IMG/VR virus record: IMGVR_UViG_3300042880_000509
Strand: one strand, 5' to 3'
DNA length: 64,000 bases
From: a virus
Lineage: Duplodnaviria; Heunggongvirae; Uroviricota; Caudoviricetes
In this document: one piece after another, positions 1 through 64,000 of the stretch
Layout: every line of letters starts with the position of its first letter
How positions within the stretch are numbered: the stretch's first letter is position 1
Notes under the pieces: model-generated
Database searches by the model: none
What the model was told of the DNA's origin: nothing
The model's input: the letters and a program-made list of their open reading frames with translations, nothing else
Translations under genes and position numbers: made by a program

Positions 1-2175
1 TTTTTTATCTTCAACAACATCAACCATAAAGTCATAAAAGTTTTCTGGAAATTCAACACCTCTAGTAAAATAATCAATCATTTTTTTAACCCTTTTTTCC
101 AATGTTTTGTTTTTATTGGTCTCTTCAGTTTCTTCTAATATTGTAGATCCTATTATTCCTTTAAAACTATAATTTATCGTAAAATCTTCAACATCAAGTT
201 TAATTTTTTCACATAATTCTTCTGAAAAATCTCTTAATACATCTCTAATTTCAAATTGTATTTCCCACCAGCTTTCTAGTTCTCTAACATAGTTACCAAA
301 TAAATTATATGGAGTATCATCATCAGTCATAATTAATTCAACAGTTCCTTCTTTAATAGAATAAACAAATTCATGAACATACCCATAATTTTTTACCGAC
401 AGTAGTTCAAATTTAAAATTATATCCCCCAGTTCCTCTTTGAATGTCGTTAGTGGAAAAAGTTTTTTTAGTAAGATATTTTGTTAATAACATTTCCGGAG
501 TTTCATTAAGAATCTTACCTAATCTTTCAATACCATTAACTCTTTGTATTGCCCTTATTAAACCCTCGTTATCAATAATTTTTAACATAGTTGATTTTAA
601 AGATGAACTTTTTTCTTCAGATTCATTTAATGGTTCACCACCAAACATTTTAGATTCTTTTTCCCTTCTTTTTTTTACACCAGGAAATCTGCGGAATGAC
701 CTTGAACTTTCTTTTTTGATTTGTTCTTTTGCTTTGTCCAATTCATTTTGTTTTACATATTTAATAAATTGACTCTTTTTGAAATTACCAATACCCATGT
801 TATACATCATTGAAATCATTGCATTATACATGTCTTGATCTATATCTGGTGTAATCCCGTCTTTTTCCCAATCATCAAGGATTTTATTTAATTGTTCCTT
901 TGTTTTATCAAGATCGTCTCTTAAAACTTCCTCTGCTTGTTTTTTTGTTATCTTTGTTTTACCAACAATAACTTTATTATACTTTGGAATGAATGGATAG
1001 TCTCCTCCGGTATTACCCATACTCTTGTCCCTAAAAATTGCATGACCATATCCTATTGTTTTGGCACCATCACCGATATCATATGCTGTTAAAACAGGTT
1101 CACCTCTATTTTCTATTGATCCCTCTTCATTTTTTATGTGCTGGACCAGTTTTTCATCGTAATCTCTGATTCTTTTTTTTGTTTGTATTTCAGGTTTCTT
1201 TTCGGTCTCTCCTTTTTTTTCACTACCTCCACCACCAGGAGCTTTTATTTGTTCCAAGTTTGGTTCTTCTTTTGTTAGATCATCATAGATATTATTCATT
1301 TGTGTTATTGAAAGTATCCCAACAAATGAATAAATAACATATTTTAAAATCTTATGTTTAATATTGTCACTAACATTTTTTATCTTATCAAATAATGTTT
1401 TGATATATGATATTGCTTGGTCTTTTGTTTTAACCCAATCAAGAGATTTATCAACATTCTTTTTAACTTCAAATTCCCATTCAGCGTCCGGTTTTTTTTC
1501 TTCATTAAGTATTCTACATAACTCAACAACTCTATCAAGATATCTTAAACTTTCTTCGTTCATATCTCTTGTATATTTTCTAAACCTACCAGGATTTGCT
1601 TTGATTGCCGACTTTGGGAATCTTGTTCCAACTCCTTGTCTTCTTGCCATTTTTAATGTTCTACCATATTCATCAAGATCCTTTTTCTTTCTACCTTGAC
1701 AATGTGCTTTTTGAGAAAATCCTTTTGGGTTATTACAATCAATTGATCTTTTATATTTTTCGGACCACTTCTCTGTTAATTCTTCATCTTTATGTTCTGG
1801 AAATATAAATTCAGAAAATGAACTTTTAGTTTCGGGTGTGACGTTTTTTGCAAGTTCTTTCCATTCATCACAATCTACACCACCACCCATCCATTCCCAA
1901 ACTTTAATATTGTTAGGTAAAACAGATTCAATCTTTTTTTTAATCCTTGAAAATTCACTATGTGGTGTGTGAAGTGCGGTAAAGATTGGAAAGATCTTAA
2001 CTTCATTAAAGGTTGGGAAGGCAACAATATAAAAACTACAAACTGACTTATTCGGTCTTACATGTTTTAAAATTAATTTTATTTTCCTTACATCTCGTAA
2101 AGATTTTTCATGTTGTTCTTGAGTGTATTCCTTATCCTCACCTTCTTTTAATATTTTATTCAAATAATCAAACAT
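1..2175 (-). CDS. Large (>725 aa, C-terminus beyond window) protein with internal GH24 T4-lysozyme-like domain; likely virion-associated cell-wall degrading protein
   Basis: Minus-strand ATG at 2175, open to the window edge. Translation contains EEGSIENRGEPVLTAYDIGDGAKTIGYGHAIF, matching the T4 lysozyme E..D..T-IG-GH catalytic motif, and MISMMYNMGIGNFKKSQF (GH24 helix). N-terminus MFDYLNKILKEGEDKE resembles the shared leader. A Gly-rich linker GGGGSEKKGETEKK follows. Confidence 0.7.
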   Translation of the reverse strand, partial: MFDYLNKILKEGEDKEYTQEQHEKSLRDVRKIKLILKHVRPNKSVCSFYIVAFPTFNEVKIFPIFTALHTPHSEFSRIKKKIESVLPNNIKVWEWMGGGVDCDEWKELAKNVTPETKSSFSEFIFPEHKDEELTEKWSEKYKRSIDCNNPKGFSQKAHCQGRKKKDLDEYGRTLKMARRQGVGTRFPKSAIKANPGRFRKYTRDMNEESLRYLDRVVELCRILNEEKKPDAEWEFEVKKNVDKSLDWVKTKDQAISYIKTLFDKIKNVSDNIKHKILKYVIYSFVGILSITQMNNIYDDLTKEEPNLEQIKAPGGGGSEKKGETEKKPEIQTKKRIRDYDEKLVQHIKNEEGSIENRGEPVLTAYDIGDGAKTIGYGHAIFRDKSMGNTGGDYPFIPKYNKVIVGKTKITKKQAEEVLRDDLDKTKEQLNKILDDWEKDGITPDIDQDMYNAMISMMYNMGIGNFKKSQFIKYVKQNELDKAKEQIKKESSRSFRRFPGVKKRREKESKMFGGEPLNESEEKSSSLKSTMLKIIDNEGLIRAIQRVNGIERLGKILNETPEMLLTKYLTKKTFSTNDIQRGTGGYNFKFELLSVKNYGYVHEFVYSIKEGTVELIMTDDDTPYNLFGNYVRELESWWEIQFEIRDVLRDFSEELCEKIKLDVEDFTINYSFKGIIGSTILEETEETNKNKTLEKRVKKMIDYFTRGVEFPENFYDFMVDVVEDKK

Positions 2176-3742
2176 TATTTTCAACCTTGTTTCTTAATAT
2201 TTTAATAAATTCGTTTTGGATTTCTTTAACCAAATCAACAAAAGATTTTTTAGGTGTGTCACTTGTTTGGGTTCCAAGTTTTCCTAACTTACTCATTGCA
2301 ACTTCTATTTGTTTGTCAGAAAGATTACCCCACTTTAATAATTTTCCTTTAATATCATTTAAAAAAGTATCATCACCTACATATGTTGCAATTGGTAATA
2401 GTTCTTCTGGAACATCATCTAATTTTGGTTCTTTTTTATTTCTATATAGATAATTAATTCCTGATATATTTGTTATACATTTGTGTCCACCACTATTTGC
2501 TTTTATAACATCTAAACCACTTACAGTTATTTTATCAAGTAATACTCTTTGTTTTTCAGATAGACTTCTGTATAGCTTTTCAGATACATTATCAAGTATT
2601 TCAAGTAATTTACTTCCACCATCAACTTTGAATGATGGTCTGTCGCTATATATTGCCATTAAGTCTTTTAATGTAAAACCAACTGAACTATATTCTGTTT
2701 CTAATTCTGCAATTCTTTTAAGATCACCGAATGTTATTTTTAAATTACTTAATTCGTTTGAAAATTTATCTAAAACCTCATCTTTGATTTCACCTAGATC
2801 AACACCTTTTAATGCTCTTTCTTTTTTAAATGGATTACAAGATGCTTGGACCATACCCATTGGCATACCAGTAACTAAAAAGTCTGCGTCCGGATTGTTT
2901 TTAAATGGTGTATAACGATCATAAGCTCCAGCTTTTGATGTACCACCAAAACCATATTGTGTAATTATATTTCCAAAAGTTTCAACACCTTTTTCTTTTC
3001 TACTTTGAATATAGTTTTCTTTATTTTTTGTCATCTGTTCAGGATTTGCGTATCCTTTTTCAGTCGCCTCTTTTCTAATGTTATTTAGAATACTAAGTAG
3101 TGATGGTTGTGAATTTAATACTAAACTATCTAAAAACCCTGGTTTATTTTTATATGCTAAAAGTAACTTGTTAACAACAAGACCCATCATCATTTTATTT
3201 CTTTTTAAACTCTCATCTTTGTTGTAATTAAACAAGTAATTCATAACCATTTCTGGTGTTATATCGTGTTTAACAAAGTCAGCAGAGTCAACCGTTGAGA
3301 TTAATAGAATATCTTCAGATGGAAATATCTCTTTTGGTGATATAGATTGAGATATTGTTTCTACATTTGACCTTGACTGTTTAAAGTTTGTTGATGTATT
3401 TTTTTCAACACCGGCTTGCGTATCGTGGTGATCTGTATGTATGACAAACATTGGTTTACCGTGAGCAAAATCAACAAGAACTGGCATCACATCACCTGAA
3501 GCGTCTGGTTTTTTAATTGCAAATTCTTTATTACCATATTGTATTAATTCAGCATCAACAACTTTAATTCCGTTTTGTTCCAAATAATTTTTCATAGCAA
3601 TTGCTGTTGTCACACCATCTAAATCCATGTGATAATAGATCTTTGCTTTCTTATATCTTCTAGCAAGATCTTTTATTCCTCTGATTCCACTCTCAAGAAG
3701 TAATGTTTCTTCTTTAAGTATTTTTCTAATAAGTTCTTTCAT
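2168..3742 (-). CDS. DHH-family phosphoesterase (524 aa) with shared N-terminal leader
   Basis: Motifs HMDLDGVTTAIA (DHH motif I), VLVDFAHG (II), HTDHHD (III) and a C-terminal SGGH (IV). N-terminus MKELIRKILKEET is the leader. Confidence 0.65.
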   Translation of the reverse strand: MKELIRKILKEETLLLESGIRGIKDLARRYKKAKIYYHMDLDGVTTAIAMKNYLEQNGIKVVDAELIQYGNKEFAIKKPDASGDVMPVLVDFAHGKPMFVIHTDHHDTQAGVEKNTSTNFKQSRSNVETISQSISPKEIFPSEDILLISTVDSADFVKHDITPEMVMNYLFNYNKDESLKRNKMMMGLVVNKLLLAYKNKPGFLDSLVLNSQPSLLSILNNIRKEATEKGYANPEQMTKNKENYIQSRKEKGVETFGNIITQYGFGGTSKAGAYDRYTPFKNNPDADFLVTGMPMGMVQASCNPFKKERALKGVDLGEIKDEVLDKFSNELSNLKITFGDLKRIAELETEYSSVGFTLKDLMAIYSDRPSFKVDGGSKLLEILDNVSEKLYRSLSEKQRVLLDKITVSGLDVIKANSGGHKCITNISGINYLYRNKKEPKLDDVPEELLPIATYVGDDTFLNDIKGKLLKWGNLSDKQIEVAMSKLGKLGTQTSDTPKKSFVDLVKEIQNEFIKILRNKVENNV

Positions 3743-3793
3743 ATAAATAATAAATATAAATTAATATCAAATTGTCTATGATATTGATATTTT

Positions 3794-4117
3794 TTGTATA
3801 TTTGTATTATGATAAAGTTAATATTAAAAAACCTATATAGTTTTGTTTTAGAATCTGAAAATGAAAAACAAGAAAAATTAATCGGTAAATGTGTTAATGG
3901 ACATTTCTATAAATTAAATTATGGTTTTTGTAAGTATTGTAACTCAAAAACTAAAACTAAAGAAGTTTTCATACAACCGGTTGTTGAATCTAAAGTAAAA
4001 TCTAAAAAAGATGAACTTATGGAGTCTCTTAACTATTTGAAAAGTAAATCAAAAAGAACTAAACAAGACAATGAGTCTATATACACTCTTGAGATGGTAT
4101 TGAAAAATATGAAATGA
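3794..4117 (+). CDS. Hypothetical small protein with CxxGH...CxxC zinc-ribbon-like motif
   Basis: Plus-strand ORF fills an otherwise empty gap between two minus-strand genes. Contains CVNGH...CKYC. True start may be the internal Met at 3809. Confidence 0.35.
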   Translation: MYICIMIKLILKNLYSFVLESENEKQEKLIGKCVNGHFYKLNYGFCKYCNSKTKTKEVFIQPVVESKVKSKKDELMESLNYLKSKSKRTKQDNESIYTLEMVLKNMK

Positions 4118-4510
4118 TTACCAGTTTCTTTCTGTGTTGGTATTAATTTCTTCCTGGACTCTTACTAATGTTTTAATTTTATACTTTTTGAACATTCTTT
4201 CACCGATTGCGTATCCTATGTTATATAAACCAATTGCGTTTGTCCCACTATAATAATACACATTAATCCACACGATAAACCTTGGGTATTTATTACCGTA
4301 AATATCAAATCTTGATTCTTCTTTATTAATATCATTAATTTCAATTTTATCAATTAAGTTTGCAGCTTCACAATCATCAAATCCCAACCAACCAGGAAAA
4401 GTATCAGCATCCGGATCTTCCTCACAAATACTTTTAATTTCATCAAAGGTTGATAGAACTAATCTTTTAATTGTGTTTGAGAATTGACTTTCAGTTATTA
4501 GAAATTTCAT
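4118..4510 (-). CDS. Hypothetical protein with shared leader (MKFLITESQ...)
   Basis: 130 aa ORF. The N-terminal 20 aa match the leader seen on at least 10 other proteins. Confidence 0.6.
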   Translation of the reverse strand: MKFLITESQFSNTIKRLVLSTFDEIKSICEEDPDADTFPGWLGFDDCEAANLIDKIEINDINKEESRFDIYGNKYPRFIVWINVYYYSGTNAIGLYNIGYAIGERMFKKYKIKTLVRVQEEINTNTERNW

Positions 4511-4555
4511 ACTAATAAGTATTTCTATTGTTGAATAAATTTTTTATACTTTAGT

Positions 4556-4894
4556 ATGTCTTGTTTTAGTTTATACAATTTAACGATTCCAAATGTGAAA
4601 GTTGATCTTAAAGAAGAAAAGGTTAATAGAATTATTACTAATTTTTTAAGAAAAACTAGTAAAGGAAATATAATCGGTATTCGTTCAATAAAATATAAAC
4701 GAACTGTTCTTTATTCTGAAAATGAACCATTTAAAAATGAATTGATTCTTGAGTGTCATTGTAGAGATGGTTTAGGATTTCCAGGTATGAACACTTTACC
4801 CGAAAATATGCACGCAGTACTTAAACCTATCTTGAAAGATTTTTCTGATATAAAACTAGAGTATCATTACTCAATGTACTATTCTCGTGATTAA
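4556..4894 (+). CDS. Hypothetical protein
   Basis: 112 aa plus-strand ORF in a gap between minus-strand genes. Followed by a perfect 16-nt palindrome. Confidence 0.4.
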   Translation: MSCFSLYNLTIPNVKVDLKEEKVNRIITNFLRKTSKGNIIGIRSIKYKRTVLYSENEPFKNELILECHCRDGLGFPGMNTLPENMHAVLKPILKDFSDIKLEYHYSMYYSRD

Positions 4895-4934
4895 CAGATC
4901 CATATGCTTCACAACCAGCTTTTGATGATTTACA

Positions 4935-4950
4935 ACTTGTGATCACAAGT
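4935..4950. terminator. Perfect 16-nt palindrome ACTTGTGATCACAAGT between convergent genes; possible bidirectional terminator
   Basis: Exact inverted repeat read directly. T-rich sequence follows on the plus strand. Confidence 0.3.
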
Positions 4951-4975
4951 AATGTAATTATTAATATTATTTTTT

Positions 4976-5257
4976 TCATATAAATGATTTAGAGTGTATT
5001 TTATATATTAAATATCCTTCAATGTCACGTATCATCTGATCCACTATTGGATATGATTTATTATGACTCACAACCGATCTTGATGATAAGTACTTCATTC
5101 CGTTAGATAGGGTTTTGATTGATACAATGACACCATTTGAGAAATGTATCCTCTTAGGTGTTCTTTTTGTTATTTCAACTTTTTCTCCTCCGGATAAATA
5201 ATAGTCACCAACTTTACCGTTGTAAATAAACAAATTAGATTCTAAATTTAAATTCAT
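4976..5257 (-). CDS. Hypothetical protein
   Basis: 93 aa ORF with non-repetitive composition. Confidence 0.45.
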   Translation of the reverse strand: MNLNLESNLFIYNGKVGDYYLSGGEKVEITKRTPKRIHFSNGVIVSIKTLSNGMKYLSSRSVVSHNKSYPIVDQMIRDIEGYLIYKIHSKSFI

Positions 5258-5436
5258 TGTTCTGTAGTTATAAAGTCCACTAATCCTGGCATATCTTGTT
5301 TAACAAAGTAAAAACAAAATATAAAACCCATTGAAATATAGGTTAAAGGATTTATTCTATTTATGAAAACTCCTTTGTCTTTGAAGTTTTTTAAAATTTT
5401 GGTTTTGAATAAGAATGATTTAATCTGTTTTTTCAT
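5254..5436 (-). CDS. Hypothetical small protein, possible membrane segment
   Basis: 60 aa ORF whose start overlaps the stop of the downstream gene (ATGA). Has a hydrophobic stretch MGFIFCFYFV. Confidence 0.35.
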   Translation of the reverse strand: MKKQIKSFLFKTKILKNFKDKGVFINRINPLTYISMGFIFCFYFVKQDMPGLVDFITTEQ

Positions 5437-5474
5437 ATTTTTTATTTATACAAAGATAATAAAAAATATGAATC

Positions 5475-6395
5475 CTACATCCTGTCTGAATACATTTCGT
5501 AAAACTTTTCTGGCATTTTTAAATGGTCAAGATTTATAGGTTCTGATTGTCCTTTATTTTCCAATCTTTTTATAAATTCACGGATTCTAGGATAACCGCT
5601 CCAGTTTTGCCATTTTGAAATTATTTTTACATTACTAGGTATTGATTCATACGTTTGTTTTGTTGTTGGGTCAATAAGTCCAACAAAGTCAAAATCATCT
5701 TTAATATGTTTCCAAGCTTGTGTTCCTCCAGCAGAAAAACCACTTACAGATTTTATCTTATAATCATTTATTCCATTTTTAGTTAAAACATTTTTTAAAG
5801 TATCCAATGAATTTTCAAAATTACTATAAACTACATTTCTATCCGAAAAATATTTATCACCACCATTATTTTTCATCCATTTTGCACCATAAGTAGAGCT
5901 AGGATAACCGCCCCAAATAACAGTAATATCATCCGAATCGGGATCGTTCATTTCTATAATATATGTTCCACCATTTATTGTTTTACTTTCTTTTTTTGTT
6001 TCTTGTTTTTTTGGTTCTGATTTTTTATTTTTTTCTTCAGTATCTTTTTCTTCTGTTTTTTTTGAGAGTATTGATTTTAATTTTTCAATATCTTCAGTAT
6101 TCATTGTTCCGGTAACTTCTAGTCCTTCTTCTTCTTGGAATTTTTTTACATTTTTTTCTGTTTCATTTCCGTATTTACCATCAATACCAAATTTACCAAA
6201 ACTATAACCTAATTTATCAAGACCGGCTTGAATTGCAGCAACACCTTTAGTAAATGAGTAATTATTCATTCCTTTTCTATGGATTTCTCCACCGTCAATA
6301 ATTTCATCTAAATCATTTATGTAATCTTCAAATGATTTATTTTCAAGTAATCTTATCAATCTAGAAGTTTGACTTTCAGTTAGTATTATTTTCAT
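5475..6395 (-). CDS. Peptidoglycan-binding domain plus serine hydrolase (alpha/beta, G-F-S-A-G nucleophile elbow) with shared leader
   Basis: PG_binding_1-like GLDKLGYSFGKFGIDGKYGNETEKNVKKFQEEEGLEVTG. Lys/Glu-rich linker. C-terminal domain with GFSAGG (GxSxG). N-terminus MKIILTESQTSRLIRLLE. Confidence 0.65.
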   Translation of the reverse strand: MKIILTESQTSRLIRLLENKSFEDYINDLDEIIDGGEIHRKGMNNYSFTKGVAAIQAGLDKLGYSFGKFGIDGKYGNETEKNVKKFQEEEGLEVTGTMNTEDIEKLKSILSKKTEEKDTEEKNKKSEPKKQETKKESKTINGGTYIIEMNDPDSDDITVIWGGYPSSTYGAKWMKNNGGDKYFSDRNVVYSNFENSLDTLKNVLTKNGINDYKIKSVSGFSAGGTQAWKHIKDDFDFVGLIDPTTKQTYESIPSNVKIISKWQNWSGYPRIREFIKRLENKGQSEPINLDHLKMPEKFYEMYSDRM

Positions 6396-6397
6396 AG

Positions 6398-7936
6398 TTA
6401 TGGTTGCATTATTGTTGAAACATATTCATATGTTTCTTTTGGTAATTTATCTTTAAGGTCTTTAAATGATGTCTTGTTTTTTAATGCGTCAAAATAAACT
6501 TGTTTACCTGACTTTGGTGGGTATTGATACCATGCTCCACTATTATATGCGGCAATAGCAAGATCTAATCTTCCTGGGAATCTTCTAACATTTTCTGACA
6601 TTAGTTTTACATAAGCAGGTAAAGCGTCTTCAACCTTACAAGGATCACCTTTACCATATGAAGGCCAAGTTGTTGGCATAAATTGTGCGATACCTCTTGC
6701 TCCGGCTGTAGATGTATTTTTACAACTTATAACAGATGGTGAAAAAGCAGATTCGGCATATAATTGTCTCATGGCATATTTTATTGGGATTCCACCACTT
6801 TCAACCTCTGATTTAAATTTATTAAAATTAACGCCTTGTATATTTTTAAATTGTTCTTCTAAGTTTGATGGTATACTTCTTATTTTCACACCTGGATTTG
6901 TTATAACAAAAGATGTATTTTCTTCTGAACCACCTGACCCTTTTTTAACATCTTCAATTTGTCTACCAGAATATGTTTTAAATATCTTTTGGGTTAATTT
7001 ATCTTGGGTTTTTAAATCAAAAATTCCACTTTCGTTTAATCCATTATTTTTTTGGAATTTAGTAATTGCAACTTTAGTATTTCCATCAAGAATCCCATTA
7101 ATTTCTATTGAGTTATCTTTTGTTACGATAAACAATATTACTTGCATCATTCTTATTTTTTTGTCAGAACTATTTTGGTCAACAACTTCATTAGTTTTTA
7201 AAAATTCAAAGTATCTTTCAAAAAACTTTTTAAACTTTTCTTTTTTATCGTCATTAGTATTACCAGTTGTTTGGGTTTGGTTTGTCTTTTTTGTTTCTTT
7301 GATATAAGTCTCAACATGATCTTTAATTGTTTTGTGGTTTGATGGTCCTATGTGTATTCCATCTCCTGCCGCCCAATTACCATCACCACTTACCGTTGGT
7401 ATTATAATAGCATTTTTAATTTGTGAAGAAAGATCTTTTTGTAATTGGATCATTCTTTCTCTTCCTTTATACATACAATTTTGATCACAAAGGACTCTAC
7501 CATCTGGATATTTAGTTGGTTTTAAATTCTTATCTGTCATAACAGAACCCGCTTCATATCCTAAAAAAACATAAGCCTGACCACCTTGTTCATTAACAAC
7601 ATCTACCATTTTTTGGATGTTTGTTACGGCATTTGATAAATTGGTTCCTACCCAAAAAGCATCATTTGTTCCGCCGTATATGAATACTTTATCGTATTTT
7701 TTTTCTTTTAGTTTTGGTAACATATTACTCAACATCCAGTCTGTTTTTTTTCCTCCTTCAACAACATGAGTAACATTCCAGTCTGGGTGTGCTTTTGATA
7801 ACAAATAATTCCAGGTTTTTCCTCCGGTACTTAAACTGTCGCCAACAAACATGACATTTTCTTTAACTCTATCGTCATTTTCAGTTATTAAATTAACAAG
7901 AAATTTGAATTGGTTTTCAGAGACAAGTATTTTCAT
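6398..7936 (-). CDS. Three-domain cell-wall enzyme: SGNH/GDSL hydrolase, peptidoglycan-binding domain and SLT lytic transglycosylase, with shared leader
   Basis: FVGDSLS (GDS motif) and GGTND (SGNH block III). PG_binding_1-like VAITKFQKNNGLNESG. C-terminal ES...GARGIAQFMPTTW...AAYNSG (SLT family 1). N-terminus MKILVSENQFKFLVNLITE. Confidence 0.75.
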   Translation of the reverse strand: MKILVSENQFKFLVNLITENDDRVKENVMFVGDSLSTGGKTWNYLLSKAHPDWNVTHVVEGGKKTDWMLSNMLPKLKEKKYDKVFIYGGTNDAFWVGTNLSNAVTNIQKMVDVVNEQGGQAYVFLGYEAGSVMTDKNLKPTKYPDGRVLCDQNCMYKGRERMIQLQKDLSSQIKNAIIIPTVSGDGNWAAGDGIHIGPSNHKTIKDHVETYIKETKKTNQTQTTGNTNDDKKEKFKKFFERYFEFLKTNEVVDQNSSDKKIRMMQVILFIVTKDNSIEINGILDGNTKVAITKFQKNNGLNESGIFDLKTQDKLTQKIFKTYSGRQIEDVKKGSGGSEENTSFVITNPGVKIRSIPSNLEEQFKNIQGVNFNKFKSEVESGGIPIKYAMRQLYAESAFSPSVISCKNTSTAGARGIAQFMPTTWPSYGKGDPCKVEDALPAYVKLMSENVRRFPGRLDLAIAAYNSGAWYQYPPKSGKQVYFDALKNKTSFKDLKDKLPKETYEYVSTIMQP

Positions 7937-7985
7937 TATATTGTGTTATTAACAATAAATACTATAAAAAATATAATGTTAAAGT

Positions 7986-8183
7986 TTAGTGATTCAATTT
8001 TACTTTCCAGAAGTTGAAAAGTTCTTTATTGTTATAGTTATTTTTTTTACTGTCCCAACCACACATGTGGCAAAGGTATGGATGTTGATCTTCTTTTTCT
8101 TTACTCCAAGAATGACCACATTTACATTTGATCTTCTCACCAAAAAGTTTTTCAGCTTGTTTTTCTGTGATTAGAATTTTCAT
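7986..8183 (-). CDS. Small Cys/His-rich protein with shared leader
   Basis: MKILITEKQAEKL leader. CKCGH...CHMCGW suggests a zinc-binding fold. Confidence 0.5.
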   Translation of the reverse strand: MKILITEKQAEKLFGEKIKCKCGHSWSKEKEDQHPYLCHMCGWDSKKNNYNNKELFNFWKVKLNH

Positions 8184-9034
8184 AGGTTGTTAAAATTTCC
8201 TTTTTTGATTTTTTTATCGTCCAAAATAAAACATTTGTTTTCAACATCAATTTTATAACTTTTGTTTGGAAATGAAATATAATCACCGGTTGTAATATCA
8301 ACCAACATAATGTTTTCAACCTTCATACCAAGATAATTCTTTGGTAGTGGTGTGTTTAATATTAATTTTCCATCTTCTTCTGACATACCAGTTAATTCCT
8401 TTACTTGGAAACTCTTTCCGTTAATCTCCAAATCAATTCCGTGATCTCTATCTTGTTTAGATCCTGGAGGAAAATATTTGATATCGTATTTAGAGTTTTT
8501 TAATTTGTCAATAACATATTTTTCAGTGATACTTCCTTTATTGTAGGTATTCATATTAGCCCTAATAAGTTCTTTTAAAATAGGACCTTCATTTAATAAC
8601 CTTTCTTTATTATCAACTAACCATTTATAAAAATCTTTTGGTGTTTCACCTTTCTTTTCTTTTTTGAATATGTTTAGCAATCTATCTTTAACAAATTTGT
8701 GACCACCAAAATAATTTAAAATTGACCAACTTGTTAGTTCGTTAAGTGGATGTATGTCAATAATACCGCGTTTACTTTTATCTTCGTTCCAATCCAAATT
8801 ATCTTTATAAATTTCAAACAATAATTTATTTAAAAATTTAGCAAACCTACTATTATTTTGGATAAATTCAATATTTAAATTTCCTGGGTTGTTATCTTCT
8901 GAATCCACAATATTAATATAACCTTCTAATGATTTATCATTATTATTTTGATTAAAGTCAATTTCCATTTGATTTTCTGTTAGTCCCATCAAACTCAAAT
9001 TTCTTTTTATTTCGTTAATTATTGTTTTTTCCAT
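8180..9034 (-). CDS. Hypothetical protein (284 aa)
   Basis: Long ORF in coding-like sequence. Start overlaps the upstream gene stop (ATGA), suggesting translational coupling with the paralog array. Confidence 0.55.
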   Translation of the reverse strand: MEKTIINEIKRNLSLMGLTENQMEIDFNQNNNDKSLEGYINIVDSEDNNPGNLNIEFIQNNSRFAKFLNKLLFEIYKDNLDWNEDKSKRGIIDIHPLNELTSWSILNYFGGHKFVKDRLLNIFKKEKKGETPKDFYKWLVDNKERLLNEGPILKELIRANMNTYNKGSITEKYVIDKLKNSKYDIKYFPPGSKQDRDHGIDLEINGKSFQVKELTGMSEEDGKLILNTPLPKNYLGMKVENIMLVDITTGDYISFPNKSYKIDVENKCFILDDKKIKKGNFNNL

Positions 9035-9705
9035 TATTCAAAATTCTCCTCTTTTAATATTATTGGTTCACCTTTTGTAGTATTTCTTTCAACCCATACA
9101 TGATATAAATAACCATTATTATTTTGATTGTATAATTTTAATACTCCGTTACCACCGGCGTCTTCATCCCAACTATCGGTTTCTAATACTTCACTAATCA
9201 TCATTATTACGTCATAAGCAAAAAATCTGGTGTCTTGACGATTTAATTCCTTATTATTATATGTTATTGTACAGTCAAAATTATTTTCGTGTCCAGAATA
9301 ATCAATTATAAGTTCTTCAAGTTCCATATCTTCCATAAATTTTGATAGTGAATAATAGTCTCTTAATTGTCTCCAATCAAATTTCCTATTATCTTTTGAT
9401 TCTGTATATGTAAAATATTTTGGTATTAACATTATTTCTCTTTTTTTTGGATAAACACTAAAATCAACCCAGTATGCTGGTTCGTGTTTATCTGTTCTAT
9501 TATAAAGTTCTTCACCATAATTGGTTAGTATTGAATGAAAAAACTTTTTAAATATATCAATAATTGTAAATCTATGAGTTCTTTCTGTTACCCAATTTTC
9601 AGGAAAATGCTCAATATCACCAATCAACATATCAATATTTGTTCCTATTGGCCCAATTGGATTAAGGTATGCCATTAGTGCTCTAAATGTTCTTTTTTTT
9701 AACAT
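9034..9705 (-). CDS. Tandem-paralog family member 1 (223 aa), most divergent copy
   Basis: N-terminus MLKKRTFRALMAYLNPIG. Shares the YPKK..I and W-x-DAGGNG motifs with the neighbouring copies. Confidence 0.6.
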   Translation of the reverse strand: MLKKRTFRALMAYLNPIGPIGTNIDMLIGDIEHFPENWVTERTHRFTIIDIFKKFFHSILTNYGEELYNRTDKHEPAYWVDFSVYPKKREIMLIPKYFTYTESKDNRKFDWRQLRDYYSLSKFMEDMELEELIIDYSGHENNFDCTITYNNKELNRQDTRFFAYDVIMMISEVLETDSWDEDAGGNGVLKLYNQNNNGYLYHVWVERNTTKGEPIILKEENFE

Positions 9706-9710
9706 ATTAT

Positions 9711-10388
9711 TTAAGGTAAAGAATCTTCTGTTATTTCAATATCAATTTCATTTGAATCATCGTCCTCAGTATTCCACTCGTGATTAACACTTATTTCATC
9801 TTTTGTAAATACAATATTTCCTTGTGATCCTTCATTTATTTCCCAGCCCCCATATTCTTCGAGTAAATCATAGCAAATATGTTCAATATCTTCATCTATT
9901 TGTCCATTCTTATTTTTAGATGTATAATCACTTTCAATGTATCCGGAATCACCACCACCATTATAACTTATAGTCATATCTTCAATTCCTTCGTGTTCTA
10001 AGAATTTTCTTACTTCCATAAATGTAGAATACATACCATCATCTTCTTCATAATCATCAATATATACTTCATATCCACTATCTGATGTGCCGTATGATGT
10101 AAACCTAACTTGGTTAAAAACAATTTTATTTTCAAACGGATAAATCTCTCCATCAACATAAAAATAATCACTTGCACTTTGTACAGAGCCAGGACCTTCA
10201 TCGTATAATTCATTGGTATATAGTTCAAGAATTGTTTGGAGATGTGATTCAAAATTTGATGTAATATCAACACCGTAATAAATATTTATATCTTCAATAT
10301 GAGTTTCACTTATTGTAATTTCAAAAGGTATTGATTCCTTTTTAAACCCTTTCAGGTATGCCATTAACATTTTAAATTTTTTTTTCAT
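9711..10388 (-). CDS. Tandem-paralog family member 2 (225 aa)
   Basis: MKKKFKMLMAYLKGFKK. Contains IYPFENKIVF, NGGGDSGYIES, GGWEINEGSQGNIVF and HEWNTED. Confidence 0.65.
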   Translation of the reverse strand: MKKKFKMLMAYLKGFKKESIPFEITISETHIEDINIYYGVDITSNFESHLQTILELYTNELYDEGPGSVQSASDYFYVDGEIYPFENKIVFNQVRFTSYGTSDSGYEVYIDDYEEDDGMYSTFMEVRKFLEHEGIEDMTISYNGGGDSGYIESDYTSKNKNGQIDEDIEHICYDLLEEYGGWEINEGSQGNIVFTKDEISVNHEWNTEDDDSNEIDIEITEDSLP

Positions 10389-11086
10389 TATTGGTAAGTA
10401 TCTAAATTTATTTCTAATCTCATATCAGTTGGTTCGTAATCTTGATCTTTGGTAAAACCTTTTACAAAAATACTGTCACCCCAAACTATAATGTTTCCTT
10501 CAGCACCGGCTTCCATATTCCAAAACCTACTATTAGTTATTTTTTGCATAAGTTCATTAGTAATCATCCATAAATCTTCACTCATTTGATTGGTAATTTT
10601 AATTAGTTGTCCATCAAGTTCAAGATCGTAAATATGACCATCATCCCAACGACCATAAAAATCAAATTCAAATTTTACTAGGTCTTCATTATCTTCATAA
10701 AATGATAATATTCTTTCTTTACTTTCTTTTGACATATCACCATAATATGTATCATATTTAAATCTTTCTCTATTTTCAACTTTACATGAAGATGTAAAAA
10801 TAATTTTATTTTCAAATGGATGTATTTCAATATTCAAATACCAATATTCGTCAATATCTAAATCAAGATAGTTATAAAAATCATCCATGTGATTTTTAAT
10901 TAATTCTTCTATGAATTTTTCAAAATGTGATGGTAATAATAGTCTTTTTGTATTTCTTTGTTCATTTGTCACATCAAATCTACCCCAATCTTCAATGTGA
11001 GTCCTATCCATTACAATAGAAGTATCAACAAGATGTCCTTTGAGTCCTCTTAAAAAAGCAAAAAATAATTTTAATCTTTGTTTCAT
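10388..11086 (-). CDS. Tandem-paralog family member 3 (232 aa)
   Basis: MKQRLKLFFAFLRGLKG. Contains IHPFENKIIF and WNMEAGAEGNIIVWG. Shares 1 nt with the neighbouring gene. Confidence 0.65.
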   Translation of the reverse strand: MKQRLKLFFAFLRGLKGHLVDTSIVMDRTHIEDWGRFDVTNEQRNTKRLLLPSHFEKFIEELIKNHMDDFYNYLDLDIDEYWYLNIEIHPFENKIIFTSSCKVENRERFKYDTYYGDMSKESKERILSFYEDNEDLVKFEFDFYGRWDDGHIYDLELDGQLIKITNQMSEDLWMITNELMQKITNSRFWNMEAGAEGNIIVWGDSIFVKGFTKDQDYEPTDMRLEINLDTYQ

Positions 11087-11772
11087 TCTTCTATATTGTC
11101 CGGTGTTACATTTATATTCATTTCTGTCATCTCATGATCTTTGGATTTTGTAAAAAATTCCATTCTTATTGATTTATCTTTCTCAACGTAAATTGTACCG
11201 TAACTACCAGGTCCATCAGTCCACCATCTGTCAAGAATATTTGTCATTAATTGATCTGTTAACTCAATATAATTTATATCGTCATTTATAAAAATATAAA
11301 AATCAAGGTTAACATCTATTTGATCATAATTACCATTAAATTCAAAATTAAATTTATCTTTATCTTTTAGATCTTCATTAAATATTGTATCAACTAAATC
11401 AAGAGTAGTTGTTGATAATTGTGTATTTTTTCTATTTAAACTAAATGTTTGTTGGCCATCATATTCGCTTACTATCTCACATTCGCTTTGAAAATTTATT
11501 CTATTTTGTTTTGGGTAAACATATACAAGTAATGTCCACCATTCACTTTCATCATAATCGTTTTCTCTGTGAAACTTTTGCATATATGATTTTAATATGT
11601 CCTCAAATGTCTCTTGTAATTTTGTTGGTAATTCTATTTCTTTACCTTCTTTGGTTGTAAATTTTAAATCCCAACTTTCCATATGGTTATAGTCAAAATT
11701 GATATATGTATCCAATACATCTGTTTTAAATGCTCTAAAATATGCAAGTAATAATTTTAATTTTTGTTTCAT
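11083..11772 (-). CDS. Tandem-paralog family member 4 (229 aa)
   Basis: MKQKLKLLLAYFRAFKT. Contains VYPKQNRINF and WWTDGPGSYGTIYVE. 4-nt overlap with the neighbouring gene. Confidence 0.65.
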   Translation of the reverse strand: MKQKLKLLLAYFRAFKTDVLDTYINFDYNHMESWDLKFTTKEGKEIELPTKLQETFEDILKSYMQKFHRENDYDESEWWTLLVYVYPKQNRINFQSECEIVSEYDGQQTFSLNRKNTQLSTTTLDLVDTIFNEDLKDKDKFNFEFNGNYDQIDVNLDFYIFINDDINYIELTDQLMTNILDRWWTDGPGSYGTIYVEKDKSIRMEFFTKSKDHEMTEMNINVTPDNIEE

Positions 11773-12437
11773 TCTTCCAGGTCATCTTCTTTAATTTCAA
11801 TTGTATCATGACAATCAACCATTTCTCTCATATTCCATTCGTGAGAAATTACAATTTCCAAATTATTATTTAATTCAATTGTTCCGACAGATCCGTCATC
11901 TATCTCCCAACCACCGTAAGCGTTTTCTAGATTATCATAAAGTGTGTTCCAAATTAATTTATTGTCATCACTATCTGAATGCCAGGTAATGTTTGAACTT
12001 TCACCATCAACTGTTATTGAATCGATATCTCCGCTGTCTCCACCACCACTATATCTTGCTTCAATTATTTCAACACCAGTTGTTTTAAAATAATCTTCTA
12101 ATTCTGGGTTTTTTAATTTTCTTTCATAAGTTTCAGCTTGTGATGTATATTCTTCTGCTTTCATTGAAACCACAATTTTTTTATCTTTCGGGTATATGTC
12201 GGCAATTACATTATAGTAATCGCTTTCACTCCAGCAATCTATATCATTTATTTGATCTTCTATTGACTCTAAAATATCAGTAATAAGGTTAACAATATTT
12301 TTAGGTAGTGATTGTATTTCAACACCAAAAGGCCATTGCCATTCAGTATTACCATCATAATTGTTCCATATAACAGATATTTTGTCCTTTTTGAGTTTAG
12401 ACAAAAAAGACATTAACATTCTAAATTTTCTTTTCAT
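11769..12437 (-). CDS. Tandem-paralog family member 5 (222 aa)
   Basis: MKRKFRMLMSFLSKLKK. Contains IYPKDKKIVV, YSGGGDSGDIDS, GGWEIDDGSVGTIEL and SHEWNMRE. 4-nt overlap with the neighbouring gene. Confidence 0.65.
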   Translation of the reverse strand: MKRKFRMLMSFLSKLKKDKISVIWNNYDGNTEWQWPFGVEIQSLPKNIVNLITDILESIEDQINDIDCWSESDYYNVIADIYPKDKKIVVSMKAEEYTSQAETYERKLKNPELEDYFKTTGVEIIEARYSGGGDSGDIDSITVDGESSNITWHSDSDDNKLIWNTLYDNLENAYGGWEIDDGSVGTIELNNNLEIVISHEWNMREMVDCHDTIEIKEDDLEE

Positions 12438-12450
12438 ATTTTATAAATAC

Positions 12451-12804
12451 TTAGTCATCAAATTTAAGATCAAGTGTTCTCATCATCCACATAGGTTTTT
12501 CTTTGGCTTCAATTGCTTTTATCCATTCTTTTGCCGATGGAATATAATTAAAACAATCTTCTTTTACGTGATCCTCACCAACATATCTGGTATAAACCTT
12601 TTTTCCGTCACTATTTTCAAATGATTCTCCGAATATTTTTTCACATTCAAATATACCTTCTGAATGGTGTCTAAACATTCTGTGTGTTGAATGTCCTATC
12701 CAGGATTTTGTTTGATCAAACCAATTATGGATGTGAATGTAGTCTTCTACTTTTCCCCCGTATTTCTTAACGGAACTTTTTGCATGAATTAATGGGTGTG
12801 CCAT
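12451..12804 (-). CDS. His-rich hypothetical protein (117 aa), first gene of the minus-strand operon containing the paralog array
   Basis: Non-repetitive ORF with multiple His (IHIHNWF, HSTHRMFRHHSEG). Divergent from the plus-strand gene at 12867. Confidence 0.55.
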   Translation of the reverse strand: MAHPLIHAKSSVKKYGGKVEDYIHIHNWFDQTKSWIGHSTHRMFRHHSEGIFECEKIFGESFENSDGKKVYTRYVGEDHVKEDCFNYIPSAKEWIKAIEAKEKPMWMMRTLDLKFDD

Positions 12805-12866
12805 AAGTATTTCTTTTTTTAATAAGTATAGATTTCACAACCCATTTTTGTAGTATTTATATTAAT
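12805..12866. promoter_or_regulatory. Divergent intergenic region between the 12804 (-) and 12867 (+) gene starts; presumed bidirectional promoter region
   Basis: 62-nt AT-rich gap between divergent start codons. No promoter motif was confidently identified. Confidence 0.3.
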
Positions 12867-13559
12867 ATGAAAAACCTTATTAGGAAAATATTAAAAGAAG
12901 AGACATCTGACAGAGCAAAAGAAAAACTTGTAAAGCCATATCTTTCAAAATTTGAAAATGTTGGTTATGTTGAAAACGATGATATACCATATTTTGAATC
13001 TAATAGTTTAAATGAGAATAGTAATCCAGTCAAAAACTTTTGGTTTAAAAAATGGACCAAACAAAAAGAAAAGGGTGAGAATCCATCAATTTATGATATT
13101 GAAAAGTTAGGGTTTTCTAATAAAAGAAATGAGATTGTTCAATACTTTGTAGATTTTATGGGTTACGGTGATGGAAACACAAGATCTAACGCTATTAAAC
13201 AATATCTCTTAAATCATACTTTTACGGAGAAAGAAATTACCGAAATGGATAACTTTGATCAGGGTAAAATTCAAATAAGATTTAATAAAGTTCAATTTTT
13301 AGAAAGTCAAAATAATTACGGTAAAAACTTTTTAGATTTAGATTGCGAATTTGTTGTTTTAAGTGGTTCATTTTATAATAGTGAAGAAGGTGAAACTTAT
13401 AACTTTTCAAGTGACGATAATCCATTTGATGATTTTGTAACATACTTTGAGTTTAAAGAAGAAATAGAACAAGTTGTTGAGAGTTTTGTACATAAAGTTG
13501 TTGAGTTGTTTGGTTTTAATATAAACAATGATTTTGATTATATCAGTGTAAAATGGTAA
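12867..13559 (+). CDS. Hypothetical protein with shared leader (MKNLIRKILKEET)
   Basis: 230 aa. Leader nearly identical to that of the DHH protein. Stop overlaps the next start (TAATG). Confidence 0.6.
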   Translation: MKNLIRKILKEETSDRAKEKLVKPYLSKFENVGYVENDDIPYFESNSLNENSNPVKNFWFKKWTKQKEKGENPSIYDIEKLGFSNKRNEIVQYFVDFMGYGDGNTRSNAIKQYLLNHTFTEKEITEMDNFDQGKIQIRFNKVQFLESQNNYGKNFLDLDCEFVVLSGSFYNSEEGETYNFSSDDNPFDDFVTYFEFKEEIEQVVESFVHKVVELFGFNINNDFDYISVKW

Positions 13560-14134
13560 TGAAAAATTTAATTAAAAAAATATTAAAGGAAGAGGAAGGT
13601 AATAAGGTTGTAAAAAACTATGTTACTAAAATGTTTAAAAAACAAGTTGATTCTGGTTTAACACCACGCATACCATATGAAGATTTACGAAAAAAAAAAC
13701 TTACCCAACATATTGAGCTAATTGATAAATGGTATTTTGAATTTTTGGAAAATCATTATGGTGTTAGTAGTGGTTTTGAAAAAGCTAAAACTTTATATGA
13801 AGAAGCGGTTAAGACTGTTACTGAAAAGGATTTAAAAAGTGTTGACATTGATACTGGCCAAGACAAATTTTTGGTATCAATTCCCTGGATAGAGTTTTAT
13901 GATATAGATTCTGAAAGAAGAAATGTTGTTTTTGGTTTTGCGATAATTGACTGTTATTTAGAAACTGATAATGGAATGAAAACATATGAAGAAATGTTAG
14001 ATAATACGTTTCCAGATTACATGTGGAATGATGTAACTGATATTTTAAGACAACAAATTGAGGAATATGTTCAAATTAGGGGTTACGATTTTGGTCTTGA
14101 TATTCTTGTTTCAGAATCGGTTTGGTCTGATTAA
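13559..14134 (+). CDS. Hypothetical protein with shared leader (MKNLIKKILKEEE)
   Basis: Start taken at the second ATG (13559), overlapping the upstream stop. Followed by a hairpin terminator. Confidence 0.6.
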   Translation: MKNLIKKILKEEEGNKVVKNYVTKMFKKQVDSGLTPRIPYEDLRKKKLTQHIELIDKWYFEFLENHYGVSSGFEKAKTLYEEAVKTVTEKDLKSVDIDTGQDKFLVSIPWIEFYDIDSERRNVVFGFAIIDCYLETDNGMKTYEEMLDNTFPDYMWNDVTDILRQQIEEYVQIRGYDFGLDILVSESVWSD

Positions 14135-14140
14135 AAATAA

Positions 14141-14170
14141 AAAAACCGGACTTTTGATCCGGTTTTAATT
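14141..14170. terminator. Intrinsic terminator hairpin (AACCGGA...TCCGGTT) flanked by A/T runs, between convergent genes
   Basis: Stem of 7 bp with a 7-nt loop. A-run upstream and T-run downstream allow function on both strands. Confidence 0.6.
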
Positions 14171-14419
14171 TTAAAGTGAGTAATTTACTCTTTTATTACC
14201 CAAAGCTTCAATCGCATGTTGTACAGCTTCATCTTTGGTTTTGAAGTTTCCTTTAACTAGTTTTTTTGCATGAAGGATGTTATAAACTGTTGATTTAACA
14301 TCTGGCATTACAAACTTGTACTTTGATTCTTTTTTTGGTTTAAAACTGTCTTTTGCATAAACATCCAAGTAACCAACTTTTGTGATGTAACGTCCTTTGT
14401 TTCCTGATTTTGTTGCCAT
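14171..14419 (-). CDS. Small basic hypothetical protein (82 aa)
   Basis: ORF immediately after the terminator. Lys-rich. Confidence 0.5.
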   Translation of the reverse strand: MATKSGNKGRYITKVGYLDVYAKDSFKPKKESKYKFVMPDVKSTVYNILHAKKLVKGNFKTKDEAVQHAIEALGNKRVNYSL

Positions 14420-14464
14420 TTTTTATTTTTTTGTTTTAATTAATACTTCTACAAATCTACAAAT

Positions 14465-14833
14465 TTATATTTGATCTGACAACATAAAATTTAAAAATTT
14501 TCTAATTGTTCTCATAAATTTTTGTCTTTCTGGGTTATTAACATTTTCAGGACCAAAAAACCAATCACCAACCATATCAGTTTCTTCAACTAACATTTCA
14601 ACAATTTTATATTCCATTTGTTTTTTACTATTAAAAGTATTAAAACCAAACCCAGGAAATCCATCAAAAGTATATTCGGTAACACTTAAAGGTTCAAAAT
14701 CTCCAAAATCACCACCGAGGTTTCTTTTATTTTTTTGAACTCTTCTAATTAAAAAATTAAATATACTAGAATCAAACTCCTCGTTTTGTGAGGAGTTTGA
14801 ATCATTGTTATTTTCTCTTATTCTATATCTCAT
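14465..14833 (-). CDS. Hypothetical protein (122 aa)
   Basis: ORF with a 4-nt start/stop overlap with the upstream gene. Confidence 0.5.
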   Translation of the reverse strand: MRYRIRENNNDSNSSQNEEFDSSIFNFLIRRVQKNKRNLGGDFGDFEPLSVTEYTFDGFPGFGFNTFNSKKQMEYKIVEMLVEETDMVGDWFFGPENVNNPERQKFMRTIRKFLNFMLSDQI

Positions 14834-15372
14834 TTAAGAAATCTTAATTTATAGATTGTTGAGTTAATTAGTTCTTGAACTGTATCAATTTGATTTTGAA
14901 TGTAGCTGTCTTCAACAGAATCTCTATTTTCTTCAATTATATCAAGTAGTCTTTCAAAATAAGAAATTGTTTTCTTTCCATTTCTATATTGTTCTACTTT
15001 GAAAGTTTTGAAATTTTTAATAATTCCATACTTTCCTTGGTATGATTCAACAATCCCATCAAACAATGCTACAACCGCATCATAATAACCATTCAACGCA
15101 ATGTGTTCGGCGTAAGATTTTGTTTGTAAGTGAAACACATGAGCCTGATTTCTTGAGTGTAAGATATTACATACCATTTCACAAAAATCATCATTTGATT
15201 CGTTTTCTACATCATCATCCTCTTCCTCTTGATCATCTTCTTCATCATCAATATCTTCTTCATCCCCTTCGTTTTCATCATCTTCAAAATCCTCATCTTC
15301 TTCATCTTCTTCTTCAAAGATGTTTCTTTTTTTGAGTTCTTCATAAAGTTTTTCTGTTAAATTCTTTTCCAT
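14830..15372 (-). CDS. Highly acidic protein (about 50-aa D/E tract) with a structured C-terminal domain
   Basis: EEDEEDEDFEDDENEGDEEDIDDEEDDQEEEDDDVENESNDD followed by a non-repetitive 120-aa C-terminus. Confidence 0.55.
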   Translation of the reverse strand: MEKNLTEKLYEELKKRNIFEEEDEEDEDFEDDENEGDEEDIDDEEDDQEEEDDDVENESNDDFCEMVCNILHSRNQAHVFHLQTKSYAEHIALNGYYDAVVALFDGIVESYQGKYGIIKNFKTFKVEQYRNGKKTISYFERLLDIIEENRDSVEDSYIQNQIDTVQELINSTIYKLRFLK

Positions 15373-15425
15373 AATTTTATATTTTAATTTATTATAAATA
15401 TTACGGAATTTGTGAATTTAGTAAA

Positions 15426-16124
15426 TTATACTTCAACAAACTCAATTTCATTTGTTTCTGGATCCCAATCAATAGTCAAAGGACGATTACGAAATTCATA
15501 ACGACCATTAAGAACTGCAGCATTTATGTAGTGAGTTGTACCATCAAAAACATAACCATAACCTTCGTGGATGTGACCAAATACGTGGATTTTTGGTTTG
15601 ATTTCTTGAACTTTTAACAACAATTCCTCACAACCAACATTTACATTATCGTATCGTACATAATCTAATTTACCCATTGGTGGTCCGTGAGTGATAAGAA
15701 TGTCAGTATCAACAGGTATCATGTCCCATTTTTCTTTTATCTTTTCACCACGAGGAAGATTGAATGCCCAATTATGAAATTCCGGTTGCCAAGGACTACC
15801 CCAGATTTTAACCATTTTTTCATATTCTTCACCAGCCATCATCCAATCGTCTTGAAGATACTCTATAGTTTTGTAACCGGTAAGGATTCCTTTAACTTTT
15901 TCGTTGTCATCTTGGAACCCAAAATCGTGATTACCACATATGAATACTTTGGTATCGTAGTTATTGATTTTATCATACCACTTAGCGAAGTTTTCTATTT
16001 CAGTAAGATATCCTCGGCTAGTTAAATCACCAGCATGTATTAATATATCACCACCAATCAAGAAACCGTTAAGTTTATCGTGTTTGGTGTGAGTGTCGCT
16101 TATAAATGTGATTCTTTTTTTCAT
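15426..16124 (-). CDS. Calcineurin-like metallophosphoesterase
   Basis: Motifs ISDTHTKHD (DxH), GGDILIHAGDLTSRG (GDxxD), ICGNHD (GNHD/E), ITHGPP and VFGHIHEGYG (GHxH). Confidence 0.8.
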   Translation of the reverse strand: MKKRITFISDTHTKHDKLNGFLIGGDILIHAGDLTSRGYLTEIENFAKWYDKINNYDTKVFICGNHDFGFQDDNEKVKGILTGYKTIEYLQDDWMMAGEEYEKMVKIWGSPWQPEFHNWAFNLPRGEKIKEKWDMIPVDTDILITHGPPMGKLDYVRYDNVNVGCEELLLKVQEIKPKIHVFGHIHEGYGYVFDGTTHYINAAVLNGRYEFRNRPLTIDWDPETNEIEFVEV

Positions 16125-16141
16125 AATACAAATATAGTAAA

Positions 16142-16570
16142 TTATTCTTGATTAATTAAAGTTGATTTGATATTTTGTTCAATTAAAGTTTCAATTCTTC
16201 TTCTACCTTTTTCTCCAACTGGAATTGGGTTACCTTCTTCATCAATATGAACAAATTTTATATTTGTTCTTAATACAATATGTTGTTTTCCGGTATAAAC
16301 ATTATGAGCTCTAGCTTCCATGTATAATGTAATAGATGAGTTTCCGACTTTACTTGGATAACCGTATATTTTTAATAACTGACTTTCTTTTGCTGGTTTT
16401 TCAAAATTACATTTATCTATTGATACTGTAACCATTCTTGGTGTGTCACATAGTTGCATTGCGTAACCAGCAGCTGAAGCGTCAATCCAGGCAAGTAATT
16501 TTCCACCGAAAAGATTTCCGTGAAAACCTAGATCTGATTTTTTAATTGGGTGTGAGTTTAGAAATTCCAT
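16142..16570 (-). CDS. Hotdog-fold acyl-CoA thioesterase (YciA-like)
   Basis: HGNLFGGKLLAWIDASAAGYA matches the YciA/4HBT thioesterase N-terminal signature. Length 142 aa. Confidence 0.65.
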   Translation of the reverse strand: MEFLNSHPIKKSDLGFHGNLFGGKLLAWIDASAAGYAMQLCDTPRMVTVSIDKCNFEKPAKESQLLKIYGYPSKVGNSSITLYMEARAHNVYTGKQHIVLRTNIKFVHIDEEGNPIPVGEKGRRRIETLIEQNIKSTLINQE

Positions 16571-16890
16571 TAGTAAGTATCAATTTGTTTTTTAATTTTA
16601 TTTAATAATTCTTCAGATATATTCTCAACACTTAAAACCTCTTCCAAGAGTTCTTTTATTTCTTTCTTTGATCTTTCTTTTGATTTATGTCTTGTTTTTA
16701 ATTCAACCTGATATAAATGAAATGCTATCTCATCTACAGTTCTAAGCTTAATTAAATACTTTTCAACTCTTTGGTCTAGTTTTCTACTTCTACTAACATC
16801 AACAACTGTTGGTAATGCCTTAAATAGTTCATCTAACCGACCTTTAAGGTATTGTATTTCTCCGAATTTTGAAATTTCTTTATCTGTCAT
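16570..16890 (-). CDS. Hypothetical coiled-coil protein (start reassigned to Met30 of the track ORF)
   Basis: The first 29 codons of the track ORF are F/Y-rich, low-complexity read-through. MTDKEISKFGEIQ looks like a genuine start. Confidence 0.45.
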   Translation of the reverse strand: MTDKEISKFGEIQYLKGRLDELFKALPTVVDVSRSRKLDQRVEKYLIKLRTVDEIAFHLYQVELKTRHKSKERSKKEIKELLEEVLSVENISEELLNKIKKQIDTY

Positions 16891-16981
16891 AACATAAAAA
16901 TAGAATAATTTTACTTTGTAATCAATAAAGAAATTGATCAATTTTAAAATGTGAATATATTTATTAGTTAAAAACATTTAT
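16891..16981. promoter_or_regulatory. Divergent intergenic region (presumed promoters for the 16890 (-) and 16982 (+) genes)
   Basis: About 90-nt AT-rich gap between divergent starts. Confidence 0.3.
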
Positions 16982-17593
16982 ATGAATAGTTGGGTTGAGT
17001 TAGGAGTTGCTTTTACAACAGGTGTGCTGGGTCCTATTTCTGTAATTTTAGTTAAAAATTACATAGATAAGAGAAAGAAAAAACCAGATATGGTTAAAGA
17101 AACTTTAAAAGTTAGTGAATTAATTAATCAAAAAATTGAACATATAAAAGACGAATTTAATGTTGATAGAGTTTGGGTAACCCAATTTCATAATGGTGGT
17201 AACTTCTATCCTACCGGTAAATCAATGGCGAAGTTTTCAGTTATGTATGAATCAGTTAATCCTGGTGTTTCCTCAATTCAAAGTAATTTTCATAATATCC
17301 CAGTTAATTTATTTTCAAAATCAATAAATGAACTTTTACAAAATGACTCAATTGAAATACCTGATTATAAAGATGAGACTATAGGTACGTATGGTTTGAA
17401 ATATATTGCCGAAGAGTCCGGTTGTAAGTCTAGTTACCTTTTTGCAATCAAAACAATTGATGGTAGGTTTATCGGAACATTAGGTCTTGACTATACCAAA
17501 AGAAAAACAAAATTGGATATGGAGTCAATTAACCACCTTATGGTTCATGCGTCATCAATTGGTGGTGTATTAATGACGCATCTTGAACAATAA
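16982..17593 (+). CDS. Hypothetical protein with N-terminal hydrophobic segment (203 aa)
   Basis: ORF. N-terminus GVAFTTGVLGPISVILV is hydrophobic. Confidence 0.55.
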   Translation: MNSWVELGVAFTTGVLGPISVILVKNYIDKRKKKPDMVKETLKVSELINQKIEHIKDEFNVDRVWVTQFHNGGNFYPTGKSMAKFSVMYESVNPGVSSIQSNFHNIPVNLFSKSINELLQNDSIEIPDYKDETIGTYGLKYIAEESGCKSSYLFAIKTIDGRFIGTLGLDYTKRKTKLDMESINHLMVHASSIGGVLMTHLEQ

Positions 17594-17602
17594 GTTATAG
17601 AA

Positions 17603-18208
17603 TTATTTAATATCTGTTGACTCTAATAGAGTGTATGAAAATTTGTTTCCGTGAATTTTAGATGCCTTTTTACATAAAGACATAAATACGTCAAAGTCTT
17701 TTACTCTTTTAAATACCTGACATCCTTCACTCCAATTTTCAACCCATTGTGAATCTTGACCTGCTTTGTGGATGTTAATACCAAAAATACCTGTGTCAGT
17801 TTTTGTTTCTTCAAAAATAAGATCTTTGTTTGCGTCTCTCCAAACAGTTACATTTCCTAATCTCTGACAAAGTGCTTCGTATTTTCCTTGGTGTAAATCA
17901 ATTTTCCACACACCTCTATATTGTCCTGGTACTAACCTTGCAACACCATTTTTATTATGGAATTGTTGAACACCTTTTTTACCTGGGTCACACGTTGCCA
18001 CCCAACAATAGTATTGCCAAACACCTTTTTCATCTTTAAATGATAATGTAAGGTGATCGTCAAATACGTTTGTTACTTTTTTTGCAACTGAAGGTGCGTT
18101 GTTTCTTACTCCTACGATATTCACATCGTAACTTTTGTTTGATGTATCTTCAAACCAAACATAACCTTTGGCTTTTACGGCAGCCTCAACCTGTTCTCTT
18201 GTGTACAT
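17603..18208 (-). CDS. Putative peptidoglycan-active enzyme with YkuD-like (L,D-transpeptidase fold) catalytic motif
   Basis: GINIHKAG...(11 aa)...SEGCQVF fits the YkuD pattern IHGT...S-x-GC-[IV]-[RN], with His then Cys. Weak assignment. Confidence 0.45.
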   Translation of the reverse strand: MYTREQVEAAVKAKGYVWFEDTSNKSYDVNIVGVRNNAPSVAKKVTNVFDDHLTLSFKDEKGVWQYYCWVATCDPGKKGVQQFHNKNGVARLVPGQYRGVWKIDLHQGKYEALCQRLGNVTVWRDANKDLIFEETKTDTGIFGINIHKAGQDSQWVENWSEGCQVFKRVKDFDVFMSLCKKASKIHGNKFSYTLLESTDIK

Positions 18209-18275
18209 AATTTATAATTTTTATTATAAATATATCTTGATTTGAAAAGTAAAGAGTTGGGACATATTTATTAGT
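18209..18275 (+). promoter_or_regulatory. Upstream region of the plus-strand sensor-kinase/lysis operon (presumed promoter)
   Basis: 67-nt AT-rich gap preceding four co-directional, tightly spaced plus-strand genes. No motif called. Confidence 0.3.
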
Positions 18276-19874
18276 ATGATACATTCACGTAAACTAATAT
18301 TATTTTCATCAATATCTTTGATGTTCATATTCCTATTAACTAAAACATTAATTTTATTAAATTTAGTTAGTCCTAGCGACATCACAAGGGTTATTGAAAT
18401 GTTTTGTTTTTTAACATTTTCACCATTATTTTATTTTTTAATGAAAAAACAAAATGTGGACTTGAAAAGTGGTTTATTAAAACAAATTAAAGATAGTGAA
18501 GAATTTATTGATTCCGCAACAATTGTTTCTGTTGCCGATAAGTATGGTAAAATCACATACGTTAATAAAAAATTTGAAGAAGTTTCTGGGTGGTCTTTAG
18601 ATGAGGTTAAAGGTATGGATCATAGTGTTGTTAACTCTGGCTTGCAACCTGATGGGTATTGGGGAAAGATGTATGAGACTGTAATGAAAGGTGAGATATG
18701 GAATGATGTTGTTACAAATAAAGGAAAGTCGGGTGAACTATATTATGTTGATACATACATCAAAGCAAAATTTGATAAGAAGGGTAAGTTAGATGGGTTT
18801 TCATCCATCAGACAAGATGTTACAGAACTTAAAAGAAAAGAAATGGAAATCCGTAATAGAATGAACGCAATAAATAAATCTAATGCTGTTATTGAGTTTG
18901 ATTTAGAAGGAAACATCATTTTTGCTAATGAATTGTTTTTAAATACTATGGGTTATTCTTCGCCGGATGAAGTAATTGGGAAACACCACAGAATTTTTAT
19001 TGATGAAGATCACTTAAAAAGTGAGGAATATTCTATTTTTTGGAAAAAACTAAATGATGGTATATTATTTACTGGTGAAATTACTAGAGTCAAAAAAGAC
19101 GGGTCTTTAGTTTATTTACAAGCAACTTACAACCCAATTATTGGTGTGGATGGTAAGATTTATCGTGTTATGAAAATAGCAACAGACGTAACCAATTCTT
19201 ATGAACAAAAGAAAGAGATAGAAAAGAAAAATACCTATTTAGAACACGCTGCTAAAATATTAAGACACGATATGCACTCTGGTATTAACACATATATGCC
19301 AAGAGGGTTAAGTTCTTTAGAAAGAAGGTTAAGTTCTGAAGATATTACATCGTTAAAGATTGAAGCTCCAATTAGAATGATTAAAGAAGGATTAAAACAT
19401 TCTCAAAAAGTATATAAAGGAGTTTATGAATTTACCAATCTAGTTAAAAAAGATGTTGTTTTAAATAAAACTGAATGTAATTTAAAATCAATTTTATCTG
19501 ATTACCTATCATCAACAGCATATTTAAGTCAAGTAATTATTGAAGACTTACCTACAATAGAAGTAAACGAAGCGTTATTTTGTACCGCAGTTGATAATTT
19601 AATTAGAAACGGTTTAAAATATAACGATTCAGATACCAAATTTGTTAAAATTTATTCCGATGAGAATAATATTTACATACAAGATAACGGTAGAGGAATC
19701 ACACAAGAAGATTTTGATCACTTATCTAAACCATACACAAGAAAAGAAGGGCAAAAAGAATCTGGTACTGGTTTAGGTTTAAATATTTGCGTTGCTATTT
19801 TAGAAGAGCACGGGTTTAATATTACTTGTGAGAAAAATGAAATAGGAACAAAAATGAAAATAAAAATAAAATAA
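18276..19874 (+). CDS. Membrane-anchored sensor histidine kinase with two PAS domains
   Basis: Two N-terminal hydrophobic helices. PAS 1: ATIVSVADKYGKITYVNKKFEEVSGWS...DGFSSIRQDVTE. PAS 2: AVIEFDLEGNIIFANELF...DGKIYRVMKIATDVT. H-box region AAKILRHDMHSG. HATPase_c N-box NLIRNGLKYN, G1 DNGRGI, G2 GTGLGLNI. Confidence 0.8.
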   Translation: MIHSRKLILFSSISLMFIFLLTKTLILLNLVSPSDITRVIEMFCFLTFSPLFYFLMKKQNVDLKSGLLKQIKDSEEFIDSATIVSVADKYGKITYVNKKFEEVSGWSLDEVKGMDHSVVNSGLQPDGYWGKMYETVMKGEIWNDVVTNKGKSGELYYVDTYIKAKFDKKGKLDGFSSIRQDVTELKRKEMEIRNRMNAINKSNAVIEFDLEGNIIFANELFLNTMGYSSPDEVIGKHHRIFIDEDHLKSEEYSIFWKKLNDGILFTGEITRVKKDGSLVYLQATYNPIIGVDGKIYRVMKIATDVTNSYEQKKEIEKKNTYLEHAAKILRHDMHSGINTYMPRGLSSLERRLSSEDITSLKIEAPIRMIKEGLKHSQKVYKGVYEFTNLVKKDVVLNKTECNLKSILSDYLSSTAYLSQVIIEDLPTIEVNEALFCTAVDNLIRNGLKYNDSDTKFVKIYSDENNIYIQDNGRGITQEDFDHLSKPYTRKEGQKESGTGLGLNICVAILEEHGFNITCEKNEIGTKMKIKIK

Positions 19875-19891
19875 AAAACAAAAAAAGAAAA

Positions 19892-20329
19892 ATGATTGAT
19901 TCAATTTTATTGGTGGATGATGAGGATTTATTCCATTTGGTGTTTGAGGATGCTTGTTCGTTATTAGACATAAGTTTGTCTTTAAATGCGTTAAATAGTT
20001 CTGACGAGGCAGCAAAACTATTTCAAAAATGGTTCCAGGATGGTGACAATAATGATAAACCTGAATGTGTGTTTGTTGACTTAAACATAATTGGTAGTTC
20101 TTTTGATGGTATAGAGTTAATTAGAAAAGTTAATTTTGAATATGGTAATCACGTAGTTATTGGTATCATATCATCATCAAACGAACCGGAAGAACAAGCA
20201 AAAGCGCTCCAGGCTGGTGCTCAATTCTGGATTATTAAATCAGATGATATTGAACCTCGTTTAGAAGAGTTCAGAAAAGATTATGATGGGTATAAAAATA
20301 GAACAGCACCATTTAAAGTATATAAATGA
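19892..20329 (+). CDS. Stand-alone response-regulator receiver (REC) domain protein
   Basis: ILLVDDE (acidic pocket), VFVDLNIIG (phospho-acceptor Asp), GIISSS (conserved S/T) and FWIIKS (conserved Lys). No output domain. Confidence 0.75.
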   Translation: MIDSILLVDDEDLFHLVFEDACSLLDISLSLNALNSSDEAAKLFQKWFQDGDNNDKPECVFVDLNIIGSSFDGIELIRKVNFEYGNHVVIGIISSSNEPEEQAKALQAGAQFWIIKSDDIEPRLEEFRKDYDGYKNRTAPFKVYK

Positions 20330-21000
20330 TAAGGTTAGATAAAAATAGTGAAACAGATTTAATTAAACTCTTTGAGTCCAAGAACGTTGGGCTTGAGGGG
20401 AATGTTATTAAATTAATTGAGTCTGATAACGACGAATTTAAAACCTATCTAACTAAATGTACTGATAAAGATAAAGATTCCAGACGTAAACGATTAGAGA
20501 TAACAAAAAAAATACAATTACAAAACAATGAATTATCTGATCTAAACGAACAGAATCAAAAGATGATGGAGGATCTTCAGTCCACACTAAAAGAAGCTGA
20601 AGAACAAAAAGTAAAAATTGAGGCTCAGAATGGTGAGTTAGTCGCTTGGAGAGAAGAGAACGAAAAGATACAACAGGAATTACAAAAGGAGATGATTAAA
20701 TCTGAAAGTGCAAGAATACGTGCCGAAGAAGCAAAGACAAACGCAATCAACGATCTTGACATCCTCCAAAAGAAAAACCAAACGGAATTAATATCAACAA
20801 TTGTAAGGGTTGCCCTTTATATTATTGTTGGTGTTGGTATTGTTACTACCGGAGTATATGTATTCACTATTGTTATGGGTAAAGACACACAAGTTATTAG
20901 TGCCGCTTGGTCAAACATATTTGGTATACTTCTAACAAACGCATTCTCAATTGTGGGAACCATTATGGGTATTAAATACGCAACAGAAAATAAACAATAA
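20326..21000 (+). CDS. Coiled-coil protein with two C-terminal transmembrane helices; possible lysis regulator/holin-like component
   Basis: About 150 aa of heptad-like E/K/Q-rich sequence, then IVRVALYIIVGVGIVTTGVYVFTIVMG and WSNIFGILLTNAFSIVGTIMGI. 4-nt overlap with the REC gene. Lies immediately upstream of the endolysin. Confidence 0.55.
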   Translation: MIRLDKNSETDLIKLFESKNVGLEGNVIKLIESDNDEFKTYLTKCTDKDKDSRRKRLEITKKIQLQNNELSDLNEQNQKMMEDLQSTLKEAEEQKVKIEAQNGELVAWREENEKIQQELQKEMIKSESARIRAEEAKTNAINDLDILQKKNQTELISTIVRVALYIIVGVGIVTTGVYVFTIVMGKDTQVISAAWSNIFGILLTNAFSIVGTIMGIKYATENKQ

Positions 21001-21010
21001 AATAAAAACT

Positions 21011-21835
21011 ATGTTATTAAAAGTAGGATCGAAAGGAGACGATGTAAAAAAACTTCAAGAAAAATTAGGATTAACGGCTGATGGTTCTTTTGGACCTAAA
21101 ACTGAAACGGTGGTAAAAGAATGGCAAACTAAAAACGGATTAACCGCTGATGGTATTGTTGGTGATGGTACTTGGGCTAAAATGTTCGGAACAACTCAAG
21201 TAGTTAAAGAAGATGTTGTGATTACACCAGTTGTAGGACTAAACGTTGAGAAACTAAAAGGTCACATTCCTGATGTTGTTATTGCACAGATAGCGGAAAC
21301 CGCAAAGAAATTTAACATTACAACAAATCTTAGACTTGCTCACTTTTTATCACAATGTGGACATGAGTCAGGAGGATTTAAAGCGGTATCAGAAAATTTA
21401 AACTATTCGGCTGACGGATTAAAAAGAACGTTTGGTAAATACTTTCCTGGTAACTTGGCAGAATCATATGCTAAACAACCAGAAAAGATTGCATCAAGAG
21501 TTTATGCTAACCGTATGAGTAACGGAGATGAAGCGTCAAAAGAGGGTTATAAATTTAGAGGGAGAGGTTATATTCAGTTGACAGGCAAAGGAAACTACAC
21601 AAGTTTTACTAAATTTATTGGTGAAGATTGTGTTGCAAATCCTGATCTTGTTGCTACTAAATACCCATTGGCATCTGCCGCATTTTTCTTTGATTCAAAT
21701 AAACTTTGGTCAATATGTGATAAAGGTGCTGATGATGCTGCGGTAACTGCGGTAACAAAACGAGTAAATGGGGGAACCATAGGACTTGCTGATAGAATCA
21801 AACACTTTAAAGAGTATTATAATTTGTTAAAATAA
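21011..21835 (+). CDS. Endolysin: N-terminal peptidoglycan-binding domain plus GH19 glycoside hydrolase domain
   Basis: PG_binding_1 motif KLQEKLGLTADGSFGPKTETVVKEWQTKNGLTADGIVG. GH19 motifs FLSQCGHESGGF and YKFRGRGYIQLTGKGNY. Start chosen at 21011 (MLLKVGSKGDD). Confidence 0.85.
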   Translation: MLLKVGSKGDDVKKLQEKLGLTADGSFGPKTETVVKEWQTKNGLTADGIVGDGTWAKMFGTTQVVKEDVVITPVVGLNVEKLKGHIPDVVIAQIAETAKKFNITTNLRLAHFLSQCGHESGGFKAVSENLNYSADGLKRTFGKYFPGNLAESYAKQPEKIASRVYANRMSNGDEASKEGYKFRGRGYIQLTGKGNYTSFTKFIGEDCVANPDLVATKYPLASAAFFFDSNKLWSICDKGADDAAVTAVTKRVNGGTIGLADRIKHFKEYYNLLK

Positions 21836-21840
21836 AAAGA

Positions 21841-21868
21841 AAACCCACTTAATCGGTGGGTTTTTTTT
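21841..21868 (+). terminator. Intrinsic terminator after the endolysin (AAACCCAC-TTAATCG-GTGGGTTT plus T8)
   Basis: 8-bp stem followed by TTTTTTTT. Confidence 0.75.
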
Positions 21869-22103
21869 ATGATATAATTTTTATTTCACTATCCGTTTCA
21901 ATAACTACTCTGGCACCACAACTTAATAATGGTTTCTTATCTCCACTACCACAATACTTTATCTTACTCGGTCCAAGTATTTCTACTTCATTACAGTAAG
22001 TATTTGTTTTACCTTCCTTAATTGTAATAACTGGAAGATCTGTGTCCTTTGTTTTATTGGACCTAACGTGGTGTTGGTTAACGTGTATTCGTTTTTTTGA
22101 CAT
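21867..22103 (-). CDS. Small conserved-looking protein (78 aa)
   Basis: ORF containing HVNQHHVRSN...PVITIKEGK...YCNEVEILGPS. Family not identified with certainty. Confidence 0.5.
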   Translation of the reverse strand: MSKKRIHVNQHHVRSNKTKDTDLPVITIKEGKTNTYCNEVEILGPSKIKYCGSGDKKPLLSCGARVVIETDSEIKIIS

Positions 22104-22105
22104 AA

Positions 22106-22738
22106 CTATTCATTATCATAAAACATTCTGTCAGAATCTTCTGTATGCCATTTCTCGTAATCTTCTACATTATAGTTTTCATTACAAACCAGATAGTCAG
22201 GTTTATCTGGAAAAGGTTTGGTAACAAATGAAGGTTCAGACCATTTAATCCTATTGTTTGGTTGAAGGGCAATCTGTCCATTGTCAAGAAGTATAATATG
22301 ATGAGACTTATGTTCATCAGGAGTTTCTGATAATGTAAGATCAGTGTTCATATCATTACTACCCCAGTTAATAGTAGCATAATAACTTCCTTTATACCAC
22401 TTTTTATCTTTAGCATAAAATTCTACGGGAGCGTCTTTTAAATAATTGAGTTGTAACAATGTAAAGTTATACGAGAAACAATTCCATATCTGTAAGTAAT
22501 GAAATGGTAAATCTAAATCTGGTAGTTGAGGTTTGGTCATTAGGGCATGTGAGGGGAGTTTATCTCTAAGCACTCCATTCTCTAATAGTACTTGGAATAA
22601 TGCTGCCTGTCCCGGCATACATCTAACAGAAATTATAACCCCTGGTGTAAATTCTCCTAAACCTTTAGTTTTTTGATATAAATACTCATCCCTAACAAAG
22701 ACCTTCAAAGGAAAAAAATTGTGTTCTATATATGCCAT
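22106..22738 (-). CDS. Hypothetical protein (210 aa)
   Basis: Non-repetitive ORF. No recognised motif. Confidence 0.55.
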   Translation of the reverse strand: MAYIEHNFFPLKVFVRDEYLYQKTKGLGEFTPGVIISVRCMPGQAALFQVLLENGVLRDKLPSHALMTKPQLPDLDLPFHYLQIWNCFSYNFTLLQLNYLKDAPVEFYAKDKKWYKGSYYATINWGSNDMNTDLTLSETPDEHKSHHIILLDNGQIALQPNNRIKWSEPSFVTKPFPDKPDYLVCNENYNVEDYEKWHTEDSDRMFYDNE

Positions 22739-22828
22739 AGTATTTAATAAAATCCTTTACCGGTGTGGATCATCGCGTTTATTCTTTGTTGTTCTAACCA
22801 ACCTAAAAATTTGAATAGCTTTTTCATT

Positions 22829-23146
22829 TTATTCTACTGATTCGCACATATTAGTTATATCGTCTTCAACCTCATCAATCATAGGTTGATTTTCCAATTC
22901 TTCAATTACGATGTTAATTGCTTCTGGATAATGATTTGCACTTCCTGGTTGGAAGTAAATACTGGTAAGACCCAACACTTCATTATTTATGTAATGTCTA
23001 AATTTTCCTTTTGCTTTATTAACTTCCCAGTCCATTGATACATCATTCCAATCTTCTAAAACAAGTCGGTTTCCACCTTTTATCTTGTAATGTAATCTAA
23101 TCAAATTATTATGACTAAATTTTTCTATAAATTCTCTTAGTTTCAT
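22829..23146 (-). CDS. Hypothetical protein (105 aa)
   Basis: ORF. Confidence 0.45.
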   Translation of the reverse strand: MKLREFIEKFSHNNLIRLHYKIKGGNRLVLEDWNDVSMDWEVNKAKGKFRHYINNEVLGLTSIYFQPGSANHYPEAINIVIEELENQPMIDEVEDDITNMCESVE

Positions 23147-23168
23147 TTTATTTATTTTTTAATTTTAT

Positions 23169-23513
23169 TTAAATAATGAATGTTCCTTTTCGGTGTTTAT
23201 CCTCAACCTCACTTGGATCATCATAATATATTGCCATATACTTTGCCAATTTATCAAATGATTCAAATACAAATGTTTGACAACCAACACTAACAATAAA
23301 CCCATTATGTACGTGTTTAATGGTTACATCATATTGAGCTAATTTATCATTCATGTCTACAACAGGCATTGGTCTGCAATCTTCTTCTCTATCATATGCT
23401 TCAAGTGCGGGTTCTTCAACCAGGATAGATTCTTCTAGGTTAATAATACTTTCAACTGCGTCGTGAAATACCCTTCCTAGATCCTCTAATCGTTCTCTTT
23501 GTCTTCTGTTCAT
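23169..23513 (-). CDS. Hypothetical protein (114 aa)
   Basis: ORF. Confidence 0.45.
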   Translation of the reverse strand: MNRRQRERLEDLGRVFHDAVESIINLEESILVEEPALEAYDREEDCRPMPVVDMNDKLAQYDVTIKHVHNGFIVSVGCQTFVFESFDKLAKYMAIYYDDPSEVEDKHRKGTFII

Positions 23514-23514
23514 T

Positions 23515-23745
23515 TTATTTATTTTTTAATTGATTTATAACTTTATTCATATATCCCTCAAGAAGAAAAAGTTTTCTTCTAATACCAATATTATCCATAT
23601 CAGCCAATAACCTCAAATAGTCGTTTAGTTCATCAAGTTGTGTTTGTGGTTCAACTTCCTTTTGAATTTCAAGGTCAGGAAATGTGTTTTTAAGTGCGTT
23701 TTTATGTCTATTTGATAGTTCTTCCATAATTATATTTTTATTCAT
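23515..23745 (-). CDS. Hypothetical protein (76 aa)
   Basis: ORF, 2-nt gap to the neighbouring gene. Confidence 0.4.
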   Translation of the reverse strand: MNKNIIMEELSNRHKNALKNTFPDLEIQKEVEPQTQLDELNDYLRLLADMDNIGIRRKLFLLEGYMNKVINQLKNK

Positions 23746-23998
23746 AAGGTATAATTGATACTTTATATTTCAAGTTAGTTTCGGTGGAAACTAAACCCCA
23801 TACAACTGATAATTCTTCTGGTTTTGCTATAATGGGTGTAACAAAATACCCTTCTACTTTATTTAAAGATTCATCAACAGTTTTAACTAAATCAACTGGT
23901 ATTTTCGTTTCAATTTCTATTTTTTCAAATGATTCGGGACTGTAAAAATCTCCTTTGTAATTTTCCATAATTATACTTTTTCGTAGGTTAATCCCCAT
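23738..23998 (-). CDS. Hypothetical protein (86 aa)
   Basis: ORF with a short overlap with neighbours. Confidence 0.4.
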   Translation of the reverse strand: MGINLRKSIIMENYKGDFYSPESFEKIEIETKIPVDLVKTVDESLNKVEGYFVTPIIAKPEELSVVWGLVSTETNLKYKVSIIPYE

Positions 23999-24264
23999 TT
24001 TTCACTTATCTCAGTGAATTTATCGTTTATTGTTTCTTCTTTAATTCCATTTAAATATGAGAAATCATTCTCAAATTGTAAACCGTGTTCTTGGTTTGCG
24101 TCCGTAATTTTTCGTTTAAGAACGGAAAGTTCGTTTGAAGTATAAAATTCTGTTCCGTGATCAATAATTTTCAGTTCCACAAGGGTCTTATCATCAAAGG
24201 TTTTTATTTGGTGTGTCATATTACTGGGCAATATAAATTTTAGTCGGTCTTTCATTTTCAACAA
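23971..24264 (-). CDS. Hypothetical protein (97 aa)
   Basis: ORF. Confidence 0.4.
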   Translation of the reverse strand: MLKMKDRLKFILPSNMTHQIKTFDDKTLVELKIIDHGTEFYTSNELSVLKRKITDANQEHGLQFENDFSYLNGIKEETINDKFTEISEKWGLTYEKV

Positions 24265-24559
24265 TACTTCCGTTGTCTGAACTGTGCCATTCCATTACTC
24301 TACCGGTGTTTGGTTTCTCTTCACATTTAATCGCATAAAAGATCTGACATCCCGCAATTATAATTTCTTTACCATTTCCACCAACAACCGCATACCAGTT
24401 GGCACTATTCCTGTTGGTTTTAACTCCAAGGATTGCGTCCTCCACGATTTTAACATCACCCCAAACCGCTTGATAGGATAATCCATCTGGTGCTGTAAAG
24501 TATTTTTCTGTTGTTATTAGGTATTTTCCTTCCATACTACTTCTTTTTGAATTGTTCAA
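24221..24559 (-). CDS. Hypothetical protein (112 aa)
   Basis: ORF. Confidence 0.45.
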   Translation of the reverse strand: MNNSKRSSMEGKYLITTEKYFTAPDGLSYQAVWGDVKIVEDAILGVKTNRNSANWYAVVGGNGKEIIIAGCQIFYAIKCEEKPNTGRVMEWHSSDNGSIVENERPTKIYIAQ

Positions 24560-24740
24560 ATAATTGTTGGGTAGTTATAACTCTGTTAGGGTATTTATTA
24601 TCTTGTACTCTACACCAATTAGCAAATTCTAACACTTCTTCCTCACTGTACACTTTTTTAGATTTTCTTTTAGTTTCAATTTTATCTCTTATGGACTTCA
24701 TTCTGTCCTGACATTTTTTCACTAATTCTGCTGTTTTCAT
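24537..24740 (-). CDS. Hypothetical small basic protein (67 aa)
   Basis: ORF. Confidence 0.4.
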   Translation of the reverse strand: MKTAELVKKCQDRMKSIRDKIETKRKSKKVYSEEEVLEFANWCRVQDNKYPNRVITTQQLFEQFKKK

Positions 24741-24857
24741 ATTCTATTTTTTTATTTCTTTTTAAGTATTTTATGGACGAAAAAATGTATTAAATAAACT
24801 GTATTAAAAATTAATATTCCTTGACATATACAAGTTACAATTTTTTCACATATCATG

Positions 24858-25085
24858 TTACTCCGATTTAAAATTAGATATATAATATTGTCCTGCACTA
24901 GAAAAACCATCTCCTCCAGCTGCGCTATTCCAAGCCTCCATTATCTGATCTTCAAACATTTTGTTGGATTGCTCTAATAACAAATCAAGTTGATTTCTAA
25001 ACTCAAGTACATCAATATTTCCTTGTTCTCTTTGTGTCATTAACTCAATTACTTTTAAGTTATACCATTCTACTGCCGTTTTCAT
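24858..25085 (-). CDS. Hypothetical protein (75 aa)
   Basis: ORF. Confidence 0.4.
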   Translation of the reverse strand: MKTAVEWYNLKVIELMTQREQGNIDVLEFRNQLDLLLEQSNKMFEDQIMEAWNSAAGGDGFSSAGQYYISNFKSE

Positions 25086-25106
25086 AATTTTTTATTTTTT
25101 AATTTG

Positions 25107-25225
25107 TAGTCAGGACAGGACTCGAACCCGTACGAATATCTTTACACCTGACCCAACCACAAGGACCAGGATTTCGGTAATATTCACTGTTTTGTCTGTT
25201 GCGTCTACCATTCCGCCACCTGACT
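25107..25225 (-). tRNA. tRNA-like element, non-canonical (about 116-118 nt); type-II (Leu-like) D-arm and canonical T-arm/acceptor but no recognisable anticodon arm
   Basis: Minus-strand read: GTCAGGTGGCGGAATGGTAGACGCA (compare E. coli tRNA-Leu GTGGCGGAATTGGTAGACGCG), then 3' ACGGGTTCGAGTCCTGT-CCTGAC (T-loop GGTTCGAGTCC). The acceptor 5' GTCAGG pairs with the 3' CCTGAC. The 8-mer GTCAGGTG recurs internally. No 7-nt U33-containing anticodon loop was found by eye. Confidence 0.4.
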
Positions 25226-25484
25226 ATAAAGTTACATATTCAATATCTTTTTTACATACAGTCATAAACACATGATGAAAAGTACTCTCTACAGGATTTG
25301 GACCAAAAGGTTGTTTGTGTGTTTTCAACTGCCCGTTAAGTTCTACATCGATAAAATCCTCGTGTAATCTTTCTTTGTATGTACTATCTTTATAAATTTT
25401 CATCTGTGGGTTTTCTTCCCAATTCCACTCTCTAATTACCAACCCTATTTGTCCGTCTTTTAATTTTACTGCTGTTTGTTTCAT
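25224..25484 (-). CDS. Hypothetical protein (86 aa)
   Basis: ORF. Its stop abuts the tRNA-like element. Confidence 0.5.
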   Translation of the reverse strand: MKQTAVKLKDGQIGLVIREWNWEENPQMKIYKDSTYKERLHEDFIDVELNGQLKTHKQPFGPNPVESTFHHVFMTVCKKDIEYVTL

Positions 25485-25508
25485 CTTAATTTATTTTACT
25501 TTTTATTA

Positions 25509-26204
25509 CTAATTTTCTAAATTCATTTTTAAAATTCCAATATGTTTTTTAATTTCATCTCTATATTGTTTAGCGATCACCCAAGGCGCCGTGGTACAAT
25601 TAAAATTATTTTCATTTATAAATTGTTTTACTCTGGTTTGTTCTTCTTCTAACAGATTTATCTGTTTTTTAATTTCTTCGCCCATATTATTTATTTTATT
25701 TAATGTTTCTTGTTTAGGTTCTTCTTGTGGAATGATGATTTTGTAATTCTCGTAAATACCTTCTTTAATAGTACCATCAGCAAATCTATCAATGTATTTA
25801 CCATCTTCCATTCTTTCAATCTCAACACACTCACAACTTGGATTCTTTACAAACCAATTCAAGAACTCATCATCAATAGCTTGAACACCATCTGCAATTA
25901 ACTCTGGGTCTGTTGTTAGAATGATTTTTTTGCAAGCATTTAATACTTCAGTAACTCCATCTTGAAATCTAATTATACCTATATTTGATTTAATTTCTAC
26001 TACTTTATGGACTAATTCTTCAGAACATAAACACCAATCTCCTTCTTTAATTTCTTCATTGGAAGTGATGTAGATATTATAATCTTGAAACCAATCTTCT
26101 TCTATTACATTTTCAAAATCATTATCTATTGTAAATATAGAATCTTTTTTATTGTAAAATAATCTACTTGGTTTTTCTGTTGGTAATAAATGTATGTTTT
26201 TCAT
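25509..26204 (-). CDS. Hypothetical protein, duplicated family (paralog of 29801..30580)
   Basis: The N-terminal 130 aa (MKNIHLLPTEKPSRL...KIILTTDPELIADGVQAIDDEFLNWFVKNPSCECVEI) align with those of the gene at 29801..30580. Confidence 0.6.
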   Translation of the reverse strand: MKNIHLLPTEKPSRLFYNKKDSIFTIDNDFENVIEEDWFQDYNIYITSNEEIKEGDWCLCSEELVHKVVEIKSNIGIIRFQDGVTEVLNACKKIILTTDPELIADGVQAIDDEFLNWFVKNPSCECVEIERMEDGKYIDRFADGTIKEGIYENYKIIIPQEEPKQETLNKINNMGEEIKKQINLLEEEQTRVKQFINENNFNCTTAPWVIAKQYRDEIKKHIGILKMNLEN

Positions 26205-26263
26205 ATTTTTTAAATTTCTTATACAAACTTAAACAATCTATTTTGATTTGAAAAGTATTTTTA

Positions 26264-26293
26264 GTTAAAATGGGTGTAAACCCCTATGAAAAT
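26264..26293 (-). repeat. 30-nt conserved intergenic element (copy 1) upstream of the duplicated gene; contains a GGGT-GTAA-ACCC hairpin
   Basis: GTTAAAATGGGTGTAAACCCCTATGAAAAT is identical at 30645..30674. Both copies lie 60-75 nt upstream of the paralog start codons on the minus strand. Confidence 0.6.
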
Positions 26294-26318
26294 TAGTATA
26301 AATACTGTTCTTAATTTA

Positions 26319-27185
26319 CTATTGACATACCCAATTCCAAGTTGGGAAGTTTTTATTTCTTATCCTATCTCTTACACTACTGTCTGGCATATTAAAATAT
26401 TTTGCAGCTTCAACCGCAGAATTAAATAACAAACCATCAATCATACATTTTTTAGCTTGTGGTTTTGGTGGTTCTATCAATGCGTATTTTTCTTTTCTTT
26501 TTTCATTCGCTAATTTTGATATTTCTTTACCACCAATTCTACCTTTTTTCCATCCCTCTTCAATAATTCTTGGATCATCAGGTAATGTCCTTAAATGTTC
26601 TCCTTTATCATTATAAAACCACAACTTATTTTTGTGTGCGATTGACATTTTTTCTTTTGTTTTGTCAGTGTGTCTGTGATCAGAACTTTTTTTTCTTAAT
26701 ATTTTTAGTGTCTCATCTGTATGTTTTTTTCCGTAGAATGAATTTTTTTCACCGCCATATTTACCAATTCTTGATAAACTAATTTTGTTTCTTTGTTCTT
26801 CTGTAAGTTTTTTACCAAAATTTGGATTATTAGTCCCTCTTATACTTTTAGAATAATCTTCCTTTATTAAATCATATAACCTTGAATTTATTTTATGTCT
26901 TTCTTGGTATTCTCTCTTAACATTACACATATTCCATAATGCAAATCTTAATTTTGTGTTTTTAGGGTAAATTTCACATAAAAGTAAATGACAGATGAAA
27001 TGTTCTCTAGCGGTTAAAACAACTAAATTCCAAACATCATTTGACCCCCCAAGACATTTTGGTATGATGTGATGTGTTTCTGTGTATCCAGTGATAGTTC
27101 TATTTTTACCTCTTTCAACAATACTATTATAAATTTTCAAATAATCCATCGGTTTCCGTATATTATATAAATATATGGAAACCAA
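26319..27185 (-). CDS. Freestanding HNH homing endonuclease with NUMOD-like DNA-binding repeats
   Basis: HNH motif ETHHIIPKCLGGSNDVWNLVVLTAREHFICH. Repeated GKK(L/H)T(E/D)E..-K(I/M)S modules (NPNFGKKLTEEQRNKISLS, NSFYGKKHTDETLKILRKK). Likely start at the internal MDYLKIYNS. Confidence 0.8.
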   Translation of the reverse strand: MVSIYLYNIRKPMDYLKIYNSIVERGKNRTITGYTETHHIIPKCLGGSNDVWNLVVLTAREHFICHLLLCEIYPKNTKLRFALWNMCNVKREYQERHKINSRLYDLIKEDYSKSIRGTNNPNFGKKLTEEQRNKISLSRIGKYGGEKNSFYGKKHTDETLKILRKKSSDHRHTDKTKEKMSIAHKNKLWFYNDKGEHLRTLPDDPRIIEEGWKKGRIGGKEISKLANEKRKEKYALIEPPKPQAKKCMIDGLLFNSAVEAAKYFNMPDSSVRDRIRNKNFPTWNWVCQ

Positions 27186-27193
27186 CGAAAAAC

Positions 27194-28024
27194 CTAAATT
27201 GCCAACTCTAATTTTGAATTTATTTTAGTTATACCGTCAATACCGGTAATCTCAAAATCATCAATTGTATAGTCGTAGAAGTTTTTATTTTCCTTTAAAA
27301 TTAACTTTGGTTGTGTGTCTAATGGTTCCTTGTTTAATAGTTCTGAAACACCATCAAAATGTCTATCATATATATGAAGGTTTTGGACTAAATGACAGAA
27401 CTTACCAACTTTATAACCACAATGTCCCGCAACCATCATTTGTAAAGCCAAATATTGCACTTTATTAATATAACCCGCAACCAAATAATCGTTTGATCTT
27501 TGGACCAACGTCATATCCAAAACCTTATCTTTATCAACTTTTCTAACCGAACAGAGTATTTCATAAGCACAAGGAAATAAACCATTTGTTTCTTCTAAAT
27601 CAACATATTGATACATACTAATAATATGCCTTCTACCAAATGGATCATTAACTAATCCATCAAGTAGTTTATTCATCAAATCATATCTTTTGATTGTTGC
27701 ACCATATCTCTGACCAATACTATTATCTCCAATATTCCATTCTTCCCACCAGTTAATACCCATCTCACGAGCAACATCAAGTGATGAAGTTTGTTTTTGG
27801 TATATCCAAAGTATTTCTTTAATTCCGGTTTTAATTGCAGTATTCCTTAATGTTGTAATTGGAAACTCACCTTTTAAAATATCATATTCTTCAAATACCT
27901 GTGTGATAAACTTTGAGTGTGATGGTGTCCCATCCTCGTATTTTGGTCTTGGGTTTTCATCCCAAGAACCTTCTGACATAATCTTTGATAAGTTCTGAAT
28001 ATAATATTTGTCGGCTTTACTCAT
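27194..28024 (-). CDS. thyA: Thymidylate synthase (ThyA; long T4-td-like form)
   Basis: FPITTLRNTAIKTGIKEILWIYQ. RRHIISMYQ...FPCAYE (catalytic Cys). QRSNDYLVAGYINKVQYLALQMMVAGHCGYKVGKFCHLVQNLHIYDRH matches the ThyA C-terminal block. Confidence 0.9.
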   Translation of the reverse strand: MSKADKYYIQNLSKIMSEGSWDENPRPKYEDGTPSHSKFITQVFEEYDILKGEFPITTLRNTAIKTGIKEILWIYQKQTSSLDVAREMGINWWEEWNIGDNSIGQRYGATIKRYDLMNKLLDGLVNDPFGRRHIISMYQYVDLEETNGLFPCAYEILCSVRKVDKDKVLDMTLVQRSNDYLVAGYINKVQYLALQMMVAGHCGYKVGKFCHLVQNLHIYDRHFDGVSELLNKEPLDTQPKLILKENKNFYDYTIDDFEITGIDGITKINSKLELAI

Positions 28025-28586
28025 AACTTTCTATTGTTTTATCGTTGTATGTCACTGTGATTAGTTTGGTTGGAATATTATAAGGTGTGTTATCTACATT
28101 AGTAGGAACCATCATATTAGCTAAAAGACCGTATTTTTCTTTCCATATTGGGAGGGCTATTTTATACCTTTCTTCCAAACTCAACTCTCGTTCTTCAATT
28201 TTTAATCCCCACTTTTCAGAGAACTCTTTATTGGTTTTACATTTATCGATGAACTCTTCTTTCGATAAAAGTTTTATTAGATCCACTTTAAGACGTTTTC
28301 GTTGACTTCTCAATCTATTAACTTCTTCTTTCTGTAATTCTCTTTGTCTTATAATTTCCTTTTTATAGTTCTCATAAGCCTCATTCAATAAATCTGGTTG
28401 TTCCTCATTATAATGTTCCAATTGATTTTCGTTGAAGATATGTAATAATCCGTATTCATCCATTTCACCAATCACCCGGATGTCGCCATTAATTGTTTCA
28501 AATACACCTACAATTGTACAAGGAAATTTATAACCTTTTGGTTTGTGAGCCTTGTCTCCCACTTTAAATTTTGTTTCTTTATTCAT
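28017..28586 (-). CDS. Hypothetical protein (189 aa) with central coiled-coil
   Basis: ORF. 8-nt overlap with thyA. Confidence 0.5.
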   Translation of the reverse strand: MNKETKFKVGDKAHKPKGYKFPCTIVGVFETINGDIRVIGEMDEYGLLHIFNENQLEHYNEEQPDLLNEAYENYKKEIIRQRELQKEEVNRLRSQRKRLKVDLIKLLSKEEFIDKCKTNKEFSEKWGLKIEERELSLEERYKIALPIWKEKYGLLANMMVPTNVDNTPYNIPTKLITVTYNDKTIESYE

Positions 28587-28594
28587 CTTTTATT

Positions 28595-28822
28595 TTATTT
28601 GTATATTGATGGTCTTGAATTAAGTCTTTGACTCAATAATGTTTCCTTGAAGCACTTAACAAATTCTTCTTTTATGTCTTCAACAACATTATCATTACCC
28701 CACACCATTACATCTTTTTTAACCCTATCTTTCCAGTGATAATTTGTTGGGTAGTTATATAAAAGGAAGTTCTCCATTTCTTCCATAGTAAATGAAAGTT
28801 CTATTTTAATTTGTTCACTCAT
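28595..28822 (-). CDS. Hypothetical protein (75 aa)
   Basis: ORF. Confidence 0.4.
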   Translation of the reverse strand: MSEQIKIELSFTMEEMENFLLYNYPTNYHWKDRVKKDVMVWGNDNVVEDIKEEFVKCFKETLLSQRLNSRPSIYK

Positions 28823-29306
28823 AATCTTTATAATAGTATTTGTCTAATAATTCTCTACATTTTTTTGTAACATATTCCAATGTCCAATTTTGTTTAAAAC
28901 CATCTTTAAATCCTTCTTCACCTTTTGAAATCCATTCAATTGCAAATGCGAAGTTTTCAAAATCTTTTTCCATTTGGCTAAGGTAAGAATTTGTTTCAAG
29001 TAATTCTGTAATATCATAACCATTCTTATGTAACCATAAAACCACTTTGGAATTATCAAAATGTAATATGCAATTGTCCTGACCATCGTGAAACTCAATG
29101 CCTATAATTGAACGGCCACCAAATGTTATTTGTTGTTTACCATTTTCAGTAATCACCGGTTCAAATGATAGTTTCTTAAACCAATAATATTTCTCATTTG
29201 GATAGACAAATTTTAAAATATCTTTTGCTTCGTCTTCTGTTAGTTCTTTAATGTTTTTCATATTTATTTCATTAAAATTCGTGTTTTCCTGGTTTAATTT
29301 TTCCAT
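28815..29306 (-). CDS. Hypothetical protein (163 aa)
   Basis: ORF. Confidence 0.5.
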   Translation of the reverse strand: MEKLNQENTNFNEINMKNIKELTEDEAKDILKFVYPNEKYYWFKKLSFEPVITENGKQQITFGGRSIIGIEFHDGQDNCILHFDNSKVVLWLHKNGYDITELLETNSYLSQMEKDFENFAFAIEWISKGEEGFKDGFKQNWTLEYVTKKCRELLDKYYYKDYE

Positions 29307-29559
29307 CCAGAATATCTTTCATAACTTTTGGTTGGTAATCTTCAAGTAATTGTTTTTGCGTTACTTCCCACCCAATTGGTGGTAATGAATAATCTTCAAA
29401 ATATGTATACCTGATCATTCCTTGAATGTTTTCACCACACTCTTTAACTTCTTCGGTTTCGTGGATTGTTGCCTCAAATTTACCTTCCCCAATATGTTTA
29501 ATTGTGTAACCCATCTTCATCTTTGCTTTGTTATTTAATACCAATTCCCTCTCCGTCAA
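29272..29559 (-). CDS. Hypothetical protein (95 aa; may start at the internal Met, 29523)
   Basis: ORF. Uncertainty over the start comes from a possible small overlapping gene at 29531..29710. Confidence 0.4.
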   Translation of the reverse strand: MTERELVLNNKAKMKMGYTIKHIGEGKFEATIHETEEVKECGENIQGMIRYTYFEDYSLPPIGWEVTQKQLLEDYQPKVMKDILDGKIKPGKHEF

Positions 29560-29710
29560 GGTATATTAACTTTACCGTTTCACCATCACCTATAATTGTT
29601 AAAGTGGGATATTCATCATCTGGAACAGGATGGGTGGGTTTTATTTCATAACGATATTCATAACAAAGTTTATCCACTTTATCAAGAAACTCTTTCATTT
29701 TATTTGTCAT
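29531..29710 (-). CDS. Possible small ORF (59 aa) in an otherwise unannotated 240-nt gap
   Basis: Manual translation gives MTNKMKEFLDKVDKLCYEYRYEIKPTHPVPDDEYPTLTIIGDGETVKLIYLDGEGIGIK. It falls below the track's 60-aa cutoff. Confidence 0.3.
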   Translation of the reverse strand: MTNKMKEFLDKVDKLCYEYRYEIKPTHPVPDDEYPTLTIIGDGETVKLIYLDGEGIGIK

Positions 29711-29800
29711 CTCTTAAATTTTGATTTGAATTTCATCCACACTATTTCAGGATAATTCCATAACCACCAAAAAAATATATAAAATTTTTTCATCAGTCAA

Positions 29801-30580
29801 TCATTTTATATGTTGTTTCTTTTTAAATTGTTCAAATGATTCTTCATTTATTGTAAAGCTCATTACACCAAGTGCTTTAGCAACAGATATTTCAATTGCA
29901 TTCTTTAGTTCTTCCTCACTATACATTCTTTCAGATTGGTATTTAGCACCTAACCTAACTCCATCATAAAAAGATAAATCTATATCATCTTGTAATCCCT
30001 TTTGGTAAGTTCTTTCAGCAGCTTCTTCAAGTGTTTCATCTTTACTAGTACCTGACTTCTCTCTCATCTCTTGTAAGTCCTTAGTAACTTTTTCCTTGTT
30101 TGTTAAAAGATATTCCCTAAGTGCTAATTTAGCATTTTCTAGTGTAGGATCTTGTTTAGGTTTTTCTTGTGGAATGATGATTTTTAGAAAAGAAGTAATT
30201 TCGGAAATATCACTTAAAACGCCACTATGATATTTTCTAATCTCTACAAACTCACAACTTGGATTCTTTACAAACCATTCTAAGAACTCATCATCAATAC
30301 TCTGAACACCCTCTTCAATTAACTCTTGGTCTGTTGTTAGAATAATTTTCTTACCATTATAATTAACACCTGATACTAAACAATATATATTACTATCCTC
30401 ACCTAAATAATATTCGTCAAATTTAATTTCTTCATCAGAAGTTATGTATAAATGATAATTCTTACAATGTCCTTTTGGTGTGTTAGTTAATCCATTAGTA
30501 TAAAGTTTAATGGATGAACTCCCACCAGGTTTAGTTAACCTACTTGGTTTTTCTGTTGGTAATACGTGTATGTTTTTCAT
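29801..30580 (-). CDS. Hypothetical protein, duplicated family (paralog of 25509..26204)
   Basis: MKNIHVLPTEKPSRL...KIILTTDQELIEEGVQSIDDEFLEWFVKNPSCEFVEI. The C-terminal half diverges from the paralog. Confidence 0.6.
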   Translation of the reverse strand: MKNIHVLPTEKPSRLTKPGGSSSIKLYTNGLTNTPKGHCKNYHLYITSDEEIKFDEYYLGEDSNIYCLVSGVNYNGKKIILTTDQELIEEGVQSIDDEFLEWFVKNPSCEFVEIRKYHSGVLSDISEITSFLKIIIPQEKPKQDPTLENAKLALREYLLTNKEKVTKDLQEMREKSGTSKDETLEEAAERTYQKGLQDDIDLSFYDGVRLGAKYQSERMYSEEELKNAIEISVAKALGVMSFTINEESFEQFKKKQHIK

Positions 30581-30644
30581 ATTTCTTATTTTTTAATTGT
30601 TAAGACAAAATTAGGAAAAATATTTGGTTTTAAAAAATTTTTTT

Positions 30645-30674
30645 GTTAAAATGGGTGTAAACCCCTATGAAAAT
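30645..30674 (-). repeat. 30-nt conserved intergenic element (copy 2)
   Basis: Identical to 26264..26293. Flanking bases are also similar over about 45 nt. Confidence 0.6.
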
Positions 30675-30686
30675 AAGGATAAACCC

Positions 30687-31013
30687 CTACTCCTTTTCTA
30701 TTTCTATTTCCGGTTTAACTTTAGTTGGTTTGTGTCCTCGTTTTTTTGAAACAAATTTTTCTTGGAACTTTTTATCTTTCTCAAAGATTTCAATAAATTC
30801 CTCCAATGTAAATTCTCTTACTTTATACTCATTTGGGTCGTCCATCAAATAATCATAATCTGGTTCTTCCAATGTTTTACAAAACTCAAGATATCTTTCA
30901 TAAGATTTTTTAAGTTTTTCATAATCTGTATCGTCTTCAATAACGATTTTTACTGGTTCAGGGAATAACATATTCATTCCAATTCCCAAATTTACTTCTA
31001 TTACTTTTTCCAT
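30687..31013 (-). CDS. Hypothetical acidic protein (108 aa)
   Basis: ORF. Confidence 0.45.
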   Translation of the reverse strand: MEKVIEVNLGIGMNMLFPEPVKIVIEDDTDYEKLKKSYERYLEFCKTLEEPDYDYLMDDPNEYKVREFTLEEFIEIFEKDKKFQEKFVSKKRGHKPTKVKPEIEIEKE

Positions 31014-31036
31014 ATTTAAATTATAATTTATTTATA

Positions 31037-32305
31037 TTATAAAAACAACTTTTTTGATTGTTTTTCTCTGTGAAATTTAATCGCAAAACGGTGAACTTCT
31101 TCCTGGATTTTACCAAACAAAGTAAAGTTTATATCATCTTTTATGTTAAACTCGGATCCATCAATTTTATGTATGATTGATGATTTGTGATTTGAATCTT
31201 TTGAAATTGAAATAAGGTCAACTTGGTCTAAAATTCCAAGATTTTCAAATACTTTTCTGGCAACACCTAATTGACCTTTACCACCATCAATGATTACAAG
31301 ATCCGGAAGTTTTTGTTTTTCATCAAGTAATCTTTTGAATCTACGGTTTAATACCTCATCAAATGATTGGTAGTCATCAACACCGGTAAAACTTCTAATG
31401 ATATATTTACGGTACTCTGATTTATCCGGAGTTTCATTTTTAAATCTAACTGATGCTGCAACATTTGAATCGCCCTGGTTGTGTGAGTTATCAAATGCTT
31501 CAATTGATACTGGAATGTTTTTAAGACCCAGAACATTTTTAATATCAAAAGCTTTTTTGTTATATTTCTGTAATCTTATAACATTCAACTTACTATCAAT
31601 ACTTTCCAAACTTGTAAGTTTTGATAATAAGTCTTGTGCTTTTTCAAACTCCAGATTGTCAGAGTAATACTTCATAGACTTCTTCAACTTTGTTTTAAGA
31701 CTGGAAATATCAAGTGATAGAACTTTTTTCACATCACGAATAATCTCATTGTAATAAAACTTTTTGATGTTATTCACGCAAGGAGCATTACATCTTCCCA
31801 AGTGAAATTCCAAACAGGTCTTGAACTTTTCTTTTGTGATATTTTCTTCCGTTAAATCATAAGAACAACTACGAAGTTCAAAGACATCGTGAATAAGATT
31901 ATAGATCTCACGACATAACATTCCGGAAGTAAAATCCAAACTTACTCTGTCGTCTTGTTTGTCTCTTACAATCTCTAGTTTTGGAAATTCTTCTTCTGTA
32001 AAGCACAAAGACCATTTTCTGGTCTTATCATCTTTTCCTTTGATGTTGAACTTTGGTTTGTATAACTTGATTAGTTCTTCTTCTAGGATAATTGCTTCTT
32101 GTTCTGATGATGTAATCTTGAACTCAACATCAACAATGTTTTCAACAAGGGTTTTTGTTTTGCCTGTATGATTTTTTTGAAAATAAGATGAAACCCTTTT
32201 TGGTAAAAACTTGGACATACCAACATAGATGATTTGTTCTTTGTCGTTTTTGAACAAATAACAACCTGCATTTTTTGGTATGTCTTTAAGTTTTTCTAAT
32301 ATCAT
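31037..32305 (-). CDS. UvrC-like nuclease (GIY-YIG domain plus UvrC RNase-H-like endonuclease domain), lacking the C-terminal HhH region
   Basis: GIY-YIG motif GCYLFKN...IIYVGMSKFLPKRVSSYF. UvrC-homology region LIKLYKPKFN. Cys-rich motif RSCSY...GRCNAPCV. C-terminal IEAFDNSH...YRKY...DDYQSFDEV...PDLVIIDGGKGQL. Only 422 aa compared with about 610 for bacterial UvrC. Confidence 0.8.
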   Translation of the reverse strand: MILEKLKDIPKNAGCYLFKNDKEQIIYVGMSKFLPKRVSSYFQKNHTGKTKTLVENIVDVEFKITSSEQEAIILEEELIKLYKPKFNIKGKDDKTRKWSLCFTEEEFPKLEIVRDKQDDRVSLDFTSGMLCREIYNLIHDVFELRSCSYDLTEENITKEKFKTCLEFHLGRCNAPCVNNIKKFYYNEIIRDVKKVLSLDISSLKTKLKKSMKYYSDNLEFEKAQDLLSKLTSLESIDSKLNVIRLQKYNKKAFDIKNVLGLKNIPVSIEAFDNSHNQGDSNVAASVRFKNETPDKSEYRKYIIRSFTGVDDYQSFDEVLNRRFKRLLDEKQKLPDLVIIDGGKGQLGVARKVFENLGILDQVDLISISKDSNHKSSIIHKIDGSEFNIKDDINFTLFGKIQEEVHRFAIKFHREKQSKKLFL

Positions 32306-32317
32306 TTAACAAAGATA

Positions 32318-32548
32318 CTAAAAAATATCTTCCAAAGTGTCTGTATCACAAAATATTGTTCCACAATTTTTACAGGCCATAATTTCAAATGGTTTGACTT
32401 TGTATGTATCAGTTCTTCTCATTGTTTCAAATACTACTTTACCTGTGTATTGACAATTTGGACATTCAATAGTTTCTGTTCTTGAGATTTCTTCAGATTG
32501 TTCTTCATTTAAGTTTTCTTGTTCTTCTGGTGTGTTTAATTCTTCCAT
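32318..32548 (-). CDS. Zinc-ribbon protein (76 aa)
   Basis: CPNC...(27 aa)...CKNC. Confidence 0.5.
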   Translation of the reverse strand: MEELNTPEEQENLNEEQSEEISRTETIECPNCQYTGKVVFETMRRTDTYKVKPFEIMACKNCGTIFCDTDTLEDIF

Positions 32549-32570
32549 TTTTTATTTTTATTTTAGTTTA

Positions 32571-32777
32571 TTAAAACATTAAACCGACTAGTAAACCAAT
32601 ACCAAATCCGGCTAACATTAAAAGACCTGCTAGAGCTATAATATATTTTTTGAGTTTACCAAACTGAAAAATGTCAGTTGGTTTCGGAACTAGGTTTTTA
32701 TAAGCGTTTGGTTGTAGATTATTCATCATCTCATTGAGATTCTTCATCATGTTTGGGTCAAACATATTTTTATTCAT
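32571..32777 (-). CDS. Small membrane protein (68 aa)
   Basis: C-terminal helix IIALAGLLMLAGFGIGLLVGLMF. Confidence 0.45.
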   Translation of the reverse strand: MNKNMFDPNMMKNLNEMMNNLQPNAYKNLVPKPTDIFQFGKLKKYIIALAGLLMLAGFGIGLLVGLMF

Positions 32778-32778
32778 A

Positions 32779-33006
32779 TCAATTATTTATTACAATGTTA
32801 TTTTGTATTAGATCTCTTCTTTTAAAATCTATTTTGGTTTTTAAGTCAACAATAAACGGTAAAGATAACATACCATCATAATCTTCTTTTTTCATTTGAT
32901 TTTTAAAATTTTCAATCAACTTTTCACAAGTTACCAATTGATCCCATGTGTTGGAAGATTTAATAATATTTTCAATCCACTTTTTAATTTGATATTTTTC
33001 TGTCAT
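32779..33006 (-). CDS. Small protein, paralog of 33313..33540
   Basis: KKWIENIIKSSNTWDQLVTCEKLIENFKNQ aligns with NWIEKIIDSCETIEQTFTAKRLIRNFRKQ. Confidence 0.45.
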   Translation of the reverse strand: MTEKYQIKKWIENIIKSSNTWDQLVTCEKLIENFKNQMKKEDYDGMLSLPFIVDLKTKIDFKRRDLIQNNIVINN

Positions 33007-33310
33007 TTTTTATTATTTTATAATTGTTCAACTTTAACCATTCTAAAAAATCAAGCGCTGTCCATTTATCTGGATCCAGTTCACCTAATGGTCCGTCTCC
33101 GAACTGATCAATAAATCCTTGTAAATAATCTTGTTCAATTTCAAACCCACCTTCTTCACTTTTAATTATTTTAGTTCTAACCATTTCAATAGCACAAGGT
33201 TCACACTGAACGGACCTTTTATCTCCGTGAAATTGTTCTTTACAGGTTACGCATTTACACATATAGTCACCAGGCGCAAAACCACCGATTGGGTATTTTA
33301 TTTCTTCCAT
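32984..33310 (-). CDS. Cys-rich (zinc-binding) protein (108 aa)
   Basis: CKCVTCKEQFHGDKRSVQCEPC. Confidence 0.5.
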   Translation of the reverse strand: MEEIKYPIGGFAPGDYMCKCVTCKEQFHGDKRSVQCEPCAIEMVRTKIIKSEEGGFEIEQDYLQGFIDQFGDGPLGELDPDKWTALDFLEWLKLNNYKIIKNDRKISN

Positions 33311-33312
33311 TA

Positions 33313-33540
33313 TTATTTTAATAATTCTCTTCTTTTATTTTCTATACTCTCTTCAAGTGGCCAAATTACATCATATTGATATGTATTCCAATATTTATCT
33401 GGAGTATTTTTCATCAATTGTTTTCTAAAGTTTCTAATTAATCTCTTAGCGGTAAATGTTTGTTCTATTGTTTCACAAGAATCAATTATCTTTTCAATCC
33501 AGTTTGATACGTCTCCGTAGTGTGTGCTTCTATTTTCCAT
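33313..33540 (-). CDS. Small protein, paralog of 32779..33006
   Basis: See 32779..33006. Confidence 0.45.
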   Translation of the reverse strand: MENRSTHYGDVSNWIEKIIDSCETIEQTFTAKRLIRNFRKQLMKNTPDKYWNTYQYDVIWPLEESIENKRRELLK

Positions 33541-33560
33541 AAGTCAAAGATACAAAACTT

Positions 33561-33600
33561 TTTTTAAAAAAACAAACCCCAACTTTTAGAATTGGGGTTA
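33561..33600 (-). terminator. Intrinsic terminator (AACCCCAA...TTGGGGTT plus T-run on the minus strand)
   Basis: 8-bp stem. Minus-strand downstream sequence is TTTGTTTTTTTAAAAAAAG. Confidence 0.65.
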
Positions 33601-33604
33601 AATA

Positions 33605-33856
33605 TTATTTCTCAATAGGTTTGACCATCTTTATATTGACGGTTGGTGTGTCCATCCATTGTCCGTTACACATTTTTATGGTACTCATTCCACTTTCATA
33701 TGATAATACCTGTGTTGCTTCAATTTGTGATCCGTCATTTAATATTACTAACTCATCACAAACTTTATCATTTTGGATTGAGATGTACACAAACCAACTA
33801 AATAATACAGATGTTAATATTATAAATAAAATTATAAAACTAAAATTTCTTATCAT
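33605..33856 (-). CDS. Small membrane protein (83 aa), co-transcribed with the SPFH protein
   Basis: N-terminal helix FSFIILFIILTSVLFSWFVYISI. 2-nt gap to the SPFH gene. Confidence 0.5.
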   Translation of the reverse strand: MIRNFSFIILFIILTSVLFSWFVYISIQNDKVCDELVILNDGSQIEATQVLSYESGMSTIKMCNGQWMDTPTVNIKMVKPIEK

Positions 33857-33857
33857 A

Positions 33858-34805
33858 TTATTTAATGTTTAAAAATGTTCCTGATCCACCCGCAACTGTT
33901 GTAGGAAGTTTTCCGTCCCAACTTTGTGCTTTCAAATATTCAACATAAAGAGGAGTTATTTCTTTTTGTTTTAATTTCATTGCCAAGGCCAAAGCTTGTG
34001 CGTCAATTATAACTTTTGCCGAATCACCACGGGCAATCGCGATTTTTTCTTGAGCTTCAGCTTCAGCAACTAACTTACGTTGTGTTGCAGCTTGTGCTTC
34101 CTGGACTGCTTTTGTTTTACCTTCAATTGCCTTTTGAAGAGACTCTGGCGGTGTGATATTAGTTCTTAACTGTGATACTTCAAACCATTTAGATAATCTT
34201 TTATTACACTCAGCAACAATTGCAGCTTCAAATTCTTCACGTTTATTAAAAATTGCATCTACCTCCCACTTATTGGCCACGTCATTCACTGAACTAACAA
34301 TCGCATTCATTAACCATCCTTGTTCAATTTGTTTTATATCCAATCTCAAGTTCTCAAACATATTCCCGATTGCTGTTGGTTTAAGTGAGTAGTTAAAACT
34401 TGGTTTAATTGTTGCTGCGAACCCACCTTTTGTAATTACAGTTTGATCCTTGTATTCAATATGTTGTTGGAATGTTGGAAACTCTAACATCTGTTCAGTC
34501 CAGGTATTATACATTACCCAACCAGTTTTATATTCATAACTTGATACACCTCGTTTGTCTCCAGTCAAATTAACTTTGATTCCAACGTGTCCTGCATCAA
34601 CTCTTTCAAGTGCGAATGGTTGAATACTAGAAATTACAATGCCTAACACAAAGATACCAATTGGTTTGAGTATCCACATTGTGTTAAACATTTGTTTACT
34701 ATCGCCCCATCTGTCTGTTCCTGTTACATACATTCGGTCTCTTGTTGTAAATACCACAAACCCGGCAATTACCAATCCTAAAATAAAAATTAAAGTACTA
34801 ATCAT
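33858..34805 (-). CDS. SPFH/Band-7 (HflK/C-prohibitin-like) membrane protein
   Basis: N-terminal TM helix, then ERVDAGHVGIKVN... and a long Ala/Gln/Glu-rich coiled region (KAVQEAQAATQRKLVAEAEAQEKIAIARGDSAKVIIDAQA) typical of the PHB domain and its C-terminal helix. Confidence 0.75.
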   Translation of the reverse strand: MISTLIFILGLVIAGFVVFTTRDRMYVTGTDRWGDSKQMFNTMWILKPIGIFVLGIVISSIQPFALERVDAGHVGIKVNLTGDKRGVSSYEYKTGWVMYNTWTEQMLEFPTFQQHIEYKDQTVITKGGFAATIKPSFNYSLKPTAIGNMFENLRLDIKQIEQGWLMNAIVSSVNDVANKWEVDAIFNKREEFEAAIVAECNKRLSKWFEVSQLRTNITPPESLQKAIEGKTKAVQEAQAATQRKLVAEAEAQEKIAIARGDSAKVIIDAQALALAMKLKQKEITPLYVEYLKAQSWDGKLPTTVAGGSGTFLNIK

Positions 34806-35004
34806 TTTTTTCTTCTTTTTTGTTAAATAATTTTATTGTTTCGTTTATTACATACATAAGGACCCCAACCAACCCAACGAAACTTAACAGTTGGAGGAAC
34901 CCGTTTACTTCTCTGCTGACGATGTATTCGCCAAACATTGTTCCGATTGCGATGAAGCCTAACCACATCAAAAAAACTTTAAAAAACTTCATTTTATTTT
35001 CCAT
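34798..35004 (-). CDS. Small membrane protein (68 aa)
   Basis: Two hydrophobic helices (FKVFLMWLGFIAIGTMFG, LLSFVGLVGVLMYVI). Confidence 0.45.
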   Translation of the reverse strand: MENKMKFFKVFLMWLGFIAIGTMFGEYIVSREVNGFLQLLSFVGLVGVLMYVINETIKLFNKKEEKND

Positions 35005-35006
35005 AT

Positions 35007-35405
35007 TTAATCATTTATAAAAACACAATTCTTAAACTCATAAACTTGTCCGGATCTTGAAGATATTACATCCAATTCAATACTATATCCGATAATGTTT
35101 AATTTTTCCGCCTTAAAGTTTTTACCTATTCCTATTGCTTTTAAATCAAATGGTGGATCAAATACAATCCCCTGTCTATATGATATCCTTTTAACAGTAT
35201 CGGTCCAAGTTGATAATCCGTATTTTCCTTTATACCTAAACTTTCTACCAACAAATCTTGGAATATCAAAACTTTCATCTTCAACATCTTTTGATAGTGG
35301 ATTTTTCTCACCTGTTAATTCTTCGTAATACGGATTAAGTTCTCCTGTGTATGGGTCGTGTGTTGGTATATTATTCATTATAAAGTCTATATAAACTTTC
35401 AGCAA
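35007..35405 (-). CDS. Hypothetical protein (132 aa)
   Basis: ORF. Confidence 0.5.
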   Translation of the reverse strand: MLKVYIDFIMNNIPTHDPYTGELNPYYEELTGEKNPLSKDVEDESFDIPRFVGRKFRYKGKYGLSTWTDTVKRISYRQGIVFDPPFDLKAIGIGKNFKAEKLNIIGYSIELDVISSRSGQVYEFKNCVFIND

Positions 35406-35556
35406 CTAATTTTAATCTTTTCTCAAGTTCGTTAACTTTTTTTCTATCTTCATCAGATATTTCAAAATTCTTTTGTTTAATATCTGAAATTTCATTGATG
35501 ATTTTTGTGTGCATTGTCATCAACTTTCCTTGTAATTCTCTTTTGTCTTGTGCCAT
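35371..35556 (-). CDS. Small coiled-coil protein (61 aa)
   Basis: ORF. Confidence 0.35.
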   Translation of the reverse strand: MAQDKRELQGKLMTMHTKIINEISDIKQKNFEISDEDRKKVNELEKRLKLVAESLYRLYNE

Positions 35557-35559
35557 ATC

Positions 35560-35847
35560 TTATTTTTTTACAATAGCTTTTGTGAGCTGGTTTATCAGTC
35601 CTTGGACTTCTCCGAAATTATTGAACCGGATTTGTGGATCGGTATTAAAAACCTCAACATACCAATTGTCTTCTTTTATTTCTTCATTTGTTGGTGTGAT
35701 AAATGTCAACCCATCAACAATATCAAGGGCATAGTAATACGAATCATCTTCATCGTGTTCTTTAATTTCTTCACTTTTAAAACCTAAAAGTATTAATTCT
35801 CTTTCTGTCATATTATTTTGTTTCAACAATGTTATAAGTTCCTTCAA
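35560..35847 (-). CDS. Hypothetical protein (95 aa)
   Basis: ORF. Confidence 0.45.
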   Translation of the reverse strand: MKELITLLKQNNMTERELILLGFKSEEIKEHDEDDSYYYALDIVDGLTFITPTNEEIKEDNWYVEVFNTDPQIRFNNFGEVQGLINQLTKAIVKK

Positions 35848-36076
35848 TTACCCCATAAGATGATTCTTCCTGAAACTGGTATGTTTCAGCAACATCACTA
35901 GAATCCATAGGTCTTGTTAAGTACCAGACTTGAGTTTCTTTCCAAGTCACTGTAACTAACTTTCTTCCTTTAGGTAGGTTGATTGTTCCTTTTCCACCCC
36001 AAGTTTTTACTCTTTCGTTCTCCGTACAAGATGTTATCATAACACCCATTAAAACCGTTAAAAATACTTTTTTCAT
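35813..36076 (-). CDS. Small lipoprotein (lipobox ITSC)
   Basis: MKKVFLTVLMGVMITSCTE is a signal peptide with a lipobox Cys. Confidence 0.55.
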   Translation of the reverse strand: MKKVFLTVLMGVMITSCTENERVKTWGGKGTINLPKGRKLVTVTWKETQVWYLTRPMDSSDVAETYQFQEESSYGVIEGTYNIVETK

Positions 36077-36327
36077 TTTATTAATTTTACTTTTATTATT
36101 TCACCTTTTCTATTTGTCTTATATTTCATTCTAAACGTGTCAACTAATATTGCGTTTTGTTCTTTCAGATACAAACAATTCCATTCACAACTATCATGAT
36201 GGTATAAATGTACATGTATTTCTTTTAATTTACCACACCTCAAATAGGTTATATCTTTGTAATTCCAATTTGAACAACTGGATAATACCAACAATACAAG
36301 TATAAGGATTTTATTTATCATAATCAA
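36073..36327 (-). CDS. Small lipoprotein (lipobox LSSC)
   Basis: MIMINKILILVLLVLSSCSNW. Confidence 0.55.
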   Translation of the reverse strand: MIMINKILILVLLVLSSCSNWNYKDITYLRCGKLKEIHVHLYHHDSCEWNCLYLKEQNAILVDTFRMKYKTNRKGEIIKVKLIK

Positions 36328-36539
36328 TTAGTTTGTTTAATTACGTATGGAGGACTAATTCTTACTTCACTACTATCGCTATTAAAGTAGTATACCGTAT
36401 CACCATCAAAACTAATTGTGTCTGTGTACCAGATTGCTGGATGTGGTCCTTCTTTAGTTTCAACAGTTCCTTCTATCTTATATTTGTATTCAGTCTGAGT
36501 ACAAGAAGTTAAAAATAATAATGCTAATAATTTTTTCAT
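36324..36539 (-). CDS. Small lipoprotein (lipobox LTSC)
   Basis: MKKLLALLFLTSCTQ. Confidence 0.55.
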   Translation of the reverse strand: MKKLLALLFLTSCTQTEYKYKIEGTVETKEGPHPAIWYTDTISFDGDTVYYFNSDSSEVRISPPYVIKQTN

Positions 36540-36802
36540 ATATCTCTTGATGTTAATTCGTTTAATATTTCTTCAACTTTTAGTTCACATTCTTTTATTT
36601 TTTTTGTGTGTAAAATGTATATCCCAATAATTAAAACCCAAAAAATAACAAAAAATAAAACAGTTGTAAGGTTAAAAATTAAAAGAATAGACTGTATAAT
36701 ACCCAAAATTGAAATTACAATCTGTGACCAGCAATGTGTATCCATTTTACGAACTTCAATGTATGCCATATCAATTAATTCACTATCCGTTAGATTCTTC
36801 AT
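36536..36802 (-). CDS. Small membrane protein (88 aa)
   Basis: Two TM helices (IVISILGIIQSILLIF, VLFFVIFWVLIIGIYIL). Confidence 0.5.
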   Translation of the reverse strand: MKNLTDSELIDMAYIEVRKMDTHCWSQIVISILGIIQSILLIFNLTTVLFFVIFWVLIIGIYILHTKKIKECELKVEEILNELTSRDI

Positions 36803-37037
36803 TTTTATTTTCTTTTGTGATTTTTTTGTGTTTAGTATAAAATTTCATCAATATCCCAATTAACTCTGGAATATTATCAAAGGCCCATCTTTCTGTTTCT
36901 ATAACATAGAAATCACCACCACCACCATCTTGAGTTTTAATTGTAAGATATTGTTCTTCACTACTACAACAATCTGCTTCTTGTGTGAAAGTCATCTGTA
37001 GTTCTTGATTTAAAAGATATGTTTTCTTATCTGTCAT
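36783..37037 (-). CDS. Hypothetical protein (84 aa)
   Basis: ORF. Confidence 0.4.
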   Translation of the reverse strand: MTDKKTYLLNQELQMTFTQEADCCSSEEQYLTIKTQDGGGGDFYVIETERWAFDNIPELIGILMKFYTKHKKITKENKNEESNG

Positions 37038-37139
37038 GGTTTATTCTTTAGACAAATATAATTCTTTTTTTTTGATTACACAAGTTTTATAATAATTTCC
37101 TAAGTAAAACAATTTAAATGTTTTTGTAAGTCCGAGTGT

Positions 37140-37346
37140 TTAATCCCGTGTAGATCCAACGAGTTCGTCTTTGAATAGTTCTTTTGTAAAAATGTTGTTC
37201 TTTGGGTCGTGTTCACCAAGATTGTATCCGGTAAAGGTACCATCATCAAAAGCAAACTTAACCATTAAAAAACCAAGTTCTGACACATAGATCTTATCTA
37301 GCTTACCAACTCCTTTTGGTGTTTCAATTAAAACTTCTTTTATCAT
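37140..37346 (-). CDS. Hypothetical protein (68 aa)
   Basis: ORF. Confidence 0.4.
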   Translation of the reverse strand: MIKEVLIETPKGVGKLDKIYVSELGFLMVKFAFDDGTFTGYNLGEHDPKNNIFTKELFKDELVGSTRD

Positions 37347-37648
37347 ATCACGTAAGTTATAACACCATTTTCTTCAACTACTTCTAAAACCCCATCATTT
37401 TCTGAAAGTTTTTCTAATTGATCTGGAGTTAAATTCACACTATCTGGTCCTTGAAACACTTTAAATGGTTGTGTTAATTTTAATCTTGAATCTGTAATCA
37501 AATTCAAAGTCATTTCATTTTCGCATTCAACCAAAGTTGGGTATTGTCCTCCAACTGTAACAATTACCTTATCACCAACATTAATTTCATCAAGAGATGC
37601 TAGGTATGGTTTTTCATCAACGATGAATAATTTTACTTTCTTTGTCAT
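37343..37648 (-). CDS. Hypothetical protein (101 aa)
   Basis: ORF. Confidence 0.45.
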   Translation of the reverse strand: MTKKVKLFIVDEKPYLASLDEINVGDKVIVTVGGQYPTLVECENEMTLNLITDSRLKLTQPFKVFQGPDSVNLTPDQLEKLSENDGVLEVVEENGVITYVI

Positions 37649-38031
37649 TTTTCAATATTAAAATTTAATAGAGTTTCAACTTCTTGATTTTTTGTTTCAA
37701 CAATTGGTCCCCACTCTCCTTTATACGTTATACCTCTTACAGGTTTATTATCAATCCAAACATATTCTTCATCTTCAGAACATCTTGGTTTATCAGTTAT
37801 CAAATCATTAAACTTAAATCCGTGTCTCCATAACCAGGCGAGTGTAGTTCCTTTATCTTTATATTCTCTGGCGGTAAAGAAAACTATTTTATTTCCTTCA
37901 TCATAAAGTTTATTTATTTCTTCTTTGGATCCTTCGTATGGTTTTGCGATTGGGTATAGATAGCTATCCTCATTTTTAATGTCGTCACATACAGTTCCAT
38001 CAATGTCAATTAAATAAACTCTTTTTTTCAT
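37645..38031 (-). CDS. HAD-superfamily phosphatase (small, 128 aa)
   Basis: Motif I LIDIDGTV (DxDGT). Motif II VFFTAR. Confidence 0.55.
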   Translation of the reverse strand: MKKRVYLIDIDGTVCDDIKNEDSYLYPIAKPYEGSKEEINKLYDEGNKIVFFTAREYKDKGTTLAWLWRHGFKFNDLITDKPRCSEDEEYVWIDNKPVRGITYKGEWGPIVETKNQEVETLLNFNIEK

Positions 38032-38342
38032 AACCTCAAATCGTTTTTAGCGTTCATAGTTATAATATAATCCATTAAATTTTTAACTAAAGAATCGGCA
38101 TCAACTTTTTCGTATAATTCTGGGTATCTGTCTTGAAGTAGTTTATTCTCTTCATACTCTCTACAACTTGAGAGGATGTCTGAAAGCATTGATCTTAACA
38201 TATGTTCTTTATCATATGTATCTTCAACTTTTCTTTCCAATACTTGACCTTCAAGTTCTTGAGTATATTCAATAAGTTCTTGGACTTCAGGTTTTTCAAG
38301 AAGATCAGGTCGTCTACGAAATAGTTGTTTTATGTTTTTCAT
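38028..38342 (-). CDS. Hypothetical protein (104 aa)
   Basis: ORF. Confidence 0.45.
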   Translation of the reverse strand: MKNIKQLFRRRPDLLEKPEVQELIEYTQELEGQVLERKVEDTYDKEHMLRSMLSDILSSCREYEENKLLQDRYPELYEKVDADSLVKNLMDYIITMNAKNDLRL

Positions 38343-38884
38343 TCCAAAAACTTTAATATTTTTTCTTTAATACCTGATTGTTTTATTCCTTCGTTGTGTG
38401 GTCGTTTACAATGAATAAAGTTCTCAAGTCCCCAACCATCTCGTTTTGACATATCAAGATCATCAACAGCAACCCAATTTGTTACTTCCGGATGTTCTTT
38501 TAACCAATGTAAAATTTCAATATGTCGTTCGTATTCTATTTTATTAAAATATGGTAAAAGAAAATCATCCGGCAATTTACCTTCACGAAATAGAACACTA
38601 CAAAATGCTGTTATATCAATTGGTGGTTTAATTCCACGAGTAACAAACATTTCTTTTATTTGTTCTAATGTTCCGTGTTTTTTCCAATCAGATGAAATAA
38701 CTAATTCACAACCGGTTTTTTCTACGATTTCATTTAATACTTTAACAGCTTTTTGATTGAAGCTGTCCATTCGGATATCCATGGGAGTTTCCGGATTTGA
38801 GTCAAATCCTTTTTTCTTGTATCGTCCGCCCCATTCAGAAGAAAGACAAATTACACCATCGTGATCTAAGAACATTACTTTCAT
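38339..38884 (-). CDS. Putative HAD-like phosphatase (181 aa)
   Basis: N-terminal MFLDHDGVI fits DxDG[TV]. The rest is unassigned. Confidence 0.4.
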   Translation of the reverse strand: MKVMFLDHDGVICLSSEWGGRYKKKGFDSNPETPMDIRMDSFNQKAVKVLNEIVEKTGCELVISSDWKKHGTLEQIKEMFVTRGIKPPIDITAFCSVLFREGKLPDDFLLPYFNKIEYERHIEILHWLKEHPEVTNWVAVDDLDMSKRDGWGLENFIHCKRPHNEGIKQSGIKEKILKFLE

Positions 38885-38921
38885 AGATACAAAGATAATA
38901 AATTAAAATTGAATTTACAAA

Positions 38922-39650
38922 TTAATAAATGTTAAACTTAATTGGTATGTTTAACCTTGATCTAACATTCACTTTATTAATTCTACCTGGAATCCATTTA
39001 GGCGAACTTTTAATTACCCTTCTTGCTTCTCTGTCTACTTCAAAGCTAACCCCTTTTGTTACTTTTACATCACCAATACTTCCATCAGTTTCAACTATAA
39101 ACATAACATATACAGTTCCTTGATCCCCATTCTCAATTGCAATCTCAGGATATTTCATTTCCTTTAAAAGATATTTTTTCCATTCCTCATATCCTCCAGG
39201 AAATTCAGCTTCAATATCAGGAAAATCCTCAACCTTATCTGGAGCCACAACAGGGACAGGATCTACATTAACAAGTACAGTTGTATCTCCTTTTGGTAAA
39301 CCTAAATCAACAAAAGGATTGTTATCGGTGGGTCCGGTGTTTGATGTAGTGTCAACATCACTATTTAAATCCAAAGTTTCATCTTTTTGTGATTCTGATT
39401 GTGGTTGTGGTTGTTCTTTTGGTGGTTCAACAACTGGTGGTTTTTCGGTTGCGTCAACCAATAAATTGGTGTTTTCGGGTGATAATCTTTTGAATTTTTC
39501 TTCAATTGGTTCTGTTTTTCCGTATGAGACTGCAGCTAAAACAATCCCGCTAATAAAACAAAGACCAGCCATAAAATTACCTAATTTTTTTTCTTCTAAA
39601 TTGTGATTACTTTTCTTTTCCATAACTATTATTTTCGTTATGGAATACAA
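38922..39650 (-). CDS. TonB-like protein: N-terminal TM anchor, Pro-rich spacer, TonB C-terminal domain
   Basis: TM helix LGNFMAGLCFISGIVLAAV. Spacer KPPVVEPPKEQPQPQSESQ. C-terminus EFPGGYEEWKKYLLKEMKYPEIAIENGDQGTVYVMFIVETDGSIGDVKVTKGVSFEVDREARRVIKSSPKWIPG matches the TonB_C signature. Confidence 0.6.
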   Translation of the reverse strand: MYSITKIIVMEKKSNHNLEEKKLGNFMAGLCFISGIVLAAVSYGKTEPIEEKFKRLSPENTNLLVDATEKPPVVEPPKEQPQPQSESQKDETLDLNSDVDTTSNTGPTDNNPFVDLGLPKGDTTVLVNVDPVPVVAPDKVEDFPDIEAEFPGGYEEWKKYLLKEMKYPEIAIENGDQGTVYVMFIVETDGSIGDVKVTKGVSFEVDREARRVIKSSPKWIPGRINKVNVRSRLNIPIKFNIY

Positions 39651-39668
39651 TTAGAGTGCCAAGAATCT

Positions 39669-39971
39669 TTATTCTTGTGGTTTAACACCAACTAAATCAA
39701 TACAATCTACTCCGAATTTACATTTGATCCAATCTTTAACAAAATCATATGTTTCGGAGTAATCAGTTTTAAATATTTTAAGTATTGGATCAATAACAAC
39801 ATCAGAATTACAAAAAATCATATCGTGTTTTTCTTCATAAAGAAATATATTTTTTTTGGAGTTTTTTAACTTCAAGGTTTTGTATTTACCATCCTTAAAT
39901 TCAGACAATGTCAGATCACCAAACCTACGGTTAAGGAATTTTTCTACAAGTATTTTTTCTTTATCGGTCAT
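39669..39971 (-). CDS. Hypothetical protein (100 aa)
   Basis: ORF. Confidence 0.45.
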   Translation of the reverse strand: MTDKEKILVEKFLNRRFGDLTLSEFKDGKYKTLKLKNSKKNIFLYEEKHDMIFCNSDVVIDPILKIFKTDYSETYDFVKDWIKCKFGVDCIDLVGVKPQE

Positions 39972-39983
39972 TTAGTTTAACTA

Positions 39984-40018
39984 AATAAACCCCCACTTTT
40001 TACGTTGGGGGTTTTTAT
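39984..40018. terminator. Bidirectional intrinsic terminator (AAACCCCCAC-TTTTTACG-TTGGGGGTTT with T/A runs on both sides)
   Basis: 9-10 bp G/C-rich stem, which is rare in this AT-rich sequence. TTTTTAT follows on the plus strand and TTTATTT on the minus. Confidence 0.7.
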
Positions 40019-40186
40019 GAGTTGAGTCGATTATGTCTATCTGTTTTAAATGAATTTTAAGATTTGACACGAAGACCTTTGAATTGTTGACTTTTGAGTT
40101 TTGACTGGTTAATCAAATCATATTATCAAGAAGTTCTGAACAATTGTAGTTTTTTAATAAACAAAAATCTATCAACTCAATATTTA
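40019..40186 (-). promoter_or_regulatory. Non-coding gap with three spaced GTCAA/TTGAC direct repeats; candidate regulatory region
   Basis: TTGAC occurs at 40064, 40087 and 40101. No ORF is present. The largest gene-free stretch adjacent to a strong terminator. Confidence 0.25.
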
Positions 40187-40627
40187 TTACCCAATCTGGG
40201 TTGCGATATTATGTTCGTCTAACTCGTCTTGGAGTTGTTCAATTCTTGACTCCAAGAACTTAATCTCATTATCTCTTTCTACCACTGAAATCTCAGAGTT
40301 TTTAGTAACTGTTGATTCAGATCTACGGCTGTAAAAATCAGTGTCAACACCTTCAGCACAGTCCATCATTTTAAGATGTTTAATTAATGATTTTAATTCT
40401 GCCATTAAGAAAATCTTATCATACACCGGAGCGTTTGCTCTATGTATTTGTGTTTTTAACACGTTTATTTCTTCTATTTTTTTATAAACCTGACCCAAGG
40501 TTTCTTTTGAGGAATATGGTCTTTGGTTACCTTCAATAACTGTGTTATTGATTACCATTCTTTGAACTAATTGGTTTAGTTCCTGAACCAACTTATTCTT
40601 TTGTTTTAGTGCGTTTTTTATATTCAT
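40187..40627 (-). CDS. Coiled-coil hypothetical protein (146 aa)
   Basis: ORF. Confidence 0.5.
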   Translation of the reverse strand: MNIKNALKQKNKLVQELNQLVQRMVINNTVIEGNQRPYSSKETLGQVYKKIEEINVLKTQIHRANAPVYDKIFLMAELKSLIKHLKMMDCAEGVDTDFYSRRSESTVTKNSEISVVERDNEIKFLESRIEQLQDELDEHNIATQIG

Positions 40628-40651
40628 AATTCAATTATAGATTTTTTATTT

Positions 40652-40993
40652 TTAATAGTCAACATCTTTTGTTAAACAAATTTCGGTTTTTGCTAAATCA
40701 TTATAAACCCAAATATCCCAACCTAATCCACCGGTTGATTTGAAGGTGTAATCAAAGTTGCCATACTTACCATAAACACCTCTAATATGTCCCATCCAAT
40801 TATTTAATATTTCAACCTCATTTGGATGAATAGTAAATGTCATTGGTACAAATTTGTTATCAACTTCTTTTTTTTCTTGGTATTTTTTTGTGGTTTCCTC
40901 ACTTGTAAAATATGAAAGGTCTACAATTCTTTCCTCCATCTTTGAAAGTCTCTCATTTTCTTTTTCAATAATTTTTTCTTCAAACTTACTCAT
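40652..40993 (-). CDS. Hypothetical protein (113 aa)
   Basis: ORF. Confidence 0.5.
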   Translation of the reverse strand: MSKFEEKIIEKENERLSKMEERIVDLSYFTSEETTKKYQEKKEVDNKFVPMTFTIHPNEVEILNNWMGHIRGVYGKYGNFDYTFKSTGGLGWDIWVYNDLAKTEICLTKDVDY

Positions 40994-41002
40994 ATAAAAA
41001 TT

Positions 41003-41590
41003 TTAATCATTATTTTTTATAACTTCAATAACTTTTAAGGACCAGGGATCAAAAAAGTTATCAGTTTTACAAATTTCAATTGTATTTGTTAGTGCGTTAA
41101 AGTAAATGTCACCGTTTTTAATTGGTTCCATAAGTTTTTTTAGATATCTTTTTCCTTCATATTCAACATAAAGTTTTTCATTTCTATGTTCATCACAAAG
41201 GGTATAAACCCACCCATTAATTTTGTGTTGTTCTCCAGGTTCACCACACACTTCACAAACTTGGAATGTTTCTCTTTCGGCTTCAGCAACAAAATAAAAT
41301 CCATTTTCTGGTAGGTTATCCAAAAATATACTCATACCACCAAATTTTTCTTTTACATTAATAAAACTTTTATCCCAACCAAGTTTTATTAAAACTTCAA
41401 ATAATCTTTGTACTATACCCAACCAACCATTACCAATTCCAAATTGATTTCGTTTAAGGATTGGTCCTTTATCTACCCTATATGTTCTTTGAAGTCCCTC
41501 AATTTTTTCAAGGAAGTTTTCAAACTCTGCGTCTGTTCTATGATTATTGTTCATTCGTATTCCCATCTTTTCTTTGGTGTCTAACAACAC
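41003..41590 (-). CDS. Hypothetical protein with CxxC...C..H motif (195 aa)
   Basis: CEVCGEPGEQHKINGWVYTLCDEH. Confidence 0.5.
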   Translation of the reverse strand: MLLDTKEKMGIRMNNNHRTDAEFENFLEKIEGLQRTYRVDKGPILKRNQFGIGNGWLGIVQRLFEVLIKLGWDKSFINVKEKFGGMSIFLDNLPENGFYFVAEAERETFQVCEVCGEPGEQHKINGWVYTLCDEHRNEKLYVEYEGKRYLKKLMEPIKNGDIYFNALTNTIEICKTDNFFDPWSLKVIEVIKNND

Positions 41591-41975
41591 TTAAAGCATT
41601 TGATAGTGTCCAGTAAGCATCCCAAAATCCACCACGGTCATCAAGGAAGATATTTGCATACAACTTTCCGTTAACACCATAAGGTTTATTCCATTCTGGG
41701 TGCATTTCATTTACTCCGTGTACTTCAATACCTAAAGCTTCAACCTGTTCTTTTCCTTTCTGTAATTGATCCTTACTTCTTGCAGTATTTATCAAAAAGT
41801 ATATACCTTCTTCTTGACACTCCAAAATTAAATCAACCATTTTTTTACAGTTTTCTTTAAGTTCTTCATTGTAAGGAATGATTGTATCATCAAGATCACA
41901 AGCTATAATAATCTTACCATTTCTCAACCATTCCTTGACTAATCTGTTTGTATAAAAATTTGCGTGATGTCTCAT
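41544..41975 (-). CDS. HAD-like phosphatase (143 aa)
   Basis: IIACDLDDTII (DxDxT motif I). FLINTARS (motif II). Confidence 0.5.
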   Translation of the reverse strand: MRHHANFYTNRLVKEWLRNGKIIIACDLDDTIIPYNEELKENCKKMVDLILECQEEGIYFLINTARSKDQLQKGKEQVEALGIEVHGVNEMHPEWNKPYGVNGKLYANIFLDDRGGFWDAYWTLSNALSVVRHQRKDGNTNEQ

Positions 41976-41991
41976 TTTACAAATATATTAA

Positions 41992-43029
41992 TTAATTTCC
42001 AAACCCTACTTTACCACCACCTTTAATTGTTGGTGTTTTTTTCAACCCTTCAAGATTATCAATTGTTTCTTCAAAAGTTCTACCCATAACAATAACAGAA
42101 ATTACAACTTCTTTTAAGTGCGACAAAGACATTCCTTCAGTTTTTTTAATCCACTCTTCAATATCAATACCTTTCAAATCATCCTCACTTAATTTGTGTT
42201 CAATATATGCTCTTCTAATATCTTCATTTGGGAGTTCCACTTTATATCTTCTATCAAAACGAGATGGTCTATTTGTAATTCTTTCCTGTAGTTTCTCCGG
42301 GTAGTTTGTTGTTGCAATATAAACAACACCTTCAATTTGTTTTACACCATCAAGAATGTTTAATAATCTGGCGGTCTGACTTCTTCCTTCACCAGCGAGT
42401 GAATCAATATCTTCTAATAAAACAATTAATGGTCTGTTAGGTTCAATTTTTCTAAATGTTGCAATAAATGATGTAAACCTTTCAACATCTTCTTCATCTT
42501 TAACATTGATCACAATACCATCTTTTTCAATTATTTGTTGCGATATTAGTTGAATGATACCTGACTTACCACAACCTGGTTCACCATACATCAATATACC
42601 TCTTTTGTGGATATAGTTATACTTCTTATAGTTGTCCGCTCTATTCCAGAAATTATCAATATCTTTTAAAATGTCTGTAATTTCATATGACGGTAAATGG
42701 TATAACTCATCTGTCTTGAATGGTTGTTTCTTAACAGTATATGTTGATAGACTACTATTCCAGCCTATTTCATAAACACCGGCAGGAACCTTTGGTACTG
42801 TTTGGTACGCTGGAGCGTATTCATTATTTTTTAAATTACTCCAACAAGAAGGAATATCTAAATCTTTTTTTTCTTCTTCAACCGGTTTACTGATAATAGG
42901 TTCGTCCATTCTTTCATCATCAGTATATTCTACCGTTTCTTCAATATATTCTTCACTCATATTATTTTTTATTAAAATTTTTCTTAATTCTTTTTTCCAG
43001 TTTATTTCCATTGTTCTAACGTATTCCAA
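41992..43029 (-). CDS. AAA+ ATPase (classic AAA family)
   Basis: Walker A ILMYGEPGCGKSG. Walker B LIVLLEDIDSL. Sensor/second region of homology ILDGV...ATTNYPEKL...RPSRFDRR. Confidence 0.8.
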   Translation of the reverse strand: MEYVRTMEINWKKELRKILIKNNMSEEYIEETVEYTDDERMDEPIISKPVEEEKKDLDIPSCWSNLKNNEYAPAYQTVPKVPAGVYEIGWNSSLSTYTVKKQPFKTDELYHLPSYEITDILKDIDNFWNRADNYKKYNYIHKRGILMYGEPGCGKSGIIQLISQQIIEKDGIVINVKDEEDVERFTSFIATFRKIEPNRPLIVLLEDIDSLAGEGRSQTARLLNILDGVKQIEGVVYIATTNYPEKLQERITNRPSRFDRRYKVELPNEDIRRAYIEHKLSEDDLKGIDIEEWIKKTEGMSLSHLKEVVISVIVMGRTFEETIDNLEGLKKTPTIKGGGKVGFGN

Positions 43030-43253
43030 TCTTCTTTTTTCATTGCCACCCTAATACCGTCAATTGTTACAAATACCTCATCTGTAAAAACCATTGGGTC
43101 TTCCATTTTTGTGGGGTCTATTTTAATTTTATTGTAATAGACACTCTCATTTGCAAACCTAACTAATACTTCAACTTTCTCTGACATAACTTTTGTGAAA
43201 TGATATATGTTCTTCAATTTGTTTTTCCAATTCCTCTTTAGCAATTTCAACAC
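43002..43253 (-). CDS. Hypothetical small protein (83 aa; possibly starting at the internal Met)
   Basis: ORF overlapping the end of 43171..44310. Confidence 0.35.
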   Translation of the reverse strand: MLKLLKRNWKNKLKNIYHFTKVMSEKVEVLVRFANESVYYNKIKIDPTKMEDPMVFTDEVFVTIDGIRVAMKKEDWNTLEQWK

Positions 43254-44310
43254 GAATTTTTAAATCTTCATCAAATTTCTTTTTTTCTTCCATTATTTCT
43301 TCCGTTTCAGATTCAACATCTTCTTCGTATGGTTCAAGAACGGGCATTGGTATTAATCTTGCGGTTCTTCTTAAACGACGAAGTGCTGGTGCTGGTGCGT
43401 CTATATATCCTGGTAATTCATCCGATATCTTCATTTCTTCTACACAAAGATTATCTTCCGGTAATGATCCATTGTATTTTCTCATTTCATTTTTTTCATC
43501 TTCAGAAAATAACCTATAATTTGGAATTGTTGTTGGTGATTTTAAATCACATTCCATTAAAATTATCTGGAGGATATTCATTGGAAGACCGGTCTGTATT
43601 GTATCAATTTGTTTATCTTCCTGGTTATATGTTTTAAACACATATTGTTCGTGATCATCCATCATTTCATATGGTTGTGGGAAACTTCTATAAAAAGCAA
43701 ACTTTTTATTTTCTTTTTTATCAATAAGATAAATTAAGATTCCTCTTGAATGGTTGTAGAAATAACCGGGATCATTAATCATTGCTGTACACCATTTTGT
43801 TTGATACCCATATGAACAAGATGACGCATAGGTCAATGGTTTAAAAATCATATAATTATCGTCTTCAAAAATCTTGTGAATTTCTTTTTTTGATTTTTTA
43901 AACAACTCACGATTCTTGGCTTCAAATAATTGTGTTTCCAACATATCCCAGGAATCGTATTTACTGATGTCTTTTTCATCAATCACACCTTTTTCCATTA
44001 ATTCTGTAAACTCAACAAATCTTTCCATACTATTCCAAGTAAATACGAAATCACAAAAAAAGATTCTTGATAACATGTTTTCAAAAGAATTATTTGGTAC
44101 AACTCTTTCTAATGGAGGTTGGTTTGTTTCTTGTATTCTAAATTTTCTATTTTCATCTTGTTCTTTTTGCCACGATTCAATTCTTTTATTAATCATTTTA
44201 ACCAAAAACTGTGAATATTTTTTGGTTTTACTTGTATCAAATCTTTCCAACATATTGGCAAGATTTAAATTTAAAATTTCATTTTCTTTTTTTAATTTCT
44301 TAATTCCCAT
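43171..44310 (-). CDS. Hypothetical protein (379 aa), paralog of 54542..55603; acidic C-terminal tail
   Basis: Shared block FEDDNYMIFKPLTYASSCSYGYQTKWCT vs HEDDTWLVLTPLSFDASRVYGSNTKWCT. N-terminal blocks are also similar. Confidence 0.6.
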   Translation of the reverse strand: MGIKKLKKENEILNLNLANMLERFDTSKTKKYSQFLVKMINKRIESWQKEQDENRKFRIQETNQPPLERVVPNNSFENMLSRIFFCDFVFTWNSMERFVEFTELMEKGVIDEKDISKYDSWDMLETQLFEAKNRELFKKSKKEIHKIFEDDNYMIFKPLTYASSCSYGYQTKWCTAMINDPGYFYNHSRGILIYLIDKKENKKFAFYRSFPQPYEMMDDHEQYVFKTYNQEDKQIDTIQTGLPMNILQIILMECDLKSPTTIPNYRLFSEDEKNEMRKYNGSLPEDNLCVEEMKISDELPGYIDAPAPALRRLRRTARLIPMPVLEPYEEDVESETEEIMEEKKKFDEDLKIRVEIAKEELEKQIEEHISFHKSYVRES

Positions 44311-44506
44311 TTTCTTCTTTATTTTCTATTAAACAACTTCCTAACACATATAACTGAAATAATACGAATATAACAATCATAAAAAAATTATTCCAGATTG
44401 TCCAATTCAAAGGATTAAATTCATCCTGAAAAAAACATATAATTGCATACCAAAAAAATTCTTTGGCAAAAAACTCTTGTTTATTAAGTTTATGTTGATT
44501 TTCCAC
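44300..44506 (-). CDS. Small membrane protein (68 aa)
   Basis: Hydrophobic FFWYAIICFF...FFMIVIFVLFQLYVLG. Confidence 0.35.
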   Translation of the reverse strand: MENQHKLNKQEFFAKEFFWYAIICFFQDEFNPLNWTIWNNFFMIVIFVLFQLYVLGSCLIENKEENGN

Positions 44507-44748
44507 TATCTTAAAACAAAAGGATGAATAATAACCACAATTTGCTCAACTCTACCTTCCTGTGGTATTATGGCTCTATCTTCTTTTACAATAATATCCA
44601 TAAATCCAAGATCTTCTTTTAATCTATTGGCTTGGATTTCAACTTCTTTTTTTGCTTCTTCTTCATTTTTAAAGAACCCAAAATATGAATCACAATTTCC
44701 GGTTTTATCACAAACTCCAAAAATCACTTCTCTTGCTGGTTTTATCAT
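44506..44748 (-). CDS. Hypothetical protein (80 aa)
   Basis: ORF. Confidence 0.45.
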   Translation of the reverse strand: MIKPAREVIFGVCDKTGNCDSYFGFFKNEEEAKKEVEIQANRLKEDLGFMDIIVKEDRAIIPQEGRVEQIVVIIHPFVLR

Positions 44749-44885
44749 AATCTATTTGCTATTTGTTTTATTAATAATTCTTCTTCATTTGTTAATCGGT
44801 AATAAGAGTTCCATATTTTACTTAAATCGTCTCTTAATTCTTTTTCTCCGTTTGATTCTTCATCACCCCTAACAATTTTTCTTAT

Positions 44886-44944
44886 TCATCTTTAAAACCT
44901 TGTTTTTCAGTTGTTTTTAAATGGGTGTTGATATATATTAGTTA
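44886..44944 (-). repeat. 59-nt intergenic repeat, copy 1 (begins exactly at the stop codon of the methyltransferase gene)
   Basis: TCATCTTTAAAACCTTGTTTTTCAGTTGTTTTTAAATGGGTGTTGATATATATTAGTTA on the plus strand. The copy at 50801..50859 differs at one position. Confidence 0.7.
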
Positions 44945-45736
44945 GTTGCAATACTGCGAAGCCCTCCGAACAGCAACATCGTAATATTGTTTTTCCTTTT
45001 CTATTCCAATTGATTTGCGATTTAATTTGATACAAGCCAAATTGGTAGTTCCTGAACCCATTGTATTATCCAATACCATATCACCTTCGTTTGTGTATGA
45101 TTTCACAAGCATTTCAAGTAAAGCAAGCGGCTTCTGAGTTGGATGTATCGTTCCATCAAGCTTTGTTTTTTGTTTATCTGAAGCAAAAACTTGTACACTT
45201 CTTGGGTATCTGTCAGTTTCTCCACCACCACTTACATCTTGCTTTACTTTCCCATACACTTCTGTTTTATTACAAACTTCGGCTTTCTTGGTATAGGTAT
45301 TTACAGGCTTATGTCCTTCTGTTTTTTGTGGATTAAACTTTGGGGTTTTATTGTAAAATACTAAAATATTTTCGTGTGCTTTCATAGGCATTTTCTTTGC
45401 ATTAAAATATCCTGTTGCTTGTGTTTTCTCCCAAATCCATTCGTATTTTAACCATTCCAAATTTGAGCAACCAAGCACTTTATCAAATGGTGTTTGTGCA
45501 AATAAAACTACCACTCCATTATCTTTTAGTATTCTTTTGTATTGCTCCCAAAGTTTATTTAAGTCTAAAACAGAATCCCATTTGCAGTTAGTAGTTCCAT
45601 AAGGCAAATCGCAAATAATAGCATCAATTGATTTATCATCAATAAAAGGAAAAACATCAAAGCAATCAGCTTTCACAAAAGTACTGCCACTAACACGTGT
45701 TTGGCAAAATGGCTGTTCAGTAATTCTATCAATCAT
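44942..45736 (-). CDS. DNA methyltransferase (N6-adenine/N4-cytosine family, beta-class order)
   Basis: Motif IV DAIICDLPYGT (DPPY-like) is N-terminal. The C-terminal AdoMet motif VLDNTMGSGTT places it in PF01555-like architecture. Confidence 0.8.
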   Translation of the reverse strand: MIDRITEQPFCQTRVSGSTFVKADCFDVFPFIDDKSIDAIICDLPYGTTNCKWDSVLDLNKLWEQYKRILKDNGVVVLFAQTPFDKVLGCSNLEWLKYEWIWEKTQATGYFNAKKMPMKAHENILVFYNKTPKFNPQKTEGHKPVNTYTKKAEVCNKTEVYGKVKQDVSGGGETDRYPRSVQVFASDKQKTKLDGTIHPTQKPLALLEMLVKSYTNEGDMVLDNTMGSGTTNLACIKLNRKSIGIEKEKQYYDVAVRRASQYCN

Positions 45737-45919
45737 TCGTTCTTAATTTTAAAGTTTAGTAATTCTATTTAAGTTCTGGTTCAGCCACTTCGCCAAGCCC
45801 GATAACGTTATAACCATTCGGCCATATTATTTTTATCACTTCTACCCATTTGGTCATAAACCTCATCCAAATAAACATCTATTCTAACGTAACTCATTTT
45901 TTATCTTTTTACAAAGTTA

Positions 45920-45958
45920 ATAAAAAAAAGTGACTCAACCAAGTTAATGGGAGTCACC
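45920..45958 (-). terminator. Intrinsic terminator overlapping the last codons of the RNA ligase gene (GTGACTC...GAGTCAC plus T8)
   Basis: 7-bp stem with a 14-nt loop. The minus strand continues with TTTTTTTT. Confidence 0.65.
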
Positions 45959-47077
45959 TACGTTATTTTTTTCACCATATATCAAGTAATCAGGATTTAT
46001 TACCTTACTTACTTTTCTACGGTCACCAGTTATAGATTTAACAACAACACCTTCGTGTGGTACTTTGGTGCCTTCTATGTTATTATTGAAGACGAATTTA
46101 TCTTGTTCTTCTTTATTCCAATTACCCTGGTATAACAATTCAACTTGTGGTAATTGTAAACAATCAAAATGTACGGTTTCATTTATGTAAGGCTGGTATA
46201 CACCATCAACTTCAACATCAAACCCGGCGAATTTAACATCAGTTAAACCGTACTCATAGTTTTTTTGTATACCAGCTCCATATATCTCACCATATATTAC
46301 AACACCTTCAGTTAGGTCAGATGGTTCGTAAGTATCTTTTACGTGATCCCACAATTTACCTCTTATGTCGTATGTGCTACCAACAGTTTTCCATACATCG
46401 GTGTCATAGAAGCCTTGAGAATCGGATCCTTTCTCAACATTATGTGAGCCGTAAACATATTCAAATGCAACCCATTGATTTCCGAAAAACATTTTAACAC
46501 GGTCCCATAGAGAAAGTTTTTTCTTTCTAACTATTCCGTAACGAGCATTGGTTCCGTGAAGTTTACGAGTTATAACAACTTCGTCTTCTTCACTAAACAT
46601 ATCCGGAACATTCTTCTGGTTTGGAAATTTGTAATAAACATGGAAGTTAGGGTTTTGATGGTATTTTACTTTACGTCCACCAACACTTAACTGAACGGTT
46701 TTAACTGGTGGTTCGTATTTAGTTATACCAAGTATTCCCATCATATCATCGCCTTCGTTTACGTTATTCTCCAAAGATTTTGGAGCTAAGTACTTGAATG
46801 GTATTAACAAACATTCAGAGTAAACACCACGAAGTTTTACGGTTCTAACTCTTTGCCCTTTACGAAGGTAATTAGTTACACCCATTAAATCAGATAAATC
46901 CTGTGGTATTACAGCATCGGTAGTTGCTACAACAACCTTATCACCAACCTGGTATTCTCCTTTTTTAGTTATGGCGTTCCATCCACCAACAGTTACTAAT
47001 TCTATATTATCAGCACCCGGTATTTCAGACACGGATCCTATTTTTCCTACGTATGCAACACTATTTAAATTTTTCAT
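45944..47077 (-). CDS. RNA ligase (Rnl2-like nucleotidyltransferase) with N-terminal tRNA-binding OB-fold (Myf/Trbp111-like) domain
   Basis: N-terminus AYVGKIGSVSEIPGADNIELVTVGGW...KGEYQVGDKVVVA matches the tRNA_bind fold. Motif I KLHGTN (Rnl2 KIHGTN). EGVVIYGE, GFDV and a C-terminal PHEGVVVKS...RRKVSKV (motifs IV/V). Confidence 0.6.
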   Translation of the reverse strand: MKNLNSVAYVGKIGSVSEIPGADNIELVTVGGWNAITKKGEYQVGDKVVVATTDAVIPQDLSDLMGVTNYLRKGQRVRTVKLRGVYSECLLIPFKYLAPKSLENNVNEGDDMMGILGITKYEPPVKTVQLSVGGRKVKYHQNPNFHVYYKFPNQKNVPDMFSEEDEVVITRKLHGTNARYGIVRKKKLSLWDRVKMFFGNQWVAFEYVYGSHNVEKGSDSQGFYDTDVWKTVGSTYDIRGKLWDHVKDTYEPSDLTEGVVIYGEIYGAGIQKNYEYGLTDVKFAGFDVEVDGVYQPYINETVHFDCLQLPQVELLYQGNWNKEEQDKFVFNNNIEGTKVPHEGVVVKSITGDRRKVSKVINPDYLIYGEKNNVGDSH

Positions 47078-47079
47078 TT

Positions 47080-47340
47080 TTATATATTTTCAAATTCTTC
47101 TTTTACTGAATCAATTTCTTCTTTCAATCTTTCAAGTTCTTTGGATAACATCTCTTTAATGGCTCCTTTGTTATAAAGACTAACCTCATCTTTTCTTGGA
47201 AAAGATCCTCCTATTGAGTAACCAATTGTCACACCTAAAGAACAAGATTTTAACGCAGATTCCAATTTATACTTCTGTCTTTCCAACCTATCAAGATCTT
47301 CTTTAATTTTTTTTGCTTTTTCAAATTTTTCTAATTCCAT
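47080..47340 (-). CDS. Small coiled-coil protein (86 aa)
   Basis: ORF. Heptad-rich. Confidence 0.45.
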   Translation of the reverse strand: MELEKFEKAKKIKEDLDRLERQKYKLESALKSCSLGVTIGYSIGGSFPRKDEVSLYNKGAIKEMLSKELERLKEEIDSVKEEFENI

Positions 47341-47495
47341 CAGTCATTCATTTTTAAACTAGGTGTTAATAACAAGGCAAAAAGACACATAGCACTTCCT
47401 GTAAAGTAAACCGCGGTTCCTATTAATCCAAAGAAACCTAAATAAATCAAACTAATTCCTAAATATTTCATATCACAAAGGTATAAATAATTTTT

Positions 47496-48305
47496 TTAAT
47501 TATCACTATCTTCTTCAAAATTTATCAATAAATCAAACTCTTTTTCTTTTCTTTTTTCTTCCACCCTCTTTAAAGAAATATTAAAATAATCCATACTATT
47601 CTCAATTCCGATAAAGTTTCGGTTGGTATTTATACAAGCAATTCCTGTTGTACAACTACCAAATGTATTATCTAAAATAGTATCACCATCATTACTGTAT
47701 GAGTTTATCAACCATTCAATCAATTCAACAGGTTTTTGTGTGCTATGTAATTGGTCTTGTCTTCTCCATTTTTGTTGAAAAAATTGTACAGTTGAAGGAT
47801 ACCTAAATCCATCATTAATAGTTTCACTTTCAGAAATTACACCAAGTTTATGATTGTTTGGTTTATCTCCTTTATTCGCTTTTCGCTTTCTATAATATGG
47901 TTTGCCTTCTTCAAGTTGTGGATTATAAACAACTTTACCTTTACCAAATATTAAAATGTTTTCGTGTTTTTGAACAGGTCTATATTTAGCGGTAAATGAA
48001 CTACCACTTTTAGATTTGTGCCAAATTATTTCATACTTATACATTTTTTCATTCGATAATGCTAATTTGTAAGCAAACAAACCTGTTCCAAATAAAGCAA
48101 TAGCACCATCATCTTTTATAATCCTTTTATATTGTTCCCAAAGTTGTTCAAATGGAATTACAATATCCCAATAGTTTTTAGTTGAACCATAAGGTAAATC
48201 ACAGCAAATAAAGTCAATACTTTTATCAGGTATCAATTTCATTTGTTCTATTGTATCTCCGTATCTTAAATCTATTGTCATAATTTTATTCAACGTCGTC
48301 TTCAA
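47496..48305 (-). CDS. DNA methyltransferase, second copy of the same family
   Basis: DFICCDLPYGST and ILDNTFGSCTT. About 35-40% identical by eye to 44942..45736 over conserved blocks. Confidence 0.8.
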   Translation of the reverse strand: MKTTLNKIMTIDLRYGDTIEQMKLIPDKSIDFICCDLPYGSTKNYWDIVIPFEQLWEQYKRIIKDDGAIALFGTGLFAYKLALSNEKMYKYEIIWHKSKSGSSFTAKYRPVQKHENILIFGKGKVVYNPQLEEGKPYYRKRKANKGDKPNNHKLGVISESETINDGFRYPSTVQFFQQKWRRQDQLHSTQKPVELIEWLINSYSNDGDTILDNTFGSCTTGIACINTNRNFIGIENSMDYFNISLKRVEEKRKEKEFDLLINFEEDSDN

Positions 48306-48804
48306 AATATTTCTTCATAGATCTTGGTTCGGTAAAATCCCACTTCTTACTTTCAAATTCTTCAATCCATTCTTTCAAATCTTCTCTTGTCCATATTGGC
48401 CCAAAAGAAGGTCTGTATTGGAATGGTACATTATCTTTATTTTCCCACTCATCAAGTCGTTGTGTTACATCATCAATAAAGTTTTTAGTTTTAGTGTGTT
48501 TAATCCACTCTCTGTAATCGTCTTCAGATTTAATAAACATAACATCACCATAATTATAAAACTCCATTTCAGGAAATTCCAAATTGGGGTTGTTGGTATA
48601 AACATCAACAATACCATTGTCACCGTAATATGAATCACAAAGTTCTCTTAAAGCATATATACTACTTGGTCTTTCTTCCCATACACTACCGAACTGACGT
48701 ACAGAACAAATATACAAATAACCATCTTCATAAGAATTTATTTTATATTCAATTTTATTTCGTAATGAAATAAGTTCGTCCATTGTTAGTTTATCTAAGT
48801 TCAT
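48286..48804 (-). CDS. Hypothetical protein (172 aa)
   Basis: ORF. Confidence 0.5.
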   Translation of the reverse strand: MNLDKLTMDELISLRNKIEYKINSYEDGYLYICSVRQFGSVWEERPSSIYALRELCDSYYGDNGIVDVYTNNPNLEFPEMEFYNYGDVMFIKSEDDYREWIKHTKTKNFIDDVTQRLDEWENKDNVPFQYRPSFGPIWTREDLKEWIEEFESKKWDFTEPRSMKKYFEDDVE

Positions 48805-49049
48805 ATTATTTGTGAGCTATTTGCGTTTCTAATTAATCTAATTTTTTCAATTATTTCTTCAGGTGTTTCTTCAACTTTGAATCCTCCGTTATTATGTGTT
48901 GTTACACCAACCACAGTATGTTTTTTTGATGTTGGTTCTCCTTGATGCCACATTTGACTTGCCTTTACTTCGTAAAAATGTCCAATTTCATTAATATTAA
49001 CATAAATGAAACTATCGTCTTTATGGGATGTTAATTTAATTATTTTCAT
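48801..49049 (-). CDS. Hypothetical protein (82 aa)
   Basis: ORF. Confidence 0.45.
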   Translation of the reverse strand: MKIIKLTSHKDDSFIYVNINEIGHFYEVKASQMWHQGEPTSKKHTVVGVTTHNNGGFKVEETPEEIIEKIRLIRNANSSQII

Positions 49050-49054
49050 CTTTT

Positions 49055-49468
49055 TTATTTATACACACCATGCTCTGTCATCTCGGCGTTTGTTTGTTCT
49101 ACAATTTCAATTAACTTTTCAAGACAAGCAAGTTCTGCTTCTTCATATGAATCATAAACTTCTGAAGTCCAACTTCCCCAATTTGCCCACCATTTAGTTT
49201 CATCATATTTTTCAATTCTGATATGGATATTATACTTCTCTCTAAACCATCTAAATGCTTGTGAGTAGGTTGGTGCCGATGTAAAATGTTCAGGAATTTC
49301 AGAGTTCTTACAAGTGGCAAAACCTGTTCTAATATACTCATCTCTATCATCAACACCACAAGGTTTTTCTTCAAAGTTCTCTACTTGATAAAAAGCAAAA
49401 CAAGGACCATTATACCCAAGTTTTTTCATCCTTAATGCAAGTGAGTATATAACAAATTCTTTTTCCAT
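49055..49468 (-). CDS. Hypothetical protein (137 aa; start reassigned to MEKEF)
   Basis: The first about 90 codons of the track ORF overlap the upstream gene out of frame and look like read-through. MEKEFVIYSLALRMKKLGYNGPC reads as a genuine start. Confidence 0.5.
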   Translation of the reverse strand: MEKEFVIYSLALRMKKLGYNGPCFAFYQVENFEEKPCGVDDRDEYIRTGFATCKNSEIPEHFTSAPTYSQAFRWFREKYNIHIRIEKYDETKWWANWGSWTSEVYDSYEEAELACLEKLIEIVEQTNAEMTEHGVYK

Positions 49469-49469
49469 A

Positions 49470-49883
49470 TCACAAAGATAAATGTTTTTTTGCATTTTCC
49501 AAAAATAATTCAATATTTTTTTTACCAACAGGATTTGCCGAATGGACCAAATATTCCGGCAATGGTTGGTTCTCATCCGCACAGTATTCAACAAGAAATT
49601 TAGCACAGTCAAGTCCAGTTTTTTCTTTGATGTTGTCGTAATCCAAAGTTCCTTTGGTTGCAACATTTCTAAAATATTCATCCATTGCAGTATCACCAAG
49701 ATCGTGATCAAATGAAACAAATTCAGGAGCACCATTTACTTCTAAGTATTGTACGAACTCGTCATAGTTTCTTACAACATCCCAATCATTCTCCCAATAA
49801 AATTTATTATGTTTATCCGGAACCAATCCAATTGCGTCTTTTGGTGAACGCACATCATCCAAGAACAATTTATTATTTTTCAT
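49470..49883 (-). CDS. Hypothetical protein (137 aa)
   Basis: ORF. Confidence 0.55.
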   Translation of the reverse strand: MKNNKLFLDDVRSPKDAIGLVPDKHNKFYWENDWDVVRNYDEFVQYLEVNGAPEFVSFDHDLGDTAMDEYFRNVATKGTLDYDNIKEKTGLDCAKFLVEYCADENQPLPEYLVHSANPVGKKNIELFLENAKKHLSL

Positions 49884-50145
49884 TTTCTAATTCTTTTAGT
49901 TGTTTTTGTAAAGGTTCCATATAAGATTCAAAAGTTTCAAATCCTACACCATCATTGAAATGGGTTCTTAATTGGTTTAACTGTTCAATCTTTGCTTTAA
50001 TTTTTTCAACTTGGACCCATTTTGATTCTCTAACAAAATTTGCTATTTGAAATGGTAGTTCTTCGTAATCGTTTGACCAAAGTTCACCTAATTCTTCATC
50101 TTTTTTAAAGCACCAACCCATAGCTTCATCTTCAAGTGTTTTCAT
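49873..50145 (-). CDS. Hypothetical protein (90 aa)
   Basis: ORF. Confidence 0.45.
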   Translation of the reverse strand: MKTLEDEAMGWCFKKDEELGELWSNDYEELPFQIANFVRESKWVQVEKIKAKIEQLNQLRTHFNDGVGFETFESYMEPLQKQLKELENEK

Positions 50146-50158
50146 CTTCTAATCTCTT

Positions 50159-50692
50159 TTAAATTTCTTCATAAAATCCATTTTCTTCGTCATCTTTCAT
50201 CATTTGAATCAACCTAGCTTCTCTCGAATACTTTCGTATAAGTTTGAATATCTCTGTAATATCTGTAAATTCAGATACAGGACTATCGTTTCTACCAGGA
50301 AGAAATATTAAAGTGAATCCGTGGTTTGCTTGAAATCTTTCTGTAACTCTAATTCCACAGATTTCATCAATATAAACCCAAGGAAAGTTTCCTGATAGTT
50401 TTACGTCAATACCAATTTTTTTCAATCTTTCAACAAACCTTGTGATTTTATCACCGGTTAGTTTTGTTGGGCTTTCTTTTTCCATATAAGTTCCAAATTT
50501 AGTTTCTTTTGTTTTCATACTAGAATTTTTCCATTCTTTCCAAACATCAAAGTCTTTAAGTTTTTCTAAAAACTCATCATCCATTTCTTTGGCCTTTCTA
50601 AATAGAGTGTCCGTATATTCTTTATCTTCTTTATTTAAGTAAGGATATAGAGTGTCTTTTAACCATTCTACTGTTGTCTGTTTTACTTCCAT
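50159..50692 (-). CDS. Hypothetical protein (about 177 aa, start at MEVKQTT)
   Basis: ORF. The upstream 15 codons overlap the terminator. Confidence 0.5.
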   Translation of the reverse strand: MEVKQTTVEWLKDTLYPYLNKEDKEYTDTLFRKAKEMDDEFLEKLKDFDVWKEWKNSSMKTKETKFGTYMEKESPTKLTGDKITRFVERLKKIGIDVKLSGNFPWVYIDEICGIRVTERFQANHGFTLIFLPGRNDSPVSEFTDITEIFKLIRKYSREARLIQMMKDDEENGFYEEI

Positions 50693-50720
50693 ATTACAAA
50701 GATATAAAACTTTTTTTAAT

Positions 50721-50753
50721 AAAACAAAAAACCCCAATTTTTATTTTTGGGGC
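50721..50753 (-). terminator. Intrinsic terminator (CCCCAA-AAATAAAAA-TTGGGG plus T-run on the minus strand)
   Basis: 6-bp G/C stem. Minus-strand TTTTTTGTTTT follows. Confidence 0.6.
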
Positions 50754-50800
50754 TGGTGTTTTCAATTTTTAATCACAAATTTTGTAATAATTTGTCTTAG

Positions 50801-50859
50801 TCATCTTTAAAACCTTGTTTTTCAGTTGTTTTTGAATGGGTGTTGATATATATTAGTTA
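50801..50859 (-). repeat. 59-nt intergenic repeat, copy 2 (begins exactly at the stop codon of the Cys-rich protein gene)
   Basis: 58/59 identical to 44886..44944. Confidence 0.7.
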
Positions 50860-51153
50860 TGCCCCATTGTAGTGGACACAACCGAAGTGACTGTGAAACC
50901 TTAGACTATTTGCCAAAAATCGAGCATTTGACTTCTTGTCTTTATCAGTATCCCCAGCCACAAATCTTTCAATCAATTCTTCGCTCATCATTGATACTTG
51001 CTCTATGACAATTGGATTATCACATTTACCAATACCTTCATCGCCATCCCATCCTTTATCTCGCCAAAAACGACAAGAAGAACAACGGGGCATAACAGCA
51101 CCTAAACAAGATGGCTGGCTTTCTGTTTCTAATGAAGTTTTTTCTGTATTCAT
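50857..51153 (-). CDS. Cys-rich small protein (98 aa) in a locally GC-richer segment
   Basis: CLGAVMPRCSSCRFW...GKCDNP...HSHFGCVHY. Local base composition is visibly less AT-rich than the flanks. Confidence 0.5.
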   Translation of the reverse strand: MNTEKTSLETESQPSCLGAVMPRCSSCRFWRDKGWDGDEGIGKCDNPIVIEQVSMMSEELIERFVAGDTDKDKKSNARFLANSLRFHSHFGCVHYNGA

Positions 51154-51200
51154 AATTTAGTTTCGAGGTGTAATCAGCCACCTCGTTTAGCTGCAATCCG

Positions 51201-51470
51201 TTAGTGAGAATAAAGAAGAATATAGATTTTATCATCTTCTGGTAGTTTTATATAACCAACATCTTCCATAATAGGAATACCAGATTTTATTTTATCATGT
51301 AAATTTGATATTTCAGATAAAGATGATAAAATCTTCTTGTATTTTTTACCACCGATTTTAATCGTTTCTTCTTTACTCTCACTAACATCAGATATATTCA
51401 ATTTTTCCTTTGAATTTTCAATTAAGAAGTCCTTAAATTTGTTAATTTCTTTTCTCATTTCGTGTTCCAT
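51201..51470 (-). CDS. Hypothetical protein (89 aa)
   Basis: ORF. Confidence 0.45.
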   Translation of the reverse strand: MEHEMRKEINKFKDFLIENSKEKLNISDVSESKEETIKIGGKKYKKILSSLSEISNLHDKIKSGIPIMEDVGYIKLPEDDKIYILLYSH

Positions 51471-51946
51471 AATTTTCTTTTATATATAAATATCAGAAAA
51501 CCTAAATATATCTGAGCATCGTTAGGTTCAATCATTAATTTGTTTTGAGTTTATTTCTTTTTTCATATAATACATTGCAAAACCACACCAAATTAATTGT
51601 AGTGTTAAATAAATAATTATTCCTTTTTCCATACTTATATTTTTTACAAAGGTAAAACAAATTAATGACAAAACCTAACAAATGATAAACAACATTAAAA
51701 CGATTGTTTATCATCGGACGTTAGAGATAATATTAAAAATCCAAAAACGATTTTAAGAATTCATTTCTACTTTCCATATCTTCTATATGACTTTGTATTT
51801 TGGTATTGATATGAAATCATTGTACCATTTAAAATTATCTAAATCCTCGTCCTTCATTGTAACTAAAAGACTTTGGTATTCCATACCACTCTCATAATAG
51901 TTTTCAACAAACCATGCGATTCTTTCTTCGTATGTCAATTCAGTTT

Positions 51947-52129
51947 TCATACCATTTTATTTTTACTTCCATAACATTCTAATTTTTTATCTTTAACATT
52001 CCATAAATCTTTTTTCCCTTCTGTCATATGACAATTGTGTTTCTTACCGGTTCTATCGGCAAAATCAACAATCATATCGTTGTGACGATTACGAATAAAG
52101 TGAGGACATTCTTTACAGGGTTTTTTCAC
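51947..52129 (-). CDS. Small Cys/His-rich protein (60 aa)
   Basis: CKECPHF...HNCHM...LECYG. Confidence 0.4.
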   Translation of the reverse strand: MKKPCKECPHFIRNRHNDMIVDFADRTGKKHNCHMTEGKKDLWNVKDKKLECYGSKNKMV

Positions 52130-52165
52130 CTTACAAAGGTAAGAAACTAATTTGAATTAAACAAA

Positions 52166-52600
52166 TTATTTTGGTGTGATTCTATATTTGAAGAAGGGTA
52201 TGTTTGTTTTTACTTTTTTTACATCGTGATGATCATTATAATCCATCTTAACCATTTCTTCATAATCAATGGTGTATTTGTTGTCATTATAATTTGATGT
52301 TAATTCATCGCCTTTTTTAATATCTTTGATTGTTTTACCATAAATTTTATTACCAACTTTGGTATTTTTGATATTTGGATCAAAACTATGATTAAGGTAT
52401 CTAACCGGTTCTCCACCAAAATAGGACCCATCTTTGATTATAACATAAAGATATTCAGTATTTTTTTTAATATCTTCTTTAGCAAAAACACCTTTTCCGG
52501 CAATTTTACTTTTTTTTACTTCAATTTTATCATAAAAAGAATTATCTAACTTTTTTTTATTAGTCTCCTCAGTTAAAATTCTTTTTATAATTGATTTCAT
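52166..52600 (-). CDS. SET-domain protein (putative protein-lysine methyltransferase) with shared leader
   Basis: SKIAGKGVFAKEDIKKNTEY (GxG motif), RYLNHSFDPN (NHSxxPN) and GDELTSNY (ELxxxY). N-terminus MKSIIKRILTEET. Confidence 0.65.
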   Translation of the reverse strand: MKSIIKRILTEETNKKKLDNSFYDKIEVKKSKIAGKGVFAKEDIKKNTEYLYVIIKDGSYFGGEPVRYLNHSFDPNIKNTKVGNKIYGKTIKDIKKGDELTSNYNDNKYTIDYEEMVKMDYNDHHDVKKVKTNIPFFKYRITPK

Positions 52601-52611
52601 AATAATAAATA

Positions 52612-53847
52612 TTATGATCTACGAAAATTATATGTGGTTTGAATCGGCCTTTTACCATATCTTTTTTCCATAAGTTTTTGGTGTAGTTCCCAATCTAATA
52701 TAGATTCATTTGTTTGTTCTTTTTCATCTGGGATTAATGAATAAACTTTTGATATTCTTTTAATTAGTTTTGTTGCAACATAATTAAATCTTTCACATTC
52801 ATCTTTAAAAAAGTCCATCTCTCTATCAGCGTATTTTGTAACGTGATTTTTATATTTTTTAAGAACTTTTGATTTATCTTCTGTTGGTTCTTTTCCACCA
52901 AAAAGTTGTGATAAAGGTCCCATTTTTGAAAACATTTGTTCTTCGTGTGACAATACCATATTTTCAAAAAACCCAACTTTAAGACCTGATAAGTTAATAT
53001 AAACCAATTCTAAGACTATTTTTATATTTTCTTCGGGTGAGTTTTCTTTTGGTTTTTCTCCAGCATGTTCAAGTAATTCAAATACTTTATCCATTTGATT
53101 ATATAAACTTTGAATCAAGTATTCAAATGAAAAGTTTTGTATTTTTTTTAATTCTTTAATTGTTTCATCTTTCATTATAAACTCATAAAACTTTTCTTTT
53201 GTTATTCCATTTTGTATCATTCTTGATGCAATCTCTGTCGGCCTAACAACATTTTCTTCGTTCTGAATAAAATAACTATATCTCATAAATTCATTTATAA
53301 CTGGTATTCCAAAATTTAACCTTCCAGATGCGTATGTCTGATAATCGGCGGTATTGCCGGCCAAACCTTTTGACTTTTTAGTTCTTCTAAATCTGTGCAT
53401 TAATTCGTGGGCCATTATAGAAGTATTATGTATTTTTTGTTCTATAAAAACCATATATAAATCACTTGCTTCCCAACCTTCAGGAACTACGAAATGGATG
53501 TGTAAATCTATTGTTGATGTTTCTTTATTTAATTGCATCAATATACCTTCATCAAAATCAAATTCATTTCCAACACCCATAGCGGCAATTACAGGTTCAA
53601 CACCTTCGTAACCCTCTAATTCATCAACTCTAACAATTAAATTTAAATGTGTAAAATTTACATCAGAAACAGTTAAATCAATTTTAATATCCTCAAACAA
53701 ATATTCTTCTTTATCGGTTGAGTTTATTTCCTTTAATTTATCTTTAACAATATTGTATAATACTCTGGCTTCGTTTAGAATATTTTCTGGAACACCTGCA
53801 GCTTCTTTAATTAATTTCAATTGACTTTCTGTTATAATGATTTTCAT
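52612..53847 (-). CDS. Putative zinc metalloprotease (HEXXH) with shared leader
   Basis: SIMAHELMHRF, a single HExxH. N-terminus MKIIITESQLKLIKE. Length 411 aa. Confidence 0.55.
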   Translation of the reverse strand: MKIIITESQLKLIKEAAGVPENILNEARVLYNIVKDKLKEINSTDKEEYLFEDIKIDLTVSDVNFTHLNLIVRVDELEGYEGVEPVIAAMGVGNEFDFDEGILMQLNKETSTIDLHIHFVVPEGWEASDLYMVFIEQKIHNTSIMAHELMHRFRRTKKSKGLAGNTADYQTYASGRLNFGIPVINEFMRYSYFIQNEENVVRPTEIASRMIQNGITKEKFYEFIMKDETIKELKKIQNFSFEYLIQSLYNQMDKVFELLEHAGEKPKENSPEENIKIVLELVYINLSGLKVGFFENMVLSHEEQMFSKMGPLSQLFGGKEPTEDKSKVLKKYKNHVTKYADREMDFFKDECERFNYVATKLIKRISKVYSLIPDEKEQTNESILDWELHQKLMEKRYGKRPIQTTYNFRRS

Positions 53848-53873
53848 AATAATAAATATAATGGAGTTGTGAT

Positions 53874-54527
53874 TTAACCCACAACTCCAATTAAATCATC
53901 TAGGTGGTGATCTCCAGACATATCTGATCCTACTGGTCTTTTATCCATCATTTTAATGATATCGTCAATACTATATGGATCCATACCATTTCCATCCATT
54001 CCAACATCCAATCTTTTTCCGTTACCAAATTTCTTTTCTCTACCTAAATGTACGTGACCGTGCAAATGGATTACGCCTTTATTTAGACCATGCCAGCTCT
54101 GTAATGGATAATGACATAAAACAAAGTTTCTATCATTTATTTTAACTTCAAGGTAGTGGTTTACACTTAAAAACTTACGTTGTATGGCCATTCTATCATT
54201 TTCAATATGGTGATCGTGATTTCCTAATATAAGATGAATGTTTTTACAAACCAATCTATCAAGAAATAATCCGATATTATCAAAACCACCAAATGAAACA
54301 TCGCCTAACATTATTAGTGTGTCGTCTTGTCCTACCATATTGTTAATGCCATCAATAAGTCTTTCGTTCATTTGTTCAATAGTTTCAAAATCCCTCACCG
54401 AATCAACTGGTATTTGTCCATCCTGGGTTCTCCAGTTTGTTACACCTCGTACAATATTTTTGTGTCCGTAATGTGTATCCGATGTTATGAATACTTTTCC
54501 TGTTGTTAATATTTTTTTAAAACTCAT
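53874..54527 (-). CDS. Calcineurin-like metallophosphoesterase (second one in the window)
   Basis: VFITSDTHYGH, IMLGDVSFGG, LILGNHDHH, HLHGHVH. Confidence 0.8.
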   Translation of the reverse strand: MSFKKILTTGKVFITSDTHYGHKNIVRGVTNWRTQDGQIPVDSVRDFETIEQMNERLIDGINNMVGQDDTLIMLGDVSFGGFDNIGLFLDRLVCKNIHLILGNHDHHIENDRMAIQRKFLSVNHYLEVKINDRNFVLCHYPLQSWHGLNKGVIHLHGHVHLGREKKFGNGKRLDVGMDGNGMDPYSIDDIIKMMDKRPVGSDMSGDHHLDDLIGVVG

Positions 54528-54541
54528 AATTTTTTTTATTC

Positions 54542-55603
54542 CTAATAATTAATTGTTCCACCAGTAAATGAAGTTATTGGTCTTACGTCATGTTCTGACA
54601 CTAAACTTGGTGTTGTATGATTAAAATATGTTAAATAATCATTAATATCCATAGTCATATTTCTAGGATAGTCTGTAATTCTTCTTCTTATAACAGTTTC
54701 TCCATTCACAATTTGTTCAGTTTGTTCTTCTGTTGGTAAATCATCGTTTGGTCCTACTGGTGCCATATACGGTTCAGATATCCACGTGCTTTTATAACGA
54801 TTAAGATCCATTAAACTTCTTATTCTGTCAACTATGTTTGAATGGTCAGTTGTTTCATTATTGCCTTGGTAAGTATTAATTATATCTGAAACAGAAACTG
54901 GTTTATTTCTTTTTTTACCATAAATCAAATCAATTGTTCTTTCATTTTTTTGTAATTCTTTTCTAATCTTTAAAAAGATTTCATCCGGAATAAAATTCAC
55001 AAACATTGGACTAACTTCACTATCGTCCGCGGTCCAAGCTTGGAATTTATCATCACCGTAATCTCTTGAAAAAGCTATTTTAGTATCAGTTTTTTTATTA
55101 ATACAATAAACTAACCTATGTGTTTTTAAATATTTGTCCCAATATCTTTCTTGTGTTGTACACCATTTTGTATTTGATCCATAAACTCTTGAGGCATCAA
55201 AACTTAAAGGTGTTAATACTAACCAGGTATCATCTTCGTGTATTTTCAAAATTTGTTTTTCAACTTCTTTTTGTTTTTCAATATCTTTGGCAATCTTAAC
55301 TTGTTCGTTTAACTCTTTAAAATTTTTATATTTACTAATGTCTTTTTCTTTTATTCTATTAGCTCTTGAGTGTCTTTCAAATTCATTTAAAACTTCAATT
55401 TCATTTGAACCGAACAAAAATACTCCCAGATAACCTTTAAGCTCATCCAAATTTGGACTGTAATATTGGTTATCCCTTTTAAAGTTTTTAATTAAAAACT
55501 CGGTATACTTGTAAGTGCCAGTCGGATCTAATGATGTTATGATATCAATTAATGATACATTTAAATCCGGATGTTGTTCTTTAAGTTTGTCTAATCTACT
55601 CAT
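54542..55603 (-). CDS. Hypothetical protein (353 aa), paralog of 43171..44310
   Basis: See 43171..44310. Confidence 0.6.
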   Translation of the reverse strand: MSRLDKLKEQHPDLNVSLIDIITSLDPTGTYKYTEFLIKNFKRDNQYYSPNLDELKGYLGVFLFGSNEIEVLNEFERHSRANRIKEKDISKYKNFKELNEQVKIAKDIEKQKEVEKQILKIHEDDTWLVLTPLSFDASRVYGSNTKWCTTQERYWDKYLKTHRLVYCINKKTDTKIAFSRDYGDDKFQAWTADDSEVSPMFVNFIPDEIFLKIRKELQKNERTIDLIYGKKRNKPVSVSDIINTYQGNNETTDHSNIVDRIRSLMDLNRYKSTWISEPYMAPVGPNDDLPTEEQTEQIVNGETVIRRRITDYPRNMTMDINDYLTYFNHTTPSLVSEHDVRPITSFTGGTINY

Positions 55604-55992
55604 AACTTTACTTCAAATCTATTTTTCATTTGTTCTATTTTATCTTCTGGAACATTGTGAACATTTGTTCCTCCGTGTCTATTTTCAACAATTATAGTAA
55701 AAACTTTATAACCATATTTTTTTGCTAATTCAAAATATTTTTCTAACTCCCATTCTTGTGTAAAGGTGTTAGAAACAACTATTTTATCCACATTTAATAC
55801 CATATCCCCTTCTACTCGGTTTTGACACCATTCGTGTGCTAGTTTAATTTTGGATCCGTCAAATTTATATTCTCCCGAAATTGGATCTATAAAAAACATA
55901 TCAGCTTCGTAGTGTCTCCCACCTAATGTTTTAGCAAATGTTGATTTTCCTGATCCTACAACCCCTCTAACACAGTATAATATTTTTTCCAT
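55600..55992 (-). CDS. Small P-loop kinase (AAA_33/polynucleotide-kinase-like)
   Basis: Walker A GVVGSGKST four residues from the N-terminus. 130 aa. Resembles the T4 Pnk kinase module and zeta-toxin/AAA_33 kinases. Confidence 0.6.
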   Translation of the reverse strand: MEKILYCVRGVVGSGKSTFAKTLGGRHYEADMFFIDPISGEYKFDGSKIKLAHEWCQNRVEGDMVLNVDKIVVSNTFTQEWELEKYFELAKKYGYKVFTIIVENRHGGTNVHNVPEDKIEQMKNRFEVKL

Positions 55993-56026
55993 ATTACAAA
56001 ATTAAGAAATAAAGTTTAATAAAACA

Positions 56027-56058
56027 AGAAAGGGAACAAATTTGTTCCCTTAATTTGG
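56027..56058 (-). terminator. Intrinsic terminator (AGGGAACAA-AT-TTGTTCCCT plus T-run on the minus strand)
   Basis: 9-bp stem. Minus-strand TTCTTGTTTTATT follows. A second imperfect hairpin (GTCGACATT/AATGTCAAC) lies at 56059-56080. Confidence 0.6.
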
Positions 56059-56110
56059 GTCGACATTGAATGTCAACTCTCCACCACCTTGTTTTTATAG
56101 AACAAGGAAA

Positions 56111-56401
56111 CTAGTTTGTAACCAACGCCTCAATCTTACTCTTAACCTGTTCGGTTATTGATATTTCTTTTGTATTTGTAACTATAATACAGTCAACCAA
56201 AGTTTTTGCTGGTATGTTTACATAAAATGTATCTCCATTAAAAAAAGATAAATTTTCTTTTAACTCAACACTTGCATGGACCATTTTCAAAAACAATCTA
56301 AATTGTGTTTGATCCATAAATGTTTCATTCAATAACTCACCAAAGTTTTCGTGTAATATTCTTATGTTAAATCCTATTTTCATAATACAAATATAGAACA
56401 A
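56111..56401 (-). CDS. Hypothetical protein (96 aa)
   Basis: ORF. Confidence 0.45.
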   Translation of the reverse strand: MFYICIMKIGFNIRILHENFGELLNETFMDQTQFRLFLKMVHASVELKENLSFFNGDTFYVNIPAKTLVDCIIVTNTKEISITEQVKSKIEALVTN

Positions 56402-56410
56402 ATTTTAATA

Positions 56411-56453
56411 TAAAACAAAAAATCCCATGAATTATTTTACTAATCTATGGGAT
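56411..56453 (-). terminator. Intrinsic terminator after the Nudix gene (ATCCCAT...ATGGGAT, long loop, T-run)
   Basis: 7-bp stem. Minus-strand TTTTTTGTTTT follows. Confidence 0.45.
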
Positions 56454-56544
56454 TATTTTTTTAGTAACCAACTAATAAATTTGAAAGGGGTGGTTTTTTT
56501 GTTTTGTGTATTATAAATACATCTAAATTTTCAAAAATTCAATT

Positions 56545-56964
56545 TTAATTGAAGATTTTTTCAATTATTTTCTTTAATTGATCATTATTTTTGTTAATTG
56601 GTATCTCATCTTTACCAAAATACTCACACATAGTGTGTTCGTGTCCATCTTTTGCTTTTTCAAGATCTGGTTCCAACTTACTTTTTGAGTTATGGTAAAA
56701 TACAAACATTACACCTTTTTTATCTTTTAGATTGTTTTTATAGATATGTAATAACCCTGCCAGATCTAGCTTACCATTTATTTTTAAATTGGTCTCTTCT
56801 TTAAATTCTCTTAAAGCACCATCCTTTGGGTCCTCACCTTTTTCTAGGTGTCCTGAAGGAACTGACCACTCATTTGGTAACGACTCCTTTGGTCCTCTTT
56901 TACAAAGAAGAACTTTATCTCTGTATTTTACTATTATACCACCGTATCTTTTGAATTGACTCAT
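56545..56964 (-). CDS. Nudix hydrolase (139 aa; start reassigned to MSQFKRYGG)
   Basis: Nudix box GHLEKGEDPKDGALREFKEETNL (G-x5-E-x7-REUxEExGU). The upstream 70 codons of the track ORF are low-complexity read-through. Confidence 0.75.
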   Translation of the reverse strand: MSQFKRYGGIIVKYRDKVLLCKRGPKESLPNEWSVPSGHLEKGEDPKDGALREFKEETNLKINGKLDLAGLLHIYKNNLKDKKGVMFVFYHNSKSKLEPDLEKAKDGHEHTMCEYFGKDEIPINKNNDQLKKIIEKIFN

Positions 56965-56974
56965 ATTTATAAAT

Positions 56975-57322
56975 ATGGAATTAGTTATAAATAATAATTT
57001 ATTTAATGTAAAGACTGTCATGACCCGAAAAGATATTGAAAGGGGTATGATGGGTAAAAAATTCAATAAAGATTTTAATGGTATGTTATTTTTAATGGAT
57101 GATAAAGAACATTCTTTCTGGATGAAGGATTGTATTACATCACTTGATATAATCTTTATTAAAAATAATAAGATAACCAAAATCCATAAAAATTGTAAAC
57201 CGTGTAGAACTGATGATTGTGAAAGATATACCGGTAAAGGTGATATGATCTTAGAAATAAATGGTGGTGACTGCGATAAATACGATATTGTTGTTGGTGA
57301 TAAACTAATTTTCCAGGATTAA
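56975..57322 (+). CDS. DUF192-like protein (COG1430 family)
   Basis: MLFLMDDKEHSFWMKDCITSLDIIFIKNNKITKI...CKPC...ILEINGG matches the DUF192 signature. Lone plus-strand gene. Confidence 0.5.
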   Translation: MELVINNNLFNVKTVMTRKDIERGMMGKKFNKDFNGMLFLMDDKEHSFWMKDCITSLDIIFIKNNKITKIHKNCKPCRTDDCERYTGKGDMILEINGGDCDKYDIVVGDKLIFQD

Positions 57323-57973
57323 TTATTTTATACTCACAGTATTATCTAATATATTTGGGTTTTCAATTAATTTATCCGGAGTTGTTTTAACCATTAAAGC
57401 TGTCCCACTTTTAGATTTAGTTGCCAACTTATTTGTATAATTATCAATCAAATTATCAAATCTTACAATAGAAGTATATGTTCCAGCTTTCAACTTTTCA
57501 TAATGGTTTCCTGTGATTTTATTTAAAAAAGTTAATGAATAATCAGGAACCGATTTTGAAAGTTTTTTATCGGAATACTTAACCCATGTTTTATCATCTT
57601 GTTTAATATTCTTATCCATTTTAGAAATCGCTCCTTTGATTGCCCTTTCAAGAATTTCAATATTTTTGAATTTACACTCAATTTTAATTATGTATTCAGT
57701 ATAATTTTCAGTTATAATAACATTTGAAATTCCCTCTTCTTTTGATAAATGTTCTTTGAATGTTTTAATATTCTCTTTTATTTCAGGAAGTTTCATAACC
57801 TTTTTCCCATCCAAACTATCTAAAGCAAGTATTGATGTTACACTTGTTTTACTTTGACTTAAATTGATTGTGTATTTAAAAACACCACTACCATCAAGGT
57901 TTAATTTTATGTCGTCAATAATTTCAACACAAGAAGTTAAGGTAAAGATTAAAAGTAGATAAAGGTATTTCAT
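57323..57973 (-). CDS. Lipoprotein (216 aa)
   Basis: MKYLYLLLIFTLTSCVE is a signal peptide with a lipobox. Confidence 0.6.
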   Translation of the reverse strand: MKYLYLLLIFTLTSCVEIIDDIKLNLDGSGVFKYTINLSQSKTSVTSILALDSLDGKKVMKLPEIKENIKTFKEHLSKEEGISNVIITENYTEYIIKIECKFKNIEILERAIKGAISKMDKNIKQDDKTWVKYSDKKLSKSVPDYSLTFLNKITGNHYEKLKAGTYTSIVRFDNLIDNYTNKLATKSKSGTALMVKTTPDKLIENPNILDNTVSIK

Positions 57974-58227
57974 TTTTGTTCTAATTGGTTGATGTGATGT
58001 TCCAAATACCAGGCCGCTTTCTTCAAATCTTCCAATTCTTTTTCTTTATTTTTTTTACCAGCTCTTGAGATATATTTTACCGTATTACCTAAAGCAAATC
58101 CTAATTGCCAGGCATCTATCACTTTTATTGCTTCGTAAAGATTTTCTTCACCACCATAATGATTTGGGTGGTTTACCATTTCATTTTCAGAATTATGTTT
58201 CTTGTGTTTTCCCATAGTGCGTTTCAA
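57970..58227 (-). CDS. DUF3310-like small phage protein
   Basis: VNHPNHYGGEENLYEAIKVIDAWQLGFALGNTVKYISRAGKK...LEDLKKAAWYLE matches the DUF3310 signature common in phages. Confidence 0.55.
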   Translation of the reverse strand: MKRTMGKHKKHNSENEMVNHPNHYGGEENLYEAIKVIDAWQLGFALGNTVKYISRAGKKNKEKELEDLKKAAWYLEHHINQLEQK

Positions 58228-58969
58228 TAACTTGTTTTTGGCTCACATATGAAATCAATTTTCTTTTGAAAAGTGGTAATAATGTTTCATTTATTGGAAA
58301 ATTTCCTCTACTTATCATTTCAACCACCGGAAGTTTTGATTTACCTTCTGTGTTCCATTGACTAAATGTAGTTATTATTTTGGGTATTGTCAAATCATTT
58401 TTTTCTTCACCATAAATAAGATTAACAACTACTTTGTTTTCTGGTGATCCTTTGGCCGCTGGTTTATTCTCATATTCCCAAACAAATAATTTATTTATTT
58501 CTTTATCAAAATAATAAAAATAACCTTTTGATGATAAAACATTTTTAATGTTCTTTTTAACTTTCAAATGAATACTATCAAAAACTAATTCCCAAACCGA
58601 TTTTGCAATTCCAAAATACTCAAACATTCTTGGTGCTGAGTAAGTTAAAATCTTAATAAATTCTTCATACTCATCATGTGACATTTGTGGTACTTCTTTT
58701 ATTTTAAGATCCTTAACAAGTAACTCATCATCAACCGATGTAAATCTTTTTGTTGTATATAAGAGTTTTTTATCTTTGACTAAAGTTTGTAAGTTTGCTA
58801 AATGTAATGACAACTCAATAAAACTTGGATATAACTCCATTTTATCTAGTTTTTCACCCATTTTTTGGAAGTATGATAGTAACTTGTATTCTTTGTGTTC
58901 TCTGTCAATTGGTTTTTCAAACATCCAGTCGGTGCTCATCAAAAATTCTATTTTCTTTTTTCTTGCCAT
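58193..58969 (-). CDS. Hypothetical protein (258 aa)
   Basis: ORF. Confidence 0.55.
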   Translation of the reverse strand: MARKKKIEFLMSTDWMFEKPIDREHKEYKLLSYFQKMGEKLDKMELYPSFIELSLHLANLQTLVKDKKLLYTTKRFTSVDDELLVKDLKIKEVPQMSHDEYEEFIKILTYSAPRMFEYFGIAKSVWELVFDSIHLKVKKNIKNVLSSKGYFYYFDKEINKLFVWEYENKPAAKGSPENKVVVNLIYGEEKNDLTIPKIITTFSQWNTEGKSKLPVVEMISRGNFPINETLLPLFKRKLISYVSQKQVIETHYGKTQET

Positions 58970-59007
58970 TTGACATAATAATAATCATTTAATATAACCT
59001 GTAAATA

Positions 59008-60534
59008 TTAATTAGTTCTCATTACAATATAATCATTACCATTTATTCTTATTTCGTCATAACCTCCATCGTAACTATTTAAAACATTACCATAATCAGC
59101 GTCATTAACTAATTGTTCTTTTAACTTTCTGGTGTCAATATAATCTCCAATATCATAACCATAATTTTTTAACCAACGATATGGGTCGTCACCGATCTCA
59201 TCATCTAGATAGTTTTCAACAGCATCATTAATACTATCTTCATCTGGATCACCATCTGGATTATCTTTTATTTCTTGGATTTCATATTCAATGTCTGATA
59301 TTCTACTTTCTTTATCATCTTGTTGGTCACTAGTATCTTCATCATCATATATTTTGTTAGGATCTACTCTCACACCATCTTTATCTAAAACCCAATTACC
59401 ACCTTCATTATAATATTGGAACCCATTATCTTCTTCATCCGTAAAATCAAATACATTGCCATCCTCTTTAGTTTGGTATTTAATTGGAAATCTTACACCG
59501 GTATTTTCAAAGATATATTTTTCCATTTCAAGTAACCAAATTTCTTCTTTTTGACTTCTACTTAATTCTTTATCCACCCCATAGTCTTCAGGAGAATCTC
59601 TAATCCAATCTTCAACAACATGTCTAAATTGGTCTTTAATTTCTTCTTCGTCAATGTAGTAGGAAAGATAATCTTTGGAAAAATAATCCGTTGGTCTTTC
59701 TATAATCTCTTCATAATAATCTTCAACTGATTGATCTGCTTCATCTATTGTTCCAACAGCATATTCTTGACCAGTTGATAAAGATTCAAAAGAAGTCATG
59801 TTATAATGACTACCACTTGGATATAAATCATAAACATCAACTTTATCTGTTAATAATTCTTCCATCTCTTCATTTAAATTATCTATCCTTTCTTCAATTG
59901 CCGACCACTCATCATCATAACTTTCTTCTCCAGCATCAAGATTTTTTTGTTGTTCTTCTAATTCAGTAATTTCAATTTTTATTTCATTAACTCTTTCTTT
60001 TTCTTCATCCTTTAACACTTCAAGGTCACCTTGTTGTTCGGCATATTCAAAAGCAGCATGCGCCTTTTCTCCTTCTTCATCCGTATCATTTAAATTCCAT
60101 TCATCGTCTTCTCTTTTAGAATCCTGCTCTCTTTCCTTAACTTTTTGTCTTCTTGCTTTCATCACACCGTCATATGGTGTTTGGAAATAACTACTATATC
60201 CGGTAATTTCAACATTGTCTAAAGATTTAATGTTAGTATAGCTAATATCAATGTTTCCAATAACTTTAATTGGTCCAAGATCTGTTAAAAATTTTTGATG
60301 TCTAAAAGTTCTTAAATCAAGATTACCAACAATTACTAGTTTTTTTCCTTTAAATCTGGATAATCTAGGAATTGCTTGTGATTTATAATAAACAGCTTTT
60401 AAAAAATCATAATATTGTTGGGGGGTAATTCTTACTTCCTCCAATTCTTCCTCCTTTATTAATCTTTTAATTCTTTTAATTAAAAATGACTCTGTTATTT
60501 TTGATAACTTTTTCATATAATAATAAATACCCAA
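59008..60534 (-). CDS. Large acidic protein (508 aa) with leader-like N-terminus
   Basis: MKKLSKITESFLIKRIKRLIKEEE combines both leader variants. Asp/Glu-rich throughout. Confidence 0.6.
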   Translation of the reverse strand: MGIYYYMKKLSKITESFLIKRIKRLIKEEELEEVRITPQQYYDFLKAVYYKSQAIPRLSRFKGKKLVIVGNLDLRTFRHQKFLTDLGPIKVIGNIDISYTNIKSLDNVEITGYSSYFQTPYDGVMKARRQKVKEREQDSKREDDEWNLNDTDEEGEKAHAAFEYAEQQGDLEVLKDEEKERVNEIKIEITELEEQQKNLDAGEESYDDEWSAIEERIDNLNEEMEELLTDKVDVYDLYPSGSHYNMTSFESLSTGQEYAVGTIDEADQSVEDYYEEIIERPTDYFSKDYLSYYIDEEEIKDQFRHVVEDWIRDSPEDYGVDKELSRSQKEEIWLLEMEKYIFENTGVRFPIKYQTKEDGNVFDFTDEEDNGFQYYNEGGNWVLDKDGVRVDPNKIYDDEDTSDQQDDKESRISDIEYEIQEIKDNPDGDPDEDSINDAVENYLDDEIGDDPYRWLKNYGYDIGDYIDTRKLKEQLVNDADYGNVLNSYDGGYDEIRINGNDYIVMRTN

Positions 60535-60598
60535 AACTTGACAAATATGAATGGTGTATGATATTTATAATAAAATAAACATAATAAAAACAATTGTT

Positions 60599-60742
60599 AT
60601 GGGATGTGGCTGCAAAAACAAAGGAAATCAACAAGCTGCTCAAACAGCTAGACCAGTTCAGGAACAAAAAAATACCGTTCCTAATCAAACTGTTCAAGAT
60701 TCAGTTAAAAAAATAGTTGAGAAATACTATAATAAAAAATAA
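60599..60742 (+). CDS. Possible small peptide (47 aa, MGCGCKNKG...) followed by a strong terminator
   Basis: The internal ATG of the track ORF gives a compact peptide. A hairpin plus T7 lies immediately downstream. Confidence 0.3.
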   Translation: MGCGCKNKGNQQAAQTARPVQEQKNTVPNQTVQDSVKKIVEKYYNKK

Positions 60743-60764
60743 TTTCCTTTGCGCAAAGAAAACT

Positions 60765-60793
60765 AAAGGTGGATAATTTTCCACCTTTTTTTG
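60765..60793 (+). terminator. Intrinsic terminator (AGGTGGA-TAATTT-TCCACCT plus T7), preceded by the palindrome TTTGCGCAAA
   Basis: 7-bp stem followed by TTTTTTT. Confidence 0.7.
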
Positions 60794-60805
60794 TATTTAT
60801 AATAT

Positions 60806-61915
60806 ATGGCAAGTTTAGATAGATTTATTGAGTGGTTTCATTCCGGCTATGATGAAGATTTTGAAAAGGTTTTAAAAGTATTTAAAAGAACCAGAAATTT
60901 TTTAAAATTGGTTGCTAGTCGTAAAATGCAAGATAAGATTGATATTGGTTATATTCCAAATAGAGAATTTAAAAATGATCCGGAACTTTTTAATTACCTA
61001 GGTGAAAATGGGTTTTTAGACAATGTAAGTTATACAAATATTTATGAAGAACAAAAAAATTACTACCTACTTTGGTTAATTGAAAAGGATCAAACTGAGG
61101 GTTTAAAATTTATATGTGACAATATATTATCTGATGTTGAAATAAGGTCAGACGGTTACTGGTTAAAGTTAGCTGGAAGAGAAGAGCTTGCAGAATTTTT
61201 TAGAAGCTATAGTAGAGAGACAAGTCCGGAAGATATTGCAAAACAAGTTTTCAGTGAAGAAGGTTTAGATTATGGTAGGTTTTGGGACACATCAGATGAT
61301 GTCTATGTGGATGTCATTGAAACTCTTGATGGTGCAAATACGGAAATTCTTAAAAAATACATAATTAGACATATTGGAAACCAGGATTTAAACATTGAGA
61401 ATTATAGTGCTGATTTTTTTCATGAACTTATGAAATCTCAAGGAAGAGAAGATTTTTTTCAAATAACGGACAATGATGTAAAAAATTTAATTGATGATTC
61501 GGAAGCTATGAATGAATTACTTGATGGTGATTTATCTGAGTTGGAGGGTGAGTTATATTCTATTCATAGTAACGCATACAATGCTGCTTATGAATCCGAA
61601 GTATATGATCTTGTAATGGGAGGTCTTGGTGAGTATTTTTCATCTAGAATTAATGAGGTTGAAAAACAGATTGGTGAAAAAACAAGATATATTCCATATA
61701 TTAAAATAAGTGATTTTTACAATAATGTTATGACTTTTTTAAATGAATATAAAGGTTATACAGATACATTAGAATATTATGGTAATTATACTGAAATGAT
61801 GAAACAATTATTTAATGATGGTACATATGAACCTATTGATTTTAGAATCCCTGAATATGCTGACTGGAGTTTAATTGATAAGTACATAAATGAAATTTTT
61901 CCAGATTATATATAA
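60806..61915 (+). CDS. Hypothetical protein (369 aa)
   Basis: ORF. First gene of a plus-strand block. Confidence 0.55.
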   Translation: MASLDRFIEWFHSGYDEDFEKVLKVFKRTRNFLKLVASRKMQDKIDIGYIPNREFKNDPELFNYLGENGFLDNVSYTNIYEEQKNYYLLWLIEKDQTEGLKFICDNILSDVEIRSDGYWLKLAGREELAEFFRSYSRETSPEDIAKQVFSEEGLDYGRFWDTSDDVYVDVIETLDGANTEILKKYIIRHIGNQDLNIENYSADFFHELMKSQGREDFFQITDNDVKNLIDDSEAMNELLDGDLSELEGELYSIHSNAYNAAYESEVYDLVMGGLGEYFSSRINEVEKQIGEKTRYIPYIKISDFYNNVMTFLNEYKGYTDTLEYYGNYTEMMKQLFNDGTYEPIDFRIPEYADWSLIDKYINEIFPDYI

Positions 61916-62892
61916 TGAATTTAGATAATTTAATAACTGGTTTAAACCAAGGAGATAACAAGGCTGTTAATAGAATTAGGGATATGTTTGGTTCTCTAAC
62001 CAAGTTTGTTAAATATTATGTAAAAAAAAGAAAAAAATTAACGGAAATAAATCTTAACAGTTATTGGCAACAGTGTAATTCTGATGAAGAACGCTATTTT
62101 AACACACTTTGTTTAGATATATTAAATGAAGCTGGTCCAAGTTATTTTATTCATTATTTATCGGATGTTGTTTACGAAAATGAAACGTATTATGTTACAC
62201 CTTGGCATTTAAAAGATTTATCCTCTTTATTTTTAAGAAACGAATCGGAAATTGTTGATAGTGTTTTTGATAGTGACAATTACGAACATTTTAATATTGA
62301 ACCTAGATATATTAATTACTACTACGATATTGTAAACATTCTTAATGATAGGAACAAAAAATACTTAAAAGAAAGGATTTTAGAACTAACAGATGGTCAT
62401 AATTTTAGTGAGGATGATTTTGAGAACCCGCCTTATGATTATTTTGTTGAAAAGGAATATTTTAAAATTTCTGAAAATATTGACGATATATTAAAAATAA
62501 GTGATTTATTTAATGAAATTATGGAATTAGAACCTCTATTTAATATAAAACTTGAGATGGAAAATTTGTATAATTACGCATACAATGAATCCTGGGGTGA
62601 GGTTATGTTTAAAAGGATTTTTGATTCAATGTCTGATATTTTTTATCCTGATTTTACTTGGGAGGGTGACAAACCAAAAATTAGAATAGTTGACTTTCCA
62701 GGATTTTTAAGAACATTTTTTAATTGTGCAGACGAAGAAAATATAATAGATCAGTATGATTTTATATCATTTCTTTATACGATTATGGGTCTCGGTTGTA
62801 TTGAACGCCCAGATTTTAGAACCCTTGATTATCCCCCAACAGATAAAGTTGATGAGTATATCAACGATTTATTTATTGATTATCTCTCCTAA
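61915..62892 (+). CDS. Hypothetical protein (325 aa)
   Basis: ORF. Start overlaps the upstream stop (ATGA). Confidence 0.55.
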   Translation: MNLDNLITGLNQGDNKAVNRIRDMFGSLTKFVKYYVKKRKKLTEINLNSYWQQCNSDEERYFNTLCLDILNEAGPSYFIHYLSDVVYENETYYVTPWHLKDLSSLFLRNESEIVDSVFDSDNYEHFNIEPRYINYYYDIVNILNDRNKKYLKERILELTDGHNFSEDDFENPPYDYFVEKEYFKISENIDDILKISDLFNEIMELEPLFNIKLEMENLYNYAYNESWGEVMFKRIFDSMSDIFYPDFTWEGDKPKIRIVDFPGFLRTFFNCADEENIIDQYDFISFLYTIMGLGCIERPDFRTLDYPPTDKVDEYINDLFIDYLS

Positions 62893-62942
62893 CTATTTAA
62901 TTATTTAATTAAAACCTATATCCATTATAAAAAAAATGGAAT

Positions 62943-63638
62943 ATGAGAAAAATTAACAAAAATTCAAGAAGAGGTATTGTAAATTTACTTGCCGATTTTA
63001 TTCTTACAAGAATAGACAAAAAAGAAAACTCAATTATCCAGGTTACAGATTGTGAAGCTTTTATGGTTATTCATGGTCAAACAACATCAAAAGATGTTCT
63101 GGATCTGGATAAGATTAAAGCTGACTTCTTTGAGTGGTTCAAAGACATACTAGATGAGGTTGGAATTGAAAACATAAATACTATTGATATTATCAGATAC
63201 GATCAAGAAGTTAATAGTATTGAAAAAGGTTGGGTTAATGTAAATAAGGAGGTCTTTGTTGAGGAACTAGAACCGGTCCATGAGTTAAACGTATCTTCAG
63301 AATTTCCTTATGGGTATAGTTTAAATTGTGGTCGCTTAATGACATACTACTCACACTATGTTTTTAACCATATGTATAGTTTAATGGGTGTTGATAATGT
63401 AAAGTTTTATTTTACAAAGGAAGAAGATGAAAATGAAGATCTTAAAATAAAGATTGTTTCTGATTCCAAATATAATAAAGACATTATTAACTCTTTGGTT
63501 TTAGATGTATTTTCCTTTGATCTAGAAAACTTTAAAGACTATGTTAAGGATTATGACCTATTACAAGATATTCTCTTTCCTGGTAAAGATAAACCCTACA
63601 CAAAACAAGATAAGTTAGAACACGTAATAGTATTTTAA
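62943..63638 (+). CDS. Hypothetical protein (231 aa)
   Basis: ORF. Confidence 0.55.
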   Translation: MRKINKNSRRGIVNLLADFILTRIDKKENSIIQVTDCEAFMVIHGQTTSKDVLDLDKIKADFFEWFKDILDEVGIENINTIDIIRYDQEVNSIEKGWVNVNKEVFVEELEPVHELNVSSEFPYGYSLNCGRLMTYYSHYVFNHMYSLMGVDNVKFYFTKEEDENEDLKIKIVSDSKYNKDIINSLVLDVFSFDLENFKDYVKDYDLLQDILFPGKDKPYTKQDKLEHVIVF

Positions 63639-63698
63639 TAAAACCTCCGGTTTGGAATGTTTTTTTATCTTTTAATGTATTTATTAAAAAACGCATTA

Positions 63699-64000
63699 AT
63701 GAATAAAGATAGGTTTTTACAACTTTTAGAGTCTAAACTAGGTAATGTTAAGCCATTACTTAATGAAACCTATGTTAATTATGCCGGTCAAACACAAAAT
63801 GTTGGAACCGTTGACCCTTATGGTGGCATGGCTAAAGTTGACACAAAAAACGGTACAGTAACATTAAATATACGAGTTGATTTTGAAGCTCAAGAGGATG
63901 GGGGATGGCCAGAAATGAGATTATCTAAAGGAACAACTTTTAAAAAACAAAATAACGGCACACTAGTTAGCTCAAATCAAACATATCAACTTGTTTCTGA
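63699..64000 (+). CDS. Hypothetical protein, partial (continues past window end)
   Basis: ATG at 63699 (MNKDRFLQLLESKLGN...). Open to the window edge. Confidence 0.45.
   Translation, partial: MNKDRFLQLLESKLGNVKPLLNETYVNYAGQTQNVGTVDPYGGMAKVDTKNGTVTLNIRVDFEAQEDGGWPEMRLSKGTTFKKQNNGTLVSSNQTYQLVS

Follow-up and report, generated by a model that had tools for sequence, protein, structure and literature searches.

An Rnl5-type RNA ligase between two inserted DNA methyltransferase genes in a Flavobacterium-type jumbo phage

Organization of the locus

Within a 64,000-nt stretch of phage DNA (hereafter the window), an RNA ligase gene stands between two related DNA methyltransferase (MTase) genes, which raises the question of whether ligase and MTases form one counter-defence island, as a preliminary description of the locus proposed, or whether the ligase belongs with other genes of its host genome, that of a Flavobacterium-type jumbo phage. 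We favor the latter, with a probability of roughly 80%: the ligase would provide the Rnl5 sealing step of a phage RNA heal-and-seal toolkit, and the MTases would be unrelated cargo.

The locus comprises five ORFs, all on the minus strand, with the ligase and MTase genes at the positions described earlier: MTase-A (44942..45736, 264 aa), the RNA ligase (45944..47077, 377 aa), a helix-rich, coiled-coil-like 86-aa ORF (CC86, 47080..47340), a hydrophobic 43-aa ORF (TM43, 47340..47471) and MTase-B (47496..48305, 269 aa). The CC86 stop lies 2 nt ahead of the ligase start, and TM43 is upstream of CC86 with a 1-base overlap. Neither these features nor the homologies described below are a chance effect. 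On the other side, a terminator-like hairpin (45922..45959, minus strand; a 12-bp stem, bulged by 2 nt and followed by U8) overlaps the ligase stop codon and probably terminates the ligase transcription unit. Its predicted folding energy is −17.8 kcal/mol (z = −4.1, equaled by 0 of 200 shuffles) and its sequence is kept in all five aligned loci; a simple terminator scanner passed over it because of the bulge. The ligase sits within a mosaic accessory region rich in insertions.

The RNA ligase and its family

[quoted passage not shown] Its first ~110 aa match the OB-fold family PF21189 (E = 7e-15), alongside a match to PF09414 (E = 1e-13) and one to phrog_968 (E = 1e-59), and TIGR02306 (RNA_lig_DRB0094) covers residues 11–365 (E = 2e-37), although at 128.8 bits this score falls below the NCBI equivalog cutoff of 151. 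Against PDB, the ligase profile matches NgrRnl across both domains (E = 5.8e-41), and the AlphaFold (AF2) model (pLDDT 93.3) retrieves the same structure over the whole chain (Foldseek E = 3.8e-22, TM 0.73/0.81), yet at only ~22% identity. The label “Rnl2-like” used previously does not fit these assignments, since T4 Rnl2 (gp24.1) aligns through the NTase half alone (profile E = 1e-15, TM ~0.4; TIGR02307 gives 23.9 bits vs. a cutoff of 197). T4 Rnl2 shares with the ligase this core and a KxHG motif I (His in position +2), and the T4 Rnl2 family and Rnl5 both prefer duplex nicks with an RNA 3′-OH in vitro, but T4 Rnl2 consists of an N-terminal NTase and a C-terminal helical domain and has no N-terminal OB domain.

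The KLHGTN and EGVVVK motifs that had been noted are both present, and the gene is predicted to encode an ATP-dependent RNA ligase whose catalytic motifs are intact: motif I T170-R-K172-L-H174-G175 (in ITRKLHGTN), motif Ia S211-H212, motif III G263-E264, motif IIIa Y316/G318/W320, motif IV E342-GVVVK (in HEGVVVKS) and motif V S357-K358. Residues K172, H174, G175, E264, E342, K358, S211, D54, R76 and K120, all found in the ligase, are (near-)invariant among 86 diverse homologues and map to essential residues of DraRnl/NgrRnl (PMC1807946, PMC7261155). Like these enzymes, the ligase has an N-terminal OB and a C-terminal NTase domain without C-terminal appendage (it ends 35 aa past motif IV), a GE motif III, a motif V lysine (SxK/xSK) and the OB equivalents of NgrRnl D53 and K121 and DraRnl R79; its motif I (TxKLHG) is as in DraRnl and its motif IV (EGVVV) is identical to that of DraRnl. 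It differs in an extra helical insert of ~25 aa between motifs I and Ia (residues ~185–205) and in a Ser-His rather than Ser-Lys motif Ia, where His212 occupies the site of the essential DraRnl Lys186, a point against our reading; no counterpart of NgrRnl Arg4 was identified in the ligase.

The N-terminal domain had been described as a tRNA-binding OB fold in an uncommon architecture. An N-terminal OB domain joined to an NTase is the defining Rnl5 architecture (PMC4408790, PMC7261155), and its occurrence in 7,439 cluster representatives at 50% identity and 641 phage records makes it far from uncommon. The OB fold itself stands, as does a remote relationship to Trbp111/PheRS-B2 OB folds (weak profile matches to 3bu2, 1.8e-4, PheRS-beta, ~7e-4, and MetRS-C/YgjH-Trbp111, ~2e-3; Foldseek likewise), but the role established for this domain in DraRnl/NgrRnl is ATP positioning: the domain contacts the ATP gamma-phosphate and is required for lysine adenylylation (PMC7261155, PMC1807946).

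Phage relatives in phrog_968 have the same two domains, are annotated as “RNA ligase” in these 641 phage records and are typically carried by large and jumbo phages; they include Aeromonas phage 44RR2.8t ORF209c (part of the original DraRnl alignment) and proteins of Caulobacter CcrColossus and Mycobacterium cluster phages, to which the ligase is at most ~30% identical in amino acids. Its own clade is distinct, metagenome-rich and made up of low-GC (Flavobacterium-like) jumbo phages with their own CC86/TM43 upstream ORFs. The context also differs from that of the characterized enzymes, as the ligase is encoded by a phage with end-healing genes whereas DraRnl and NgrRnl come from a Deinococcus megaplasmid and a eukaryote (Naegleria), respectively.

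Methyltransferase insertions

Both MTases belong to PF01555 (MTase-A, E = 7e-35; MTase-B, E = 8.5e-31) and are 44% identical over 243 aa (E = 7e-64), in line with the single family proposed for them. MTase-A is an orphan beta-class DNA methyltransferase, probably of the N6-adenine type (closest PDB relatives M1.HpyAVI, M.MboIIA, CcrM and M.RsrI) with 74% nucleotide identity to MTase genes of Flavobacterium Muminvirus, and MTase-B is a second orphan PF01555 DNA methyltransferase, with 56% identity to Muminvirus mymlan gp07 vs. 44% to MTase-A. The pair resembles the orphan beta-class N6A/N4C DNA methyltransferases known from phages, for example the MTase arrays of Muminvirus (phrog_67, several divergent copies with tiny ORFs between; 74–80% nucleotide and 42–56% amino-acid identity overall), except that the Muminvirus arrays occur without any ligase, whereas here the MTases flank an RNA ligase operon in a jumbo-phage accessory region.

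Among 80 related loci, only three have any MTase near the ligase, and the 77 without one include loci whose ligases are 91–95% identical. MTase-A was found in two of the ~71 loci with sufficient downstream sequence (L002 and L021), and MTase-B in two of the 80 (L021, 100% identity, and L020, a 61% allele), such that the MTases vary independently: L002 has A alone, and L020 a different B allele. Alignment and tblastn place the MTase-A cassette downstream of the terminator-like hairpin and inside a conserved 90-aa ORF (intact in L012), which it splits into a 5′ remnant of 29 codons plus a new stop (45808..45897, minus strand) and a 3′ remnant (44748..44885, minus strand; 74% identity over 46 aa by tblastn). 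MTase-B entered the backbone as a ~770-bp cassette, placed where the upstream gene p172 has its stop codon: backbone homology stops at 48286–48296 and returns at 47521–47526, and the MTase-B 3′ end mimics that of p172. Both MTases are demonstrable insertions into a conserved backbone, recently and independently acquired as cassettes, and not functional partners of the ligase.

Candidate RNA end-healing genes near the ligase

The conserved companions of the ligase instead appear to be RNA end-healing enzymes, of which the window encodes several, all on the minus strand. A 137-aa cREC protein (49470..49883; PF20274 cREC_REC E = 5.6e-23, phrog_1479 E = 4e-27) has a receiver-like domain of the cyclic-phosphate-processing type, for which the predicted activity is the opening of 2′,3′-cyclic phosphate ends. 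A 217-aa calcineurin-like metallophosphoesterase (MPE, 53874..54527; PF00149 E = 1e-7, phrog_547 “phosphoesterase” E = 2.5e-47) is a candidate 3′-end healing phosphoesterase, and a 130-aa P-loop kinase (55600..55992; PF13671 AAA_33 E = 3.6e-8; kinase half of phrog_505 “polynucleotide kinase”, E = 1e-6; positions 2–109 of 737 of phrog_8238, annotated as RNA ligase, E = 1e-8) is a candidate polynucleotide 5′-kinase; neither has a significant PDB match, and both assignments rest on generic family matches. On the other side of the ligase lie a 181-aa HAD_SAK_2 phosphatase (38339..38884; PF18143, “Swiss Army Knife” RNA-repair HAD, E = 3.5e-23), a 143-aa HAD-superfamily phosphatase that is possibly an end-healing enzyme (41544..41975; PF08282 E = 4e-6) and a 128-aa HAD phosphatase (HAD3, 37645..38031; phrog_415, phrog_505 at positions 160–239 of 295, and a weak PF25109 HAD_PNKP match, E = 0.004) that resembles the phosphatase half of T4-type Pnkp; the kinase and HAD3 thus match the two halves of the phrog_505 Pnkp.

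When the ±6 kb around the ligase are compared across the 80 related loci, MPE is present in 49, the kinase in 47, HAD_SAK in 36, cREC in 35 and a PF08282-type HAD phosphatase in 23 (311–322 nt downstream in L011 and L033), although these loci represent one phage lineage and the co-occurrence is partly a matter of shared ancestry rather than of selected linkage. A point against our reading is that, in the window, the healing genes lie 1.6–8.5 kb from the ligase with unrelated genes interspersed. Tight same-strand ligase/healing operons are seen in divergent relatives. There, cREC lies immediately upstream of CC86-ligase or of the ligase and is contiguous with it (L039–L044, L048, L060, L063/64/67), in the order cREC-CC86-ligase in L039–L044 and at a distance of 71 nt in L063/64/67; in L058 and L076, the kinase and the ligase that follows it are 6–7 nt apart; and the order MPE-kinase-ligase is found in L076, L080 and L081.

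Both an operonic cRec–RNA ligase link and a jumbo-phage heal-and-seal combination have already been described (Iyer et al. 2021, PMC7824862), the latter made up of cRec, Pnk, HAD “Swiss-army-knife” phosphatases and ATP-dependent RNA ligases. The window shares with those systems, and with T4 Pnkp and Rnl1 acting against PrrC, the inventory of kinase, phosphoesterase, cREC and ligase and the presumed logic of healing 2′,3′-cyclic phosphate and 5′-OH ends and then sealing. It departs from them in having separate small healing genes scattered over ~18 kb rather than one bifunctional Pnkp as in T4, an Rnl5 ligase (PMC7824862 treats mainly Rnl1, Rnl2 and RtcB), a cREC whose activity is a prediction and no self-encoded tRNAs; neither tRNA genes nor an RNase or anticodon-nuclease context was seen within the 64,000 nt, again a point against our reading.

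Proposed mechanism and alternatives

By analogy with NgrRnl and DraRnl, the OB domain (D54, R76, K120) and the NTase domain would bind ATP together with two Mn2+ and set the orientation of the pyrophosphate leaving group. Attack by K172 on the alpha-phosphate would form ligase-AMP, the AMP would be moved onto a 5′-phosphate, and attack by the RNA 3′-OH would seal a 3′-OH/5′-PO4 break in a duplex or structured context. The ligase would thus do the sealing within a toolkit whose genes are dispersed but share one strand, and in which cREC is predicted to open 2′,3′-cyclic phosphates, MPE and the HAD/SAK phosphatases would strip 3′/2′-phosphates and the P-loop kinase would phosphorylate 5′-OH ends. 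The counter-defence role that we infer would lie in reversing cleavage of tRNA, rRNA or mRNA by host metal-independent RNase effectors. The MTases would be anti-restriction cargo, gained independently at two gaps prone to insertion, one on either side of the ligase operon, and would protect phage DNA without working with the ligase.

A different role is conceivable, in which the ligase acts mainly in DNA repair or replication and seals phage DNA nicks with a ribonucleotide on the 3′-OH side, as proposed for DraRnl; the ribo-patches would stem from gap filling or unprocessed primers, and the kinase and phosphatases would act on DNA ends or nucleotides. T4 Pnkp-type enzymes do accept DNA ends as well, and the window also has UvrC-like nuclease, thymidylate synthase and NUDIX genes. 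Rnl5 physiology has been termed “uncharted”, and its sole in vivo phenotype, the radiation sensitivity and delayed genome reassembly of a Deinococcus radiodurans rnl deletion, points to a part in repairing DNA nicks that contain ribonucleotides (PMC5397189). In vitro, Rnl5 seals nicks between RNA-OH and pDNA on a DNA template. We nonetheless consider this role improbable here: cREC and HAD_SAK_2, the most specific neighbours (albeit with family annotations that are themselves predictions), address the end chemistries of RNase cleavage, not DNA nicks, and the tight kinase-ligase and cREC-ligase operons of relatives mirror known RNA heal-and-seal systems.

That the MTases, ligase and coiled-coil protein form a co-selected island, with the MTases countering restriction and the ligase countering PrrC/RloC tRNA cuts, seems very unlikely to us. 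Nucleases of the PrrC type show genetic linkage to type I R-M systems, the four genes lie side by side in one orientation both in the window and in L021, and the OB domain has its remote likeness to tRNA-binding folds; but the rarity and independent occurrence of the MTases beside the ligase, the position of MTase-A within a disrupted ORF past the hairpin, the discrete MTase-B insert, the ligase-free Muminvirus arrays and the ATP-positioning role of the OB domain all speak against it, and synteny largely refutes it. Rnl5 enzymes, moreover, favour nicks in duplexes and act feebly on ends that are single-stranded or of the loop type, PrrC-type anticodon-loop breaks being the speciality of Rnl1/Rnl4 (PMC4408790), so that the tRNA substrate proposed earlier is not upheld, whereas an RNA-repair role remains plausible. 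Hardly credible, finally, is the view of the ligase as an accessory gene that has lost its function or is drifting, without a present role: the mosaic, insertion-rich surroundings and the sub-cutoff TIGR02306 score would suit it, but at least 193 viral contigs, along with hundreds of metagenome proteins, preserve the full-length ORF at 63–98% identity and constant length, the catalytic residues are all intact and the fold prediction is confident.

Small upstream ORFs

CC86 is present in 36 of the 80 related loci, mostly 6–7 nt upstream of the ligase. It has 424 homologues, the best 120 of which are 72–97% identical and show no Pfam domain; no match was found in cultured phages, and by these searches CC86 is confined to this phage lineage. 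TM43, absent from the preliminary description, gave no family match in Pfam and PHROG profile searches and occupies the same position in 18 of the 80 loci.

Assignment of the ligase to the Rnl5 family

The four ORFs named in a preliminary description of this locus are found where it had placed them, all on the minus strand: a DNA methyltransferase (MTase-A), an RNA ligase, a small helix-rich ORF and a second methyltransferase (MTase-B). The ligase (45944..47077, minus strand, 377 aa) carries both of the motifs then reported, KLHGTN and EGVVVK (here within ITRKLHGTN and HEGVVVKS), and matches in Pfam the RNA_ligase family which that description had pointed to (PF09414, aa 165–359, E=1e-13), preceded by an OB fold at aa 8–93 (PF21189, “PHA02142 OB-fold domain,” E=7e-15). 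Its top NCBIfam match is TIGR02306 (RNA_lig_DRB0094, aa 11–365, E=2e-37), the model of Deinococcus radiodurans DraRnl, at 128.8 bits, which falls below the equivalog cutoff of 151 bits; judged by these matches, the ligase is a divergent subfamily member of Rnl5 and no strict TIGR02306 equivalog. Near-identical homologues bear the JGI label “RNA ligase (TIGR02306 family).” Among PDB sequences, the sole significant single-sequence matches were to Naegleria gruberi NgrRnl (E=1e-16), which a profile of 86 diverse ligase homologues recovered over both domains (5.8e-41), and the AlphaFold2 model of the ligase (pLDDT 93.3, pTM 0.90) superposes on the entire NgrRnl chain (Foldseek E=3.8e-22, TM 0.73/0.81). 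Rnl5 enzymes combine an N-terminal OB module with a C-terminal NTase domain and have no C-terminal appendage (PMC4408790, PMC7261155, PMC1807946), their chain ending ~30 aa past motif IV. The ligase likewise ends 35 aa past E342 with no appendage: its family is Rnl5 (DraRnl/NgrRnl), and its architecture is the hallmark of that family.

The Rnl2-like assignment made earlier did not hold. T4 Rnl2 gave a sequence match of E=0.79 and aligned as a profile match (1e-15) through the NTase core only (aa ~160–360 of the ligase), its Foldseek TM to the ligase model was ~0.4 (0.38), and the Rnl2 model TIGR02307 scored 23.9 bits vs. a cutoff of 197. Moreover, Rnl2 (T4 gp24.1) starts with its NTase domain and continues into an Rnl2-specific C-terminal domain, which is lacking in the ligase.

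The architecture had also been called uncommon, which is wrong because the family is very large: 7,439 cluster representatives (50% identity) match the ligase at E ≤ 1e-3, and among the best 150 of these nearly all are ~340–400 aa long and matched over their full length. A 90%-clustered database returned 4,917 matches, the top ones named “RNA ligase (TIGR02306 family)” by JGI, and 641 cultured or curated phage records matched as well, mostly annotated “RNA ligase.” The latter include ORF209c of Aeromonas phage 44RR2.8t, which served as the phage homologue in a 2007 alignment to DraRnl (PMC1807946). Rnl5 enzymes as a whole range across ten bacterial phyla, bacteriophages, archaea and unicellular eukaryotes (PMC7261155).

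The OB domain and catalytic residues of the ligase

The N-terminal region had been described as a Myf/Trbp111-like tRNA-binding domain, an impression that has a basis in a distant resemblance. No match to PF01588 (tRNA_bind) was obtained in Pfam at E ≤ 0.1, and NCBIfam gave a weak match to pheT_bact (E=0.003). Profile searches related the OB domain to the “tRNA-binding protein” 3bu2 (1.8e-4), to PheRS-beta (~7e-4), and to MetRS-C and YgjH (~2e-3), with which Foldseek agrees (3ers, E=2e-3). The OB fold is thus related to tRNA-binding OB folds (Trbp111/Myf), albeit remotely. The role shown for this domain in Rnl5 is adenylylation: its deletion from both characterized enzymes abolishes adenylylation and overall nick sealing and leaves step 3 intact (PMC1807946, PMC7261155). 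Rnl5 enzymes seal 3′-OH(RNA)/5′-PO4 duplex nicks and are “comparatively feeble” on single-stranded RNA, with breaks in the loop of a stem-loop (the PrrC-type lesion) being the province of Rnl1 and Rnl4 (PMC4408790).

Residue conservation was counted over an alignment of the 86 ligase homologues, in which K172, H174, G175, E264, Y276, E342, G343 and V345 are invariant and the columns conserved at ≥90% include D54, R76, R83, S87, K120, R179, S211 and K358. Motif I of the ligase (T170-x-K172-L-H174-G175, x = R; K, H and G in 86/86) corresponds to T163, K165, H167 and G168 of DraRnl, all of them essential (PMC1807946). The profile alignment further pairs with NgrRnl residues the motif III glutamate E264 (DraRnl E230, NgrRnl E227), the motif IV glutamate of E342-GVVV (DraRnl E305-GVVV, NgrRnl E312), and the motif V lysine K358 (83/86; K326 in both DraRnl and NgrRnl). 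Motif IIIa was placed at Y316-Q-G318-N-W320 from its similarity in pattern to the motif published for DraRnl, YEGPF(D), and not by structural superposition; its aromatic column (F 34, Y 33, W 12 among the 86 homologues) holds W320 in the ligase and in DraRnl F281, which stacks on adenine (PMC1807946). In the OB domain, D54 (80/86) and K120 (83/86) match NgrRnl D53 and K121, and R76 (79/86) agrees with DraRnl R79 by the spacing R79-x4-R84-x-R86. These DraRnl and NgrRnl residues, together with NgrRnl R4, engage the ATP gamma-phosphate and the second metal (PMC7261155, PMC1807946); a counterpart of Arg4 was sought in the ligase and none identified. The motif Ia candidate, G210-S211-H212, lies in a segment outside the PDB profile alignment and differs from the Ser-Lys of DraRnl in being Ser-His: the serine is found in 84/86 homologues and the next position is H in 58, R in 18, N in 6 and K in 2, whereas S185 and K186 are both essential in DraRnl (PMC1807946). 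Apart from motif Ia and Arg4, the conserved residues map onto experimentally essential ones. The ligase is thus a divergent but complete Rnl5 enzyme and very probably active, its predicted activity, as read from the conserved residues, being ATP/Mn2+-dependent sealing of 3′-OH(RNA)/5′-PO4 duplex nicks via ligase-AMP.

Independent insertion of the two methyltransferases

MTase-A (44942..45736, minus strand, 264 aa) and MTase-B (47496..48305, minus strand, 269 aa) are of one family, as previously proposed, both matching PF01555 (N6_N4_Mtase; 121 and 108 bits, respectively, vs. a cutoff of 26.7) and phrog_67, with 44% mutual identity. In the beta class of PF01555 a catalytic D/S-P-P-Y/F-type motif precedes the AdoMet-binding FxGxG motif; both proteins carry CDLPYG toward the N-terminus and (T/F)-(M/F)-GSG/GSC toward the C-terminus, and their closest solved relatives in the PDB are the N6-adenine beta-class enzymes M1.HpyAVI, M.MboIIA, CcrM and M.RsrI. 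A local tandem duplication was ruled out as the origin of the pair, since MTase-B shares 56% identity with Muminvirus mymlan gp07 and only 44% with MTase-A. At the DNA level, the two genes are 74–80% identical to MTase genes from Flavobacterium siphophages (Muminvirus), which suggests a Flavobacterium-like host; Muminvirus genomes contain runs of three or four of these MTases, without a ligase.

The proteins neighbouring the ligase in the window were mapped onto 80 related viral loci (handles L0xx) whose ligases are 63–95% identical. The recurrent backbone reads p192 - cREC - p82 - p172 - TM43 - CC86 - ligase - (90-aa ORF) - p80 - p68 - p379 - AAA ATPase, where p-numbers are neighbouring backbone proteins, TM43 and CC86 two small ORFs and cREC a predicted RNA end-healing protein. 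An MTase near the ligase was found in 3/80 loci and was absent from the other 77, including loci with ligases 91–95% identical. Both MTases occur in L021 only (protein identity to the window copies 99.6%), L020 carries another B-type allele (61%), and L002 has MTase-A without MTase-B. The last was the one locus added by a relaxed search (E ≤ 1e-2, any coverage, four Muminvirus MTases added as queries), which argues against divergent copies having been overlooked, and the clustering of 539 unassigned ORFs near ligases yielded no further MTase cluster among the clusters listed. MTase-A and MTase-B therefore vary independently of each other.

Both insertion sites could be mapped. Three loci (L009, L004, L034) have an intact 90-aa ORF between the ligase and p80; in the window and L021 this ORF is broken after “...GCCGAATGGTT” by the MTase-A cassette, leaving a 5′ remnant of 29 codons (45808..45897) and a 3′ remnant (44748..44885) that resumes at “AATAAGAAAAATTGTTAG.” At MTase-B, backbone homology ends at 48286–48296 and returns at 47521–47526, the two breakpoints fall on overlapping positions in MTase-free loci, and the final ~25 nt of the MTase-B ORF mimic the 3′ end of p172: MTase-B came in as an insert of ~770 bp, placed at the stop codon of p172. 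A scan for consensus terminators and promoters gave counts at or below shuffle expectation and missed a bulged hairpin, which was folded directly because the scan was uninformative. The stop codon of the ligase overlaps with this conserved hairpin (12 bp + U8; dG −17.8 kcal/mol, z=−4.1), so that a terminator-like structure stands between the ligase and MTase-A. Both MTases are orphan anti-restriction genes of an ordinary kind, carried as cargo and inserted here incidentally.

In L021 (7190–7770) the MTase-A insertion exceeds that of the window by ~440 bp and includes a further ORF of 115 aa; the copy in the window resembles the L021 form minus the segment between two ‘ATAACG’ repeats, so that the cassette is itself evolving through deletions at short repeats. 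In L063 (6001–7634) and L064 (6001–7641) an inserted ORF of 70 aa directly follows the ligase gene, and the ligase 3′ end (aa 304–377) is present on its two sides as a direct duplication of 222 nt; a 1.6-kb match span had raised the idea of an intron or intein in these two ligases, which this ORF insertion rules out. MTase-B shows the same signature on a smaller scale, namely an inserted cassette together with a copy or imitation of the 3′ end of the gene upstream, and this suggests a recurrent mechanism of cassette insertion in this phage lineage. The locus illustrates how orphan MTase cassettes hop into phage genomes while the upstream gene has its 3′ end duplicated over a short stretch.

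Predicted end-healing genes near the ligase

Predicted RNA end-healing proteins are encoded across the window, all on the strand of the ligase: a cREC_REC “cyclic-phosphate processing receiver domain” protein (cREC, 49470..49883, minus; PF20274, E=5.6e-23), a calcineurin-like metallophosphoesterase (MPE, 53874..54527, minus; phrog_547 “phosphoesterase,” 2.5e-47), an AAA_33 P-loop kinase (55600..55992, minus), a HAD_SAK_2 “Swiss Army Knife RNA repair” phosphatase (38339..38884, minus; PF18143, 3.5e-23), and two small HAD proteins (41544..41975, HAD1, and 37645..38031, both minus). The kinase matches the kinase half of phrog_505 (“polynucleotide kinase”), of which the second small HAD matches the phosphatase half, as well as phrog_8238, a family annotated as RNA ligase. 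PDB sequence matches bearing on polynucleotide specificity were sought for the kinase and MPE and nothing significant was returned, so that both assignments rest on PHROG and Pfam matches; the cREC, kinase and phosphoesterase activities are predictions. The same parts make up the jumbo-phage heal-and-seal inventory of Iyer et al., 2021 (PMC7824862).

Within ±6 kb of the ligase, MPE was found in 49/80 loci, the kinase in 47/80, HAD_SAK in 36/80, CC86 in 36/80, cREC in 35/80 and HAD1 in 23/80, compared with 3/80 for any MTase; these counts are not independent because the loci share ancestry. Tight operons occur in the most divergent relatives, among them cREC-CC86-ligase in L039–L044, L048 and L060: the kinase ends 6–7 nt before the ligase in L058 and L076, the order MPE-kinase-ligase is seen in L076, L080 and L081, and cREC lies 71 nt upstream of the ligase in L063, L064 and L067.

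Other genes accompany this set. A NUDIX hydrolase (56545..57180, minus; PF00293, E=4.5e-18) lies ~550 bp upstream of the P-loop kinase, a placement that fits the NAD+/ADP-ribose-linked repair network discussed with cRec by Iyer et al., 2021 (PMC7824862), and a SET-domain protein of 144 aa (52166..52600, minus; PF00856, E=1.7e-12), a putative protein lysine methyltransferase, is found between cREC and MPE. Two paralogues of 379 and 353 aa (43171..44310 and 54542..55603, both minus), 30% identical to each other (E=5e-22), give matches to phrog_17056 as well as phrog_28193; one is downstream of the ligase region and the other between the kinase and MPE, each half of the repair gene set being thus accompanied by a copy. 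In L059 (5233–5982) and two other divergent loci, a 249-aa ORF adjoins the ligase and by eye resembles the head domain of CCA-adding enzyme/poly(A) polymerase (GGxVRD...DxD), as a candidate only; this identity, if true, would further support an RNA/tRNA-repair context.

A small conserved gene upstream of the ligase

The helix-rich ORF CC86 (47080..47340, minus, 86 aa) is preceded by a hydrophobic 43-aa ORF, TM43 (47340..47471, minus), absent from the preliminary description. CC86 is a real conserved gene, with 424 homologues of constant 86-aa length, and stands 6–7 nt before the ligase in most loci that have it. It has no Pfam domain and no match in cultured phages, and the homologues listed all come from this phage lineage, which rules out a general Rnl5 partner; of all the elements described, CC86 alone retains a degree of novelty. 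The triad of cREC, the coiled-coil protein CC86 and Rnl5 is lineage-specific and contiguous in many relatives (L039–L044, L048, L060). It is tempting to speculate that the triad forms a dedicated RNA-repair pathway, with cREC as a new type of 2′,3′-cyclic phosphodiesterase and CC86 as an adaptor that might direct Rnl5, with its specificity for duplex nicks, to one kind of damaged structured RNA, e.g., tRNA. We regard this as an improbable reading, which if true would provide the first defined physiological substrate for phage Rnl5 enzymes.

Function of the ligase

We favor, with a probability of roughly 80%, a reading in which the ligase is the Rnl5 sealing step of a phage RNA-repair toolkit. 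In such a heal-and-seal scheme, cREC would open 2′,3′-cyclic phosphates, MPE and HAD enzymes would take off the phosphate, the kinase would phosphorylate the 5′-OH, and the ligase, adenylylated at K172 with the help of its OB domain, would seal breaks held in duplex or structured RNA. The main rival is a DNA-repair enzyme acting at ribonucleotide-containing nicks: the sole in vivo Rnl5 phenotype is the radiation sensitivity of a D. radiodurans rnl deletion strain, Rnl5 physiology being otherwise uncharted according to the same authors (PMC5397189). However, the cREC and HAD_SAK neighbours point to RNA ends, and we consider DNA repair unlikely here. Very improbable is the single counter-defence island of ligase and MTases proposed in the preliminary description, which is contradicted by the synteny, by the mapped insertion junctions and by the terminator-like hairpin that separates the ligase from MTase-A. 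A new tRNA-binding ligase architecture wired to MTases would have been notable, but is not what is present; in mosaic phage regions, relatives should be compared before function is read from adjacency.

The RNA-repair reading is supported by the existence of a phage clade with tight linkage of Rnl5 to cREC, a kinase and phosphoesterases, and the same clade offers a tractable system for studying the predicted cREC activity. We re-annotate the ligase as a divergent but canonical Rnl5 in a split heal-and-seal set of an uncultured low-GC jumbo phage lineage. Both the family and this kind of phage RNA-repair context are known, and the MTase insertions on either side are incidental.

Genomic setting

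The window has a G+C content of ~29–30%, and the viral contigs that encode close ligase relatives reach ~304 kb, which indicates a jumbo-phage lineage. As to a tRNA-repair context, no tRNA genes were found in the 64 kb. Large-phage accessory genes include thymidylate synthase, a NUMOD3/I-TevI-like endonuclease, NUDIX, peptidoglycan hydrolases and a UvrC-like nuclease. The latter (31037..32305, minus, 422 aa) combines GIY-YIG and UvrC RNase H endonuclease domains (E=7e-47). The NUMOD3/I-TevI-like homing endonuclease is immediately downstream of thymidylate synthase (26319..27185 and 27194..28024, minus). Thymidylate synthase and I-TevI form the classic td/I-TevI pairing of T4; the partners are the same here, but the endonuclease of the window is a free-standing gene. 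Five consecutive ORFs of ~222–232 aa (9034..12437, minus) are divergent paralogues arranged in tandem (identities of 34% for b-e, 31% for c-d and 21–25% for the rest; E down to 3e-27). Finally, a PAS-domain sensor histidine kinase of 532 aa (18276..19874, plus; PAS_9/PAS_3 E~1e-17, HATPase_c E=5e-16), an unusual phage cargo, is encoded on the strand opposite to most genes of the window.

Follow-up and report, generated by a model that had tools for sequence, protein, structure and literature searches.

Does a bacteriophage deliver a miniature protein-lysine methyltransferase into its host together with its DNA? The question is raised by a 144-aa open reading frame in a 64,000-nucleotide stretch of viral DNA (Caudoviricetes; IMG/VR record IMGVR_UViG_3300042880_000509), referred to below, at its full length, as the window. 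A first-pass annotation made from the letters of the DNA had described the product as a SET-domain protein carrying a virion leader, possibly injected at infection. We therefore asked what the protein is, what its N-terminal leader is, and in what kind of phage the two are found together. The features on which the argument draws are collected in Table 1.

TABLE 1 Positions, in the 64-kb window, of the SET gene, its motifs, and associated leader, promoter-like, and cargo features
Feature	Position	Strand	Remarks
SET-domain ORF, 144 aa	52166..52600	-	ATG start; stop codon 52166-52168; ORF listing
Type-A leader MKSIIKRILTEE, residues 1-12 of SET protein	52565..52600	-	
L9-T10-E11, candidate prohead-protease site	52568..52576	-	Sole [L/I]-x-E in SET protein
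Minimal SET core, residues 24-105	52286..52531	-	Pfam, alignments, AF2 model
GKG (residues 35-37)	52490-52498	-	Within AGKGVFA, residues 34-40
NHSFDPN	52373-52393	-	Within RYLNHSFDPN, residues 67-76
ELTSNY	52289-52306	-	Within GDELTSNY, residues 97-104; catalytic-type Tyr104
C-terminal extension, residues 106-144	52169..52285	-	Ends IPFFKYRITPK
ATATTTATTATT promoter-like motif	52601..52612	-	Abuts ATG of SET gene
411-aa upstream neighbor, type-B leader MKIIITESQ	52612..53847	-	HExxH (HELMH) at residues 147-151
Exact ATATTTATTATT copy before 411-aa gene	53848-53859		
Type-A leader cargo, 524 aa	2168..3742	-	Weak DHH-like match
Exact ATATTTATTATT copy before ORF 2168-3742	3746-3757		
Type-A leader ORF	12867-13559	+	
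Type-A leader ORF	13559-14134	+	
Separate ordinary endolysin	20951-21835		

The ORF encodes a SET-family protein with a shortened core

The coordinates given by the first-pass annotation proved exact, with an ATG start on the minus strand, and its reading of the three diagnostic SET motifs (GxG, NHSxxPN, and ELxxxY) held as well. All three are intact, and across 13 SET homologues, down to 34% identity, residues G37, N70, S72, N76, G97, E99, and Y104 are invariant and H71 is nearly so; the catalytic tyrosine and the NHS motif, whose loss the annotation had said would speak against the assignment, are thus both retained. The Pfam search that it had suggested placed the SET domain (PF00856) on the 144-aa ORF with an E value of 1.7e-12, at 48.1 bits against a gathering cutoff of 22.4. 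Sequence matches in the PDB were to SET enzymes only (KMT2C, ASH1L, and vSET 1n3j; E values of about 1e-5). In a pairwise BLASTP comparison with a vSET sequence whose length and numbering are consistent with the PDB match, identity was 30% (E = 3e-10) and Y104 lay opposite the catalytic Y105 of vSET. A profile search against 1.8 billion representatives returned mostly canonical bacterial SETs, which were the strongest profile matches of the phage protein, and little on the leader; an exact 38-nt piece of the gene had no match in IMG/VR. The ORF is a real gene under purifying selection, with a dN/dS of 0.09 to 0.11 in comparison with two relatives, and the identical protein is encoded on at least 19 metagenome contigs from freshwater samples, one of them listed at 50 to 200 kb. 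Judged by sequence, its membership in the SET family, with cofactor and catalytic motifs intact, is fully supported.

The interior of the domain is reduced. The GxG and NHS motifs are separated by 33 residues in the phage protein versus 54 in vSET, and the HMMER match to MLL3 falls into two stretches, with about 30 MLL3 SET-I residues unmatched. In alignments with homologues, MLL3, and vSET, the SET-I insert is nearly absent from the 144-aa protein. Half of the substrate groove is usually built from SET-I, and because that region is nearly absent here even methyltransferase activity is uncertain; the missing insert lowers confidence in the standard substrate-binding mode and leaves family membership unaffected. 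The AF2 model of the protein (pLDDT of 60.7 overall, 70 to 88 in the core strands, and low at residues 56 to 70) had SET/PR domains as its best Foldseek matches in the PDB (MLL1, PRDM3, and vSET 3kma; E values of about 2e-4), with TM-scores of only 0.4 to 0.53. A Cys-rich post-SET region is absent, and a different 39-aa extension stands in its place. This C-terminal extension is modeled at low confidence and is kept in close relatives (P0001 to P0007 and P0017) as well as in the fused SET forms described below; we infer for it a role resembling that of a post-SET or C-flank region.

Small SET proteins of this kind are found in T4-like aquatic phages and on 100 IMG/VR stretches. The phage protein matches phrog_28741 (E = 6.8e-11), and tblastn finds matches in P-SSM7 and P-RSM6. 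The mini-SETs of PHROG 28741, among them Prochlorococcus phage P-SSM7 gp204 and Stenotrophomonas phage Ps15 ORF62, belong to the same family and have the same short SET-I; they are 97 to 106 aa long, without leader or C-terminal extension, and are annotated as hypothetical or just listed (PMC9025141). The literature searched yielded no functional studies of phage SET proteins, and a match to an "Ig-like I-set domain" was a false positive.

The leader is a portable module conserved as protein

The SET core is preceded by a 12-residue leader, MKSIIKRILTEE, which belongs to a type (type A) with the consensus MKxLIRKILKEE. Apart from the leader ATG, no in-frame start codon precedes the SET core, so the leader must be translated. 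The first-pass annotation had called the leader shared, and the window bears this out: residues 2 to 12 of the SET protein match the N termini of three further ORFs (2168-3742, 12867-13559, and 13559-14134) at 9 of 11 positions by similarity, and 0 of 16,384 internal positions in the window ORFs score above 8 against the same residues. The window holds four ORFs with type-A leaders and five with type-B leaders. Across related loci, the distinct cargos number 98 for type A, 35 for type B, and 8 for a third type, C; several leader types are present together within one contig. The exact type-A consensus pattern was found in 75 IMG/VR stretches, on contigs of up to 380 kb. Leaders and SET cores are found in different combinations, the core carrying leader A in the window and in P0001, P0002, and L009, leader C in P0003 to P0005, and no leader in P0017 and the cyanophage forms.

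Conservation stops after residue 12, and within the leader synonymous codons vary: at L4, I5, R6, L9, and E11 the amino acid is constant or almost so while its codons differ (TTA/CTA/CTT, ATT/ATA/ATC, and AGA/CGT/AGG). Leader genes that lie inside operons and have no promoter motif still keep the peptide. The leader is a portable module on about 100 unrelated proteins, conserved as protein rather than as DNA. A signal acting in DNA or mRNA only was rejected on the codon variation under constant amino acids. A secretion or lipoprotein signal was likewise rejected on inspection of the sequence, the leader being 12 residues long and highly charged, with neither a hydrophobic core nor a lipobox. 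The AF2 model has a helix at leader residues 2 to 12, at low confidence. A blastn search of the phage collection with the consensus leader DNA gave low-complexity noise only, and a literature search found no functional work on these leaders.

A candidate cleavage site is retained in fused forms of the SET protein

An invariant [L/I]-x-E is present in each of the three leader types; it is a low-information motif of which about 1.2 occurrences would be expected by composition in a protein the size of the SET protein. The gp21 protease of T4 cuts after Glu, and the injected T4 enzyme Alt is trimmed at ITE-6 and LTE-619 (PMC5694885). By analogy, we infer that the SET protein would be cleaved after LTE(11).

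In related phages, the SET domain also occurs as part of larger proteins. It is fused to the 411-aa protein as one 542-aa ORF in L007, L008, L010, and L011 and in P0185 (16 sequences, 6 contigs), and the junction keeps an I-T-E just ahead of SET, with different codons. In an independent fusion, found in two other loci (L012 and L014), SET is joined to a homologue of the type-A cargo encoded at 2168-3742. The 720-aa protein of L012 is 50.7% identical over the DHH-like part, contains a Pfam SET domain (E = 5e-11), and has this domain flanked by IQE-500 before it and LKE-608 after it. The fused and split 411-aa/SET forms differ by a cassette of about 50 nt that comprises a stop codon, ATATTTATTATT, an ATG, and the leader codons.

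The promoter-like motif of the cassette is found in exact copies at two other leader genes of the window (Table 1). A TATTTAT core stands upstream of genes for sheath, tube, portal, and protease, both in T4-like contigs that bear leaders and in Flavobacterium phage vB_FspM_immuto. Immuto is the closest cultured T4-like relative (41.6% identity in the MCP) and has recurrent N-terminal motifs of its own. Upstream of leader genes the motif occurs at a frequency of 39 to 62%, versus 21% for other ORFs and 1.4% for random 30-nt windows. The SET gene and the structural genes of leader-bearing contigs have in common a ATATTTAT promoter-like motif.

The SET phage is probably T4-like

The window comes from an uncultured freshwater phage that is rich in AT and is probably a T4-like myovirus of Flavobacteriia. 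Contigs that bear the leaders hold homologues of gp17, gp18, gp19, gp20, gp21, and gp23. The gp21 homologues, on at least six such contigs (E values of about 3e-22; for example, L117:1882-2715), keep the GELNHP and SSRG motifs, and at five loci 4 nt separate an A-leader gene from the gp21 homologue. Genes of the window are 60 to 97% identical to those of leader-bearing contigs, and the GC content is similar; because leaders, genes, and GC are shared in this way, the SET phage would itself be T4-like.

The term "virion leader" used in the first-pass annotation can be kept in part. The portable nature of the tag, its L-T-E end, and the T4-type heads and promoter motif in related contigs speak for it; against it, neither the window nor its recovered flanks of about 20 kb (about 85 kb in all) hold a gene for head, portal, protease, or terminase. 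Close genes in common with the window were absent from the 80 gp21 loci retrieved and likewise from the more than 100 loci matching a gp21 peptide pattern specific to the clade. Extension of the flanks, together with a walk via a conserved Metallophos gene, led to a contig of 201 kb and to no structural genes. A tblastn search of phage records found no carrier of the SET gene among cultured relatives; the matches were to leaderless cyanophage ORFs only.

Leader-bearing cargos include wall-acting and cytoplasmic enzymes

The upstream neighbor of the SET gene belongs to a family of 788 homologues in which H147, E148, and H151 of the HExxH motif are invariant, and it has no Pfam, PHROG, NCBIfam, or fold match. 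Searches by tblastn with this 411-aa protein and with a 512-aa leader protein against 50,697 phage records gave nothing useful. Among the other leader cargos, several act on the cell wall (lysozyme, SLT, and a PG-binding domain), and there is also a GDSL esterase. Further cargos, besides SET, are a dual-specificity phosphatase, GNAT, proteases, a GIY-YIG nuclease, and a CCA-adding-type nucleotidyltransferase. Since proteins that act in the periplasm are mixed with proteins that act in the cytoplasm, ejection from the virion is the simplest explanation. The 64-kb window has no tRNA genes. For some cargos, such as the CCA-adding-type enzyme, plain expression inside the cell would serve just as well.

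Packaging and injection as the preferred reading, and its alternatives

The leader is most likely a capsid-targeting propeptide, which by analogy with T4 is the best-supported hypothesis, on circumstantial evidence. For the SET protein as a whole, the reading that we prefer, with a probability of roughly 0.4, is that of a miniature SET lysine methyltransferase that is packaged via its leader, trimmed by a gp21-type protease, and ejected, and that methylates a host protein. The SET gene would be transcribed alongside the virion genes from a ATATTTAT-type late promoter, and the amphipathic leader would dock the gene product into the scaffolding core while the prohead assembles. The gp21-type prohead protease would then take off the leader after L-T-E(11), and the mature enzyme, of about 133 residues, would be ejected with the DNA and methylate lysines of a host protein as infection begins. 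The targets suggested by the first-pass annotation, nucleoid-associated or ribosomal proteins, are purely speculative. From the 542-aa and 720-aa polyproteins of sister phages, cuts at the flanking [L/I]-x-E sites would free the same mature SET. Most phage mini-SETs are leaderless, and SET function therefore does not in itself call for packaging.

That last observation is also one of the points in favor of a somewhat unlikely alternative, in which the SET protein is an ordinary intracellular enzyme that is not packaged and the leader either docks proteins to a common partner (a chaperone, a membrane patch, or a replication or assembly factory) or is a tag for proteolysis or regulation. The leaderless viral mini-SETs include gp204 of the cultured cyanophage P-SSM7, some leader cargos, such as the CCA-adding-type nucleotidyltransferase, are typically cytoplasmic, and head genes are absent near the SET gene in the window and flanks. 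However, peptidoglycan hydrolases and an internal-virion-protein-like SLT bear the same leaders despite the presence of a separate endolysin, and an intracellular role accounts neither for the invariant [L/I]-x-E and its survival at two fusion junctions nor for the promoter motif that SET has in common with structural genes.

We regard it as improbable that the protein is packaged or made late and has a phage protein as its substrate, be it the 411-aa HExxH partner or internal or capsid proteins, methylated during assembly. Fusions of the Rosetta-stone kind, which join SET to two different phage proteins with leaders, would fit such a role, although fusion may reflect a shared destination only. 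SET also lies directly beside the gene for the 411-aa protein, and the two have identical promoter motifs; SET appears to be expressed late, and a bound partner could supply the missing SET-I insert. What weighs against a phage substrate is the 411-aa family itself: nearly all of its 788 members have no adjacent SET, and in one locus (L123) the 411-aa gene is followed directly by a homologue of the window's next gene, so that SET is an accessory rather than a required modifier.

Loss of SET-I and the lack of a Cys-rich post-SET raise another possibility, quite improbable in our estimate, that the protein is catalytically dead and serves as a binding domain or decoy. The short GxG-to-NHS spacing, the split MLL3 match, and the low model confidence at residues 56 to 70 are what such a protein might show, but all SAM-binding and catalytic motifs are kept across homologues down to 34% identity and selection is strongly purifying. 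The short form is moreover the rule in the whole 97- to 106-aa phage family, which argues for a working minimal enzyme and not for decay. Finally, that the leader is a nucleic acid element only, whether a promoter, start, or translation-initiation cassette for (near-)leaderless mRNAs or a recombination site for cassette shuffling, is extremely improbable: the cassette of about 50 nt that separates split from fused forms, the motif abutting the ATG, and the A-rich first codons would suit it, but leader residues are constant while codons vary, operon genes without the motif keep the peptide, and I/L-T-E survives at the fusion junction with different codons.

Comparison with known systems

Internal proteins of T4 and the ADP-ribosyltransferase Alt enter the prohead core via a capsid-targeting sequence (CTS), MKTYQEFIAE. 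By inspection, MKSIIKRILTEE and this sequence have in common only the MK start, a length of 10 to 12 residues, amphipathic character, and an [I/L]-x-E end, and the relation between them is analogous, not demonstrably homologous. As with T4 IPI to IPIII and Alt, a short N-terminal peptide alone is common to otherwise unrelated proteins of one phage; the CTS is described as the sole conserved feature of the highly diverse T4 internal proteins (PMC3012670). The leader also ends in [L/I]-x-E, as in the T4 internal proteins and Alt, and the T4 internal proteins lose their N-terminal propeptide (PMC3012670, PMC5694885). Unlike in T4, at least three distinct leader families occur together, and each lineage has cargos by the dozen. 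The protein-modifying enzyme Alt, which T4 injects along with its DNA (PMC3012670, PMC5694885), is an ADP-ribosyltransferase; the enzyme here is a predicted SET methyltransferase for which packaging and cleavage are proposed.

The vSET protein, which PBCV-1 carries in its virion, targets host chromatin early and has been described as the smallest histone methyltransferase (PMC7019647). Like vSET (A612L; 1n3j/3kma), which is among its top structural matches, the phage protein is a minimal viral SET in which GxG, NHS, and the tyrosine align. In contrast, vSET comes from a eukaryotic virus, has histone H3K27 as its substrate, and carries no N-terminal leader. Between GxG and NHS, the phage SET core lacks about 17 to 21 residues relative to vSET; the phage protein also has a 39-residue C-terminal extension of its own, and it is not a vSET orthologue.

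Delivery of effector enzymes with invading DNA is also known for the polyvalent proteins of phages and conjugative elements, which combine peptidases, transglycosylases, and modifying enzymes and in whose description SET domains are not mentioned (PMC5512222). The phage system resembles them in concept (Iyer et al. 2017), and the 542-aa and 720-aa SET fusions are small multidomain versions. Unlike polyvalent proteins, the leader cargos are mostly separate genes, each with its own leader, and not domains of a giant polypeptide. The SET protein of the window has a single domain where a polyvalent protein has two or more effector domains; fusions are found only in relatives.

Among cellular organisms, Chlamydia NUE/cpnSET, Legionella RomA, and Methanosarcina Go1-SET are lysine methyltransferases of histones, histone-like proteins, or nucleoid proteins. 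These bacterial and archaeal SETs differ from the phage form in being larger, with a complete SET-I and usually a Cys-rich post-SET, and they act as cellular or secreted effectors rather than as cargo of virions.

Implications of the preferred reading

If packaging and injection were confirmed, this would be the first bacteriophage that delivers a protein-lysine methyltransferase with its DNA, and lysine methylation would join the chemistries by which injected proteins take over a host, next to ADP-ribosylation by T4 Alt. It would also offer a SET enzyme below the size of vSET for structural and engineering work. A wider reading, which we hold to be rather doubtful, is that aquatic T4-like phages of Bacteroidota possess an undescribed system in which several leader families of 7 to 20 residues ending in [L/I]-x-E load dozens of interchangeable effectors for injection. 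Their cargo would include the smallest functional SET (an 82-residue core), supplied with its own leader or by excision from a polyprotein and methylating, within seconds of infection, a host protein of the nucleoid, of transcription, or of translation; such a system would be the bacterial-virus counterpart of chlorovirus vSET and T4 Alt. The leader may matter more than the enzyme, as it would mark which of the "hypothetical" genes in a phage group abundant in fresh and marine waters encode virion cargo, and foreign proteins could be packaged with its help, a use to which the T4 CTS is already put. The fused and split variants of the SET protein lead to a testable prediction of the sites at which the protease would cut.

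The SET protein and its reduced fold

An ORF with an ATG start and 144 codons' worth of amino acids occupies 52166 to 52600 on the minus strand, exactly where the first-pass annotation had placed a SET protein, and the three SET motifs named there (GxG, NHSxxPN, and ELxxxY) are all present. The Pfam SET model matches the product with an E value of 1.7e-12 and 48.1 bits (gathering score, 22.4), and a further match is to phrog_28741, a phage family of unknown function (E = 6.8e-11). Sequence matches in the PDB were to SET enzymes only (KMT2C, ASH1L, and chlorovirus vSET, 1n3j), at E values of ~1e-5. Pairwise BLASTP against a vSET sequence consistent in length and numbering with the PDB match gave 30% identity (E = 3e-10) and put Y104 opposite the catalytic Y105 of vSET. 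Neither the catalytic tyrosine nor the NHS motif has been lost: all of 13 aligned homologues, down to 34% identity, keep G37, N70, S72, N76, G97, E99, and Y104, and nearly all keep H71. The dN/dS ratio is 0.09 to 0.11 against two relatives, and 19 or more freshwater-metagenome contigs encode exactly this protein. The ORF is a real gene under selection with a SET-family product, and its SET membership is close to certain. Its kin by descent are the mini-SET proteins of phages (PHROG 28741), which include cyanophage gp204 and a SET ORF of Stenotrophomonas phage Ps15.

The core comprises ~82 residues, followed by a 39-residue extension kept solely in close relatives; vSET, at 119 aa, has been called the smallest histone methyltransferase (PMC7019647). 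The spacing from GxG to NHS is 33 residues in the phage protein versus 54 in vSET, and ~30 residues of the MLL3 SET-I region had no counterpart in the HMMER match. Phage members of the family are typically this short: most SET ORFs from 80 viral loci have 97 to 106 aa, and gp204 of the cultured Prochlorococcus phage P-SSM7 (99 aa, "hypothetical protein") is one of them. An AF2 model built from a shallow alignment was of moderate quality (pLDDT 60.7; core strands, 70 to 88), and its best PDB structure matches were SET/PR domains (MLL1, PRDM3, and vSET 3kma; E values of ~2e-4, TM-scores of 0.4 to 0.53). Judged from sequence, the protein keeps its cofactor and catalytic motifs intact but lacks one half of the substrate groove that SET domains usually have. 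With the motifs kept but the SET-I region short, the predicted methyltransferase activity is likely but not assured.

Features of the window and of related loci (L, recovered viral loci; P, protein homologues or clusters)
Feature	Location	Strand	Remarks
GKG	SET residues 35-37	minus	coordinates checked
RYLNHSFDPN	SET residues 67-76	minus	coordinates checked
GDELTSNY	SET residues 97-104	minus	coordinates checked
SET with leader A	window, P0001, P0002, L009
SET with leader C	P0003-P0005		MNLREDINRIKEVMGI.ES
SET without leader	P0017
SET in frame behind type-B 411-aa protein	four IMG/VR contigs (different samples), P0185		542-aa ORF
Further N-terminal leader families	4118-4510, 5475-6395, 6398-7936, 7986-8183, 52612-53847, 8180-9034; 63657-64000	minus; last, plus	type-B MKIIITESQ, type-C-like ..EIKRNLSLMGLTE, fourth motif LLESKLGNVKPLLNE
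Promoter-like motif ATATTTAT(A/T)	52601-52612, 53848-53859, 3746-3757, ~16 other sites	minus (three listed)	3-30 nt before many ATGs
CCA-adding/poly(A)-polymerase-head protein, 510 aa	L108:6179-7708	minus	Pfam E = 8.6e-37; type-A leader
Leader-bearing cell-wall enzyme cluster	1-8183	minus	distinct from endolysin
Ordinary endolysin	20951-21835	plus	separate gene from leader cargos
Five tandem paralogues, ~225 aa	9034-12437	minus	similar N termini, MKQRLKLFFAFLRGLK...; weak DUF6878 (Pfam)
Metallophosphoesterase, 237 aa	L091:19380-20093	plus	left flank of window

Leaders shared by unrelated proteins

The leader that the first-pass annotation saw on the SET protein is real: residues 1 to 12 (MKSIIKRILTEE) share 9 of 11 similarity positions with the N termini of three other window ORFs, and none of 16,384 internal positions tested had a leader score above 8. 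A degenerate DNA pattern for this type-A consensus, MKxLIRKILKEE, retrieved 75 IMG/VR stretches, on contigs of up to 380 kb. The type-B leader is found on five further window ORFs, including the gene directly upstream of SET, and a type-C leader reads MNLQEQIxRIxxMMG..xE. The loci recovered hold 98 type-A, 35 type-B, and 8 type-C distinct cargos, often with several leader types in one contig; the three types recur on more than 140 unrelated proteins of related viral contigs. A distant relative, the marine contig IMGVR_UViG_3300020392_000021 (L042:1-20249), carries four type-A leader genes in a row, together with hybrid leaders (..IRLTESDLKRIVKRILTEQ) and a mini-SET of 104 to 106 aa that has no leader; marine as well as freshwater phages therefore have the leader system.

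Across 92 examples of the type-A leader, residues I5, I8, L9, and E11 never change and L4 and R6 hardly do, whereas the codons vary (L4: TTA 38, CTA 21, CTT 17; I5: ATT 53, ATA 24, ATC 15; R6: AGA 49, CGT 17), and conservation ends past residue 12. The leader is therefore selected as protein, and a purely nucleic-acid role was rejected, as codons vary freely under fixed residues. The leader is very probably a protein-level address tag.

A capsid-targeting reading of the leader

The best reading of the leader, to which we give a probability of about 55%, is a T4-style capsid-targeting propeptide; the protease motif, the T4-like contigs, the shared promoter, and the cargo mix point to it. An [L/I]-x-E is invariant in each of the three leader types (L-K-E at 9 to 11 in type A, I-T-E at 5 to 7 in type B, and after MMG in type C), and T4 Alt is trimmed at ITE-6 and LTE-619 (PMC5694885). 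The sole such motif in the SET protein, L9-T10-E11, lies at the leader boundary, although the motif is weak, with ~1.2 chance occurrences expected in this protein. By inspection, the leader shows no sequence homology to the capsid-targeting sequence of T4.

Searches with T4 gp17 to gp24 (phmmer) found terminase, sheath, tube, portal, gp21, and gp23 homologues in contigs recovered through the leader pattern. Homologues of gp21, the prohead protease, have E values of ~3e-22 and keep the GELNHP and SSRG motifs, and at five loci only 4 nt separate one from a gene with a type-A leader. Among cultured phages, Flavobacterium phage vB_FspM_immuto has the capsid protein closest to that of these contigs (41.6% identity). 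No head genes were found in the window or its ~20 kb of recovered flanks, and a search for the window and a head module on one contig gave no link; the window shares proteins of 60 to 97% identity with leader-bearing contigs, and its GC content is similar. The CCA-adding-type gene of L108 lies inside a head module, divergently oriented to a gp21-type protease gene at a distance of 4 nt, with equivalents in L117, L124, L129, and L136. Immuto itself, a cultured T4-like phage (L368, NC_055915 100001-150000), has recurrent N-terminal motifs of its own (MKKSQLRxIIKE... and M(E/A)xNFDLKKFLVENKLT, each four times). Some are on small ORFs that separate its portal gene from its protease gene, the position of the prohead-core proteins gp67 and gp68 in T4. 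Leader function might be studied experimentally in this phage.

An identical ATATTTATTATT precedes the SET gene and its neighbor. Its core, TATTTAT(A/T), stands before the genes for sheath, tube, portal, and protease in leader-bearing contigs and before those for terminase and portal in immuto. Of the leader genes, 39 to 62% have this core in the 30 nt upstream; for other ORFs the figure is 21%, and for random windows it is 1.4%. The motif resembles the T4 late promoter, TATAAATA, reading as its reverse complement. Being T4-late-like and common to structural genes, it suggests co-expression of SET with virion genes. It often abuts the start codon, and these mRNAs may be leaderless.

About 100 of 132 leader cargos lack a Pfam domain. 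The others divide into cell-wall enzymes, whose domains are PG-binding, lysozyme, SLT, and GDSL-esterase, and effector-like enzymes (SET, dual-specificity phosphatase, GNAT, C39-like, C70-like, and SprT-like peptidases, GIY-YIG nuclease, and CCA-adding-type nucleotidyltransferase), and one window cargo matches phrog_342, "internal virion protein with endolysin domain" (E = 1.2e-15). This mix would fit the virion as single destination, followed by ejection, since one destination suits periplasm- and cytoplasm-acting enzymes alike.

Exchange of N termini and SET fusions

Close SET homologues (72 to 92% identity) have four N-terminal arrangements (see the table), the 542-aa fusion cluster holding 16 sequences from 6 contigs. 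What distinguishes the split from the fused forms is a ~50-nt cassette that holds a stop codon, ATATTTATTATT, ATG, and the first leader codons. At the fusion junction, ...YNY-ITE-SDKKKLDNS, I-T-E replaces the L-T-E of the split form with different codons. The 411-aa partner has an invariant HExxH and 788 homologues; family and fold searches with it gave no match. A second, independent fusion of 720 aa (L012, 3259-5418(+), and L014) is 50.7% identical over residues 1 to 494 to the DHH-like type-A cargo at 2168-3742 of the window and continues with IQE-500, a SET core (50% identical to the window SET; Pfam E = 5e-11), and LKE-608. Three of its five [L/I]-x-E motifs mark the leader end and both sides of the SET domain. 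Its NHS motif reads NHK.

Proposed packaging and injection

The first-pass proposal of a possibly injected methyltransferase is partly supported: the SET identity holds, and capsid targeting is the best-supported reading of the leader from sequence. The whole chain, an active lysine methyltransferase that would be packaged, trimmed, injected, and directed at a host protein, is possible, though somewhat less likely than not. Most phage mini-SETs have no leader, and some leader cargos would be able to function unpackaged. In function, the phage SET protein would come closest to T4 Alt, a protein-modifying enzyme that is trimmed by gp21 and injected, and to PBCV-1 vSET, a minimal SET that is packaged (PMC7019647). 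Polyvalent proteins (PMC5512222) represent the same biology, but do not include SET. A literature search found no paper on these leaders or on any phage SET function; for Stenotrophomonas phage Ps15 a SET ORF is listed, nothing more (PMC9025141). No cultured phage carries the SET gene of the window. The observation is of value chiefly for its logic of leader, cleavage sites, and fusions, which can be tested, and for a predicted SET enzyme of smaller size than vSET.

Phage and host background

The cell-wall cluster encodes three proteins that look like virion-associated lysins: one of >725 aa with a lysozyme domain (its L091 form has 790 aa), one that combines GDSL-esterase, PG-binding, and SLT domains, and a PG-binding protein. 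The five tandem paralogues matched no PHROGs family. The metallophosphoesterase has >7,900 homologues, the best 120 of them with identities of 81% or more, and some are on contigs of 180 to 305 kb. Freshwater metagenomes evidently contain this phage lineage in great abundance, with jumbo-sized genomes among its members. Several small ORFs at 35813-36539 (minus) and 57323-57973 (minus) start with lipoprotein-type signals, such as MKKLLALLFLTSC and MKYLYLLLIFTLTSC, and two DNA methyltransferase genes near 45.3 to 48.3 kb have 82 to 89% DNA identity to genes of Flavobacterium phages. A Bacteroidota (Flavobacterium-like) host would agree with both observations.
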